A stretch of 63,799 nt of DNA, filler included, from Nemertoderma westbladi (GCA_032718475.1; 3 parts of 3 records of this genome joined end to end with filler, not necessarily neighbours in it), one strand, 5' to 3'; shown: positions 1 to 63,799, numbered from the whole stretch's first letter. Program-made: numbers and translations. Notes: a model not told the origin generated them from the sequence alone.

Positions 1-3000
1 ATGCACCACATAAGTCTGTAAGTGCTAACGCGGGATTTCCTTGGTAAAGTGACACCATACCAGTGATTTCTGAAAGTACCAATGTGCTAACTCAGTAACA
101 GACTTTAGCAACATTTAGCAACACCAATTCTGCACCACCCGCAAGAGGGCTCAAGTGTTCTAAAGTGCTAACTTACTAAAAACACCAATAACAATAGTAA
201 TATTAGCAAAGTTAGGAGTTTGAAGTGATGGTATCTGTATATCTTGGAAGATAATGATTAGGTGTTTTTGTGTTGAATATTTCAAGACACCACGCATCAT
301 AAAATGCTAACTCATTATTCGTTCTTTGGGATGTGAAAGGAAATTGAATATATTATAATATTAATTATGTAATCATTGGGGAGTGGGGGGGTGTACACAC
401 CAAATTTTATACTACCAAGTTTTTGCTAATTTCATTTGTGAAAATGTTCTCAAACATATAAAATATGTTAAATTAAAATATTTTATAACGTTCTATATTT
501 TTCATTTTCAAAATAAAATAGAGAATCCTAAAAAAATGTTCTCCTTTTTAAACAATAGAACATACATTTCTGCATTTCCAATCGCTGATTTATCAGGCTA
601 CCAAAGGGGATCAGAACCTTAATGCGCATATAAGACAATGAATGCTCGTATTTATGGATGTATGTTACCACTATATGATTTCTGCTGACTGGAATTATTT
701 ATTTCTGAAACACATTGTCATCTATATTGTGATCTAAGGCTGATTAAAAAGCAATAAACACAATAAACGCAATAAATAGAATGCTGTGCCGGCTTGACGA
801 CAAAATTGAGCCACCACAACTCCCTATCACCCATGACATTTGCTAGATCATCCGAATCTTCTTCAAGGCCAGTGTCCTTTAAGACGCGTCTCTAGAAAGT
901 CATGGGCTGTCCACCATGCTTATTCACTGCATGATGCTACCAAAGAACAAGATTATGCACTGACTGGTCCACACGGCGAAAGCAATGTCCTGCAAAGCGG
1001 AGGCGGGTTTGTTCTAGTGTCAAGCCTGGGGGAACCAATGAGACACCTCCAATGTTATATTGTGTCTGGTTGGAGATGTGTGGATTGTACTTGACACAGT
1101 GAACCCGGCGTAGCATTCTTGTGAATGTGCCATCCAGAGATTTGGTATCCTCTGCAGTTAGAGCCCAGCATGGACTCCCATAGAGGAGTACTGGAACTAC
1201 TGCTGCTCTAAATAATCGTACCTTAAGATTCCGATTAATTCTATGTGACTTCCAAATCCTGGAAAGCCTATTCAAGGCTGCCCATGCCTTTCCCTTGCGT
1301 ATTCGAAGGTCTCGCCTGACCTCCGGATCCATGAACCCTGGTGACAGAAGTCGTACACATGCTCAAGCATACCATCCTTTGAGCTTATGCTCATCCGGTC
1401 AGAGACTTGCTGAGGACTTTCAAAGTTAACTGTCAAAATTTTGGTCATTTTTGGAGTTAATAAAAAGACCAACACTAGAAGCAGCATGTTATAATGAGCT
1501 GAGGAGCCGTTGGTGATTCTGAGAGTACTCCTAAGTCATCAGCAAAGTCTAGATCAGTTAGGTACTTGGCAGGATTTCCTCGTCTTCTGGAGCCAGTAGG
1601 TGGAGTTATCATCACCCCCATCATCATTATGATGATCTAGTGACATGCTTATAGTCAACCATAATTATGAACAAGAATGGCGCAAGTGTGTCTCCCTGGA
1701 GGACGCCCCATAACACTTAAATTGGTTCTGTGTCACCGTCAGCAGTAGACACAAATGTTGTCGAACCATCGTATACTGATCTGATTGCTGCAATAATTTC
1801 ATCAGGAATCCCATATAATGAAAGTATGCTGAACATACGTGAGCGAGAGACTGAATAAAAGGCCTTGAATAAGTCAACAAACATAACAGCCAGATGCCTG
1901 TCTTTCTTTTTTGATCAATCTCTTCAATTATCCTTCTAAGTATCAAAATGGGCTCCATGGTCTCACGACCTTTAAGGAACCCATTCTGATTTCCAAGGAG
2001 CAGTCTCTCAATGGGATCCAGAGGGATCAATGGGATCTAGATAAGCTTTAAACACTCAGGTATTTTAAAGACCTCAGGGGGAACACCATCTACTCCACTA
2101 CTGGCACGATTGGTCTTAATGCTCTTTGCAGCAGCCTTCACTTCTGCAAAGGAGATATCGCCAATGGGAATATCTGGGAGTACAGACTCAGAACACTTTT
2201 ACTTCTTTAAAGTTATCAGGCGATACCCTGTCATTGAATTAAATACACTGCATTCCGGGACATGGCTTATTGGTTTTATGTATGTATTTAGAGAGGTTTA
2301 AAGTTTTGACCTCGAAAAGACCAAGAATAGCAGCGGTGTGCAATAATGGGTAAGAAATTGGTGACACATTTTCAAAATACTTGTAGCAATTTACGTTATA
2401 GCAGTATATGTAAAAATTAAAATTTGAGATTGCACGAAATTTGACATACAGAATGACCTCTCTATTTTCTGGAAAAGGAAACTTATTGCAAGGATTAAGG
2501 ATTTAGAATAATATATAATTATGAGAATAAATTAATTAATGGTTGTTGATTATGTGCCATATTATTGAATGCTTTTAAGAAATTGAATTAGTTGCAAAGA
2601 CATAGACGTTTAATATATGAATTGAATAGGCCTAATGTTAGCACTTTATGCTTTCTGTTGGCCGGTATTATTCATTTCAGAAACTCATAATCTCCTCTTG
2701 TGATCTCGGCTTGATTAATAATCAATTTATTTCAATTTTAGTTATAAAACGCTAACATCTGGTCTGGCTTGCTATGCAATAATTATACAACAAAATTAGC
2801 CTTAAAGAGCTAACATTTAGAATATGTCTTATGGAGAAACTCTATAGTGCTAACAGTTAGCACTTTACCTTTTTCAATAATTCTGAATCTGGTCGCTAGG
2901 GGGCAGTTGTTAAAATTTGTTGCTATTTGACGTTTTTAATTTGTGCTTGCAAAGGGGTCAAACTGCTAACACTTCGAAATGAGCCAATCGGAACCTGGAA

Positions 3001-3121
3001 TTGTAGTCAACTTGTCTCAACAAATTTTTTTCAGGGAGTGTTAGCACTTTAGGTTAGCACTTTAAAACAGTTAGCACTTTACCATTGCAGGACTGCTGTT
3101 TGTTAGCACTTTAGTACTTCT
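1..3121. mobile_element. Probable non-autonomous DNA transposon with subterminal AAGTGCTAAC / GTTAGCACTT motifs, interrupted by an RTE fragment; left end probably outside the window
   Basis: (A)AGTGCTAAC-like motifs near 20, 83, 162 and 303. The reverse complement GTTAGCACTTT is clustered near 2637, 2856, 3040, 3053, 3070 and 3102. True termini and TSD not identified. Confidence 0.4.
779..2232 (-). mobile_element. RTE-like non-LTR retrotransposon, 5'-truncated and decayed RT fragment (copy 1)
   Basis: Frameshifted pieces such as 'QNGFLKGR', 'LRIRKGKAWAALNRLSRIWKS', 'VVPVLLYGS' and 'RLRFAGHCFRR'. Colinear with the copies at 6459 and 12146. Confidence 0.9.
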
Positions 3122-3837
3122 TTTCAATTTCACAAGAACTTCCGGCGATAATATCAAAATTCAGTACATTATGAGACGCAAATGGATATAGGACTACTGT
3201 ACAGTAATTACAGTATAATGTTTATTAATTACTGAATTCTAGAATATTAAGTGCGCGAAATGAAATAAATAATAAAATCATATTTTTCCTCGACCTTCGG
3301 CCACGAAAAAATATGTTTTACTAACAATTCCTTGAAAATGTGGATTAAAAAGTCGGACATAAAAAATGTCACTTTAAAAAAAATATATATGACACCTACT
3401 GTATATTTACAGTAGTAGGCCGAGTTATAATATTATTTAATTTGATTTCTTAATTTAATATTCATTGATTGAATTAATTAATTGTTATTGATATAACGTG
3501 CGAAAAATGTTTAATGTTACTTTTCATCCTATAAGTTTCAGGTGAAGTAGTAATGCATCCAAGAGGGTCCATATATGACCAAATGACGGGATTTATAGAC
3601 ACAGTAGACCAAATAGAGCAGTATCTCCCATTGAGAACGTTACACCACCCCCCACCTATTGGAGCTGCGTAGGTGGGGGGTTTCCTCAAGTAAATGGTTG
3701 GATTGAGGTAGGACTTTTAAATAATTAATAGATGGCCGGCCATACTGTAGTAAAATTAAGACGTTATGAACAATAAACTTTTACAGTAGGAGGGCCTGCA
3801 GTTTAGTACTGTAGGGGGCAACAGGCCTACTGTAAAA

Positions 3838-3897
3838 CAATTTGTATGACATGACATGACAATTTGTATGACATGACATGACAATTTGTATGACATG
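3838..3897 (+). repeat. 22-bp tandem repeat ACAATTTGTATGACATGACATG, about 3 copies (also at 9728-9787)
   Basis: Read directly from the sequence. Confidence 0.85.
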
Positions 3898-4110
3898 TTA
3901 CAGTTAGTAGTTCTTTTTCATACGTAGCATGAGTTCTTCATCTTCTGACAAACTGCGTCATACACTCTGGCTTACTGTAGCAAACGATATTGTTGTATTT
4001 TACTCAAAAGAAATATGTAAGCGCGGTAAGCAATTTCAAACAAAAACAAAAGGATCGTTATTATTCGTTTATCTATTAAAAAAAAAAATTTAATGACTAT
4101 TTATTTGCAG

Positions 4111-4497
4111 GCAAATGAAAGCGGTGTTTCCCATTGGCAAAGTCGTCTTTCTACGAATGGAATGCCGGTAACAGAACAATCAAGAAACTCATTAAGTTCT
4201 GAGTCTGAAATAAGAGACACAGAATCCAATACACATATATCGTACCACCATACCATATCGCCACCACCACCCCCTTATGGGAGTTTTGTACCTAACCAAA
4301 TAGGGGTCGAGTCAGGGAATACTGACAACCATCAAGTGCAAGATGGGCAACAAGAGGTGGAAGGTGCACCACGCGAGGTCCAAAGCATTGTCACTACCTT
4401 ATCAGTTCCTGTTCCACCGGAATTGTTACCAAAATACTCATCTCGTCCGTCTACTGCGGATAATCACGCAGAGGAGACGTTTAATCAGAGACGCTAA
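4111..4497 (+). CDS. Putative 3'-terminal exon of a PY-motif (PPxY/LPxY) protein, copy A
   Basis: Acceptor ttatttgcag ends at 4110. The frame is open to TAA and contains SPPPPPY and LLPKY in a disordered, cytoplasmic-tail-like sequence. Upstream exons not identified. Confidence 0.45.
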   Translation, partial: ANESGVSHWQSRLSTNGMPVTEQSRNSLSSESEIRDTESNTHISYHHTISPPPPPYGSFVPNQIGVESGNTDNHQVQDGQQEVEGAPREVQSIVTTLSVPVPPELLPKYSSRPSTADNHAEETFNQRR

Positions 4498-4689
4498 TTT
4501 TATCCAACTCCTATACAGTTCCAAACACATTGTGCTACAGTAGTGTTGTTGTTGGTTGGCATTTAAACTTTTGATTAACATAACATATATTTTTTTGTTT
4601 ACAAAAGTTACATTTTTTCAACTTCTATTTGTTTACATAATGCCAGGATGACGTTTTATATTTACCCCCTATAAATTTAACGCCACTAA

Positions 4690-5425
4690 TTGAACACCCC
4701 AAATTAGATGATTTAACACCAAAATAAATTATTTTCCACCAAATATATTTTTTTGTAGCACCAATTCACATCCCCCAATATTGAATATCCCTCTCACCAA
4801 AAACAATTATTCATCCCTCAAAAACAATTATTCACCCCCCAAAAACAATTATTTGTCCCCCAAAAACAATTATCGATTCCCCAAAAACAATTATTCATCC
4901 CCCAAAAACAATTATTATTCCCCCAAAAAACAATTATTCCCCCAAAAAACAATTATTCATCCCCCAAAAACAATTATTCATCCCCCAAAAACAATTATTG
5001 ATTCCCCAAAAACAATTATTCATCCCCCAAAAATAATTACTTGTCAAGCAAAAAAATTATTCCAGCACCAAATATTTTATATTAAATCCCGGTATTCTTC
5101 ACATGGGCACATGCTTCAGTCTTCAGTTTCAGTATTCGTACCTACGTACTGTATAGTCCTATTGCCTATCTATTATTGCCTATGGCCTATTACTTTACTT
5201 TTTCTGTTATTAGGTTTCAGTATTACGGCAGTACAGTAGTTTTAGTATTTATTTTGGGGGATTATGTATTTATTTTGGGCAAAAATGTATTTGTTTTGGG
5301 GGAAAATGTATTTATTTTGGGCAAAAATGTATTTGTTTTGGGGGAAAATGTATTTTTTTTAGCCTAAAATGTATTTGTTTTGGGGGAGAATGTATTTATT
5401 TTGGGGGAAAATGTATTTTTTTTAG
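4690..5425. repeat. 21-bp minisatellite (CAAAAACAATTATTCATCCCC) with a loosely inverted TTTTGGGGGAAAATGTATT array; MITE-like
   Basis: Tandem units at about 4795-5040 and opposite-sense units at about 5245-5425. The central GGTATTCTTCACATGGG (5091-5107) matches the MITE end at 34004-34020. Confidence 0.7.
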
Positions 5426-6458
5426 AGCTTTGCTAAACATAATCAAACAAGCCAAAAGGAAGACTCCTGAAGATTCCTTTGCTGAAGAGGTTGAATTTGC
5501 TTTTTTTTATTTTTCAATGATGTAGGCGAGGGTTTCCTGCTTATGTGCCAGTCTTACTTGAAAGCCCGTAGTTTTTAGGCCTATTACTGTACTACAGTAC
5601 TGGCAGACATGCGGAAGCCCAACAGTCCGTTTTCTCCCTTTAATTGTTTTGTTAAATAGACATCAGTATATACTAGGTACAGTAGTACTGTACACTATAC
5701 TATATACTGTAGTAGTATACAGTATACTGTAGGACAAAGAGGTTCCCACGAGAAATGAAAACAAATACTGTAAGTTTGTCCTTGCCCAAAAAGGGTAACC
5801 TAACAACCTGTGGACCTTTTCGTGGAATCTCGTTGATCCTCGATTGCTGCAAAGCTACAGAATTATATTTCGTTAACATATGATTTTAAAGTTTACTCGA
5901 CTCGCTGTTATTATTGGTGACGTCTGTTAACGTGGTGGCTTCCAGCAAACTGTTAACTTTGACTGACTTTAATGTGCCTTACTCTTACTAGTTAAAATAT
6001 CGGCCCACGATCACGTGTAGCCATTTTTTTTGCCATTAATTCTTTTTGGAATTTAAAAATGTGCCTTCTACAGTACGAAATCGCATCTTCATTGGTTCAG
6101 AAACTGCCGACCGGCTTTCAATGATGGCAAGAATTCTCGCTCTTCCGAATTGATTTATCGCTGGAGGCCATTTATTTTTATTATATTTGACATAATAAAC
6201 GAGAGTTAATAATTTTTTTGTCAGAAAATTTTATAATTCTATAATGTTACATAATATATTGCCATATTTACGGGACTACAATACTAACAGTTAATAGTGA
6301 AATAAAGTAAATAATGTTTATTTATATTTATTTTCACTACTACTGTACTACTATAAACGGCTTGCAGCATTGAAACTGTACTTGCTATTACAGCTTAATA
6401 AAAACATTTTGTCACCACCATGTACTCCACAATGGCATGTCCAATGCAGTGTGCATAA

Positions 6459-8305
6459 AGAATGCTATGCCGGTTTATAAACAAAGTTGCACTGCCACAA
6501 CTCCCTATCATCCCCCATGACTTTCGCGAGATTAGCTGCATCTTCAAGGCCAGCTTCCTTTAGGAGGCGTCTCACGAAAGTCATGGGATGTTCAACATGC
6601 ATAATTTCTCCACGGGGCTGCCAAAGCACAAGATTGTGCACAGGCTGGTCCTCATGGGAAAATAATGTTCTGCAAAGCGGAGGCGGCTTTGTTCTAGTGT
6701 CAAGCTTGGGGGAACCAATGAGACACCTCCAATGTTATACCGCTATAGTGTCTGGTAGGAGATGTATGCGTGCATTGTACTTGATACATTGAACCCAACG
6801 TAGCATTCTTGTGAATGTGCCATTCAGAGATTTGGTGTCATCAGCAGTTAGAGCCCATGGACTCCCATAGAGGAGAACTTGAACTACAGCTGCTCTAAAT
6901 AATCGGACCTTAAGTTTCCGATGGATTCTGTGTGACTACCAAATCCTGGAAAGCCCATTCAATGCTGCCCATGCCTTTTCCTTACGTATTCGAAGGTCCT
7001 CACCTGACTTCCGGATCCATGATCCCAGGTAACAGAAATCGTCCACATGCTCAAGCATACCATCATTTGAGCATATGCTCATCCGATCAGAGATTTGCTG
7101 AGGATCTTCAAAGTTAACTGTTAAAATTTTGGTCTATTTGGAGTTCACAAAAATAACAACACTAGAAGCAGCCTGCCTGTTCTAATGAGACGGAAGAACC
7201 GTTGGGCTCCCTCTAGTGATTCTGAGAGTACTCCTAAGTCATCAGCAAAGTCAAGATCAGTTAGGTACTTGGCAGGATTTCCTCGACTTCTGGGGCCAGT
7301 AGGAGGAGTTACCATCACCCCATCATCATTATGATGATCTAAAGACATGCGTAGAACATCAACCGTAATTAACGTAATCAACGTCAACCATAATTACGAA
7401 TAAGAATAGTGCAAGTGTATCTCCCTGGAGGACTCCCAATGTAACCGTCAACAGTAGACACAAATGTCGTCGAACCATCGCATACAGTACTGATCTGATT
7501 GCTGCAATAATTTCATCAGGAATCCCATATAATGAAAGTATGCTGCACATGTTAGCGAGAGACTGAATCAAAGGCCTTGAAGAAGTCAACAAAGATTATA
7601 ACCAGATGTCTGTCTTTCTCACTCTTCAATTATCTTTCTAATTGGCAAAATGGGCTGTATGGACCCACCACCTTTACGGAACCCATTCTGAATTCCACAG
7701 AGCAGTCTCTCAATGGGATCACTGATGCGATTTAATAGAATTCTACTGTATAGCTTTGCAGCAATCGAGATCAATGAGATTCTCCTAAAAGAACCAGAGA
7801 GTGTTAGGTTGCCCTTCTGGGGAACTGGCACCAACTTATTGGTTCTCATTTCTTGTGGGATTCTTTTCGTTCTGTACAAGTCTACTATGATGGGATAGAT
7901 GAGCTTTAAACACTCAGGTATTTTAAAGACCTCAGGGGGAACACCATCTACTCCACTGGACCACTGGCACGATTGGTCTTAATGCTCTTTGCAGCAGCCT
8001 TCACTTCAGCAAAGGAGATATCGCCAATGGGAATATCTGGGAGTACAGACTCAGACACTTTTACTTCTATAAAGTTATCAGGCAATACCCTGTCAATATT
8101 GAGTAGCTTTTCAAAGTGGGCCTTCCAACCATTATTGAGGCGATCGGCTGGTGATTCAGTCTTAACCTTGGTTGTTGGTTGGCTTTTCCGCCCAGTCAGC
8201 AAGTTGATCGATTTCCATGCCTGGGATGATTGCCTGCTGTCGTCAGCATCATTGATGGCATCAACCTGTTGGTTTATAAGTTCCTGTATTTTCCTATATT
8301 TTCAG
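6459..8305 (-). mobile_element. RTE-like non-LTR retrotransposon, decayed RT fragment (copy 2, the longest)
   Basis: 'WKAHFEKLLN', 'KTNRASG', 'LVPVPQKGNL..FRRISLISIAAKLY', 'QNGFRKG', 'LQGDTLA' and 'LDFADD' spread over broken frames. Confidence 0.92.
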
Positions 8306-9011
8306 TAAACGGGACATATTCAGCCGTACAATTCACTCTGTTTATATTTACTGGACTACAGTGGGCTACCTACTGTACCAACCGTAAATAGTAAAATAAA
8401 GTAAAATAATGGTTATTTATATTTATTTTCAGTCCCTCATTCACATTATTAACCATCACTCTGGGTGCGTTGTTTCTGATCCTTTCTCCTGTTATCATTT
8501 ATTTTATCGTCAAATGTTGTTTAAAAGTTCATAACTGGTGGATTAAAACACAATCGCCTTCTCATAACCCACGACGAACAAGTAGTATTGGTAAGTAGGC
8601 CTACAGTACATTACACAGTAGTGTGTTTTAGTGAAGTGCGGTTATTATACAGTAGTAAATTTAATAATTAATTAAATCGTTAACATATTTAATTACACCA
8701 TCACCCTTAATATAAAAACCTTTTTTAGCAGGTCGGAGTCACCCCCCAGCCCCCCCCCCCCCCCAAACACCAAGCCCTGATTTGTTTCCATAATTTATAT
8801 TTCCGAATTGATAAGCCTACTGTGTAGTTCTACAGTACCTGCTGCTGTCTGGCCGGATATTATAATTTTTGAATTACTTAGCTCCAACAAAGCCGTTAAA
8901 TATGTCCATTTCCCATTTTTGTTTTTTCGTATTTGAAATGTAGGCCTAAGCCTACTGTAATCTGGATATCATTAGCACCGCCTTCATCTACGATTCCGAA
9001 TCTAAAAACCG

Positions 9012-11315
9012 TTTCAATTTCACAAGAACTTCCGGCGATAATATCAAAATTCAGTACATTATGAGACGCAAATGGATATAGGACTACTGTACAGTAATTA
9101 CAGTATAATGTTTATTAATTACTGAATTCTAGAATATTAAGTGCGCGAAATGAAATAAATAATAAAATCATATTTTTCCTCGACCTTCGGCCACGAAAAA
9201 ATATGTTTTACTAACAATTCCTTGAAAATGTGGATTAAAAAGTCGGACATAAAAAATGTCACTTTAAAAAAAATATATATGACACCTACTGTATATTTAC
9301 AGTAGTAGGCCGAGTTATAATATTATTTAATTTGATTTCTTAATTTAATATTCATTGATTGAATTAATTAATTGTTATTGATATAACGTGCGAAAAATGT
9401 TTAATGTTACTTTTCATCCTATAAGTTTCAGGTGAAGTAGTAATGCATCCAAGAGGGTCCATATATGACCAAATGACGGGATTTATAGACACAGTAGACC
9501 AAATAGAGCAGTATCTCCCATTGAGAACGTTACACCACCCCCCACCTATTGGAGCTGCGTAGGTGGGGGGTTTCCTCAAGTAAATGGTTGGATTGAGGTA
9601 GGACTTTTAAATAATTAATAGATGGCCGGCCATACTGTAGTAAAATTAAGACGTTATGAACAATAAACTTTTACAGTAGGAGGGCCTGCAGTTTAGTACT
9701 GTAGGGGGCAACAGGCCTACTGTAAAACAATTTGTATGACATGACATGACAATTTGTATGACATGACATGACAATTTGTATGACATGTTACAGTTAGTAG
9801 TTCTTTTTCATACGTAGCATGAGTTCTTCATCTTCTGACAAACTGCGTCATACACTCTGGCTTACTGTAGCAAACGATATTGTTGTATTTTACTCAAAAG
9901 AAATATGTAAGCGCGGTAAGCAATTTCAAACAAAAACAAAAGGATCGTTATTATTCGTTTATCTATTAAAAAAAAAAATTTAATGACTATTTATTTGCAG
10001 GCAAATGAAAGCGGTGTTTCCCATTGGCAAAGTCGTCTTTCTACGAATGGAATGCCGGTAACAGAACAATCAAGAAACTCATTAAGTTCTGAGTCTGAAA
10101 TAAGAGACACAGAATCCAATACACATATATCGTACCACCATACCATATCGCCACCACCACCCCCTTATGGGAGTTTTGTACCTAACCAAATAGGGGTCGA
10201 GTCAGGGAATACTGACAACCATCAAGTGCAAGATGGGCAACAAGAGGTGGAAGGTGCACCACGCGAGGTCCAAAGCATTGTCACTACCTTATCAGTTCCT
10301 GTTCCACCGGAATTGTTACCAAAATACTCATCTCGTCCGTCTACTGCGGATAATCACGCAGAGGAGACGTTTAATCAGAGACGCTAATTTTATCCAACTC
10401 CTATACAGTTCCAAACACATTGTGCTACAGTAGTGTTGTTGTTGGTTGGCATTTAAACTTTTGATTAACATAACATATATTTTTTTGTTTACAAAAGTTA
10501 CATTTTTTCAACTTCTATTTGTTTACATAATGCCAGGATGACGTTTTATATTTACCCCCTATAAATTTAACGCCACTAATTGAACACCCCAAATTAGATG
10601 ATTTAACACCAAAATAAATTATTTTCCACCAAATATATTTTTTTGTAGCACCAATTCACATCCCCCAATATTGAATATCCCTCTCACCAAAAACAATTAT
10701 TCATCCCTCAAAAACAATTATTCACCCCCCAAAAACAATTATTTGTCCCCCAAAAACAATTATCGATTCCCCAAAAACAATTATTCATCCCCCAAAAACA
10801 ATTATTATTCCCCCAAAAAACAATTATTCCCCCAAAAAACAATTATTCATCCCCCAAAAACAATTATTCATCCCCCAAAAACAATTATTGATTCCCCAAA
10901 AACAATTATTCATCCCCCAAAAATAATTACTTGTCAAGCAAAAAAATTATTCCAGCACCAAATATTTTATATTAAATCCCGGTATTCTTCACATGGGCAC
11001 ATGCTTCAGTCTTCAGTTTCAGTATTCGTACCTACGTACTGTATAGTCCTATTGCCTATCTATTATTGCCTATGGCCTATTACTTTACTTTTTCTGTTAT
11101 TAGGTTTCAGTATTACGGCAGTACAGTAGTTTTAGTATTTATTTTGGGGGATTATGTATTTATTTTGGGCAAAAATGTATTTGTTTTGGGGGAAAATGTA
11201 TTTATTTTGGGCAAAAATGTATTTGTTTTGGGGGAAAATGTATTTTTTTTAGCCTAAAATGTATTTGTTTTGGGGGAGAATGTATTTATTTTGGGGGAAA
11301 ATGTATTTTTTTTAG
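9012..11315 (+). repeat. 2.3-kb direct duplication, copy B (the 21-bp array continues to about 11660)
   Basis: Appears identical to 3122-5425. Confidence 0.95.
10001..10387 (+). CDS. Putative 3'-terminal exon of a PY-motif protein, copy B
   Basis: Identical to 4111-4497. Confidence 0.45.
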   Translation, partial: ANESGVSHWQSRLSTNGMPVTEQSRNSLSSESEIRDTESNTHISYHHTISPPPPPYGSFVPNQIGVESGNTDNHQVQDGQQEVEGAPREVQSIVTTLSVPVPPELLPKYSSRPSTADNHAEETFNQRR

Positions 11316-11850
11316 CCTAAAATGTATTTGTTTTGGGGGAGAATGTATTTATTTTGGGGGAAAATGTATTTAATTTGGGCTGAAATGTATTTGTTTTGGG
11401 GGAAAATGTATTTGTTTTGGGAAAATTTGTAATTATTTTGTCATTTATTTTGGTGCTAATAATTGGTTTTGGGGAGCATTTAATTATTTTTGTATAAAAT
11501 AATTGGTTTTGGTGTTGAATAATTATTTTTGGTTTTGAAAAATTTATTTTGGTGTTTGAATAATTTTATTTGGGGTGACTTTATTTTATTTGGTGTTGAA
11601 TAATTTTTTTTGGGTTCACATTATTTAATTTGGTATAAACTAATTTTTTTGGAGAAATTTTCATCAATTTTGGGATGACTTTAATTCGTAGCCTATATTG
11701 AATAACAAATAGAATGATGTTAATGTTGATACTGTTGAGTTGAACGTGATAAAGCCTTATGGGCAATATTTCGAGAACTATTCACTCAATTACTATTTTG
11801 AAGGTATCTACACCCATTAAGTCGATCATTGCGGTTCGAATGAGCCTAAC

Positions 11851-11913
11851 CATGGAATACTAAATATAGAGTTATATTTATATTATTTATATATCTATAT
11901 TTAGTATTCCATG
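11851..11913. mobile_element. 63-bp P-element-like MITE
   Basis: Perfect 20-bp TIR CATGGAATACTAAATATAGA / TCTATATTTAGTATTCCATG, flanked by a 7-bp direct repeat GCCTAAC (11844-11850 and 11914-11920). Confidence 0.75.
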
Positions 11914-12145
11914 GCCTAACACGAGCAGATGAAGTTGGTCAACACGAAAATTGAGTTTATGAGGCTGTCGTGCTCTGCAGTGTCGCTTTGCTGCGAAATG
12001 TTTAAGGTACTTGTGTTGTTACCTCAAAATGTCATGAATTTTCCAAAAGTGTATCATGATAGGCCTACTTGTTTAGCAAAAAGGAACAATATATTGTGTA
12101 CTACTACTACTACTAGGATCGTCATGCTGCATTGCAGCTGCATTT

Positions 12146-13184
12146 TTAAGAATGCTGTGCCGGCTTGTCAACAAAATTGCACCGCCACAACTCCCTATCA
12201 CCCATGACATTTGCTAGATCATCCGCATCTTCAAGGCCAGTGTCCTTTAAGATGCGTCTCAAGAAAGTCATGGGCTGTCCACCATGCTTATTCACTCCAT
12301 GAGGCTGCCAAAGTACAAGATTATGCACTGGCTGGTCCTCACGGCGAAAGCAATGTCCTGCAAAGCGGAGGCGATTTTGTTCTAGTGTCAAGCATGGGGG
12401 AACCAATGAGACACCTCCAATGTTATATAGTGTCTGGTTGGAGATGTGTGCATTGTACTTGACACAATGAACCCGGCGTAGCATTCTTGTGAATGTGCCA
12501 TCCAGCGATTTGGTGTCCTTAGCAGTTAGAGCCCAGCATGGACTCCCGTAGAGGAGTACTGGAACTACTGCTGCTCTAAATAATCGGACTCTAAGTTTCC
12601 GATTAATTCTTGGTGACTTCCAAATCCTGGAAAGCCTATTCAAGGCTGCCCGTGCCTTTCCCTTACGTATTCGAAGGTCCTCACCTGACTTCCGGATCCA
12701 TGATCCCAGGTAACAGAAGTCGTCCACATGCTCAAGCATACCATCCTTTGAGCTTATGCTCATCCGATCAGAGACTTGCTGAGGACTTTCAAAGTTAACT
12801 GTCAAAATTTTGGTCTTTCTGGAGTTAATTAAAAGACCAACACTAGAAGCAGCATGTTCTAATGAGCTGAGGAGCCGTTGGGCTCCCTCTAATGATTCTG
12901 AGAGTACTCCTAAGTCATCAGCAAAGTCTAGATCAGTTAGGTACTTGGCAGGATTTCCTCGACTTCTGGAGCCAGTAGGAGGAGTTATCATCACTCCATC
13001 ATCATTATGATGATCTAAGGACATGCGTAGAACATAGTAAACAACAATTATGAACAAGAATGGTGCAAGTGTGTCTCCCTGGAGGACGCCCCATAACACT
13101 TCAAATGGTTCTGTGTTACCATCAACAGTAGACACAAATGTTGTCGAACCATCGTATACTGATCTGATTGCTGCTATAATTTCA
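12146..13184 (-). mobile_element. RTE-like non-LTR retrotransposon, 5'-truncated, frame intact (copy 3)
   Basis: 329-aa open frame with the RT motifs GVLQGDTLAPFLF, LDFADD and FCYLGS, and C-terminal RLRFAGHCFRR. Confidence 0.93.
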
Positions 13185-14349
13185 ACATAGTGTGTAACTT
13201 ATATACAAATCTGATAGAAACCATTTTTTGCCTTGATTTTTGACTTGATTAAATATAAATAGATTATTCATTTCATGTTTTATTTATATATTAATCTGAA
13301 ACCCGATATTAAAATATGTAAAATAGTTTCTTATGAACCAGAACAAGGAATGAACAATCTGATTGTGTGCTATAACTTCCTACGCCCGTATTTATTTACC
13401 CCACTACGTATTTCACGGCACCTTATCCCTCTTCCTTTGGCTTCACTGGTCGGTTTTAGAAGCAACTGGTAAGATTTTATATTTTTGCTTGACTAATAAA
13501 TTAGCATTAAAATACTTTAATATATTTCCTATATGTTCTCAGGTCCTGTGCCTGGAGAGAGGAAGTTATTGGCTGGTCACCAATCTGATAAAGTTCGGTC
13601 TCCACATATAGGTCGTTAATAGGCAGGCTGATCTTCCGGCGGCGGGTGCGCAGGGTAGAGCTGGGTTTTAGCAATGTTGTGCCACCAAAATTTTAGTAGA
13701 ACAACTAATTGCAGGGTACTTTGTTATTATTACCTTATATAGCTTTGTAGTTTCTTTCTGCTACTAATAACAAAGCAGATTGTTCTTATTCGAAACAATT
13801 TCTGAACCCCTTTAAATGTCTGCGATAGACGACGAAAATATTGAGCTAAGTCGAAATTTTTAATCATGTATTGAATCGAAATGATGTAGTCAATTTATTT
13901 TAACACGCACTTAGAAGGGAGGTTGCAAAATGTTCTGTATAGTTTTCCCGAAAATTTTAACTGGTGATTTTAAGCTAAAAAATATAAATAATTAGTCTAT
14001 GAGATCGGTGGTTTAATTTAATTTAAAATATTGCCAAGTTAATTAATTCACTATTTGTGCAACAGTAACGAAAATAAGTATTGAGTAAACCCACTAAATT
14101 ATGTTACTAAGGGATCTTGCCGAGCCGATCTGGTGGTCTATATAATTGTAGATACCACTTAGTGCCTTTATAAAATATTCAGTTTTCTCAATACTTATAT
14201 TAATTTATAAATCATCGTAAGTAAACAATAAATATTAGATTGTCTAAATGTAAAAAAAGGTTAAGCTAACAAACTAATTAACATAAACAAGGAGTAATTA
14301 ACATAAATAATAAATATAATAAGCATCAATTGAAATAGCGGTTACCTGC

Positions 14350-17220
14350 TTAATGAGGTATTTTAATATTAAGTTTAAGATCAGCTAACTGCCACGCGGA
14401 TTTATTACTAAAATCGCGGTTTAAACTTCTCAACAGTTGTAGAGACACCGCGGATGTCTTCTTTCTTTGCGTTAAGTGTTCCTTGTGGTCTGGAATGTCT
14501 GCGGTCTCGTCATCGTAGGAAACAGACAGAGTTCGGCGCCTCTCGGTAGACCGCTGTCTGCTAAGCAACCGTTCACGCGCGGTGCATTTACAGCAGAAAT
14601 ACTCCGCTGGCTCCTCCTCGAAGTAGGACCGCAGACAGCGGAGGTGGTAGACGTGGCCGCACAGGAACATAGCAACGGGGCGCTCAGTGGTCGGCGAGAT
14701 AGTCCACGCGCAAAGCGCGCAAGCCGGTTGTCGGGGCAACGCGATGCCCCGGTTGGACGCTCGATGGAGCTGCGCGAACGACGTGTATAAATCTCGTTCT
14801 AGAATAGAAGTGGTGGTGTCGAGGAGTGTGGATTCGTAGTGGTAGGTAGTCAGCATTCCGAGGAGGAGGGAGTGGATGTTCCCGGCTAAACTCCCCTCGT
14901 GGGACTGTCTGAGGAGTCGTTGGAGCATGTCGGAGTGGCTGACCACGTTGGACATCTTGTTAACAAGGTTGGGGAGCAGCGAGTTGAGGTAGTTATAGAC
15001 GCGGTGGTTGCTAGGCGGAGGACCCTGACTAGCGACCAATGAAAACCCCCCGATGGTTCGCATGAGGAGATCGAGCAGATGGAACCAGAAGGTCTCAACC
15101 GACTTCCCGTTGCATCGCTGACAAAATCCGCAATAATTCGTGTAACTTTCCTCGAAACGACTCTCCGTCTCTCTCGATTCCTCTTCCTTCGCCTCCAGGT
15201 AGTCCTGTAGTCGCGCCTCCAACGCCTCCCTCAGAATCGCCCAGGATTCATCCAGACTACCATCGCGTTCGAACAGATACGCCGCCTCGTTGTACAAACC
15301 CCACCTCCGGCACATCTCGATCGCGGCGTACGCGTCGTCGATACCCTCCGCGGAGTCCTTCAGAAAACCAATCACGTCTCGCGGTTCGTGTTGGCACAGC
15401 AACTCGAGGTAGCGCGCGGTCAACTCCGGGGAATCGTCGACGGGCCGCAGGAAGAACTGCCGCTGCTCGAAAACCACACGAAGAAACAGAAACTCGTGTC
15501 GAGGATATTGACGGAGAAGTTGTAGAACCCCGTTGAGTTTTACTCCGATGATGTTAATGAATAAATCGACGGTTTTATAGGCGTCAATGTCAGTGAGTTC
15601 AACGAGGTTGAGTTTGATGGTGGACTCGATCAACCGCTTCTCCGTCGGAGAGCAACCCTCGTCTTTGAGCAACTGGATAACGAATTCGAAGACGAGATCT
15701 CTCTTGGCCTTGGCGCCGTGTTTAACGTGCCAGACGACGAGCTTCTCGTACAGCCGGTAGCGCGTGTAGAAGGAGTAGGCGACCTCCCGGAAGGATGCCG
15801 ACTCCGCCAGTCGCAGTAGATCGGTGTCGGGGATGTGGGAGAGCCGACCCGAGTCGACCAGTCGCATAAACGAACGCTCACGCTCCCGGTGGAGATCGGT
15901 ACCCGAACCCCCGGGGCAACAGACGAATTCAACGATCAGCTGGATAGACCCGTTGCTAAGGAATAACTCTTTACAAACAGATGACTCCATAGCAACGAAT
16001 ATTAGAACCAAGCCAATCTGATGTGGAGTGAAATTAACCGAGTCAGCGATAACTTCTAGAAGAACGTCGATTGTTTTCTGTTTATAAGTAACTTCCGATT
16101 GAGTTAAATGAGTAAAAGCAAAAGATAAAACGTTTAGGAATTCCGTTAGGTTGCAGTGCATCAACCCGAGAATGTTAGCGAACGACTCCCCGCTAGAGGA
16201 GGACCGTTTCAGCACGGCGTCGTAAACCGAGCCTTTATCTTGGCTCGAGATGGCCGTCGACTCGGCACCGCTGGGATACTCCCGGTTGGTGAGACAACAG
16301 GAGATGTAGAGGAGCAGCTTGTCGCCGAGGGCCGAAGGGTTGGAGGCCTTAGGGGACAGGCCGGGGGGGAGGCGGGACATCGTGGGACTGCTACTACCGC
16401 GGGACAGCTCGGGACTGGCCCTTCCGATGGACTTCAAGGTTCCGCCGCGGGACATATCGGTCCCTTTACGGGACACTATGGGACTGGTACCGTCGCGAGA
16501 CATTATGGGACTGCCACCGCCGCGGGACATTGGGTTGGAACATCGACTAGACGTCCGCAACTCCGGTAGCAGTTCCAACAACGGCGACGAGTAATCTCTC
16601 AACCCAACGCCGAATATGTAGAGCAAGGCGTCGTAGAGGCCCTCCTGCTTACAGAGTTTGGTCACGTGGTCGATGTCGATGCTCAGTATGTTGAGATGAA
16701 CGATGATGGGTTCCAACCTACTTAGCAACCCTTTGGACTGGTAATGATCGATAAGGTCCTTTGTCATCGATGGATTCAACACAACTCTCCGATCGGAAAT
16801 GATAATATCCTCGAGGGTTTCCACAAACGCGCCACAGGCAACCAGGTCGTCGCTGACCTTCTGGTAGACGTTGTAGAGAACGACATCAGAGTTATCTAGA
16901 AACACAGCCGCGTTCACTATAGCGTTCATACCACCAATGTAATGTTGTTCTAGAACCTCGATAGAGCCACTAGATGGCGCTGTGCTCAGGACTACCGAAA
17001 CATACCGCATCGTGAGACGTTCTAGAATCTTCTGGAGTTCCCTCCGGTTGCCTTCCCTGTTTCCGTAGTAACCGACGACGCACTTCGCTTTACCCTCGAG
17101 TATCCTGGTAGCGAGAACGATGGCTCCACGAAGGTTCCCCAAGTCCTCCAGGAATGCGATCCGTTCCCGCCATGTCTTTAACGATATAACATGAACTCCG
17201 TTAGTGCCGAGGAATAATAC
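14350..17220 (-). CDS. VPS8: VPS8 (CORVET subunit), coding exon 2: Vps8 domain, alpha-solenoid and C-terminal RING-H2
   Basis: Acceptor ccatttccAG at 17222-17221. The exon opens VLFLGTNGVHVISLKTWRERI, in frame with the 930-aa ORF. Contains 'LNILSIDIDHVTKLCKQEGLYDALLYI', 'GDKLLLYISCCL' and the RING-H2 'CALC...CGHVYHLRC...CCKC'. Confidence 0.92.
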   Translation of the reverse strand, partial: VLFLGTNGVHVISLKTWRERIAFLEDLGNLRGAIVLATRILEGKAKCVVGYYGNREGNRRELQKILERLTMRYVSVVLSTAPSSGSIEVLEQHYIGGMNAIVNAAVFLDNSDVVLYNVYQKVSDDLVACGAFVETLEDIIISDRRVVLNPSMTKDLIDHYQSKGLLSRLEPIIVHLNILSIDIDHVTKLCKQEGLYDALLYIFGVGLRDYSSPLLELLPELRTSSRCSNPMSRGGGSPIMSRDGTSPIVSRKGTDMSRGGTLKSIGRASPELSRGSSSPTMSRLPPGLSPKASNPSALGDKLLLYISCCLTNREYPSGAESTAISSQDKGSVYDAVLKRSSSSGESFANILGLMHCNLTEFLNVLSFAFTHLTQSEVTYKQKTIDVLLEVIADSVNFTPHQIGLVLIFVAMESSVCKELFLSNGSIQLIVEFVCCPGGSGTDLHRERERSFMRLVDSGRLSHIPDTDLLRLAESASFREVAYSFYTRYRLYEKLVVWHVKHGAKAKRDLVFEFVIQLLKDEGCSPTEKRLIESTIKLNLVELTDIDAYKTVDLFINIIGVKLNGVLQLLRQYPRHEFLFLRVVFEQRQFFLRPVDDSPELTARYLELLCQHEPRDVIGFLKDSAEGIDDAYAAIEMCRRWGLYNEAAYLFERDGSLDESWAILREALEARLQDYLEAKEEESRETESRFEESYTNYCGFCQRCNGKSVETFWFHLLDLLMRTIGGFSLVASQGPPPSNHRVYNYLNSLLPNLVNKMSNVVSHSDMLQRLLRQSHEGSLAGNIHSLLLGMLTTYHYESTLLDTTTSILERDLYTSFAQLHRASNRGIALPRQPACALCAWTISPTTERPVAMFLCGHVYHLRCLRSYFEEEPAEYFCCKCTARERLLSRQRSTERRRTLSVSYDDETADIPDHKEHLTQRKKTSAVSLQLLRSLNRDFSNKSAWQLADLKLNIKIPH

Positions 17221-20199
17221 CTGGAAATGGAATAATTTAATTAATTAGACAAGTCGAGGTGAGGTAATAATACAATTATCTCGTCATCACTAATTTGCAA
17301 GATGCAAAAAATGTAAATACAAATAAATAAAATGCTAAAATACTAAATAGCAAATACCAATTTATCGGGAATGCCGCCTATATTCTCGGTACAATGGACT
17401 CCCAGTAGACGCGGTCTCTATGAGATTATTCACAACCGACAATCTATGGATTCTTACAGTGGGTCCAGCAGTCTGGCAGTGGGAGACCTATTATATTTCA
17501 TTTAAGTACCGTACTGTTAACGTTTTCTAATCATTTTTTTACTATTTAACACATAATTAATTTCTACTTATATACATTACATCCGGTAACTAACGTATGG
17601 ACTATCTATCTGTAGCAACAAACTATATAAACAAAAGTTTAACAAAAAAAATTGAGAAGGGTAGAAAATTGGGTTTCTGCCGTCCCGGGTCTCAGACTAA
17701 CCAATTAACTATAACTAACTAATGGATAAACAATAGAGACCCTTAGAAAGGATATCTACAATATAAAAGTTATTGCAACGGCATTGGTGAGTAAAAATAG
17801 TAAAAGAGTAAAAATATCGCGAATAAAAATATAGAGAGTAAAGATATCGCGAATAAAAATATCGAGAGTAAACATATCACGAGTAAAAATATCGAGAGTA
17901 AACATATCACGAGTAAAAATATCGAGAGTAAACATATCACGAGTAAAAATATCGAGAGTAAAAAAATCGAGATTAAAGATATCGCGAGTAAACATATCAC
18001 GAGTAAAAATATCGAGAGTAAACATATCACGAGTAAAAATATCGAGAGTAAACATATCACGAGTAAAAATATCGAGAGTAAAGATATCGCGAGTAAAAAT
18101 ATCGAGAGTAAAAAAATCGAGATTAAAGATATCGCGAGTAAAAATATCGAGAGTAAAAATATCGAGAGTAAAATATCGAGAGTAAAAATATCGAGTGTTG
18201 AAAAATATCGAGGGTAAAAATATCGAGAGTAAAAATATCGAGAGTAAAAATATCGAGAGTAAAAATATCGAGAGTAAAAATATCGAGAGTAAAAATACCG
18301 AGAGTAAAAATATCGAGAGTAAAAATATCGAGAGTAAAAATATCGAGAGTAAAAATATCGAGAGTAAAAATATCGAGAGTAAAAATATCGAGAGTAAAAA
18401 TATCGAGAGTAAAAATATCGAGAGTAAAAATATAGAGTGTTGAAAAATATCGAGGGTAAAAATATCGAGAGTAAAAATATCGAGAATAAAAATATCGAGA
18501 GTAAAAATATCGAGAGTAAAAATATCGAGAGTAAAAATATCGAGAGTAAAAATATCGAGAGTAAAAATATCGAGAGTAAAAATATCGAGAGTAAAAATAT
18601 CGAGAGTAAAAATATCGAGAGTAAAAATATCGAGAGTTAAAATATCGAGAGTAAAAATATTGAGAGTAAAAATATCTAGAGTAAAAAGATCGAGAGTAAA
18701 AATATCGAGAATAAAAATATCGAGAGTAAAAATATCCAGTGTTGAAAAATATCTAGAGTAAAAATATCGAGAGTAAAAATATCGAGTGTTGAAAAATATC
18801 AAGGGTAAAAATATCGAGAGTAAATATATCGAGAGTAAAAATATCGAGAGTAAAAATATCGAGAGTAAAAATATCGCGAGTAAAAATATCGAGAGTAAAA
18901 ATATCGAGAGTAAAAATATCGCGAGTAAAAATATCGAGAGTAAAAATATCGAGAGTAAAAATATCGAAAGTAAAAATATCGAGAATAAAAATATCGACAG
19001 TAAAAATATCGAGAGTAAAAATATCGAGAGTAAAAATATCGAGAGTAAAAATATCGAGAGTAAAAATATCGAGTAAAAATATCGAGTGTTGAAAAATATC
19101 GAAAGTAAAAATATCGAGAGTAAAAATATCGAGAGTAAAAATATCGAGAGTAAAAATATCGAGAGTAAAAATATCGAGAGTAAAAATATCGAGAATAAAA
19201 ATATCGAGAGTAAAAATATCGAGAGTAAAAATATCGAGAGTAAAAATATCGAGAGTAAAAATATCGAGAGTAAAAATATCGAGAGTAAAAATATCGAGAA
19301 TAAAAATATCGAGAGTAAAAATATCGAAAGTAAAAATATCGAGTAAAAATATCGTTCCCCAGTAAAAATATCGAGTAAAAATATCGCTCCCCAGTAAAAA
19401 TATCGAGAGTAAAAATATCGAGAGTAAAAATATCGAGAGTAAAAATATCGAGAGTAAAAATATCGAGAGTAAAAATATCGAGAATAAAAATATCGAGAGT
19501 AAAAATATCGAGAGTAAAAATATCGAGAGTAAAAATATCGAGAGTAAAAATATCGAGAATAAAAATATCGAGAGTAAAAATATCGAAAGTAAAAATATCG
19601 AGAATAAAAATATCGACAGTAAAAATATCGAGAGAAAAATTTCGAGAATAAAAATATCGAGAGTAAAAATATCGAAAGTAAAAATATCGAGAATAAAAAT
19701 ATCGAGAGTAAAAATATCGAGAGTAAAAATATCGAGAGTAAAAATATCGAGAGTAAAAATATCGAGTAAAAATATCGCTCCCCAGTAAAAATATCGAGAG
19801 TAAAAATATAGAGTAAAAATATCGAGAGTAAAAATATCGAGAGTAAATATATCGAGAGTAAATATATCGAGAGTAAAAATATCGAGATATTTTTACTCCG
19901 ATATTTTTACTCTCGATATTTTTACTCTCGATATTTTTACTCTCGATATTTTTACTCTCGATATTTTTACTCGCGATATTTTTACTCGCGATATTTTTAT
20001 TCGCGATATTTTTACTTGCGATATTTTTCATATCTTGATTTTTTTCAATATAACCATTGCAACAGTCTATAAATAGTGGTCCAAAAATGCATAATGTGGC
20101 AAATTCATAAGCAACAATTATAAACTCCCGGGTTTATAGGTGAGAAACATAGAGGCGAATTATTCGATGAAATTGAGAGATTATTTCATAATATTTTAC
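17221..20199 (-). other. VPS8: Single coding intron of VPS8 (2979 bp, phase 0, GT-AG)
   Basis: Donor CAG|GTAAAA at 20200/20199. Splicing joins ...GYNNQ to VLFLGT... in frame. Confidence 0.88.
17790..20030. repeat. 15-bp satellite (AAAAATATCGAGAGT)n with an orientation flip near 19885 (fold-back array)
   Basis: Roughly 140 units on + up to about 19885, then about 10 reverse-complement units (TTTTTACTCTCGATA). The centre reads AAAAATATC-GA-GATATTTTT. Confidence 0.97.
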
Positions 20200-21735
20200 C
20201 TGATTATTGTATCCCAGGACTGTCTGGTAGACAGCATGGTCGCCGACCCGTCTCATCGCCTCGCTAACATTGCCGCCCGTCGCCAAACCCTTATAAAAAC
20301 TGGACGAGTACATCAACTGGATATCGGACAAGTCGGATACCTCAACCGACTGCTGACTCTTGGGCCGAATGTCCAGGACATGGGCCCGCTCGTGTTTGTC
20401 GAGGAGGAAGAGAGTCTGGTTGTTCAGCCAATGGAGGGAGATGACGGACAGCGAGGTGTCGATGCAGTTCAGGTAGTAGCAGCGAGCTTGGGAGAGGGAT
20501 GGGATGGACACAAGGAAGAGATTGATAACACCAGAACGTCCAAAACCCAGCACTGGTTCCACAGAGACGCCGGACAACGAGCGTTTAGTTACTATGTTCC
20601 ACGAGATTACGGGAACTTCCGAAGAATTCCCCGCCAAGTAATGTGTGTCGATGACGCGTTGTCTAGGACGAAGAGCGATTACAAACAGTTTGGTCATCGT
20701 CGCCAACGCGATGATAGTGACGTCATTGATGGCGGAACTGGAGGTGGAGCGTGCAGAGGGAGGGATGTTAGGCGGGAGGAGCGGTTGGAAGGTGGAGACT
20801 TCGCCACGACTACCGGAGAAAATACAATGAGTTACGGAACCGCGGGCACCGAGAACTCGGGTGAAGGAAAGTTCGTAGAGCGAACCGCCGGAGTCGAGAC
20901 AGAGAGCGAGTGTGTGGAGAGGGGTGAACCGGAGAGAGAGGGCCACTGTGTGGGGGGTGTGTCCGTCCGGGATGGTCCGGAGCAGACGGCCCTTACCGAG
21001 GTCCCACATGGTAAGCGGACCGCCGGCGTGAGCCGCTAGGAGTCGGGATGCGTCCGTGTTGAAGCAGACGCAGGATACGGGAGTGTCGCGTTGGACCGGA
21101 GAGTCGAGACACCAGAGCAGCGACTGGGTGGGTCCGTAGACGAGGATGGAACCTCGGGACATACCGGTTGCGACCAGGGTGGAGACCGCCAGCGCCGTAG
21201 GGTGTCCGGCGGAGTCCTGGACTGAGTCCGTCTGGGCGGACACACCCCGGAGGACTACGTGACGCAGCACCGAGCCCAGACTGCCGGCCGGGAGAGTAGA
21301 CCCATCGGTAGGTGGGTCAGACCCGTTGGTTTTACTGTTGGCAACAACTGGGATCGATTCGACGCTGCCTTTGGGGCCCGCCGCGTTTAATAAGTTCACT
21401 TTTTTATGGAGTGCGTCGGCGCGCAGTTTGTTGCTGTGGGAGGCAGCCGGGCTTCCGGGAGCGCTGCCGGACTGTCTACGCCTCGAGGAGGCTGGACTCA
21501 AGGTTATCTCGAACTCCGACTCGAGCAATATGGAGTCCAGGAGTTTCTCTGTGTCGGATTGGCCAGTGGTTAGTATACTCTCTAGAGTTGGGAGCACTGG
21601 AACTGCAGGGATATCGAACTCGATGTCGTCTAGGTCGTGAAACGAGAGGTTATCCAGTTGGTCGTCCCCGCACACACTGCCGGCTAAAGAAGAGCCAATT
21701 AACGAGTCGGTATCAACTCCTCTGTCATACGCCAT
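20200..21735 (-). CDS. VPS8: VPS8 coding exon 1: acidic N-terminus and WD40-like beta-propeller
   Basis: 'LDDIEFDIP..PTLESIL', 'SVLRHVVLRGVSAQ', 'CIFSGSRGEV', 'LMYSSSFYKGLATGGNVSEAM'. Start taken as the ATG at 21735; an alternative ATG lies at 21771. Spliced product about 1468 aa. Confidence 0.9.
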
Positions 21736-22285
21736 TGTTACGCGAGTGCACCGCTGCACACATACCAGCATACAGACATAAGATTCGATATTGAGGTAGA
21801 GCAGAATACAATTTTAGCTTAGGCCTATTCTGCTATTTCTGTATTTGCTTTACCTGTTTACCTCAATATACGATCTTGCATTCTTGTACTCCCTCAATTT
21901 CTTGTCTATTTGCAGTTTAGATGGTTGATCTAATAAACTTAATATAATAAATACTGAAATATTACTGTAATATAATAAACTTAGGCCGTAATGCAATAAT
22001 GTCTTTCTGTCGGTCTGTCTGTCTGCCTATATCGAGTTTACCGGTATGCACTTTCTATTGGTCAATATTATGAATTCGTGTTACCTTACCACTACCACAC
22101 AGCCATAGATTGATTGATTGATTTTTTTAACACTATAAGTAACGTACAAAGTTTACAGCACCACTAATAAAAGACAGACAATGTAAAAAAGACACATACA
22201 ATACAATTTAGATAAATATACTGTACGACAGTAAGACAATTACGATATATCAGGTGGTGGCTCAATAGTTATGGTGTGTGGCATA

Positions 22286-23471
22286 CAGTGGCGGTTCTAG
22301 GGGGGGGGGGGGGGGGGGGGGGGGGCAAGGGGGCCTTTGCCCCTCCCCGGGTACCTTGGGGGGGGGGGGGGGGGGGGGCTTGCTCCCTCCCTAGCGAAAG
22401 GTAATGTGGCAAATCCGTACCAGTGGGTACCGACTTTTGCTCGAAAACCGACCTCTCTGGGAAAGACTTATATTTTTTTTCAAAATTTAGTTACTACCCG
22501 GCGGTCTCCATTATAAAACACTCTGATATTTTCGTAAAATTCTGGAACTTTGGGAATTCGGTAAAAAATCGGGAAATTTTTCAAAGTATTTTTTTTTTAA
22601 ATGTTTTTTTTTTGTTTATTTTTTTTCATTGGGGGCTACGACGAACTGTAGCCTGTTTTCGAAACGTCTTCTCCACCGTGCAGTGGCGTGCAGAAGGGGG
22701 GGGGGGGGGGGGACCTTCCAAGGGGCGCCAAAATTTGAGCAGCAGTGGCATCATAGCCAGCTGATAGTATAATCAAGTTTAGCTTATTGATGCTAGAAAT
22801 TTAGTCAATCCAACATACAAACATACAGTACATACAGTTTGGTTCTGTATTGGTTGCATAGCCTTTCAGCACTGCCCACATTGCACATGTTAAGGTGTCA
22901 CAGGTGAGAAGGTAGATGTCTCCTGCAATTGGTCCTTGGTATGGTCACTGGAAATATCTCCATTGGTAAGTTCAGTGGCTTTGTGGTTTAAGGCATGTCC
23001 AAGTAAATTTAAGCAGTACATTTCTTAATATACTGTAATATAATTTTGCAATTAAAATAGTCTGAATTAATAATTTTCAACAGAGTTAAAAATACAAATA
23101 ATGGCCCACTGCATTTAAGTCAAATTAAACTCAGTCTGTCATTTAATTACTTCATCATTACAAATTAATGGAAAGGAGTGCCACACACGTCACGTCTATC
23201 CTCCACATCTTTGGAACGATACGGGTTACCACCAGCTGACGGCTGCGACCCTTCCATTAACTAAATAATTAGAATAGACGCGGGTTTAGACAAAGTTGTT
23301 GTTGGGAATGTTTTTTTTTTGAACGATTTAAAGCTGGCGTTTATAAACTTGTCCAGATTGGACTCCACTGCTTGCGTGGAGCCATTTACAAGTCCGAAAA
23401 ATTGACCTCAGCAAATTAAATATTTTGCCCCCCCCCCCCCCCCCCCAAGCAAAATCCTAAAACTGTCCCTG
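22286..23471. mobile_element. Non-autonomous hAT-like element with poly-G/poly-C subterminal tracts; a second CAGTGGCG end is nested at 22681
   Basis: Imperfect TIR CAGTGGCGGTTCTAGG ... CCTAAAACTGTCCCTG and a perfect 8-bp TSD GTGGCATA (22278-22285 and 23472-23479). Confidence 0.85.
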
Positions 23472-25440
23472 GTGGCATAGACAGATTTACAAAGACATAC
23501 TTTGAATAAAATATATAGGCCTACATACAGAAAGATAATTACAAAAGCATCGATATGATTTCAAAGTACAGTTAGAAGAAAATACAGTATGTCGAAAGAA
23601 GTACAGGCAGTATATTAATTAATAAAATTATTAAATAATACTGTACGACAGATAAATTAATTTACGGTGCTAAACTACAGTAAGTCTAATAAAGTATACA
23701 ATTGTCGAGTTATTATGTTATAGCGATAGCAACTGGTTGTTTGTTATGATGGGTGACATTTTGCAACAAGAATGCACTGACCACCACTATATCGCTGGGT
23801 TTCCTGAGCTGAGTACCGTAGGCCTAATTAATAACTTATTTTTCATTGTTTAATTACGAATTAAGGTACGGTACTTACTTCAGTCTATCAGAGGCCTACC
23901 GAACTTTAATTGATTAAATATAAAATTTAACAATATGGTTTTAGGGCCTACCTTAAGCAATCTCACGAAGGAAATTGGAAATTGTATCGGAATCTTCATT
24001 TGACAAAATGGGGTAGGGTAATCTTTTGCGTAGAGCAGTAGAGGTATGTATAGCCTACACCCTACCCTACGCTACATAGATAGAGGCTACACACTGACAC
24101 ATGTAGGTTGATCGTTGACGTAGCCTACATGTAGGTAGAAGTTGAAGTTTTTTATTACACCAAAACACTATAGAAACAATAATAGAGACGCAAATGGAAA
24201 CAAATTATATCTTCTTAAACTAAACAAACATGACTCGACTATGTACTGATGTAGGAGGTCACAAGTATAATCTATTCACTAAGTATACAATTATTACAAT
24301 TCACAGTAATATAATGGAATAATGAATGGGAGGATATGATGCTTTTACTAATACAAGACAACACAAAGTACAATACGAACACAAATGCATTAAAAGTAAA
24401 GGTAAAACATACTGTATAAGATTACATTCTAATTAAAACTTTGATATGTTCAATAAAACATGGCAGTGGTTGATTACATTAAGTGCTGGGTAGATGCACA
24501 TGTAGGGTGAGAATGTAGATCAGTAGGTAGGTGTAATTAATCAGTCAATCCAAACTTTTATTTATTAGTATGGATTATTTAGTATAGACTACCAAATTGC
24601 CAGGGCACAGGGCGACATATTTTCTAACTTTATATCGCAGGCGACATTATTTCTCAGTATGTCCCAAGGTGTACTAAATAACAGTTTATTTAGGTTATTT
24701 AGTAGGTATACCTTGTTGTTACCAACCAATCCCGGAAAAAATAACAATCGCAATGATAACCTATCTAAAAATAGTGATATTTTAGTATCTGCAATCTGCA
24801 TGTTGAAATTATATTTATGCCTGTTTGCCGTGTTGTGAATACAGTAGTTAGCTTACGGTACCGGCTACCTTTACTAACATGAGTGAAAGTGAAAGTTATA
24901 AGAATAAGACTACCGTAGGCCTATGGTATGTTTTCAGTTCAGATTGTAGGTAGACTGACTGCATGCATCGTACAGTACCGGTCTGCCGGTAGTGGTACCA
25001 CAGCTTCCTTTAAGGTCTCAATGACATCACTGCCTTGCAACTACAAAGCCTACCTGACCGGTACGCCTACAGAACAGAGCATATTGGGAAATAATTTAAT
25101 GTACCGGTACTGGCAAACTAAACGGGAAATGCAGTACTGGTAGGCCTACACTACAAGTTCAGATTGCACACTCAACTCAGCCTACTCAGAGATCTTTTAC
25201 TTTCGGTATTTGACAATTATGGACAGCAGCATCCTGATCATGGCAGGAATGCTATTCTCAACAGTTTCGGTATTAGTACGTTTGAACGACACTAGCCAAA
25301 CAATCATGGATGAAATCAGATAGAAACTGATAAAAATTGTTACCGGTACCGGTATAGCAGTACTGTATTGTTAGGCCTACTGCTGTACTGTTACTTACTG
25401 GCCTACTGTTAGTATACGGTACTGTACTCATGACTATGAC

Positions 25441-25700
25441 AAGTCCCTAAAAGGTGCCACCCGGCTCCATAGCGCGGGAAATTCAAATGATTGAAAGACA
25501 TGTAATTTGTACTGGAAAGGGTGGCAGATCAGATCTGCCACCTATATTTTGGCGGTAAATTCAAATCTGTTTTAACATTGAATACGGCAGTGATTTTATA
25601 TGTCCTTTTATTTGACTTTTTTGTCCTCCTTTTTTTTACGAATTGTGCATAATGACTTTTGTTGTCCGTTTAATGACTTTTGTTGTCCTTTAATGACTTT
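25441..25700. mobile_element. Solo end of the AAGTCCCTAAAAGGTGCCACC TIR family (see 41422-45707)
   Basis: 63-bp match to the TIR. The following sequence resembles the reverse complement of about 45580-45630. No partner TIR seen before the gap. Confidence 0.75.
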
Positions 25701-26029
25701 TTATGTATGTATTTCTTCAAACTGTCACACTGCTGATTTCTGGACTGTCAGACAGTTGATTTCAACATGCCTATGTCAAAACATTCAAAATTTGTTGATT
25801 TCTGGTCTGTCGGACAGTTGGTTTCACTATGCCTGTGCCAAAACATTCAAAATTCCATGATTTATAGACTATGAGATAGATTTCCATATGCGCCTGTGGT
25901 AAAAGACTCTAAATTTAATAGTTTGTGGTTGGTTGTCGATAATCGATTACCACATGACAGCATGACGTAGCAAAACACTTATTTTATAGCCAAATACAAT
26001 TACCAATTGATTGAAAGGAGCGTTAAGGC

Positions 26030-26360
26030 CGGATTTTCTAACCAAAACAATAAACAGTCACTTTACCAAATCAGGGAAAGGAGCAGGTTACAGAGGCGGG
26101 ATTTTCTAACCAAAACAATAAACAATCACTTTACCAAATGAAGGAAAGGAGCAGGTTACATAGATGGTCTTTTCTAACCAAAACAATAAACGATAACATT
26201 ACCAATTGAGAGAAAGGAGCAGGTTACAGAGGCGGGATTTCCTAACCAAAACAATAAACGATCACTTAACTAATTCAGGGAAAGGAGCAGGTTACAGAGG
26301 CGGGATTTTCTAACCAAAACAATAAACGGTCACTTTACCAAATCAGGGAAAGGAGCAGGT
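26030..26360 (+). repeat. 68-bp tandem repeat, about 5 copies (TTTTCTAACCAAAACAATAAAC...GGAGCAGGTTACAGAGGCGGG)
   Basis: CTAACCAAAAC at 26038, 26106, 26174, 26242 and 26310. Confidence 0.95.
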
Positions 26361-28379
26361 AGGCAGGCAAAATACTGCGTTGTGTAATTATAGAATTATA
26401 TTCCCTAAATGCCGTGGATTTTCAAAATTTTATTTTATTTCGAATTAACTTTGTAAAAGATTACTTTGAGTCCTCATTTGTGTTTGTTCTATCATTTGTA
26501 CGCCTATTGGTCAAGTGGTTCAGTAGCTCAGCCCAAAAACAGTTGGCCTCGAGGTGCGTCCTAGGTGCGTCCTAGGCTAAGCTAAGGTCCGTCCTAGGCA
26601 GAGGGCTAAGGTACGTCCCAGGCAGAGACACGTTTGATTGGTTGTTCCACTTGCTAGCTAGGGAATTCCTTCTTGAATCCATCTTAGTAAGCGAGGCCTG
26701 TGATTGGCTAATTCAGAATTCATGTGCTGTTTGTTATTGAAAATTTTCTGGATTCCGAGAATGGATTGTACAGTAGTATGAATTAAGAATTAATTCAAAT
26801 GTAAGTAAATATTACGTTACGGAAAAAATTTACAAAAAATATGTGAATGCTCCATTTTATATTTTTTATTTGTATTATTGTTTAAATCAAACAAACAGGT
26901 AAATAATGAGTTGTGCGGTGTAGTGTAAATTATCATTGTTTGGTTGTGTGGCAACTGGAGTAGCAGGCTGGGTATTTGGGTAGCCCCAGTTGTGCGGGCC
27001 TGGACAGGGTTTCCATCCAATGCTAACATGTATTGCAACTGTATAATGTTAAGAATGCCAGTGAAACTAAATAGGAGGGCCCTTAGTAGTCAACTGGGGT
27101 GGCAGCCAATATCGTAAATATTCCTTCCAGAACATGTATTTATTTAACATGGGTTATATGCAGTTCATTAGTTGCACAGAAAAGGAGACACATAGTATGT
27201 TGAAGGTGGAGTTGATTCTATTGGTTGTCTGACTCGACGGCTGGGATATCCCAGTGAGCGTATACAATAGCAGGGCTTCCCTCTAATAATGGTATCACAA
27301 TGCTACTATAGTATATTATTTTTCATGGCTTGCGTTTATGTGCGTATTAATCAGTAGTATTTAGTATTGTAACTGTAACAACTGTGTTGTTAATAATATT
27401 TCTTATAATTGTATATATTTGCTGCTACCTGTAATACATTTTACTACTTTAATTATTTAATTAAATTAGTTCACCTAATTTTAACTTATTAATTGGATAT
27501 TCCTGTTTTGATTTCTACATAAAATAACCGTATATACATTGCAGGTTTAGTTACATTTTAATTTTATAGTTTCGGTTTGTAATTTTTCACTCTGTCTTAC
27601 AAACTTAAATTTGTAAAAAAAGCTCTGTAAGGTAAATACAGTAATTTTAAAAAATAAGCAATGCATAACACAGATACACAAACAGGGGGGGGGGGGGGGG
27701 GGGGGTTATATTATTATATAATTATATTATTATATATATATAATATATATAATGATATTATATTCAGTTATCTGGTCTTTTGTGGTATTCCACTGTCATT
27801 TAATAGCTACTTATTGGTCTTTAAACAATGTCGAAGTCTCACCATTTTAAAGGATTGAAGTTTTACCGCGACAAGTTTATAGCACTTGCTAACAGCACGA
27901 GTGGGAGTAGGAATCTGTACGTAACTTTACAGCGTTTGATAACATAACTTTACAGAGTATGAACCTATAACTTCTCAGTTTTTGATCCCATAACTTTAGG
28001 CCTAAAGTACCGTTTATCATTTATTATATTACAATTTTACCGATGTACAATTTTACCGTAATGTAAATAGTTTTTATTATATTACAATATAATAATATTC
28101 TGTATTTTAGAAAAGACCTACGATTTTATAATAGCTCAATTTATTATAATAGCTAATATGATTTCAATATAATGGTATGTATAACGGTATACCTCTTTTT
28201 GTGCCATTTTGGTACATTGTTTTAATTACATAAACGTTTCACTGCAGTTCATTTGTGTAATGAGTAATGATTTATTTAATCAATAAATATTTATCTACTA
28301 ATTATTAAAAGCAAAGAAATATGTAATATTCAAATTTATATTTTCCCTTAATTTCCCTCAATTTCGTGGACGTATACTA

Positions 28380-29261
28380 GTAAAACGCTGGGGACTGATT
28401 TTCACATGTATGTCCAGTAGGGCAGTTCATATTGAACGTGTGATGGATCTTTCCACCAACGCGTTTATACTAGCATTGCGGCGATTTATCGCTAGACGCG
28501 GACTAGTGAAATGCTTGTACTCAGACCAAGGGACAAACTTTGTTGGTGCTCGAAATGAGATTGCTAGAGCCTTTAAGAAATTAGATCATGATCAAATCTC
28601 GAACGAACTACAACCTCACAAGATTGTTTGGAAGTTTAATCCTCCAGATAGTCCTTGGAGAGGCGGAGTCTGGGAGAGATTGATTAGATCTATAAAAACA
28701 GCCATGGCAAAGGTCATTCCAGTAAACCACATATTGACAGACGACCAACTGACAACACTGTTTGTTGAAATAGAGGCAATACTAAATACTAGACCAATAG
28801 TATTAGTACCCGATGACAAACAATCTCAGTTCGCTTTGACACCGGCACACCTGCTTATGCAGGCACCGACCACATTAATACCTATTTCTATTCCAATAGA
28901 AAGCGATAGCTACGGTAGAAAAGCGTGGAAAATCACGCAACTACTAGCTAACAAATTCTGGGAAATATGGCAAAACCATTATTTGCCCTCTATTTCTGCC
29001 AGAACAACATGGTACAATAACACCCGCGCATTAAAGCCGGGAGATCACGTGCTGTTAGCGGAAGTGAATCTAAAAAGACGCTTCTGGATAACAGGTGTAA
29101 TTTTAGCCACACATCCATCTATGGATGGAGTGACAAGAACTGTGACGGTACGGACAATTGACGGTCGTACAGTAGACAGACCGACTCAACGTCTCGTACT
29201 TCTTGAAGAGACTCGTAACGAGTCTGGAGACTACAAATCTCCAACTAATATTAGTAAATAA
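28380..29261 (+). mobile_element. Bel/Pao LTR retrotransposon, integrase 3' fragment (rve core and C-terminal domain)
   Basis: 'TCMSSRAVHIE', 'RRFIARRG', 'YSDQGTNFVG', 'WKFNPPDSPWRGGVWERLIRSIK', 'EAILNTRP', 'LTPAHLL', 'DGVTRTVTVR..RP...L'. Confidence 0.92.
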
Positions 29262-29292
29262 TTAGGAGTTTACAAATAGATTTCCACGTACC

Positions 29293-29988
29293 TGTACACC
29301 GTAGTAAAGACAGCGGTAGAATTCCATTGTGTAAAAGCTTTTGTGGGATAACTGATTCGTTTGCCTTGTTGGCCAGTTCCCCCCCAGTCGCTAAGAATAC
29401 TCTCAAAGTGATCTACAGCTAAAAATAGTGCAAGTTACCAGCTTATTGGCTGATTTGCTGTACGCAGGCATCTGGGCTCTGTTTAATCGGCCAACAAGCC
29501 TAGGGAGGTTGCGTCATAGCCTTGTTTTGTATCTCCCAATAGAATTTGAGTTATCCTTGATGTTGACCTATCACAGAGTACTGAACTGAAAATTTCCTAT
29601 CTCACTGCTCTTTCTCTGTGTTGAACGGGAGCTTCGTGGAATAAGGGAGTTGGTATCCTCGTATAGAGCAGTAGTCACGAGTTTTTCAAAGCCACGAAAG
29701 AACGGCTTTTTAGTGTTTTATGTTTTATGCTTTTTAGCTCAACACTAGTAGGTTTAATTACAAGGACATATATCCTTTAACTGGCTGCAATTACGCATCA
29801 AACAACCTGGCTTTAAACTCTGTAAATATCAAAACAAACTGGCACGATTGATCTGTGAATACTGCATACTGCTATTTGTTGTCGGTTATTCATTATATTT
29901 GTTGATTAATTATTATATTGGAATAACGAGAAATAACCCCGACACCCAATATTCTTGATATACCGAAGGTAAGAGAGAAAGGTTACCA
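29293..29988 (+). mobile_element. Possible 3' LTR of the Bel/Pao fragment
   Basis: Non-coding block right after the integrase stop, bounded by TGT...CA. No second copy is available to confirm the limits. Confidence 0.3.
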
Positions 29989-30100
29989 ATAACGATTGTG
30001 ACTTATGTTAAAGTGGTTTGAAGTGAATCTAATGTTATTTGATAGACCCTACATGAGTCAGTCTGTGTTCCTTTTATATGTGATTAAAATCAGTGAAGAT

Positions 30101-30200
30101 NNNNNNNNNNNNNNNNNNNNNNNNNNNNNNNNNNNNNNNNNNNNTTAATTAATTAANNNNNNNNNNNNNNNNNNNNNNNNNNNNNNNNNNNNNNNNNNNN
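30101..30200. other. Scaffold gap with artificial TTAATTAATTAA spacer
   Basis: 44 N + TTAATTAATTAA + 44 N. The same construct occurs at 48531-48630. Confidence 0.98.
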
Positions 30201-30402
30201 AAATTTCGTGGTCGTTTCAGCTCGTTTCAGGTCGTTTCAGGTCGTTTCAGCTGGTTTCAGGTCGTTTTATATTTTAGTATGTACCACTCTATATGGTAGG
30301 CCACATACTAAATTTCGTGGTCGTTTCAGCTCGTTTCAGGTCGTTTCGGGTCGTTTCAGCTCGTTTCAGGTCGTTTTATATTTTTTACGTACCACTCTAT
30401 AT
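30201..30402 (+). repeat. 10-bp GGTCGTTTCA subrepeats inside two units of about 110 bp (MITE-like remnant at a contig edge)
   Basis: The unit AAATTTCGTGGTCGTTTCAG...GTACCACTCTATAT occurs twice. Confidence 0.8.
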
Positions 30403-30809
30403 ACAAGTACAGTAACTGAGCCCACGAATTATCCAAATTAGGGGTTGCTCTGGCCTGGGGATGGAATTCGGTTGATTGTGCAATAGATTGGCTGTGTGGA
30501 GCCCTGGAGTTAGTCTCTTATTGGTTGCATTCCCAATCTGTTACCCACTATATTGTGCTAACAAATTGTAACATTATTGGGCCATATTTTATGTGTATTT
30601 ACCTCATTATCAGGTTGTGGGTGGTTCAGCTGGTAGTAGCAACGGGCATATAGGGGCTCTACACAGCGGTTTGAGGGTAATTCTGTCAGTGGTGAAGGTA
30701 GTGGTATGTTGTATTGTTTACATCATTTATGTGTCTTACTGTTAGATGACAGAACTAAAAATACTATTCTCTACTAAAAGAATCAGAACTAAACAAACAA
30801 TAAACCATT

Positions 30810-30930
30810 GCCTACAATGCGCTAATGGTTGAGTGTATGATATTATATAGGAGAAGATGCCATATGTACAGTAACAGCCTACAATGCGCTAACGGTTGAG
30901 TGTATGATATTATATAGGAGAAGATGCCAT
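30810..30930 (+). repeat. Local direct repeat of about 55 bp (offset 67)
   Basis: GCCTACAATGCGCTAA(T/C)GGTTGAGTGTATGATATTATATAGGAGAAGATGCCATA occurs twice. Confidence 0.85.
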
Positions 30931-31417
30931 AGCCTATCACTACTGCCTATTAGTATAACATTATGATTGGACAATACGATTCCATGTTATAATAAAATAA
31001 TACCATAGGCTTGGGGCCTTGGGCGTGTTTGGACATGCTTAATTATTGATATTCCATTGGTTGGTGGCTGGATATGAATCATTCCAGTACACTACTACCA
31101 TTTCACTACTTGTAATATGTCATGACGTAAGATATGATCTGCCGCAATTTGCTGCTAAGAACTTAATGGTGGATGTCGATTCACATTGAATTTATTGATT
31201 TTCAGCGGCGGCCACCAAGCAGATGTTCTACTGTATATTGGTCTGAATTGCAGAATTATTATTTACTATGATTATGATATCCCTTTCTTTGCGGACGCGA
31301 ATGTGTTGTGGCGAAACCTTATACAACCGCCATTCCATACCACAAATAGCTGAAATCTTTGACTCAATCTGATCTAGACCTAGAGATCCATACAGAGAAG
31401 TGATGTTAGTTGTCATA

Positions 31418-31555
31418 TCGAAGTGTCCGAGTGGATACGGGGCCTGAACTGCTTACACAATAGCGTATGGCTGCGTAGGTTCGAATCCGACTAAAGGCTG
31501 TAGAATTTTAGCAATGTGTGTCCCTAGGCAAGGTACTTTGGACATAAGTGCCTAT
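31418..31555 (+). mobile_element. tRNA-derived SINE head (tRNA-Ser(GCT)-like) with a CORE-like segment, cut by a MITE
   Basis: A-box-like GTGTCCGAGTGG, anticodon-region-like AACTGCTTA and B-box GGTTCGAATCC, then TGTGTGTCCCTAGGCAAGGTACTT resembling the CORE-SINE domain. Confidence 0.65.
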
Positions 31556-31785
31556 AGCCCCGTTCACATCCAACGGTGCGTGAGCGGTAAAGTAGTCTGG
31601 CGGTATTGAAGCGGTAAGCCAGCGGTGCACCCTACCCGGAGCCCGTTCACACCCAACGGTACCGTTGAGGTAACTGATTGTCTATCTGTAGACTGTTAAT
31701 TCAACAGGAAATTACATTAATTGTTTTAACATTGTTTAAATGGGCTGCGGTAAACCGCGCGGTTTAGCGCACAACTACCTGTTGC
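31556..31785 (+). mobile_element. PIF/Harbinger-like MITE, truncated copy
   Basis: Begins AGCCCCGTTCACATCCAACGG and is colinear with 32707-32884 plus 34481-34545. Confidence 0.75.
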
Positions 31786-33789
31786 TGCAAGGTGGATAAA
31801 AAGTAAGTATTTTTTGGTACTCTTTGTAATCCACAATTTCCTCGAAATAGTATCCTCGGCCTCAAAACAACATTATGCTTTTAAATTATTCCTCGAAAAT
31901 GCGAATTATAAAATTATTGCCGCAATATTTTTTATTGCCTCAATAATTATCAAAGGACGTTTCCAGTTATGGTTATTGGTTTGCGAAATTCTACAAATTT
32001 TTTGAAATTTCGGAAAATAGACTCTGGTTAACAGAGCCTCGTGCTGTGCGAAACACCCACGATCGTGTTTAGTTTTTGATTAGTTTCAGTTAATGGTTTA
32101 CCCCCTAATCCTGTGATCAATTTCTTGGGTTTTTTTTTAGTATTGATTTGCTGTACCGGTGGTACACGGTACCTCGGTAGGTATTGGTAATGATTTAATG
32201 GCGCTCAAAGTATACCATTATAATGAACAATAAAATAACACAGACATAGAACACATACATAGATGACATTAGATACATACATAGACATGACATGACATAG
32301 ATTTGCAATATTAATTTGGCGCTATACAAATGGTATTATTACTAAAGTTATTATTAAGATACATTGCTTACCTGGGATAGCCTCTTACAGTCTTAAGGCG
32401 AACCTTGTTTCCGAGAGGGTCCAAAGGGGCGAAGGGTTTGTTCCAAAGATAAAAGTACAGTATTTACAATATGAGATTACGTTTACTATACTATGTTTGT
32501 TACTTGCGGTTGCTATAGATAGCTGTATAGCGCCATGCTTCCATTTCCATAGTTCCATGCTGCCATGGCGTTGTTTAATGTTCGACTCCTGTATGTATAC
32601 AAACTTGCTCGGGAAATCGGGGTACACATCCTACCGGTAAAGTAAAGAACAGACGAGGGAACACTGACACTTTAATTCCACTACTGCACTACCACTACTG
32701 ACGTAAAGCCCCGTTCACATCCAACGGTGCATGAGCGGTTAAAGTAGTCGAGCGGTATTGAAGCGGTAAGCCAGCGGTACACTGCCCGGCTGCCCGGAGC
32801 CCGTTCACACCCAACGGTACCCTTGCGGTAACTGATTGTCTATCTGTCGACTATAAATTCAACAGGAAATTACATTAATTGTTTGAGGTAGAATAAAACG
32901 TCTGTCCTTATCTGATCTGATCTGATCTGATCTGATCTGACAGCATCTGATCCTATAACCAATCAGGAGAAAGAAATATAATATTTACCTAACTGTCTGT
33001 TAGGTAAATAGCCAATAGCTGAATAGGGGATCACGTTTCATGTTGCAGTGTTGCCCTGTTAAGTATCAGTATCATCATATGAAGTAGCAGTACAGGCATA
33101 CCGGTATGCATCTAAATGCACAAAGGCATGTTATTATATATTAAAAATGTGATATAGGATGAAGGTTTGTTACGCTAAAGGCAGAAAGGGAAGGCAGGAA
33201 GGGGAATCTCTCTAGGCCTACTGTGTAGTCCTACAGTAGTATGTGTGTATATGTATATGAAGAAACACTTAACATGCCCCATATTGCCAGCTGATACAGT
33301 GGTGTTTACAGTATACCCAGATGATGAAGGAATATCTGAATATGGGAAGGTGGATGGGAATGTGGGAATTAATAAACGCTGTTGTTACCTTCCAATTGAA
33401 GGAAAAGAGCATGTTACAGCGGCTTTAATTTCTAACCAAAACAATAAACGACGTTGTTACCTACCAATTGATGGAAAGGAGCAGGTTACAGAGACAGGGT
33501 TTTCTAACCAAAACAATAAACGATTTTGTTACCTACCAATTGAGGGAAAGGAGAATGTTACCGCGGCTGACTTTTCTAACCAAAACAATAAGCAACCAGC
33601 GGGCACCTTCCCACATTCCCATCCACCCACCCACCCATGTGGCAATAATAGGTTGATAAATAATTAGCATAAACATATTTAGTTAAGTACTATTATGTAC
33701 TAGTAAGGTATTCTGGTATTCTTCACATGGGCGAAGAATACCAGACTTTCTCTGCCGTTATATTTTATTTTGCAGTTACCCCCATGCTG

Positions 33790-34019
33790 CCATGTGAAGA
33801 ATACTTGGTTTTCACCAAAAACACAGGTTACAGAAGGGCTGAATATAACCAAAACAATAAACGAATTAGTATATGTCTGCGCATGTACAGGTTATAAGCC
33901 ATAAATAAGCTCTCTATAATACACTTAATAAAGATAAATAAAAAACAAATTAAAATCTTCATATATAAAATTCCAATAAAAGTCAACCGAAAAGGTAAAT
34001 CCTGGTATTCTTCACATGG
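33790..34019. mobile_element. 230-bp MITE with 15-bp TIR CCATGTGAAGAATAC
   Basis: Perfect inverted match between 33790-33804 and 34005-34019. The same motif forms a hairpin at 33712-33745 and recurs at 5091 and 10981. Confidence 0.65.
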
Positions 34020-34199
34020 GCCGGCACCAAAATTTGGCACCAGCCGCTAAAAACAAGTTTAAAATTTCTAGCTTATTTTATTTGAATTCCTTTTTTTAGT
34101 TCGTTTCAGTTAGTCTTTTAGTTAGTATCGTTGTTTCAGAGGGGGAGGTGTTATATTGACCCCCCCCCCCCCCCCCCCCGGGTTTAAGGGGAATACCGG

Positions 34200-34398
34200 G
34201 GAAACTTCACATGCTGACATAGGCATAAAGTCCAGTACTCATTTAGCTATCCTTTAAGGATGCAAGGCAGATATGCTTCGTTAAACCCTTCAAAACATTC
34301 GTGCCGAAACGAAAACTACCTTGGCCCCCATGCCGGGATTGAACCCACAACCTCCGCGAGATGTGAATTCAATATAACCACTACACCAAGGTGGGCTC
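34200..34398 (-). mobile_element. tRNA-derived SINE (tRNA-Val(CAC)-like head), copy 1
   Basis: Minus strand has an A-box TGGTGTAGTGG, TTCACAT and a B-box GGTTCAATCCC. The body contains AAATGAGTAC. Homologous to about 42775-42940. Confidence 0.7.
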
Positions 34399-34734
34399 TG
34401 AACCAAGGTGGAACATGTGTCAGATACCGTCAGATCAGATCAGATCAGATCAGATAAGGACAGACGTTTTAGCCATCCTATAATTGTTTTAACATTGTTT
34501 AAATGGGCTGCGGTAAACCGCGCGGTTTAGCGCACAACTACCTGTTGGGTCGTTTACAGTCAGCGGTGTACCGCTGGCCCTGCGGTACACCGCGCGGTGT
34601 ACCGTTCCGTTGGATGTGATGTGAACGGGCCTTAAGCTAGAAAGTCCATCTGTTCAGTATTGTAGTAGGCCTAAGGTTATTGGGGTTTTCAGTTTCTCCC
34701 TACCGCTACGATATTAAGTTGTCATACAAGAAAT

Positions 34735-37314
34735 ATGGCATCATTATTTATTCGTATGTCGCACACTAAACTACGTCGGTTGCTATTACTTATCGGAGTG
34801 TTGTGCGTATGTATGGTTTACTACATTGCTTACATATATGACAAACAAAAATGGAGCAGCAAGTCGGTGGAACATGTGGCGTCCCAAACTCTACCTTGTT
34901 ACCTCGGACGTCAACAGGATAGCGGGATTCCTAGAAATGTACATCCTCAAAGCAATAAGGTATTGGTATTTGTCGAGTCGGATTATTCGCAATCGGGCCA
35001 GGAGATAATTACTGTATTAGAATCCCACAGAATAAGTTATCGCACAATCGTTCGAACAGCCAAAGATCTGCCGGTTTTAACAACCAAGTCCCAAGGCGTT
35101 TATATTTTGCTGGTATTCGAGGACGTCTTTCTGTACGCGAGTCTAGATCAATGGAGGAAAGATACTCTTATGAAATATTGCAAGGATTTCGGAGTTGGGA
35201 TGATTTTTTTTTCGAACCCACAAGGCGATCTTGGTGGAAGAGAACAATTACAATTATTTGAGCATTCCTTGTACATTTCAATGGCTCACGAATCAGTAGA
35301 ATTTACAATTAACCCGGAATGCACAAACCTTGGTGTTACCAAATCCGGCCAGGTTCTACACCTTCCCGATCACAAGTACATCTACTTTATAAGCAATCAC
35401 TCATCTTTCTACCCGTTAAGTTTTATAAAACCAATAGATTACAATGGAACTCGACGAATGTCCACTATAATAGATCGCGGTCTTCTCGACGGTATTGGCA
35501 AGGCGTTTATCGGTGGCGATTTGAGTTTCTGGGTGAATAAACTTCTGTTTTTGGACGTGATGTCCCATCTAACCGGGGACATTATATCGACACCTAACTT
35601 CCGATATATTATTGTCGATATCGATGACATATTCGTTGGAGCCGTCGGAATCAGAATGAGAAGCGACGACGTCGCCCATCTCATCGACACTCAAACTCGC
35701 ATTAGAGAGTTCATCCCCGGCTTCACATTCAATTTGGGATTCTCGGGAAAGTACTTCCTTAAAGGAACTCCTGAGGAGGACGAAGGGGATATGGCGTTGA
35801 TCCAATCCGCGGATCGATTCGTCTGGTTCTGCCACATGTGGGGCCACGAACAGCCCCACCTAATCAACTCGTCCGCCCAACTCGCCACCATTATGCGCAA
35901 GAACAAGGACTTCGCGTTCTCTAAGGGGATCCCTGTCTCCCCTGACTACAGCGTGGCCCCGCACCACAGCGGTGTCTACCCGGTGCACCAGCCCCTCTAC
36001 GCGGCCTGGCGTTCCGTCTGGGGCGTCCGGGTCACCTCCACCGAGGAGTACCCCCATCTCCGCCCGGAGCACCGCCGGTCCGGGTTCATACACGATGGGA
36101 TCAAGGTACTCCCGCGACAGACCTGCGGGCTATTTACTAAAACCAACCACTACGACTCCTTCCCCGGGGGCTGGGGTCTCATGGAGACCTCTATACGTGG
36201 GGGGCGACTCTTCCAGACTGTCGTGGACAACCCAGTGAATATATTTATGACGCACTTCACCAACTACGGTAACGACCGCTTGGCTCCCTACACGTTCACC
36301 CAACTCGTAGAGGTTCTAAGTAACTGGACGAACCTCCAGTTACGATGGACTCATCCCGCTTCCGTCGCCGACATTTTCTTTAAATTATTTCCGTCGCAAA
36401 GAGATCCGTTGTGGACCAACCCGTGCGACGATCATCGACACTTGGAGATTTGGAACCCGGAAAAATCCTGCCGACATTTACCTCAGTTGTTAATCTTAGG
36501 TCCCCAAAAAACTGGTACAACCGCCCTTTATAACTTCCTTAAATCCCATAAATCAACTCGAGTTAACGTTATTCTGGAGTCGACCTTCGAAGAACCTCAA
36601 TTCTTTAGCAACAACGAGATCTACCGACGCGGTATCGATTGGTACGGGTCGTTGTTTCCCAAGAAGGGAAACGTTTCCCTGGTCTTCGAGAAGAGCGCGA
36701 CTTATTTCGACTCATCGGCGGCCCCGGAAAGAGTGAAAGCGTTGCTACCCAAGGCCAAGTTGGTCGTTATGCTTATAGACCCAGGGAACAGAGCGTATTC
36801 CTGGTACCAGCACCAGAGGGCTCACAACGACCCCACCGCTCTCGCCTTTACCTTCGAGGAAGTCGTCCGTTCCAACTCGACTTACAGGAAACTCCGCCAG
36901 CTCCGGAATCGTTGCTTAGATTCCGGGTATTACGCGGACCATCTGCGGTCCTGGTTGAAGTTCTTCCCGCCTTCCCAGTTGTTCGTTATCGACGGCGAGT
37001 ATTTCCGGAACAACCCGGTTCCCGTGATGAATAAACTCGAGAAATTCTCGCGGTTGAAGCCGCACATCGATTACAACGATAAACTCATCTACAGCCCCAA
37101 CAAGGGCTTCTATTGCATCCGGGGCTCCTCCGCCCAGCCGGTCTGTCTGGGCAGTGGAAAGGGGCGACAATACCAGCCAATGAGCGAATCTTTACGGGAA
37201 TATTTTAAAAAGTTATATTATCAGTCGAATTCCGAACTTTATTCCTTATTGGTTAAATTTAATATTAAACCGATGTCATGGTTACAAAGTAGTCTAAGTT
37301 TAAGGTCACCTTAG
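34735..37314 (+). CDS. NDST: Bifunctional heparan sulfate N-deacetylase/N-sulfotransferase (NDST/sulfateless family), single coding exon
   Basis: 859 aa with an N-terminal type II TM segment. Deacetylase motifs 'VDIDDIFVG', 'WFCHMWGHEQPH' and 'APHHSGVYPVH'. Sulfotransferase motifs 5'PSB 'GPQKTGTTALY', 'FEKSATYF', 3'PB 'RAYSWYQH' and 'CLGSGKGR'. Confidence 0.97.
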   Translation: MASLFIRMSHTKLRRLLLLIGVLCVCMVYYIAYIYDKQKWSSKSVEHVASQTLPCYLGRQQDSGIPRNVHPQSNKVLVFVESDYSQSGQEIITVLESHRISYRTIVRTAKDLPVLTTKSQGVYILLVFEDVFLYASLDQWRKDTLMKYCKDFGVGMIFFSNPQGDLGGREQLQLFEHSLYISMAHESVEFTINPECTNLGVTKSGQVLHLPDHKYIYFISNHSSFYPLSFIKPIDYNGTRRMSTIIDRGLLDGIGKAFIGGDLSFWVNKLLFLDVMSHLTGDIISTPNFRYIIVDIDDIFVGAVGIRMRSDDVAHLIDTQTRIREFIPGFTFNLGFSGKYFLKGTPEEDEGDMALIQSADRFVWFCHMWGHEQPHLINSSAQLATIMRKNKDFAFSKGIPVSPDYSVAPHHSGVYPVHQPLYAAWRSVWGVRVTSTEEYPHLRPEHRRSGFIHDGIKVLPRQTCGLFTKTNHYDSFPGGWGLMETSIRGGRLFQTVVDNPVNIFMTHFTNYGNDRLAPYTFTQLVEVLSNWTNLQLRWTHPASVADIFFKLFPSQRDPLWTNPCDDHRHLEIWNPEKSCRHLPQLLILGPQKTGTTALYNFLKSHKSTRVNVILESTFEEPQFFSNNEIYRRGIDWYGSLFPKKGNVSLVFEKSATYFDSSAAPERVKALLPKAKLVVMLIDPGNRAYSWYQHQRAHNDPTALAFTFEEVVRSNSTYRKLRQLRNRCLDSGYYADHLRSWLKFFPPSQLFVIDGEYFRNNPVPVMNKLEKFSRLKPHIDYNDKLIYSPNKGFYCIRGSSAQPVCLGSGKGRQYQPMSESLREYFKKLYYQSNSELYSLLVKFNIKPMSWLQSSLSLRSP

Positions 37315-39202
37315 AATAAATGAATTGAATTAAGTCATTTGCCTGACAATGTCACCATTTTATTATAATTAGATTTTGATGTGAAGGAAATTACTGGGTT
37401 CAATTCAAAGTCAACATTTTTAATCTCTAAACAGCAAATATTGTATATAAATAAATTGTAAAATATATTTAGGGTGGAATTAAACCAAATTAGTGACCTG
37501 GGCGAGGATATATTTCGCTTCTTCTTATTGTTCATATATTTTTTTGGAATGATTCACGACGAATAAGGAAACAGTGAAAGTCATAGCACACAGTACTGTT
37601 ACATACGTTATACATGGTGCAATAATTATTGTACTAAAAGAAACCGAAAAACGGGTTGTCTATATAGTCAACAATAATTATTTATGCAGTTCTAATTAAA
37701 TAATAATCAATTAATAATACTTGTCACAATTTTATATGGTTTATTTATTTGTAGGTGTTTGTTTTTATCATTATGTTAGTTATTTTTAGATTATTTATTT
37801 TTTATATATAATTATAAATAGGCTATAGGCCTAATATAATAAATGTAGATCCACTCCTTTCGCACTCAATTCATTCCACGTTTGGGACCTTCGCGCCACA
37901 TGAAAGGGTCTGTCTGTATAGTTAGAGATTTCATTGCTAAACTAGCCAGGGTGCTTGTTTACATTAAAGAGTATCGTAATTATTATAATACAGACGGCCA
38001 TGAGGGTTGAGCATAGTTGTGAGTCCCTGCCACAGACACACCAGGAGTGCAAGCATAGTTATTATTATGTGCTATTATCACCTCGACCAGGGTTGGAAGT
38101 GCAACTCAAAAACTAAATCTAATATCACATCACCCATCTATCGTGATCCATTTACTGATGACTCTATATTGGAGGTGACTGGTTCGAATCGGAGCGAAGC
38201 CCGAGGCAGTGCGATTGTTTGTGGTTCAGCTGCCCAGCGAGAAGATAAAGAAATGGTTGGATAGTGACAGAGTTGACACATATTCAATTTTGGGAGTAAG
38301 AGAGGCGACGATACAACGCACATTACAGGCGTTCCATTGATATTTTATATAGAATTACTACATTATACATCCACCGGAATTACGTATATTAATTCTAGGA
38401 TCCAAACCAAAATATCGGCCACAATAATTTGTGACATTATAACATATAATATATAGCACATTAATTCATATTCAACCAGTTCAATTTATGGTTTTATTCG
38501 TACACCTCTTTAAAACAATAATAAATCGAAGAAAACCAATATCATTAACCATACATTATGTATAAATAAAATAATAACTGTATAAATTGACTCAGAATTA
38601 TTGTATTGGCACTTCGGGAATATCTCAGATTGAGCTAAGGGGTGGATTAAGGATTGCGTTTGTACATGTCGTAATTTAATTTGAGAATGTCACGGCCAAT
38701 AACAATTATACTTCGGAGAATCCCGAAGTATAATTAATTGTTCAGTTGCATCAGAACATAAATGTATTGATTATATCGAATTAATAAGTCAGTAAACCAA
38801 TTATGATACTAAAACGAATGTTTCTTTAAGTGAAAAATGAAAGTAGCTCAAGCAAAATGTCCATTACAATGCGCAATACCGATCTTAAGCGGAATCCATT
38901 TGAAAATTGGACTAAATGAGGAAATTCAAAAACAACATCAAATAATTAATATATTTCTGTAACAGAACCTATAATTAATTTATAAGGCAAGTAAAACTTA
39001 TTCCTTAACATTGACCAATAACGGCAACATATAGTTAGTATAATATATAACATAAACAATATCATTAAGTATTTGTGTCCTTATTGCAACAAAGAGTTAT
39101 TACATTACACTGCCATTACCACAGGCACAATTTAGGTAAATATAATATAAAATTAAAATAACGCATTTTTATTTATATCGCCAGTCCAGTTTGTATTTTT
39201 TT

Positions 39203-39964
39203 TTACGAATTGAACACAACTCTATATTCGTCGTCCAATGCTAATCGTTTATAATTTGGATTCAAAACAACAAACCCAACCAAACCGGCCAGTAGAACAA
39301 TAGCGACGCCCAAACAGTTAGCGAGAACTCCCTGGGGAGGCAGAAACTTATAGAGCAACCGTTGGTCCTCGGGTCCTGTAAGCGACTCGAAGGAAAGTTT
39401 CTCTGTGATCCCGGTGAGGGAAGCGACGACGGCCATGCCGAATATAGCGAGTCCGAAACAGACGTGGATCGGCATGTAGAACCGCCGGTACTCCATAGCG
39501 AGACCGGGGAAGAGAAAGGTGACGAAACCGAAGACGAGTTGAAGGCTAAACAGTAGAACGGTGGACAAACCGATCCAGCTGTGTAGACTGTACATGTTTG
39601 GGATATGGTTGGCATTATGGTTGTCGAACACAGCTACCAAGCCGACTGTTGCGAAACTTAGGATGGCCACGTGGATAAAGGCGTGGAGGAGTTTGACGTT
39701 CTTCTTGGGTTTGGTGCGGAAGACGCGATAGACTATGATGGCATCGGCGTACAGTACGATCATACCGACTACCATGCACAATGGATGTAGGTTGAACTGG
39801 AACCTGGAGCCGTCCCACGCGAAACCCCCAAGGCATTGGCCAGTCCACACCGCGACTAGAGTGAGGATAAGAAGTCCTATTACCTGCGCGGAACCAACGG
39901 CCAGCGGGAAGTATTTGAATTTATTTTCGATTTGGAATCTATCTATCATAGGCGATTGTTCCAT
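39203..39964 (-). CDS. Cytochrome b561 family ascorbate-dependent transmembrane reductase (CYB561A3/CYBRD1-like), single coding exon
   Basis: Six hydrophobic segments. Heme-ligand motifs 'FNLHPLCM', 'KLLHA', 'NMYSLHSWIG' and 'YMPIHVCFG', plus 'GITEK'. Confidence 0.95.
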   Translation of the reverse strand: MEQSPMIDRFQIENKFKYFPLAVGSAQVIGLLILTLVAVWTGQCLGGFAWDGSRFQFNLHPLCMVVGMIVLYADAIIVYRVFRTKPKKNVKLLHAFIHVAILSFATVGLVAVFDNHNANHIPNMYSLHSWIGLSTVLLFSLQLVFGFVTFLFPGLAMEYRRFYMPIHVCFGLAIFGMAVVASLTGITEKLSFESLTGPEDQRLLYKFLPPQGVLANCLGVAIVLLAGLVGFVVLNPNYKRLALDDEYRVVFNS

Positions 39965-40860
39965 CTCTGTAACTCATTTATTTATTACATAAATAGGACA
40001 GAAGGGTGAGTTATAGAATATTATTATATTAAATATGAGATAAATATAAAATTATATTTTGCATTATATTATTGTCATAAATGTAATTAATATCATAAAT
40101 AATATGATAAACTGCAGTAGATAAATGAGGAACAAAAATTAACATTGTTGACCCAAAGTTAAGGCACTGATATCAGCACGAAAATTCGTAGAAAAACACA
40201 TTAAATACAGAATTGCTTACAATATATTAATTAAGAACATTATCGCTTAGGTATACATTATAGAATTATAATGCAATTAATAATCTTAGATTATAACTAA
40301 TATGCCTCACTAACTATAAACTAAATAATATACATATAATAACAAAATAGTAACATAAACACAACATCCTGTGAGTTTATAGAATAAAAACCTTTACTAT
40401 ACAATAAGCCTGTACTAATAATCATCAAATACTACACTATAAATATATAACAGTTTAAATAAGTGTATTAGTGTATAACATATACTATACAATGTCAATG
40501 CGTGTTTGTTGTTATCCTAATATTGAATTCTTAAATAAACTGTTATAGGGGAGTGAAATTGCCTCGCTGAAAGAGGGAATAATGAAATTGTTTAGATATT
40601 AGAATTATAAATATTTTACAAATATAAATATATTTAAGTCTAGAGTCGCGAATTCTATCTCGACGAATTACGTTAATTATCTAATAAAAACTGACAGAAG
40701 ATGGGGTTCACTGTTACAAATCTGCAAGAAAAAACACAGAAACGAGACATGGTACAGTGGTAGGCCCTAGCCTTCTAGTATCCACAACTGTTGGAACTAG
40801 TACACAGAACAACAGTTGTAGTAATGAGTCGTTACGTTATATACAGATACGCTACATACT

Positions 40861-41292
40861 CTATTTGCCTTCCAGCTCCGAGTCGCAAGGGGTTCTTAAT
40901 AATACGACTGGTTTATTGTCGTCTCGACGTTGTAACAAGATTTCTCCCTCGAAGTGAACCAGTCCTTGTCTTCTAGCGCGGATAAGCATACCGACCAGTT
41001 TATTGCTAATCCTCGTATAGATGAGGAACAGCTCTCCGAACAGTATAGTCTTGAATCCATCTGTGTTTACTTGGCCGTGATCGGCGATTATTCGACAGAG
41101 TTCTAGAACCTCGCGACTCACTCTCGAATGAGCCGCTAATCCTCGCGCTTCGGTTTTCGATCCTTCCACCGGTCGTCCGTATGTGGCATCGTGGGCAGTT
41201 AGACTGTCTAGATGTGATTGTCCGGCGTAAACCGTACCGAAAGGATCTTTTGGTTTGTCCGACATCACATCCAACATCAGCGCATGCCGCAT
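40861..41292 (-). CDS. ABRA: ABRA/STARS-like Costars-domain actin-binding protein (short form; start uncertain)
   Basis: 'YGRPVEGSKTEARG', 'FGELFLIYTRISNKLVGMLIRARRQGLVHFEGEILLQRRDD' match the C-terminal domain of ABRA. Confidence 0.88.
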   Translation of the reverse strand: MRHALMLDVMSDKPKDPFGTVYAGQSHLDSLTAHDATYGRPVEGSKTEARGLAAHSRVSREVLELCRIIADHGQVNTDGFKTILFGELFLIYTRISNKLVGMLIRARRQGLVHFEGEILLQRRDDNKPVVLLRTPCDSELEGK

Positions 41293-42297
41293 GGGGTTGC
41301 AGCTCCAGGCAACCAGGGTTCATGAGGCGAGGCAGCGAGGATATCACAGTACTGCAGGATCGGTACCTTACAGTACTGCAGTAGTACCTATCCTATCCTG
41401 CTATCATCATGTTACTGTGATAAGTCCCTAAAAGGTGCCACCCTGCTCCATAGCGCGGGAAATTCAACTGATTGAAAGACATGTAAAATTGCTGAAATTA
41501 GCGAAGGCCGATCTTTTCCATATTTATGGCACTATTTTCATTAATTTTCAGTAGGAACTTATTTTATGCTACTTTTCTTAGGTGGATATTTTCACATTAA
41601 CGATAATTTCACATTATGACCGCCAGGTAGAAATTGGGCTACTATTTTCTATTTATATCATTTGCAACTGACGTCCCTGGGACCTTTACAATAAGATTCA
41701 CAATTGACGATTGATAAAATATGATGTTGGTATTTTTAACTTAATATTGACAAACCGAATAAAAATTGTGTTTTATAGAATTGGTTGACAATTATTCAAA
41801 TTTTTCATTATACATATTACCATGGCAACGGGATTGAAAAAATATTTAAATATAGAATATTTTAATAAACTTTTATTCCCATTACTCGCCTACCAAATCT
41901 CAAGAACAGAATCCCTCGTCGTCTTGAATTACAGACGGGCAAAGTTTGAACTTTGTACCCGGTTACCTTGACAACAACAATATAAAAATTCCAGAAACAT
42001 ATTTTATTACAATTCTATGAACACTAGTCATCATATCCACGGGTTTGTCTTTTTGCCGTATGTGTACGTATTTGAATGAGTTCCCGTAGCCTACCGTAGG
42101 CTACCGTATGTGGGACGTATTTGCCCGTATTCAGGAAGCAGAATCAGTGCACTGCTTACCGCTAACGCAACGGTACGGTACCTGGCAACCTGGCCTGTTT
42201 TAAGTGTTTTTATACTACGTGTTCTATGCTCCCGGTACCAGGGGTTTGGAAATTCTCTGCGAGTTTTTTTTTTCAAGGATATTTTTTATTATTTATC

Positions 42298-42397
42298 ATT
42301 ATTATGAAATAATGATAATAATTATTATGAAATGATGATAATAATTATTTTGAAATATAATGATAATAATTATTATGAAATAATCATAATAATTATT
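42298..42397 (+). repeat. AT-rich tandem repeat of about 23 bp (ATTATTATGAAATAATGATAATA), about 4 copies
   Basis: Read directly from the sequence. Confidence 0.8.
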
Positions 42398-42719
42398 ATA
42401 CTGTTTGTTGATGGCTGAAAGTTAAATTGCCCAGGCTAGTATAACACGAAGTGGGGCCTTCGCGCAGCACGTGACTTGAACTTATGTTAAGTGTCAACTC
42501 GAAAGAAATATTTGCAAAATGTAAACATGTCCCCTTAGTCACAATAACACATAGAGGCTGACTGAGAAATTGCAATCGATTTAAGACTTCATAAAAACTC
42601 GGTCTGAGGTCTAGAATATATATAAATGTAATAAGAGGTCTAGAATATATGTAAATGTAAAAGTAAAAAAGCAGGCCTACATTTTCTTCGACTATTAGGC
42701 CAGGGATTACGCACAAAGT

Positions 42720-42940
42720 CTGGCGACTTATTTCCAGTGCGGTCCCCCAGAACTTTACTCCCCAGAGGAAACTCTAGTACTCATTTAGCTACCACTTAAG
42801 GATGTAAGGCAGAGATGCGCCCTGGCTGGTTCCTTTAAAGCATTCGTACCGAAACGAAACCTGCCCTGGCCCATGCGTGGATTGTACCCACGACCTACTA
42901 GAGATGTGAATTCTATGCAACCACTACACCAAGGTGTGAC
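42720..42940 (-). mobile_element. tRNA-derived SINE, copy 2
   Basis: Homologous to 34200-34398 (AGTACTCATTTAGCTA...CCGAAACGAAA...AACCACTACACCAAGGTG). Confidence 0.7.
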
Positions 42941-43019
42941 CTATGTGCCAGGTATCAGGAAAAGGATTATAAACAATAATATGAAAGGGCAGACGTTTTA
43001 ATTTCACACATATCTAAGA

Positions 43020-43620
43020 TGTTTAATTTCAGCCCACTAGCGGTAGACTGGAGAACTGCCGAGAGAATACCATCCCAACAAAGATGCTACCTATGTATGG
43101 TCTACGGTCTAGCATGTCTGCCAAGTATCAGCTTGAATGGATAAAAAATAACCAAATGAGAGAAAGTTTTCACTTTCAGACATTTCAACCTCTAGCGGCA
43201 AACTAGAGAACTGAGAACCGATCAAATTCTTCACACAGACGAACCATGTGGTCTGGTACATATTTACCAAGATTCAGCTTTAAACAGATTAAGATCAAAG
43301 GAACTGGAAGGTTAATACTTCCATACATTTCGCCCTCTAGCGACATACTGGAAAACTGCAGACTGACCGATTACAGAGACCACGAAGATACATGATGTGT
43401 TCTAGCACATATCTGACAACTTTCAGCTTGTATGGATCATAAATAACGGAATGGATAAATAACTTTCAGGCATTTCGCTCTCTAGCGGAAGACAAGAGAA
43501 CTATAGACGGGTTAGCCCCCTTTGAATGCCACAGCTAATGGTCTAGTACATATCTGCCAAGTTTCAGCTTAAACGGAATAAAAGCAAAGAAATTGGAGGA
43601 CATTTACTGTTTAGACATGT
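43020..43620 (+). repeat. Diverged tandem repeat of about 145-155 bp, about 4 copies
   Basis: Recurring CTCTAGCG..ACTGGAGAACTG and ATCTGCCAAGTTTCAGCTT blocks near 43037, 43191, 43338 and 43482. Confidence 0.75.
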
Positions 43621-44193
43621 TGGAGACTGATGAACTGGGTTTCTTAAAGTTTATAAAAAATCTCACCTTTTGGTCCTGTAATAATGCCAACAAATTTTCA
43701 ACACGACACCGACACAGCGTTACATCCGACAAAGTTATTAGCATGTCAAATCGTAACGAAGACTACGTCGCGGCGTCAACAACTATTTGCCAAACTGTCC
43801 CACCCCTAATCTTAAGCGATCAGAGGACGTTACTCCTTACTGATAAGCGGTCTGACTTGGTCCGACGCAATCTCTCAATTTGAACACAAGCAGAACCTTC
43901 AGAACCGTCTGCTAAGAATAATTTACTATTTCGAACTATACGGCTCTGACAATCACTCGCTCCTTTCTCTGTTGATTTCTCAACAGAGAGCTAACTGTTC
44001 GAATCTATAAGCCACACAGCAATAACCAAAACAATAAATCTGAAATGGCTCCCTAAGCTACTTAAAATGAGTGCGGGTGGTCTAACACTCGGCGTTCACT
44101 TATCACAGAGAAACACTGGAAATTATCGGGCGGAATTATGTCGAATGTGAGAATATTTAATATGTATAATGGGATAGGCTATTTATGGGATGG

Positions 44194-45250
44194 GCAGGTT
44201 ACAGAGACGGGATTTTCTAACCAAAACAATAAACGATAACATTACCAATTGAGATAAAGGAGCAGGTTACAGAGGCGGGTTTTTCTAACCAAAACAATAA
44301 ACAGTCACTTTACCAAATCAGGGAAAGGAGCAGGATACAGAGACGGGATTTTCTAACCAAAACAATAAACGATCACTTAACTAATTGAGGGAAAGGAGCA
44401 GGTTACAGAGGCGGGATTTTTTAACCAAAACAATAAACGATCACTTAACTAATTGAGGGAAAGGAGCAGGTTACAGAGGCGGGATTTTCTAACCAAAATA
44501 ATAAACGATCATTTAACTAATTGAGGGAAAGGGGCAGGTTACAGAGGCGGAATTTTCTAACCAAAACAATAAACGATCAGTTAACTAATTGAGGGAAAGG
44601 AGCAGGCTACAGAGGCGGGATTTTCTAACCAAAACAATAAACAATCATTTAACTAATTGAGGGAAAGGGGCAGGTTACAGAGGCGGAATTTTCTAACCAA
44701 AACAATAAACGATCATGCAACTAATTGAGGGAAAGGGGCAGGTTACAGAGGCGGGATTTTCTAACCAAAACAATAAATAGTCACTTTACTAAATGAAGGA
44801 AAGGAGCAGGTTACAGAGGCGGGCCTTTCTAACCAAAACAATAAACGGTCACTTTACCAAATCAAGGAAAGGAGCAGGTTACAGAGACGGGACTTTCTAA
44901 CCAAAACAATAAACGAAAATTTAACTAATTGAGGGAAAGGGGCAGGTTACAGAGGCGGGATTTTCTAACCAAAACAATAAACAGTCATTTTACTAAATTA
45001 AGGAAAGGAGCAGGTTACAGAGGCGGGCCTTTCTATCCAAAACAATAAACGGTAACTTTACCAAATCAGGTAAAGGAGCAGGTTACAGAGGCGGGATTTT
45101 CTAATCAAAACAATAAACAGTCACTTTACTAAATGAAGGAAAGGAACAGGTTACAGAGGCGGGCCTTTCTAACCAAAACAATAAACGGTCACTTTACCAA
45201 TTCAGGGAAAGGAGCAGGTTACAGAGGCGGGATTTTCTAACCAAAACAAC
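44194..45250 (+). repeat. 68-bp tandem repeat, about 15.5 copies (same family as 26030)
   Basis: The CTAACCAAAAC register runs from 44217 to 45237, exactly 15 x 68 bp. Confidence 0.97.
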
Positions 45251-45407
45251 CGGTCAGCCGGTAGGCCTACCAGTACCGTATTTAAATGGTAGGCTACACA
45301 GTAGGCCTACACAGCAGTACCGGTGCCGGTACCGGTACTAAAATACCTGCTTTATACCTACATCTGTACATGCAATACTACAAAATAGTGCTCTATATAC
45401 TATACCG

Positions 45408-45600
45408 TACCGGTACTGATAGCCTGAGAGAACAGCAGTAGAGAAACCGGTAGCATGGAACCTAACGGTAAATTTCTGGAGGACATAAAAAGTAAAAAAA
45501 AACTAATACCGGTACTGATAGCCTGAGAGAACAGCAGTAGAGAAACCGGTAGCATGGAACCTAACGGTAGATTTCTGGAGGACATAAAAAGTCAAAAAAA
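45408..45600 (+). repeat. 99-bp direct repeat, 2 copies
   Basis: TACCGGTACTGATAGCCTGAGAGAACAGC... at 45408 and 45507. Confidence 0.9.
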
Positions 45601-46599
45601 GGACAAAAAAAGGATTTAACGGACAATAAAAATTATTGCGAATAACATGTCTTTCAATCATTTGAATTTCCCGCGCTATGGAACAGGGTGGCACCTTTTA
45701 GGGACTTGTACTACCGAGTACCGGTACAGGATACAGGAATAGACCCTAAGACTAATGTATTGAATGATGTAGGCCTAATACATCACTCAGTATATCCGTT
45801 TTGTGGTGCTTTTACTTTTTTATCCATTTTTTTTCAGATTTTGGTTCCAGGGATCCGGTCTAGGCCTACTGCTGTACTCTTAGACCATCAGTAACGGTAT
45901 TTGGTATCAGTATATTATACTGTAGAACAGTTGTCGATTTGATTTATACAGTAAACTACTGTAGTAAGAATTATACGGCAGTACTGCGAACTGCGATACA
46001 TATTATATTGTGATGTCAATATGTACTGTCTTAAAATTATGGTCTTACTGTCTTAGTTGTAGAATAAATTTTTTAAGGCAGTTATTTTTTATGACCCCTT
46101 TTTTTGCTCTTTTTGACCACTTTTTTCGAAATTACTTTATTATTATTATTATTAACATGCACACTACAAATACAAGTATATGTAGTGGCACAAAACACAA
46201 ACATAACAAGTTAATGACCTAAATATTGACCAATAGAAAAGAGAGAAATAACTACAGTATAAGCACAAGCTTAACATTAGGTAGAAGCGACAAAATGTAA
46301 TAATTAAATAATTTCAGTCTTATTGAATAAACCACTAACAAATTGTTCACCTTGAATAACCGAAATCAATTCGCGACAGACCCCTTTTTTTCCGACATTC
46401 AGACTGTATTGAAACAACATCCAGACTGCGATTCACACAGCAAACGACTTTCAGTCCTACTCAGTTTTAATGAAGTCACTGTATAATAAATTAAATACAC
46501 ACTACATTCAGACATTACAAAATACAATTAAATTAAATCAACTGTGTGCAGCTCTCCTAACAACTTAATTAACATGCACACAAGATGGCGGCTATAAGG

Positions 46600-46782
46600 C
46601 ATTTTTCTAACCAAAAATCACTTTGACTGTTTAGCCAAATGAGGGAAAGGAGCAGGTTACAATGGCGGGCTTTTCTAACCAAAACAATAAACGATCACTT
46701 TACCAATTGAGGGAAAGGAACGTTACAGAGGCAGGTTTTTCTAACCAAAACGATAAACGATCACTTTTTCTAAACAAAACAA
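46600..46782 (+). repeat. Diverged units of the 68-bp repeat family, about 2.5 copies
   Basis: TTTTCTAACCAAAA...GGAGCAGGTTAC motifs. Confidence 0.85.
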
Positions 46783-48530
46783 TATTGGCATTGTTGATCT
46801 TGATGGTAGAGTAGGCGGGCTGTAGGCATGGTATAATATATCACAATAGTAATGCTCAATTACAACAGAAATCAAGACAGCTGGTTAATTGCTGGGCATC
46901 ATACTGGCTTCTGGTCCGCGGACGCGAGGTACCCAAATTGCGGATTTTTGTATAATGTAATCATGTACAATTAAATATATAAATGTTCTTTGCCCACTAT
47001 AGATGTTTGAATATTTATAAATTACAACATTTTAAAATGTACAGTAAATCAGCAGATATTGATACGAGTGGCCGTCCAACGTAAATGTTAATGTGTCAGC
47101 TGGTTTGCTGTACTGTACCCGATCTAACATCTTCTTAGGTCATGTGTAAATCTGATGACTCATTAAAGATTAGTCGTATGTATATTTCTGTATTTGACCA
47201 TATTGCCATATGGCTGTATGGTAATAAAATATACCCTTCATTGATGGGAGGGCCGTCTACAGTATGTAATTGTTCGTGAGCAAGCTTGATGACCGCTGTA
47301 TATACTGCCGTCCTAACTTGTTGTTAGATCAGGTGTGAAGGGGGCGGTTTAATTCGGAAGCATACTATGATTCGCCGGAAGCCTAATATGTAGATTATAA
47401 TAAGGCAATGTAATGTACTCTACCTAATATTTGCTTACCTAGCGGAATTGGGAATTGGGATGCTATCGAAAGGCTAAACTACTGCTTCCGTCAATAGAAA
47501 TAATGGATACTGAGAGTAGGGCATATGTTTATGAAAGAAGTGGCAAGTGCTGCTTATACGCGGCCCAACTATCAGTACTGTAGTATCATTCTTCTGGTAT
47601 TTGATCTTCCCTATGTGACTTTTTCATACCAAGAATGCTATATACTGATATACAAGGACAAACTATCGGTAGTATCATATACTAGTGGTATTTGGTCCAT
47701 ATGCTATTGGATTTTTTAATACCAACCGCAAAACTTTCCAAACCCCATTTTTGGATTTGGCCCCCAAAGAAACCCTTTTCCCGGGAGAACTTCCCCAGAA
47801 CAAAAGCATTGCTGTTGCTAAATGATTTAGAAATAAGTGATTGCCTCGTACTGTTTATACTCCTAGTATTATAAATTAAAAATATATACGAATAACAACA
47901 TACAGTACATATATTCAGAGTGGAAATAACGTTGTATAAGGAATCGTTTTACAGAGCATTCTTGTTGATTTTTCTGATGGAATAGATTGTAGTAATAGAG
48001 TAGCTAGTTTTATTGATAATATTTAATATTGAAATTTATTCGTTTGATATTCATATTTAAAAGCATTTCACAATTTGTAAACATAAATTCTCCAATGAAA
48101 TAAACTCTCAATAATACACTCAATAAATTTTGCAAATGATGTTTAGCATTTATTCGATTTGCAATTATGTTTATCGACAGGTTTCTACGGCGCATTTGTG
48201 CGCGTCGGGACATACAGTATCGAGTACCATGAGGTCGGCCAGCAGACATGCGTTTACTTATTGTAAGAGCGGGTGTTTGAAAAAGGAGGACTGGACACAG
48301 AAAACATGGACAATGGACAGACCAATCACGGGCGATTTGCGTCACACAGCATGTCCACATGAATTGGTGCTTGGGATTGGTTAATAAACTATTATTTGAT
48401 TGGACGTTGAAATCATGTAACGAATGGAGATAGGGGTCGAATTAGTGTAAAGGGTTTTATACTCAGTTGAGGTAGAAAGTGTTCCAAACGCTGTAAGGAA
48501 TGGAGAGAGGGGTAGAACTAGTGTAAGGGT

Positions 48531-48630
48531 NNNNNNNNNNNNNNNNNNNNNNNNNNNNNNNNNNNNNNNNNNNNTTAATTAATTAANNNNNNNNNNNNNN
48601 NNNNNNNNNNNNNNNNNNNNNNNNNNNNNN
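48531..48630. other. Scaffold gap with artificial TTAATTAATTAA spacer
   Basis: N-run / spacer / N-run. Confidence 0.98.
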
Positions 48631-49121
48631 GGTTGACTTGTGTTGTACCACAAGCTAAACTAGACCAACGTTCTTGCCATACCCTGATTCCATATGACTG
48701 TGTTTAACAACTTTTTCAGTTCGGTAGGCCTACTGCAGTATGTTACAGAATGACATAATGTTCCTTAGTTACGGCTCGTTATGCTATCAGCTGATACTTT
48801 GATTATTTCGAATTTCAGTAATCCTATTTCGATAGTCGAAATTTTATAAAGCCCTATATTTTTTGAAGACTGTTGGTAGACTATCTGGGACTGTTTTCTG
48901 ACGGGTGTTGATGAGTTTGTGTCACCGTTAGTAGGTGTAATGGATTTCTCGTGCCTCTTGGCACAATAAGCTCCTAAAATGGCTTCGAATCTCTAAAGGT
49001 TCCATTGTTCTGGTTCCCGGCTGTCATAAAAATATTTCCCACTAGAACACGGTCCTTCAATTATTATTATTATTATTATTATCCGGCTTGCGCCCCGGCG
49101 GCTATATTAGAGTCATAATTA

Positions 49122-49590
49122 GTAAAAGAGAACCACAATAAACGGTTCACATTAAAATTGCATTTAAATATTAAACAGAATTAAATGTGCAGTTAGCTGA
49201 AAAGGATTCACATTAAAATTGCATTAAAATATTACTTGAAATGAATGTGCAGTTAACATCTGATGTATAGAGCAGACGCAGAGTATATGTAAAAGAGAAC
49301 CACAATAAACGGTTCACATTAAAATTGCATTTAAATATTAAACTGAATTAAATGTGCAGTTAGCTGAAAAGGATTCACATTAAAATTGCATTAAAATATT
49401 ACTTGAAATGAATGTGCAGTTAACATCTGATGTATAGAGCAGACGCAGAGTATATGTAAAAGAGAACCACAATAAACGGTTCACATTAAAATTGCATTTA
49501 AATATTAAACTGAATTAAATGTGCAGTTAGCTGAAAAGGATTCACATTAAAATTGCATTAAAATATTACTTGAAATGAATGTGCAGTTAA
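49122..49590 (+). repeat. 167-bp tandem repeat, about 2.8 copies, with an internal dimer; possibly the 3' UTR of a minus-strand LINE ending at the (TTA)n tract near 49060-49082
   Basis: GTAAAAGAGAACCAC at 49122, 49289 and 49456. The LINE reading is inference only. Confidence 0.9.
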
Positions 49591-50180
49591 CTAAATAAGT
49601 ATGTCCAGCGAAAACAGAAGTTATAAGCCCACCAAGACCATCTTATTAGTCTCTTGCAAAACCTCCTTTCTCAGTGACATAGGTATGTCTGGCCTGTTGA
49701 GGAGAGATAGATTAATCAGCGTGAGGAACATATCACGATCAGTGATTTGGTGCTGCAACTCTTTCTTCCGTTTTTGTATGCAGTGTTGAGGGGAGTAATT
49801 ATGCACAGCTAGTGAATTCAGTCAATGACTTGTTAATTATGGACATCTTTTTGACTCATCTTTTTGTCATCAATACAAAGTATTGTCCTTAATTAGACCT
49901 ATCCCACATTCATGTGAAGTTTTGTTCAGAATATTATGGTGAATATTCAATATTTAATCCGATTTTGGGGCTTGGGGCCAAATGTGGAAGACATTTTTTC
50001 ACAAATTTTTTTTTTTTTTTAGAGAAAATAAACATTTTGAATAAATAAAATATTTAATTTCGCACTTTTAATTTAATTTAGGTGTATGGCACAAATTTAA
50101 TTTTTCTGATACCACAATGTGGGATTTATATGCTTCTATCTCAATCAATGATTACTACAGTAATTATTACATCTTTGTAG

Positions 50181-50350
50181 GTTGTGGTGTAGCTACTTTC
50201 TTCGATCCAACGGGTGCTATTACTTCTCCTAACTTCCCCAATGGATACCACCCCAACACGGATTGTGAATATCATGTCTCTTTGGTTCTTGGTCAGATTA
50301 TTCAAATTCATTTGGCAGTGGAAGAGACAGCGACAGGTGCTATGTTAACG
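50181..50350 (+). CDS. Internal exon encoding the N-terminal half of a CUB domain
   Basis: Acceptor tctttgtAG and donor GTATGT. Phase-1 start, typical of extracellular modules. Peptide 'CGVATFFDPTGAITSPNFPNGYHPNTDCEYHV' fits the CUB consensus. Confidence 0.8.
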
Positions 50351-51534
50351 GTATGTTAGAAAAATATTTTATATGAATATGACACCATTATGCAAAATTA
50401 TTTAATTATATACAATCTTGCACTAACATTTCACTGCAAAACTATTTATTTATATTACATTATGTAACATAAACAGGGAGCGATCAGCCATGTTAATCCT
50501 CAGCTCTTCTGCATTATCAAGACTACAGTAGTATGATTTCACTAGTCATTTATTAAATGACAATGACCAACAGTCCCACTCTCCAAACTTTCTTTTAACA
50601 GGCAACAGCTAGACAAAATATGTATGATGACTGCCGATATGATATCATTTCATGAGATCAAGATCATTTCCTTGGATTTATATGATCTATGATAGCAGTA
50701 GTCAGCAAGTCATTGCACTCGTTTCACATTTCAGACATTGTGCAGAATCGAACAAGGTTTAGTTTATAAATTACTTTCCTCGTAATAAAAAAGGAAGTAT
50801 ATGTGGGGCGAGCCACGAAGTAAGTGAGCCTTAGCATAGGGGTATAATTGAATTAATCAACCTGTAATTCTGTTATTCTGTTGTTATGTCATGTCCTCTT
50901 TTAAACGTTGATAACTCGGTCAAACCTTGATGAAATCTATAAAAAAAATTGGTACACATGATGTTTGGCAAAAGTTAGGACATTTTCTGTTAATTATTAT
51001 TAATTATAAAATTAAAATTAAATATTAATTAATTATTAATTTATTTGTGGCCTTTGAGAAGCTAATATAAAAGCAATAAATTCGTTAATTAAATATTAAT
51101 TGCGGTAAAAACAGCTATTTCAAGCCTGTCATTTAAAGAAAATTAATTATTATACGATTTCAATAATTATACAACTGCTTATACTAATGCTTATTTAATA
51201 TTGCTCAGTTAATCAATAAATGAACAGATATTTAAATAAATGCTGCTCCTGCTTCGTAAGGGTATGTGCGACCAGTCAGTGTCAGCACCCGGACTGGGAA
51301 AGGTTGCACCAAGTTGTCCCGCCATGGCAATGTCAGGTTGCAGGAACCCCCACAACATCAATCCTCCAGAGTCGCACCCATGTACTGTACTACACACCAG
51401 GCCCAGGATCCTCCTCAAATCTCACCCATAAACAGCCGCTCCGACTATGATCCCGAGATGACTTTGGAGGCTGCAACGTCTAGTGAGAGCAGCGATGGGG
51501 ATACCAGTGGCGATTCGACCGTTTCAACTTTGCT

Positions 51535-52338
51535 TGTGACGGTATCAGAGGATCTCGACCGGTATGTGGTTTATGTACGCGTCCCTGCCGTGTGAATGAA
51601 AAAGGGTTCGTTGTTGTTCCGATAATGTTGATGAATATAAAATATAGTATATAATGAGCAAACAGATAGCACAGTTGAAGTACAGAATGATCGGTAATAT
51701 TGAATGTGATGGTGACGGCGGTTACGGTAAAAGAGTGTTACTGTACTGCCCTAACTGACTGAGCAACTGAGTAAACTGAATATGTGATGAAACACCGACC
51801 GGTAATATACTACATTACATTGGCCTGTTACTTAGCTTATGCCTTCCTGTCTCCCCATTGGTTGATAACCCAATTCTCGGCTCCCACCTCTGTGGGAGTG
51901 TTTCCCCCTCTGCTACTGTTACTTTCCCTCTCCCTGAGGCTTAACCTCTGACCTCCATTGTATACGGCCCTTTGGGGGTTCGTTGCCCCCGTTTATTGGG
52001 GGTGGTACGAGGTTGATTGGTAATCAACCTCGTGCTTCCCAATATTGCTTAAAGGCGCCGTCTCCCAACTTTATGGGGTGGTTAGCGGAATTGAATCCGC
52101 TAACACTCCCCCCCATGCTATCTTCCCGGTGAGAAGATAGCATCAACCTCTAGTGCGCTTCAATTCCGCTGGAACCCGGTTTACTACCGGGTGTGGGGTG
52201 GAGTTATTTTCTTGGAGTCGGCTTTCCAGGCCGCTCCCTATGGGTATGATATTTCTACCCTCTCTTGGTGCAACTTCACCTATGTTGCACCAAGACATCT
52301 GGCGTCTCGGTGTCGAGCCAATTGTGGTTTCTGTCACA
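51535..52338 (-). mobile_element. 3' LTR of Bel/Pao element 1
   Basis: TGTGAC...GTCACA termini. Homologous along its length to 60023-60780. CCAAT-like and TATA-like motifs on the minus strand. Confidence 0.8.
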
Positions 52339-52809
52339 CAATTTTTGTTTCCTCAACACTCTCTCCACTCTAACTCCACTCTAACTGACTCTAACTTCTC
52401 CCCCACTCTAGCTCTCTGACCTTCTTGTCCCTCACTCTACCTCTCACCCCCCCCCCCCCCCCACACACACTTGAATTGCACTCGCACTCTCTCCACGCGT
52501 TCTATACTCGATCTTCACCCCCGATTCTCTTGCTCCTGACAGGCCTCACCCTCCCTTCCTGTGCTGTCGCACTCAAGAAGTGTGAAGTCGTCTAGTGTCC
52601 TGTTCTGTCATAGTCAATTGGTCCCCAGTCCCAGTAGCTAATTGGAAAAGGTTATATGACTATAGTACTTACTTTTGATTATATTTACTTATTTGACTAT
52701 ACTAATGATTATTACGTATGTACATACTAATTGCACTTTTCAATTAAATTTTGCACTTAGGAGTTCGTACTTCTCACGGGGTGCCTTCCAGGCATCCCAC
52801 ATCCAAGTT

Positions 52810-55402
52810 CTAGTTCGTTCTACCTGACTTTGGGAACCATCTCAACTCCTTCCCTCTGTCGTCCTCCTCCCTCGGTCGTTTCCTGGCCGCTGCCGCTCCC
52901 TTGGTCTTATCCCCTTTTAAGTTTCTGACCCTCACCGTTACCTCTCTACTTATTCCCGTCGTCGACTCCTTGGGCTCTGGTGTTATCAGCTCCCGGTATC
53001 GCTTCGCGGGTGGCCCCTCCGAATGGCCCTGTTGTCTCCCCCTAGTGGCATCCCATATGATCACTTTCATCGCCCGCGGCACATGCTCCGCCAAGAAATC
53101 TCTGAACTCTCCTCGGTTCTGTGGTGTCCACCTGTCCAAATGCCTCTGCGTATTTATCACCCTGGCATACGACGCCGCCGTTGACACCTCCTGGTAGGTA
53201 AACGGAAGTATCCGTTTAATAATCCCCAGGTGGGCCTTCTGGTTGATATTAAAGAAGCCCCACCGGAACTCCTGGGCCTTCATTCGGGTCATGGTGCCGA
53301 CATCGGCCCACTCCTCGAAGATCCTAAACTTTTCTTCGTCATCCATCCAGTCGCACTGGCGTCCGTAGTGCCCCCGGAAGTTGCACTTAGAGCACCAGTT
53401 GTGCAACCGTGGACACGCCCCCATCCTGTGGCTCGACTCGCGGCAGTAGAGACAACTAGTCCCTTTCTGGAATCGGTACAAACAGCTCCTTTCCTGGTGA
53501 GTTTGCCTCCCGCAGTAATCGCAGCCGAGCACCAATGTCTCCCGCCCCACGTCGTCTTTCATCCCAAGTGATCTCCTCGGTCTGTGGAGTTGCTGGTACT
53601 AGCTCTCGCTAGTACCAGCAAGTTGCTGGTAAGCAAACTTTTGGACGTTAGCGTCCCTGTCCATGTCTATCTCCTCGCCCCTCCCGGGCATCGTCCCTCC
53701 GAATACTACTCGTGGTGCCGTTCCCGGTTGCTCGCCCAACCTGATGGTGCTCCCCGCGAAATCCATCACCGGCTCCTTATGCACCCAGGCCCGCTTGCCT
53801 GGTCTATCCCAGAAGGCTCCCGCCCCACTGGCCGTCACCACCCTCCCGCCAACCCAGTCCGTGTCCGAGTGGCCGATCCTCCTGATGGGCGGCATCTCTC
53901 TGAACTCGTCGTCATCCTCGTCCTCCTCTGGGAGTGGCTCCAATCCCGGTATCCTGGTGGATCCACTGTGTCCCTTCCCACATTGGCTCTCGCCCGTGAT
54001 CTTCCATCCTTCCAGCTCCCCCAATCTCCTCTGCGCGAAATCGCCCTCGGCGCCCGCTGGTATGGGCGTCGCCTGCAGTCCCGATGTCGACTGTTTCGGT
54101 GACCCCACCGTCCACCCCAACTCTCGCCCCAGAGACTCGCCCGAACTCCCCAATGACGTCCAACGAAGTTCGTCCAAGGCCGCCCGTTCCTCGAACCCGC
54201 AGCTCTCTGCTCTGGCTGCCTCCTCCCTTTCTTCTGCCTCTCTCCTTTCTCGTCTAGCGATTTCTTCCAATCGCTTCGCTTCTCGTCTATCCGCCTCTAG
54301 CTGCTCCCACCTCTGATATGGCATATCCACATCCCTGTCTACTAGATGTCGGCAGTTGTAATACACCGACTCACCCTTCAGGCCCGGGTGGTCTACCAGA
54401 CCCTCGAAAGCCACTCTGAAGGTTCTTCTGTAGTTCAGGGGTGATTCCGATAGCAGGAATGCTGATGGTTCTCTCTCGATAACCATGGTGATGAATATGT
54501 TTAGCAAACCTATCATTATCCAGTCCTCCTGCAGGATATATCGCTTCTGATATACCTTTATCACTCCTCTCCGGAATTGATACACCTCTTGCTTCCCTGG
54601 CCTTGCTCCCCACTGCAGCGAGTTTGCCAACTCCGCTCCGTACTCCTCCCTGAATTTACCCCAGTCCATTGGTTTGTGGCATACGAGCCCCATTAGCTGG
54701 CCCATCGCCACCGCTCCACAATGGCCTATGTTCTCCACTAGTCCCAACCCGTCTGGCGCCGTCATAGCCATGTAGACCGTTTGCATATCCAGGAGGTTGA
54801 GGTCTCCGGACCGATGATCCTCTCCGCATCGTCGCGGATCGCCGATCCCACCTTTATCGTTGACTTCTCCATTACTAGACTCTGCACTGCTTTCGGTAGC
54901 CGGTTCAACTTCGGTCGTTCTTCTTTCCATATGTCCCTAGATCGAACAGGAATATATCCCCATTTGGCGTGGCCAAATGCAGGAGTATGGTTCTGGCCGA
55001 CCCCGCCGACCCTCTCCTCGAACCTTCCTCGTCTTCCACGGTCCCCTCATCGTCCAGGACCATGTATCCTCCACTGCTGACGGACTCTACGAACCTCTTC
55101 CAATCCTTTCTCGGTGGCTCCTTTTCGTACTTCGGTATCCCGAACTTCGCCACGTCTCCTTTCACCATGTAGTGGAAATGCTCGAAGATCGCGTTGTCTA
55201 GCGACGGTGTCCCGTAGGTCCCAACCAGTTGCTGTTCGTGCACCTCCCTGAAATGGTCCTGTAGCGCTCGCGCTTTGTGACCACTCTCTAACTGCTCATA
55301 GTATCCCCTCGTCTTCTCTTCCGGATGCCTCTCGGTGAAATCCACCAGTATCTCCTTTCCTCCCACCTCCGCCTTTCTCTTTCGAACAAGTTTCTCCGCC
55401 AT
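52810..55402 (-). pseudogene. Extra ORF of Bel/Pao element 1: DEDDy-type 3'-5' exonuclease-like domain, charged linker and three CCHC zinc knuckles; two frameshifts and one in-frame stop
   Basis: 'YMVLDDEG..LLHLATPNGDIFLFDL'; shifted frame 'LPKAVQSLVMEKSTIKVGSAIRDDAERI'; 'NLLDMQTVY'; 'QKRYILQED'; three CX2CX4HX4C motifs within 52810-53562. Confidence 0.72.
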
Positions 55403-55899
55403 TTCGAACTCTCTCAATCACTCACCTGTAAGGTGGTGCCTTGCCAAGGCGCAGTACAGATGAGTGATAAAGTTAGGATGGTCTGTGCAGTTCGATAATG
55501 GCCTATCTCTTGCTGTGCGTTAGGTTATCGCCTGATTTTCCTACCTTAATTTCTAAAAGTGCCTAATTTTACCAAATTTCGTAATTCTGCCCGTTACTTA
55601 AATTATGTTCCAGAATATTTCTCCTACTGTTACCATAATTTGTCTAATTTCCTAATTTTATTTATTTTTAATATTTAATTTAATCCTACTACTGTGCTAT
55701 CAGTATCTGCCAATGGATTATTATATTTTATAATCCACATTCTGGCCTACTCTGTGGGCTTGTGCAGTACAACAGTATGCGTCGCGTGGACGATTTATCC
55801 AGCTGTACCCACGTGCCCCCCTCTCGCTACTCATTACTAACTCTACTAATTTTCCAGCTAATTTCTGCTGACTCTTACTATATACTATATTATACATAT

Positions 55900-56570
55900 C
55901 CTCCTATCACTAACTCTTACTGCTAACGGTACTATACGTACCCTCCTACTAACTTTTCTACTAATTCCTACTATGTACTATGTACCGGTACTATGTACTC
56001 TCTTACTAACTAGCTCTACAACTAACTCTTACTAATCGATACTACGTACCCTCTTACTAACTAACTAACTCCAACTAATGGTACTACGTACCCTCTTACT
56101 GACTTCTAACTCCACTAACTCTTACTAACCGGTACTACGTACCCTCTTACTAACTAACTAACTCCAACTAACGGTACTACGTACCCTCTTACTAACTTCT
56201 AACTCCACTAACTCTTACTAATCGGTACTACGTACCCTCTTACTAACTAACTCCACTAATTCTTACTAATCGGTACTACGTACCCTCTTACTAACTAACT
56301 CCACTAACTCTTACTAATCGGTACTATGTACCCTCTTACTAACTAACTAACTCCAACTAACGGTACTACGTACCCTCTTACTAACTTCTAACTCCACTAA
56401 CTCTTACTAACCGGTACTACGTACCCTCTTACTAACTAACTAACTCCAACTAATGGTACTACGTACCCTCTTACTAACTTCTAACTCCACTAACTCTTAC
56501 TAATCGGTACTACATACCCTCTTACTTACTTACTAACTCTTACTAACTTCTATCTGCCTACTTACTTACT
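55900..56570. repeat. Tandem array of about 42-46 bp (GGTACTACGTACCCTCTTACTAAC...) between pol and the extra ORF
   Basis: More than 10 copies of the core. The same core occurs at 62180-62580. Confidence 0.9.
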
Positions 56571-56799
56571 GCGTACTTACTATGTACTACTTTCCTTTCT
56601 CTTTCTCTCTTTCTCTATTATTTTTTATTTTATTAATTTTTTTATATTTATGTGTGGGAAGGGCGTCTCGCCCTCAATCCCACCCCCCTCAGTCCAACAC
56701 TTGGACGACTAACTCTACGGTGCGCCCTCTAGAAGGCAACATTTCCCTACAGCCCTCCGATAGGTCTTCCTATCTTTCGCTCGTATCTTTCCACCTATT

Positions 56800-59475
56800 C
56801 GCACTTCTACCGATCAGACACTTCTGCCCTCATCGGAGTAAGTGCCCACAACTCTCGCCAATCTCCATTGGTTGTTGATGATGGTATCATCTGTGATGAT
56901 CACCAGATCACCCCCAACTCCCTATTTGTATTTCTCCACTTGCTCCTCCTATGAAGCGTGGGTAGATATTCCTCGACCCACCTCCTCCAGTACTCCGCGC
57001 TTATCGCCTTAGCGACTTTCCAACTCTGTTAGGAGTGTATATCGTCTGGGTCTACACCCCGCATGTCGATGGTCGCTGGTCTCTCCATTAGAAAGTGACT
57101 GGGCGTCAACACATCTAATGATTCTGGGTCATCATTTTCTGGGTATAGCGGTCTGCTATTAATGATACCCTCGCACTTTGCTAGTACCATCCTTAGTACG
57201 TCCTCTGTTACCATGTGGGTGTTCATCAACTTTGTCATCAGACGTTTGGAACTACCCACGAGTCTCTCGACGCATCCTAGAGTATGCGGAGCATACGGCC
57301 ATCTGCCATCTCGTTCTCCACCCCCACAAAGTTGGTTCCGTTATCCGAGTATATTACTGCAATCAGCCCACCTTTGCGGTCTCTGAACCTCTCTAGGGCC
57401 AGACCATTGATCGACCATCGGCATTGATGAATGCCGATGCGGTTGCGTCTTGGGCGAGTTCTATCCCTACCGCCCGCGTGTTATTACATACGAAGATAAT
57501 GCCGTAGCGCTTCTCCATGTGCCGCATCACCTTGATCTTTATTGGCCCGAACATATCCACACCGCAGTGCGTGAATGGCGGGTCGTGCTGTCTCACCCTA
57601 CTGGCCAGTAGTAGCGCCATCTCCTGTATGGCCCACTCCTTGGTCCTTGGTCCTCCTGTATGGTCCTCCGGCAGGTCTGGCACTGCCCCACTACCGCCTT
57701 TACCTTCTTCCTTAACTGTTTGACCCAAAAGGTCCTCCGTATCTCCGTGAGGGTTCCCTCTAGTGTTACTTCCTCTGAGCCTGGGTCCACCTTCTTCATC
57801 GGTGGCCAGGCTGTCCTGTCGTTCAGGAATTGTGGTCCATGCTGCCACAATACTTCCTTCTTCAAGAAAGTGTGGCGTGCCACGCCCCTCAATAACAAGT
57901 CCGCTGGGTTCTCGTCCGTTGGGCAGTAGTGCCACCTTTCCAACTCCCTCGTCGCTCTTATTTCGTCCACCCTATTTGCGACGAATATAGGGTTTCTCGT
58001 CCTTTCATTGTGTAGCCAACCAAGCACTACCATGGAGTCCGTCCAGTAGTGTGTTTCCACTATGTTGGGAATAGCATGCATCAGATAGGCTGTGGCTCTT
58101 ACTCCTAATCTCGCAGCTGTCAACTCGAGTTTCGGGACTGATGCTGAATCTGGCGGCGTTGACTTTGCTTTGCTGAATGCGAGTCTGGGCTTATGAGCCC
58201 CTTCTCGTTGTACTAGGTAGAGTGCCGCTCTGTATGCCTCCAATGATGCATCGGAGAACATGTGTAGGTCCAGATTCGTCATGTCCCCATCCGGGAAATA
58301 CACGCGTGGCATGCTGTATGTCCCCATCAGTTCTAAACTCTCTGTCCACTTGCACCACTGCTTGCTGATCTCTTCCGGTACCTCCGTGTCCCACTCATCC
58401 TTCAGCTTGTATACTTTATTAAGTATCTGTTTCCCCGTGACTAATAATGGGGATGCTAGGCCTAGGGGATCGTATATCCTCGCTATGTACGATACATAAC
58501 CCCTCTTTGTGTGGATGTTCGCGCCCTCCTGGCTCAATTGGTACTTCAATTCGTCTGTTTCTCAGTGCCACACGATCCCTAGTGCCTTCTGTTGGGACTC
58601 TATCCTCTTGTTCGCCATGTCCTGTCCCTTGGCTGTCGTGGGATTATCCATGGTCGATTCTGGCCTCCTGTCCTCTATGGCTTTGATAAATTCTTCCGAA
58701 CTGGATTGGAACTTGGTCAGGTTAAACCCGGATCCTTTTAGGATATCGCTAACCTCGCGCCCCTTATCCAGTAGTTCTTTAACCGTGTTTCCAAGCTCCA
58801 TTCCGTCGTCTACATAGAAGCCGCGTCGAATCATATCGACGGCTTTAGCCCTGTATCTCTCCTCTTTACCCTCTACTGTGTTTCTTACAGCCACAGTCGT
58901 CGTGAATGAGGACGACTTGGCACCCATATTCTGCACCACCATCTTGTACATCGGTATTGTCGACGGTTCCTCATCGCCGTTGTACCATAGGAAGCACTGA
59001 CTGTCGCTATCCTCTTCCGTTACATGGACTTGGTTGAACATGCCTTCGATGTCGCAAGTGAAGGCGTGCTTCCCGTTCCTGAATCTGAGTAGGACCTCGA
59101 TCCCTGAGTTATAGATGTTGGGACCCTCTAACAGATAATCGTTTAGGCATTTGCCATTGGTCTTAGCCGATGCGTCAACTAACATCCGCAGTTTACCTTT
59201 CTTCGGATCTAGAGTCACGTGAAGTGGCAGGTAATAGGTCCTGTCCGTGTTCGGTTCGTCGACCGGTAACTCCACAGCCCATCCTTTCTCAACATACTTC
59301 CTGATCGTCTTATGAATGTACTCTTTCTTTTCAGGGCTCCAACTTACGAAGCCTCGTGAGTACCATTCCTTTGTTGTCGGGTAGCGGTAGTTTTGGTAGT
59401 TTCCATACCATCCCTATGGTATACCGCCCCTCATCGCATGTCATCGATTCCTTTACACTTTGTAAAGCCTGCTTA
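56800..59475 (-). mobile_element. Bel/Pao pol, decayed: RT, Pao-type RNase H and integrase
   Basis: RT 'YYLPLH..KLRMLVDAS..CLNDYLLEGP..DIEGMFNQV..FYVDD'; 'YDPLGLASP', 'LHMFSDAS', 'PKLELTAA', 'YWTDS', 'ENPADL'; integrase 'GVDMFGP', 'INSRPL', 'LTPSHFL'. Confidence 0.93.
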
Positions 59476-59476
59476 T

Positions 59477-60022
59477 TAGGGTAGATCGAAAAAAAATTTT
59501 GGAAATGAAACTTTTCCCTATGTTAGAAATGTGTGAAATTGCCTAAAACCACAAAAAAACATCACTATCCCAATTTTTGACAATGCATGACCCCCGCACA
59601 ATTAGTTCAAACAAACAACATTTTTTACAAAACTATGTAAAATTAATTCATTTAGAAAGAATTTTTTTTTTTTTAATATCACTTTTCCCAGTACCAGAAC
59701 TGTCTGAAATGGCCCAAAACCACAAAAAAACATCACTATCGCAATTTTTGACAATGCATGACCCCCGCACAATTAGTTCAAACAATCAACATTTTTTACA
59801 AAACTATGTAAAATTAATTCATTTAGAAAGAATTTTTTTTTTAATATGACTTTTCCCAGTGCCAGAAGTGTCTGAAATGGCCTAAAACCACAAAAAACAC
59901 AACTTTTAAAAATGTTCACACTGCATGACCCCCGCACAATTAGTGCAATGTTTTATAAAACTATGTAAAATGAAATAATTTAGACATAATTTTTTTTTTT
60001 ATATGAATTTTCCCATTGCTAG
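59477..60022 (+). repeat. Tandem repeat of about 170 bp, 3 copies; probably the end of a DNA element that truncates pol and is itself cut by the next LTR
   Basis: CATGACCCCCGCACAATTAGT at about 59587, 59757 and 59924. Confidence 0.8.
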
Positions 60023-60780
60023 TGTGACGGGATCGGAGGATCCCAGTTTATCCGGTGTTGTTTGTGTACGCGTCAGCCGCACCGTGTGATGGAAAATGTA
60101 ATAGTTCGTTATTGTTCCGATGTTATTGATAATATAGATATAATGATGCAAGTATAGAAGTATAATAGCAGATAGCAGTTGACCGGTAATATGGGTATGT
60201 GGTTGGTGACGGCGGTGACGGTCTTAAACTGTCACCGTACTGCCGTGACTGTACTGAGATAACTGACTAACTAAACTAAGCATCAACCGGTAATATACTC
60301 TAGGTTGGCCGTGTTACTCAGCTGATGCCCTGCTGTCCCCCCATTGGCTAGTAACCTACTTCACACCCTGAACTTTGTGGGAGAGTTTCCCCCCCCCCCC
60401 CCACTGCTGTTACTCTCTCTCCTTGACCTCTAACCTCTATTGTGTGAGGCCCTTTGGGGTTTGTCGTCCCCACTTATTGGGGTGATACAAGGTTGATTTG
60501 TAATCAACCTTGTACTCCCAATATTGCCTAATACCAACTTTGTGTGGGCTTGGTTAGCGGAATTGAATACGCTAACACTCCCCCCCATGCTATCTTCCCG
60601 GTGAGAAGATAGCATCCACCTCTAGTGCGCTACAATTCCGCTGGATCCCGATCTACTATCGGGTGTGGGGTGGAACTATTTTCTTCGGAGCCGGCTTTCC
60701 AGGCCGCTCCCTATGGGTATGATATCGCTACCCCGTTTTCCTGGCGTCCCGTGTCGGGCCGATCGTGACTTCCTCTCACA
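60023..60780 (-). mobile_element. 3' LTR of related element 2
   Basis: TGTGAC...TCACA termini. Homologous to 51535-52338 and followed by the same internal sequence, so the two LTRs are not a 5'/3' pair. Confidence 0.8.
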
Positions 60781-63700
60781 CGACTTTTGTTTCCCCAACA
60801 CTTTCACCGCTAACTCCGCTCCACTTTCACCCTAACTCTTCTCTACTTCTCCTCACTCTCGCTCTAACCCTCGGACCTCCTTGTCCCTCACTCTATCTCT
60901 CACTCCTCCCCCCCCCACACTTGAATTGCACTCGCACTCTCTCCTCGCGTTCTCTACTCAACCTCTCGCTATCTTTCTTGCGTTCTCCTCTCATACTCTT
61001 CTCACATTCCTCTCATACTCCTCTCATACTCCTCACTCTCCACGCCTGTGGTCCCACCAAGTGCCCCTCCTACTCGTATCCCGGTAGTGCCCATCTGCAC
61101 GATTCTTATCCCGCAGGATACGAGCTTTCACAATAAATCCTGAGCTCCGCCCTGTTGTTCAATGACCACGCACTTATCGGGTCCCACGCATGTGTGCACA
61201 TGTTAGTGGGAGCCGTCTAAGTCCCGTCCTGTCGCCCTAGTCAATTAGTCCCCAGTCCTAGTAGCTAATTGGAAAAAGGTTGTGCTTGACTAGGTACATA
61301 TTATATGGTCGTCTACATCCTACTACCCACTACTCTCTCTCCGCCTTTCTCGCCTGGCGACTTCTTCCAGTCGCTTCCCCTCCAGTCTATCCGCTTCCAA
61401 CTTCTCCCAGCTCTCTTGTGTATCCACCTCCCTGTCTACTAGATGCCGGCTGTTGTATTACACCGACTCGCCCTCCAGCCCCGGGTGGTCTACCAGACCT
61501 CCAAGCCCCTAGAAGGCCCTTCTGTAGTTCTGGAGGTGATCCTGATATTCTTAACTTTCATTCTTATTCTGTTTCACCCATGTTTGCCCCTGTGCTATCA
61601 TACTATCTACTTACCTACTAACTTCTTGTCTAACTAACTCTGCTAACTCTAATTCTACTACTACCTCTAACTCCGCTACTAACTCTCTACTAAGTCTACT
61701 CCACTAGCTCTACTAACTCTGCTAACTCCATTTACTCTCTACTAACTCTACTCCACTAGCTCTACTAACTCTGCTAACTCCACTAGCTCTACTAACTCCC
61801 TGGCTCTACTGACTCTCTAACTCTACTGACTCTCTAACTCTACTGACTCTCTAACTCTACTGGCTCTCTAACTCTACTGGCTCTCTACCTCCACTAACTC
61901 TACTGACTCTCTACCTCTACTTCTGCCAACTCTACTGACTCTCTACCTCTGCCAACTCTACTGACTCTCTAACTTCTACTAACTCTCTACCTCTACTAAC
62001 TCTACTGACTCTCTACCTCTACTTCTGCCAACTCTACTGACTCTCTACCTCTGCCAACTCTACTGACTCTCTAACTTCTACTAACTCTCTACCTCTACTA
62101 ACTCTACTGACTCTCTACCTCTACTTCTGCCAACTCTACTGACTCTCTACCTCTGCTAACTCTACTAACTTTCTAACTAACGGTACTACGTACCCTCTTA
62201 CTACTCTTACTAACTCCTCTAACTATCGGTACTACGTACCTCTTACTACCCCTACTAACTCCTCTAGCTAACGGTACTACGTACCCTCTTACTACTCTCA
62301 CTAACTCCTCTACCTGCACGCGACGCTCTGAGCGCCGGCAGAGTGGGTATGTTAATTGTGTAGACTACTGCTAACTCTACCTCCATCTACGTGGCGCTTG
62401 CGGTGCCCACAACCACAACCGGTACTACGTACCCTCTTACTAACTCTACCTCTATCTACGTGGCGCTAACGGTGCCCACAACCACAACCGGTACTACGTA
62501 CCCTCTTACTAACTCTACCTCCATCTACGTGGCGCTAACAGTGCCCACAACCACAACCGGTACTACGTACCCTCTTACTAACTCTACCTCTACTCTGCTA
62601 ATACTAACCCTAATTAACATACCCTGCTCTTACATCAAACACGTCATCACGCCTGTGCCATACTTTGTTCAACGCACCCCCTGTACCCTTCTCATCTCTC
62701 CCACCTTTCTCCTCTAGCTCACCCTACTTGTTTCCTCTAGCTTGTTCTTGGTTGTTTATACTGCGGATATTTTGTAATGGGGGAATGTCACCCTGCCCCC
62801 CCCCCCCCACCAGTGTTATGTTTGGTACTGGGGTTGATGTTAATATATTGGGGCCCATCCATCTATCTGCAATATCCCCCTCAACCGCGTCTTTGTTATG
62901 CCCCTGTGATATTATAGTCATGCTGCCGTACCGATATAGGCCTACCCACTTCTTGCCTACCTACCGGCATGTACTCCGCGACTTCCGGGTTTAATCCCGT
63001 CGTCCGCGCTACCCTATCGCCTATTCTATCTCTCCCAGCATGGCCTATAATAGTATGTGCAGTAAGGCCTACAGTATGTCCTTCCTCTTGTCTGCATGTG
63101 CCCTTCCGAACCGAAGTTTAATTCTCTCGAATCTCGAATCTCCCCGCGACTACCGTACTCTCGATCGGCAGCTACATCCGTCGGGAAGTTTCTCTTCGAT
63201 CCCCTATCCTGCTCTCGTCTTCGTATCGGTACATCCTGTACCACTCTCCTGATGTGCGGTGCGTTTCTCCGGGGCGACGGCAATCTCCCGAAGTTCGACC
63301 CCACTCGCTACTAATCTCTCGTGGTGGGGCACCCGTAGCCCCCCCCCCCCCCCTCCCACTCGCCACATCTTACTTCACTATATCTTACTCCACTTCTACA
63401 CCCCTCTCTAGTCGACGCACTGTCTCTACTGCGGTTGGGTCTATTCACCCCCGCCTCTCTCTCTACTACTGCGTGGCCTACCAGGCCCATCTCGGGTTGA
63501 CTCAACCCCGCTGCTCCCTGCCTACTAACTACGTTGCCTTGCAGGCTACCGTTGGCCGGACCATCTGTGTCTACATTAGTATTAATAGCGCCGTTATCAA
63601 TGTTATTATTTAGGTTATTCAAATTAGAATTATTATTATTTTCTAAATTTAAATTATTATTCGAATTATTTGGATTATTCTGAATATTTGAATTAATATT

Positions 63701-63799
63701 ATTATTTGAATTTAAATTTAAATTACCGGGTAAAATATTTCCTGTAATAAAGGGATTAGGGTTATCTACTACGGTACTATTAATATTAACATTTTCTAG
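60781..63799 (-). mobile_element. Internally deleted relative of Bel/Pao element 1 (3' UTR, extra-ORF remnant, repeat array, integrase-end remnant, possible gag start)
   Basis: 60781-61280 resembles 52339-52650; 61335-61530 resembles 54240-54437; 61620-62600 is a CTAACT / GGTACTACGTACC array. Confidence 0.75.

Follow-up and report, generated by a model that had tools for sequence, protein, structure and literature searches.

A DEDDy ORF3 located downstream of pol was described by Rodriguez, Kenefick, and Arkhipova (2017) in the rotifer elements Juno and Vesta, where it is shared with Athena/Terminon elements (PMC5408684). Rotifer gypsy-type elements are the only earlier case of exonuclease cargo in the env position that was found in the accessible literature. 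The gene analyzed here, referred to as the extra gene, resembles this ORF3 in lying between pol and the 3' LTR, in lacking a transmembrane domain, and in encoding what is probably a DEDDy-type 3'-5' exonuclease domain. The two roles considered below for the extra gene have likewise been proposed for the rotifer protein (PMC5408684). However, the host is a Bel/Pao element, and "BEL" is absent from the main text of that report. The extra gene also differs by its length of about 860 codons, a probable coiled coil, and three CCHC knuckles. Compared by description, the rotifer ORFs exhibit strong HHpred homology and an invariant DEED set (PMC5408684), whereas the match reported here is weak and its ExoIII motif is atypical.

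By analogy, and with no kinship implied, the closest worked-out model would be RNase D of T. brucei (TbRND; PDB 7C42), in which several CCHC knuckles, spaced similarly to those in the extra gene, come after a DEDD exonuclease (PMC7797062). Its four CCHC fingers are described as needed for binding RNA and for trimming the U tails of guide RNAs efficiently; the pairing of DEDD domain and knuckles is called very unusual in that paper (PMC7797062). Unlike the extra gene with its three knuckles, TbRND is a cellular mitochondrial enzyme of the RNase D group with four, and its linker comprises 28 residues (PMC7797062), compared to approximately 330 between exonuclease region and knuckles here. The exonuclease pieces gave no sequence match to TbRND.

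Env-bearing Belpaoviridae (Cer13, Tas, and Atlas) share with the present element the order of pol domains, the polypurine tract, the LTR size, and the position of the third gene (PMC8742986, PMC9094657), but the third gene described here contains no signal- or transmembrane-like segment and yields no glycoprotein match. Dada and KolobokD are likewise mobile elements with a DnaQ-like exonuclease (DEDDy/DEDDh); in contrast to the present element, they are DNA transposons whose nuclease is thought to trim transposition ends, and their descriptions contain no knuckle array (PMC3706591, PMC9587614). In the PF01612 members WRN, EXD2, and Mut-7, the D-x-E motif, the hydrophobic strands, KVG-x5-D, and the D-hydrophobic motif follow one another as they do in the extra gene, which differs from them by longer spacings, by lacking a YA-x-x-D ExoIII motif, and by a score far below that of members.

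The original prediction regarded this cargo as possibly undescribed for Bel/Pao elements. No report of a Bel/Pao exonuclease was found in a search of the accessible articles. None was found in passages of PMC3118150, PMC9094657, PMC535339, and PMC11662393, and the main text of de la Chaux and Wagner (2011) contains 0 occurrences of "exonuclease." The novelty is reduced by the DEDDy ORF3 cargo published in 2017 for other LTR retrotransposons (PMC5408684). As far as checked, the host group and the layout are new, and the cargo as such is known elsewhere. A nematode Cer element may earlier have been described with an exonuclease, for which the literature search gave no confirmation.

Bel/Pao element surrounding the extra gene

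The window, i.e., the whole stretch of DNA that was analyzed (63,799 nucleotides, filler included), harbors two copies of the element (Table 1). Pfam matches of pol to RVT_1 (E = 7e-4), PF05380 (E = 9.7e-41), Integrase_H2C2 (E = 3e-6), and DUF5641 (E = 1e-9) follow the Bel/Pao order of reverse transcriptase, PF05380-type RNase H, integrase, and DUF5641 end; PF05380 is the family to which the Bel/Pao RNase H belongs (PMC3985635). The copy carrying the extra gene lacks gag and the 5' LTR. Its pol is truncated on the 5' side at about 59480, where it starts abruptly beside a 171-bp satellite (59525-59948). A homologue search of metagenome contigs returned no relatives of pol. Downstream of the pol stop are a G-run and a small hairpin, the latter short of significance (z = -1.46).

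The tandem array in the spacer cross-matches positions 62152-62527, which are related repeats in the second copy. Downstream of the extra gene, a UTR of approximately 700 nt precedes the polypurine tract and the LTR. Identity between the 3' LTR and its partner is 82.5% over 554 aligned columns (73.6% over 1,023 columns when gaps are counted). In the second copy the parts are arranged in the same order, without pol, and its gene fragment (213 bp, 61547-61335) is 81% identical to the extra gene. Belpaoviridae are defined by an LTR of 0.2 to 1.2 kb and a polypurine tract of about 10 nt (PMC8742986); both window copies have an LTR within this range directly after such a tract, and the anatomy of the element fits the ICTV family profile (PMC8742986). 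With Bel/Pao pol upstream and the polypurine tract and LTR downstream, the env position predicted for the gene within a Bel/Pao element is supported, its linkage to pol being known from one copy.

Table 1. Features of the element, its extra gene, and the second copy in the window
Feature	Position	Strand	Remarks
3' LTR	51531..52105	-	TG...CA, about 575 bp; partner at 60577-60017
Polypurine tract	52106..52114	-	9 nt, directly before LTR; same in second copy
C-terminal region and basic tail, to stop	52810..53352	-	No family or structure match
Three C-x2-C-x4-H-x4-C zinc knuckles	53353..53523	-	Best PDB sequence match 7C42
In-frame stop, third break	53599..53601	-	
Segment 3 of extra gene	53602..54801	-	Remaining exonuclease-like region, helical region, Glu/Arg-rich probable coiled coil, low-complexity linker
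Glu/Arg-rich probable coiled coil, in segment 3	about 54318-54205	-	
ExoIII candidate Q-x-x-Y-x3-E-D (QKRYILQED)	54523..54549	-	Glu, not Asp, at Y+4; Asp directly after, at Y+5
Segment 2 of extra gene, between both frameshifts	54803..54902	-	ExoII-like KVG-x5-D (Asp 54830-54828); best local match to WRN-like profile; frame from codon test
Segment 1 of extra gene	54908..55402	-	ATG, about 110 aa of no assigned nature, then ExoI-like region
Two core strands matching WRN-type "lvQla...ylfql"	54941..54985	-	Profile alignment
Alternative ExoI candidate DEEG	55033-55022	-	Spacing to next strand nearer to natural WRN-like proteins
ExoI candidate D-x-E-G (DDEG)	55043..55054	-	After hydrophobic strand
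Predicted splice acceptor	55426..55495	-	Branch-point-like CTAAC at 55476, pyrimidine-rich stretch, AG ending 55426
93-bp tandem array	55987..56546	.	6.0 copies, 89% matches; in 1.3-kb spacer between pol and extra gene
Bel/Pao pol remnant (RT, RNase H, integrase, DUF5641 end)	56715..59413	-	Several stops and frameshifts; 5' part missing
Second, deleted family copy	60017..62590	-	Repeat tract, gene fragment, 3' UTR, polypurine tract, LTR 60577-60017

Reading frame and lineage of the extra gene

From 55402 to 52810, the minus strand contains three long open frames and one short bridging frame. When a codon-frequency model derived from 726 codons of the neighboring pol was applied, frames 2, 1, 0, 0, and 0 were chosen for the five segments (5/5), and the winning frames contained 0 stops in every segment. 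We therefore read the region as a single gene of 864 codons, from the ATG at 55402 to the stop at 52810, which carries two frameshifts (near 54925 and near 54800) and one in-frame stop (53601-53599). The original prediction had joined three ORFs into a frame of about 860 aa with shifts near 54925 and 54805; the codon test arrived at the same path and selected the same bridging frame, and the stop adds a third break to these two.

Two origins of the breaks other than decay were considered and set aside. Assembly error as their sole origin is unlikely because the host genes in the window keep their frames over 879 and 964 codons, while pol is decayed too. Programmed frameshifting is unlikely because other copies of the family differ at break 2.

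Synonymous codon choice in the extra gene scored +0.133 bits per codon with a model of the adjacent pol (809 codons), compared to -0.059 with host genes, -0.295 with another Bel integrase in the window, and -0.353 with a LINE. By this measure, the extra gene is of the same lineage as the adjacent pol, whose strand asymmetry also continues into it. This bears on the idea that gene and LTR form a separate or non-autonomous element beside pol, or that the gene is a displaced gag, which we consider very unlikely. The second copy without pol would suit a separate element, as would the mapping of reads to 51400-55900, which does not span the spacer; the G-run and hairpin after the pol stop could be taken to favor either version. 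However, no LTR-like sequence was found between pol and the extra gene in a self-comparison of the window, and the codon choice and strand asymmetry of pol continue into the gene. A displaced gag is suggested by the triple knuckle box, since a triple Cys-His box is a hallmark of Bel/Pao Gag (PMC554778). All three knuckles are, however, of the C-x2-C-x4-H-x4-C type, whereas the third finger of Bel/Pao Gag ends in His as described there (PMC554778). In addition, the Pfam scan gave no match to a Gag family, the hairpin lacks significance, and the gene is followed by UTR, polypurine tract, and LTR rather than by protease.

The maximum hydropathy over 19 residues was 0.94, 1.51, and 0.57 for the three long segments, in which neither a signal peptide nor a transmembrane anchor, the hallmarks of env, was detected. 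Because no transmembrane-like segment is present, the extra gene is not an env, and its identity as an env or fusion glycoprotein, for which there was no glycoprotein match either, was dropped. Expression from an env-style spliced RNA is predicted from an acceptor-like signal, the AG of which lies 24 nt upstream of the ATG. The pyrimidine content before the ATG (0.64) is the highest of any 50-nt window on the element strand from 59480 to 52106 (mean, 0.38).

Exonuclease-like region

The motifs quoted in the original prediction were all recovered at their places on the minus strand, with LHLAT at 54982-54968, LPKAV at 54899-54885, KVGSAIRDD at 54854-54828, and LLDM at 54795-54784. The ExoI D-x-E on the first strand is provided by two candidates (55054 and 55033). 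An ExoII Asp in K-x-G-x5-D is present and was aligned to the Asp of the profile. The ExoIII form Y-x3-D is absent from the decayed window copy, which has Y-x3-E in QKRYILQED or Y-x3-R in a second Q-x-x-Y candidate upstream of it; QKRYILQED was not aligned as ExoIII by the WRN-like profile. Distances between motifs are 68 or 75 residues from ExoI to ExoII and 87 or 101 from ExoII to ExoIII, compared to 59 to 60 and 69 to 72, respectively, in natural WRN-like proteins, and they require 8 to 16 and 15 to 32 extra residues. Glu at Y+4 with Asp one residue later agrees with the atypical Y-x4-D spacing of ExoIII noted in the original prediction; this candidate lies 101 residues after ExoII. The ordered motif pattern was matched by 0 of 100,000 shuffles; it was written after the sequence had been seen and fits 21 of 52 natural members. 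The WRN/EXD-type motif order that had been proposed beats chance; a special link to Mut-7 or EXD1 was not established.

Profiles were built from natural bacterial PF01612 members, comprising 52 WRN-like, 47 short NrnC/RNase D-like, 17 RNase D, and 116 mixed sequences. The seed of the WRN-like profile had structures of WRN, Mut-7, and EXD2 as best PDB matches. The first 48 bacterial stand-alone PF01612 loci were of the NrnC/short RNase D type rather than WRN-like and served as a contrast profile. With the region read through and X placed at the breaks as query, HMM scores of 6.5 bits (52-sequence WRN-like) and 9.7 bits (116-sequence mixed) were obtained, and 0 of 1,000 shuffles scored as high. 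The frames chosen by the codon test were the best scoring of 27 frame combinations on the HMMs. The RNase D profile gave 0.4 bits, which 22 of 1,000 shuffles reached, and the short type gave no reported match. Whole-profile alignment resulted in Z values of 3.3 to 4.6 (WRN-like) and 4.7 to 5.9 (mixed), which none of 61 real decoy frames reached, and glocal scores over 12 break placements ranged from Z 3.1 to 5.6 and from 5.1 to 8.8, respectively. For the two RNase D-type profiles alone, Z was 0.3 to 2.5, at or near chance. The 17 true distant DEDDy members reached Z 8.4 to 20.7 on the WRN profile, well above the extra gene. When gap costs were stiff, 1 of 150 shuffles and at least three or four other frame combinations outscored the query on this profile. 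The core aligned to the profile comprises both strands, the helix with KVG-x5-D, and the Asp after it.

Library searches were blank. Separate pieces of the gene scanned against Pfam gave no exonuclease match, and the exonuclease pieces gave chance matches only in a PDB sequence search. Among longer proteins, no homologues were found for segment 1 (510 candidates), for residues 43-235 of segment 3 (637 candidates), or for the knuckle segment (47 candidates), the last of which also had none in metagenome contigs; viral contigs contained no homologue. HMMER with 54801-54262 over 1.84 billion representatives returned 0 matches. ESM Atlas matches (top values, 0.86 and 0.83) fell below the 0.9 line, belonged to unrelated families, and were set aside. 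Two single-sequence AlphaFold models had pLDDT values of 40.5 (C-terminal half of the exonuclease-like domain) and 33.9, which are too low for structural comparison.

For the predicted DnaQ-like exonuclease, the HMM signal exceeded that of shuffles, and no match was obtained in Pfam, among homologues, among PDB sequences, or by structure. Judged from the profiles, the extra gene probably has a very divergent DEDDy (WRN-type) exonuclease fold. We doubt that the likeness arose by chance in an orphan accessory protein that binds RNA through its knuckles and has no exonuclease fold. Blank searches, scores below those of true members, and a post hoc pattern that suits fewer than half of natural members agree with such an origin, but it is hard to reconcile with an HMM score that no shuffle reached, with the top rank of an independently chosen frame path, and with a match that survives all break placements.

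Whether a domain of this fold would also be active is about an even question. If the fold is correct, the main rival is a domain that is derived from DEDDy enzymes but dead or crippled and serves as an RNA-binding adaptor or decoy, in the manner described for EXD1 and Maelstrom; we regard this reading as doubtful. The D-x-E-G form of ExoI presumably recalls EXD1/Egalitarian, which would favor it. Glu or Arg instead of Asp at ExoIII and large insertions in the C-terminal half point the same way, and EXD1 and Maelstrom have been named as inactive derivatives (PMC5408684). On the other hand, the ExoI D-x-E and the ExoII Asp are present, an Asp stands directly at Y+5, and rotifer ORF3s are described as showing a DEED variant (PMC5408684). 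Moreover, since many changes are private to the window copy, its residues may not match those of active copies.

Zinc knuckles and proposed mechanism

Three CCHC knuckles, at 53523-53482, 53454-53413, and 53394-53353 on the minus strand, agree with the zinc-knuckle gene of the original prediction. The best PDB match of the array was 7C42, i.e., TbRND, with E = 0.02, or E = 0.009 when the whole segment was the query, and further matches included retroviral nucleocapsids, LIN28, and Air2 (13 matches at E up to 1). The match to 7C42 is weak and may reflect finger spacing only, as any triple CCHC array might give the same.

We consider it reasonably likely that the extra gene is the decayed third gene of an abundant Bel/Pao family, which would be expressed from a spliced RNA and would combine knuckles that grip RNA with a divergent DEDDy domain acting on RNA 3' ends. 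In intact copies, the spliced RNA would yield a soluble protein, the knuckles would hold single-stranded RNA, and the DEDDy-like domain would trim the RNA 3' end or shield and cap it; the Glu/Arg-rich helix may dimerize the protein. That the substrate would be RNA is suggested by the analogy with TbRND, whose knuckles deliver RNA to the DEDD site.

WRN-type exonucleases act on DNA 3' ends. This would also suit an active enzyme that serves replication in the particle by trimming RNA or cDNA 3' ends or by proofreading, with knuckles resembling those of a nucleocapsid, an unlikely option. Retroviral nucleocapsids are indeed among the knuckle matches, and the same role has been proposed for the nucleases of rotifer ORF3, Dada, and KolobokD (PMC5408684, PMC3706591, PMC9587614). 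However, gag and pol alone suffice for most Bel/Pao elements (PMC8742986), and it is not apparent how a protein expressed separately, from a predicted spliced RNA, would enter the particle. Given the knuckles and the example of TbRND, we prefer an action at RNA 3' ends to cDNA trimming.

Only tentatively do we propose that the job of the protein would be to act on RNA 3' ends for the benefit of the element, e.g., by removing guide RNAs or destabilizing tails. The more specific version, in which a knuckle-guided 3'-5' exoribonuclease with the architecture of TbRND would chew host piRNA/siRNA guides or strip uridine tails and so have helped the family to its high copy number, is distinctly unlikely, and an anti-silencing role of the extra gene is speculation.

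The combination of knuckles and nuclease points to a concrete guess at the substrate, namely, single-stranded RNA 3' ends. If true, a WRN-like (not Rrp6-like) domain in a Bel/Pao element would represent repeated, independent capture across LTR superfamilies, which would argue for a real benefit of exonuclease cargo. Were guide RNAs the target, this would be a rare case of a retrotransposon enzyme directed against small-RNA silencing; an animal retrotransposon would then, if true, suppress RNA silencing by means of an enzyme.

Copies of the family and selection

Six sequencing runs were considered, three of which contain 0.23 to 0.27 of the words. Four runs, representing at most three samples, were mapped onto 51400-55900, a region that covers the extra gene and the LTR and leaves pol outside. 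One mapped sample may be the source of the window itself, and depth does not equal copy number. The numbers of matching contigs were 8,738, 5,477, 6,054, and 106, with most contigs in the first three runs 90 to 99% alike, and coverage of the region was complete (30 of 30 bins) for three runs and reached 29 of 30 bins for the fourth. Since divergent contigs, numbering thousands in each of three runs, map to both the gene and the LTR, the two clearly belong to a repeat family of many copies.

At break 2, contigs in three of four runs carry an indel relative to the window copy. An indel at the in-frame stop was present in one contig in each of two runs, and break 1 is absent among the 12 of 141 indels listed. 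These differences at break 2 and at the stop fit private decay of the window copy.

Since the family is abundant, its copies should permit selection analysis. Among the 40 of 895 substitutions listed, 21 are located in the extra gene, with shares taken from run X1. At 15 of these sites, other copies are nearly fixed against the window copy, and 2 of the 15 are third positions; the remaining 6 sites are variable among other copies, and 5 of them are third positions (P = 0.018). Between the two copies in the window, 10 of 70 first, 7 of 70 second, and 16 of 70 third codon positions are different (16/33 at third positions; P = 0.05). Although the numbers are small, these findings suggest that the protein is under constraint and that the window copy is decaying neutrally.

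Noncoding stretch and predicted splice signals of the retrotransposon family

The noncoding stretch preceding the LTR of the abundant Bel/Pao family that carries the extra gene was 85.6% conserved between the two copies in the window, a level above that of the LTR itself. It was also the region of deepest coverage within 51400-55900, the span onto which the sequencing-run contigs were mapped. This stretch may contain a cis element. Because a donor-like motif abuts the AG of the predicted acceptor before the extra gene, this predicted site could be used as either acceptor or donor. The Asn-rich frame, for which a Pfam scan returned no match, may represent the start of the family's gag.

Features in the window
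Feature	Position	Strand	Remarks
Noncoding stretch preceding LTR, two copies	52100-52574 and 60572-61031		
Donor-like GTGAGT directly after predicted acceptor AG	55427-55418	-	
Asn-rich open frame	63314-63799	-	Upstream of second copy; continues past window end
Integrase end, second Bel/Pao family	28302-29261	+	DUF5641, E 9e-22
LINE-type reverse transcriptase fragment	12146-13198	-	RVT_1, E 3e-10
Host VPS8 gene	14350-21813	-	Two very long frames
Host genes, long single frames	34675-41319		Heparan sulfate N-deacetylase/sulfotransferase, cytochrome b561, Costars-domain protein

Other elements and host genes

The second Bel/Pao family is unrelated to the one with the extra gene, and its codon usage differs. 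The LINE-type fragment sits within a region recurring every ~5.7 to 5.9 kb. Positions ~3100-5400 and ~9000-11300 form an apparently identical duplication spaced by 5,890 bp, with 100% identity in sampled repeats and identical ORFs, reflecting either a very recent tandem duplication or an assembly artefact.

Introns are almost absent from the host genes in the window. The two VPS8 frames (559 and 964 codons) are separated by a 15-bp satellite array at ~17670-20050, and the heparan sulfate N-deacetylase/sulfotransferase occupies a single frame of 879 codons.
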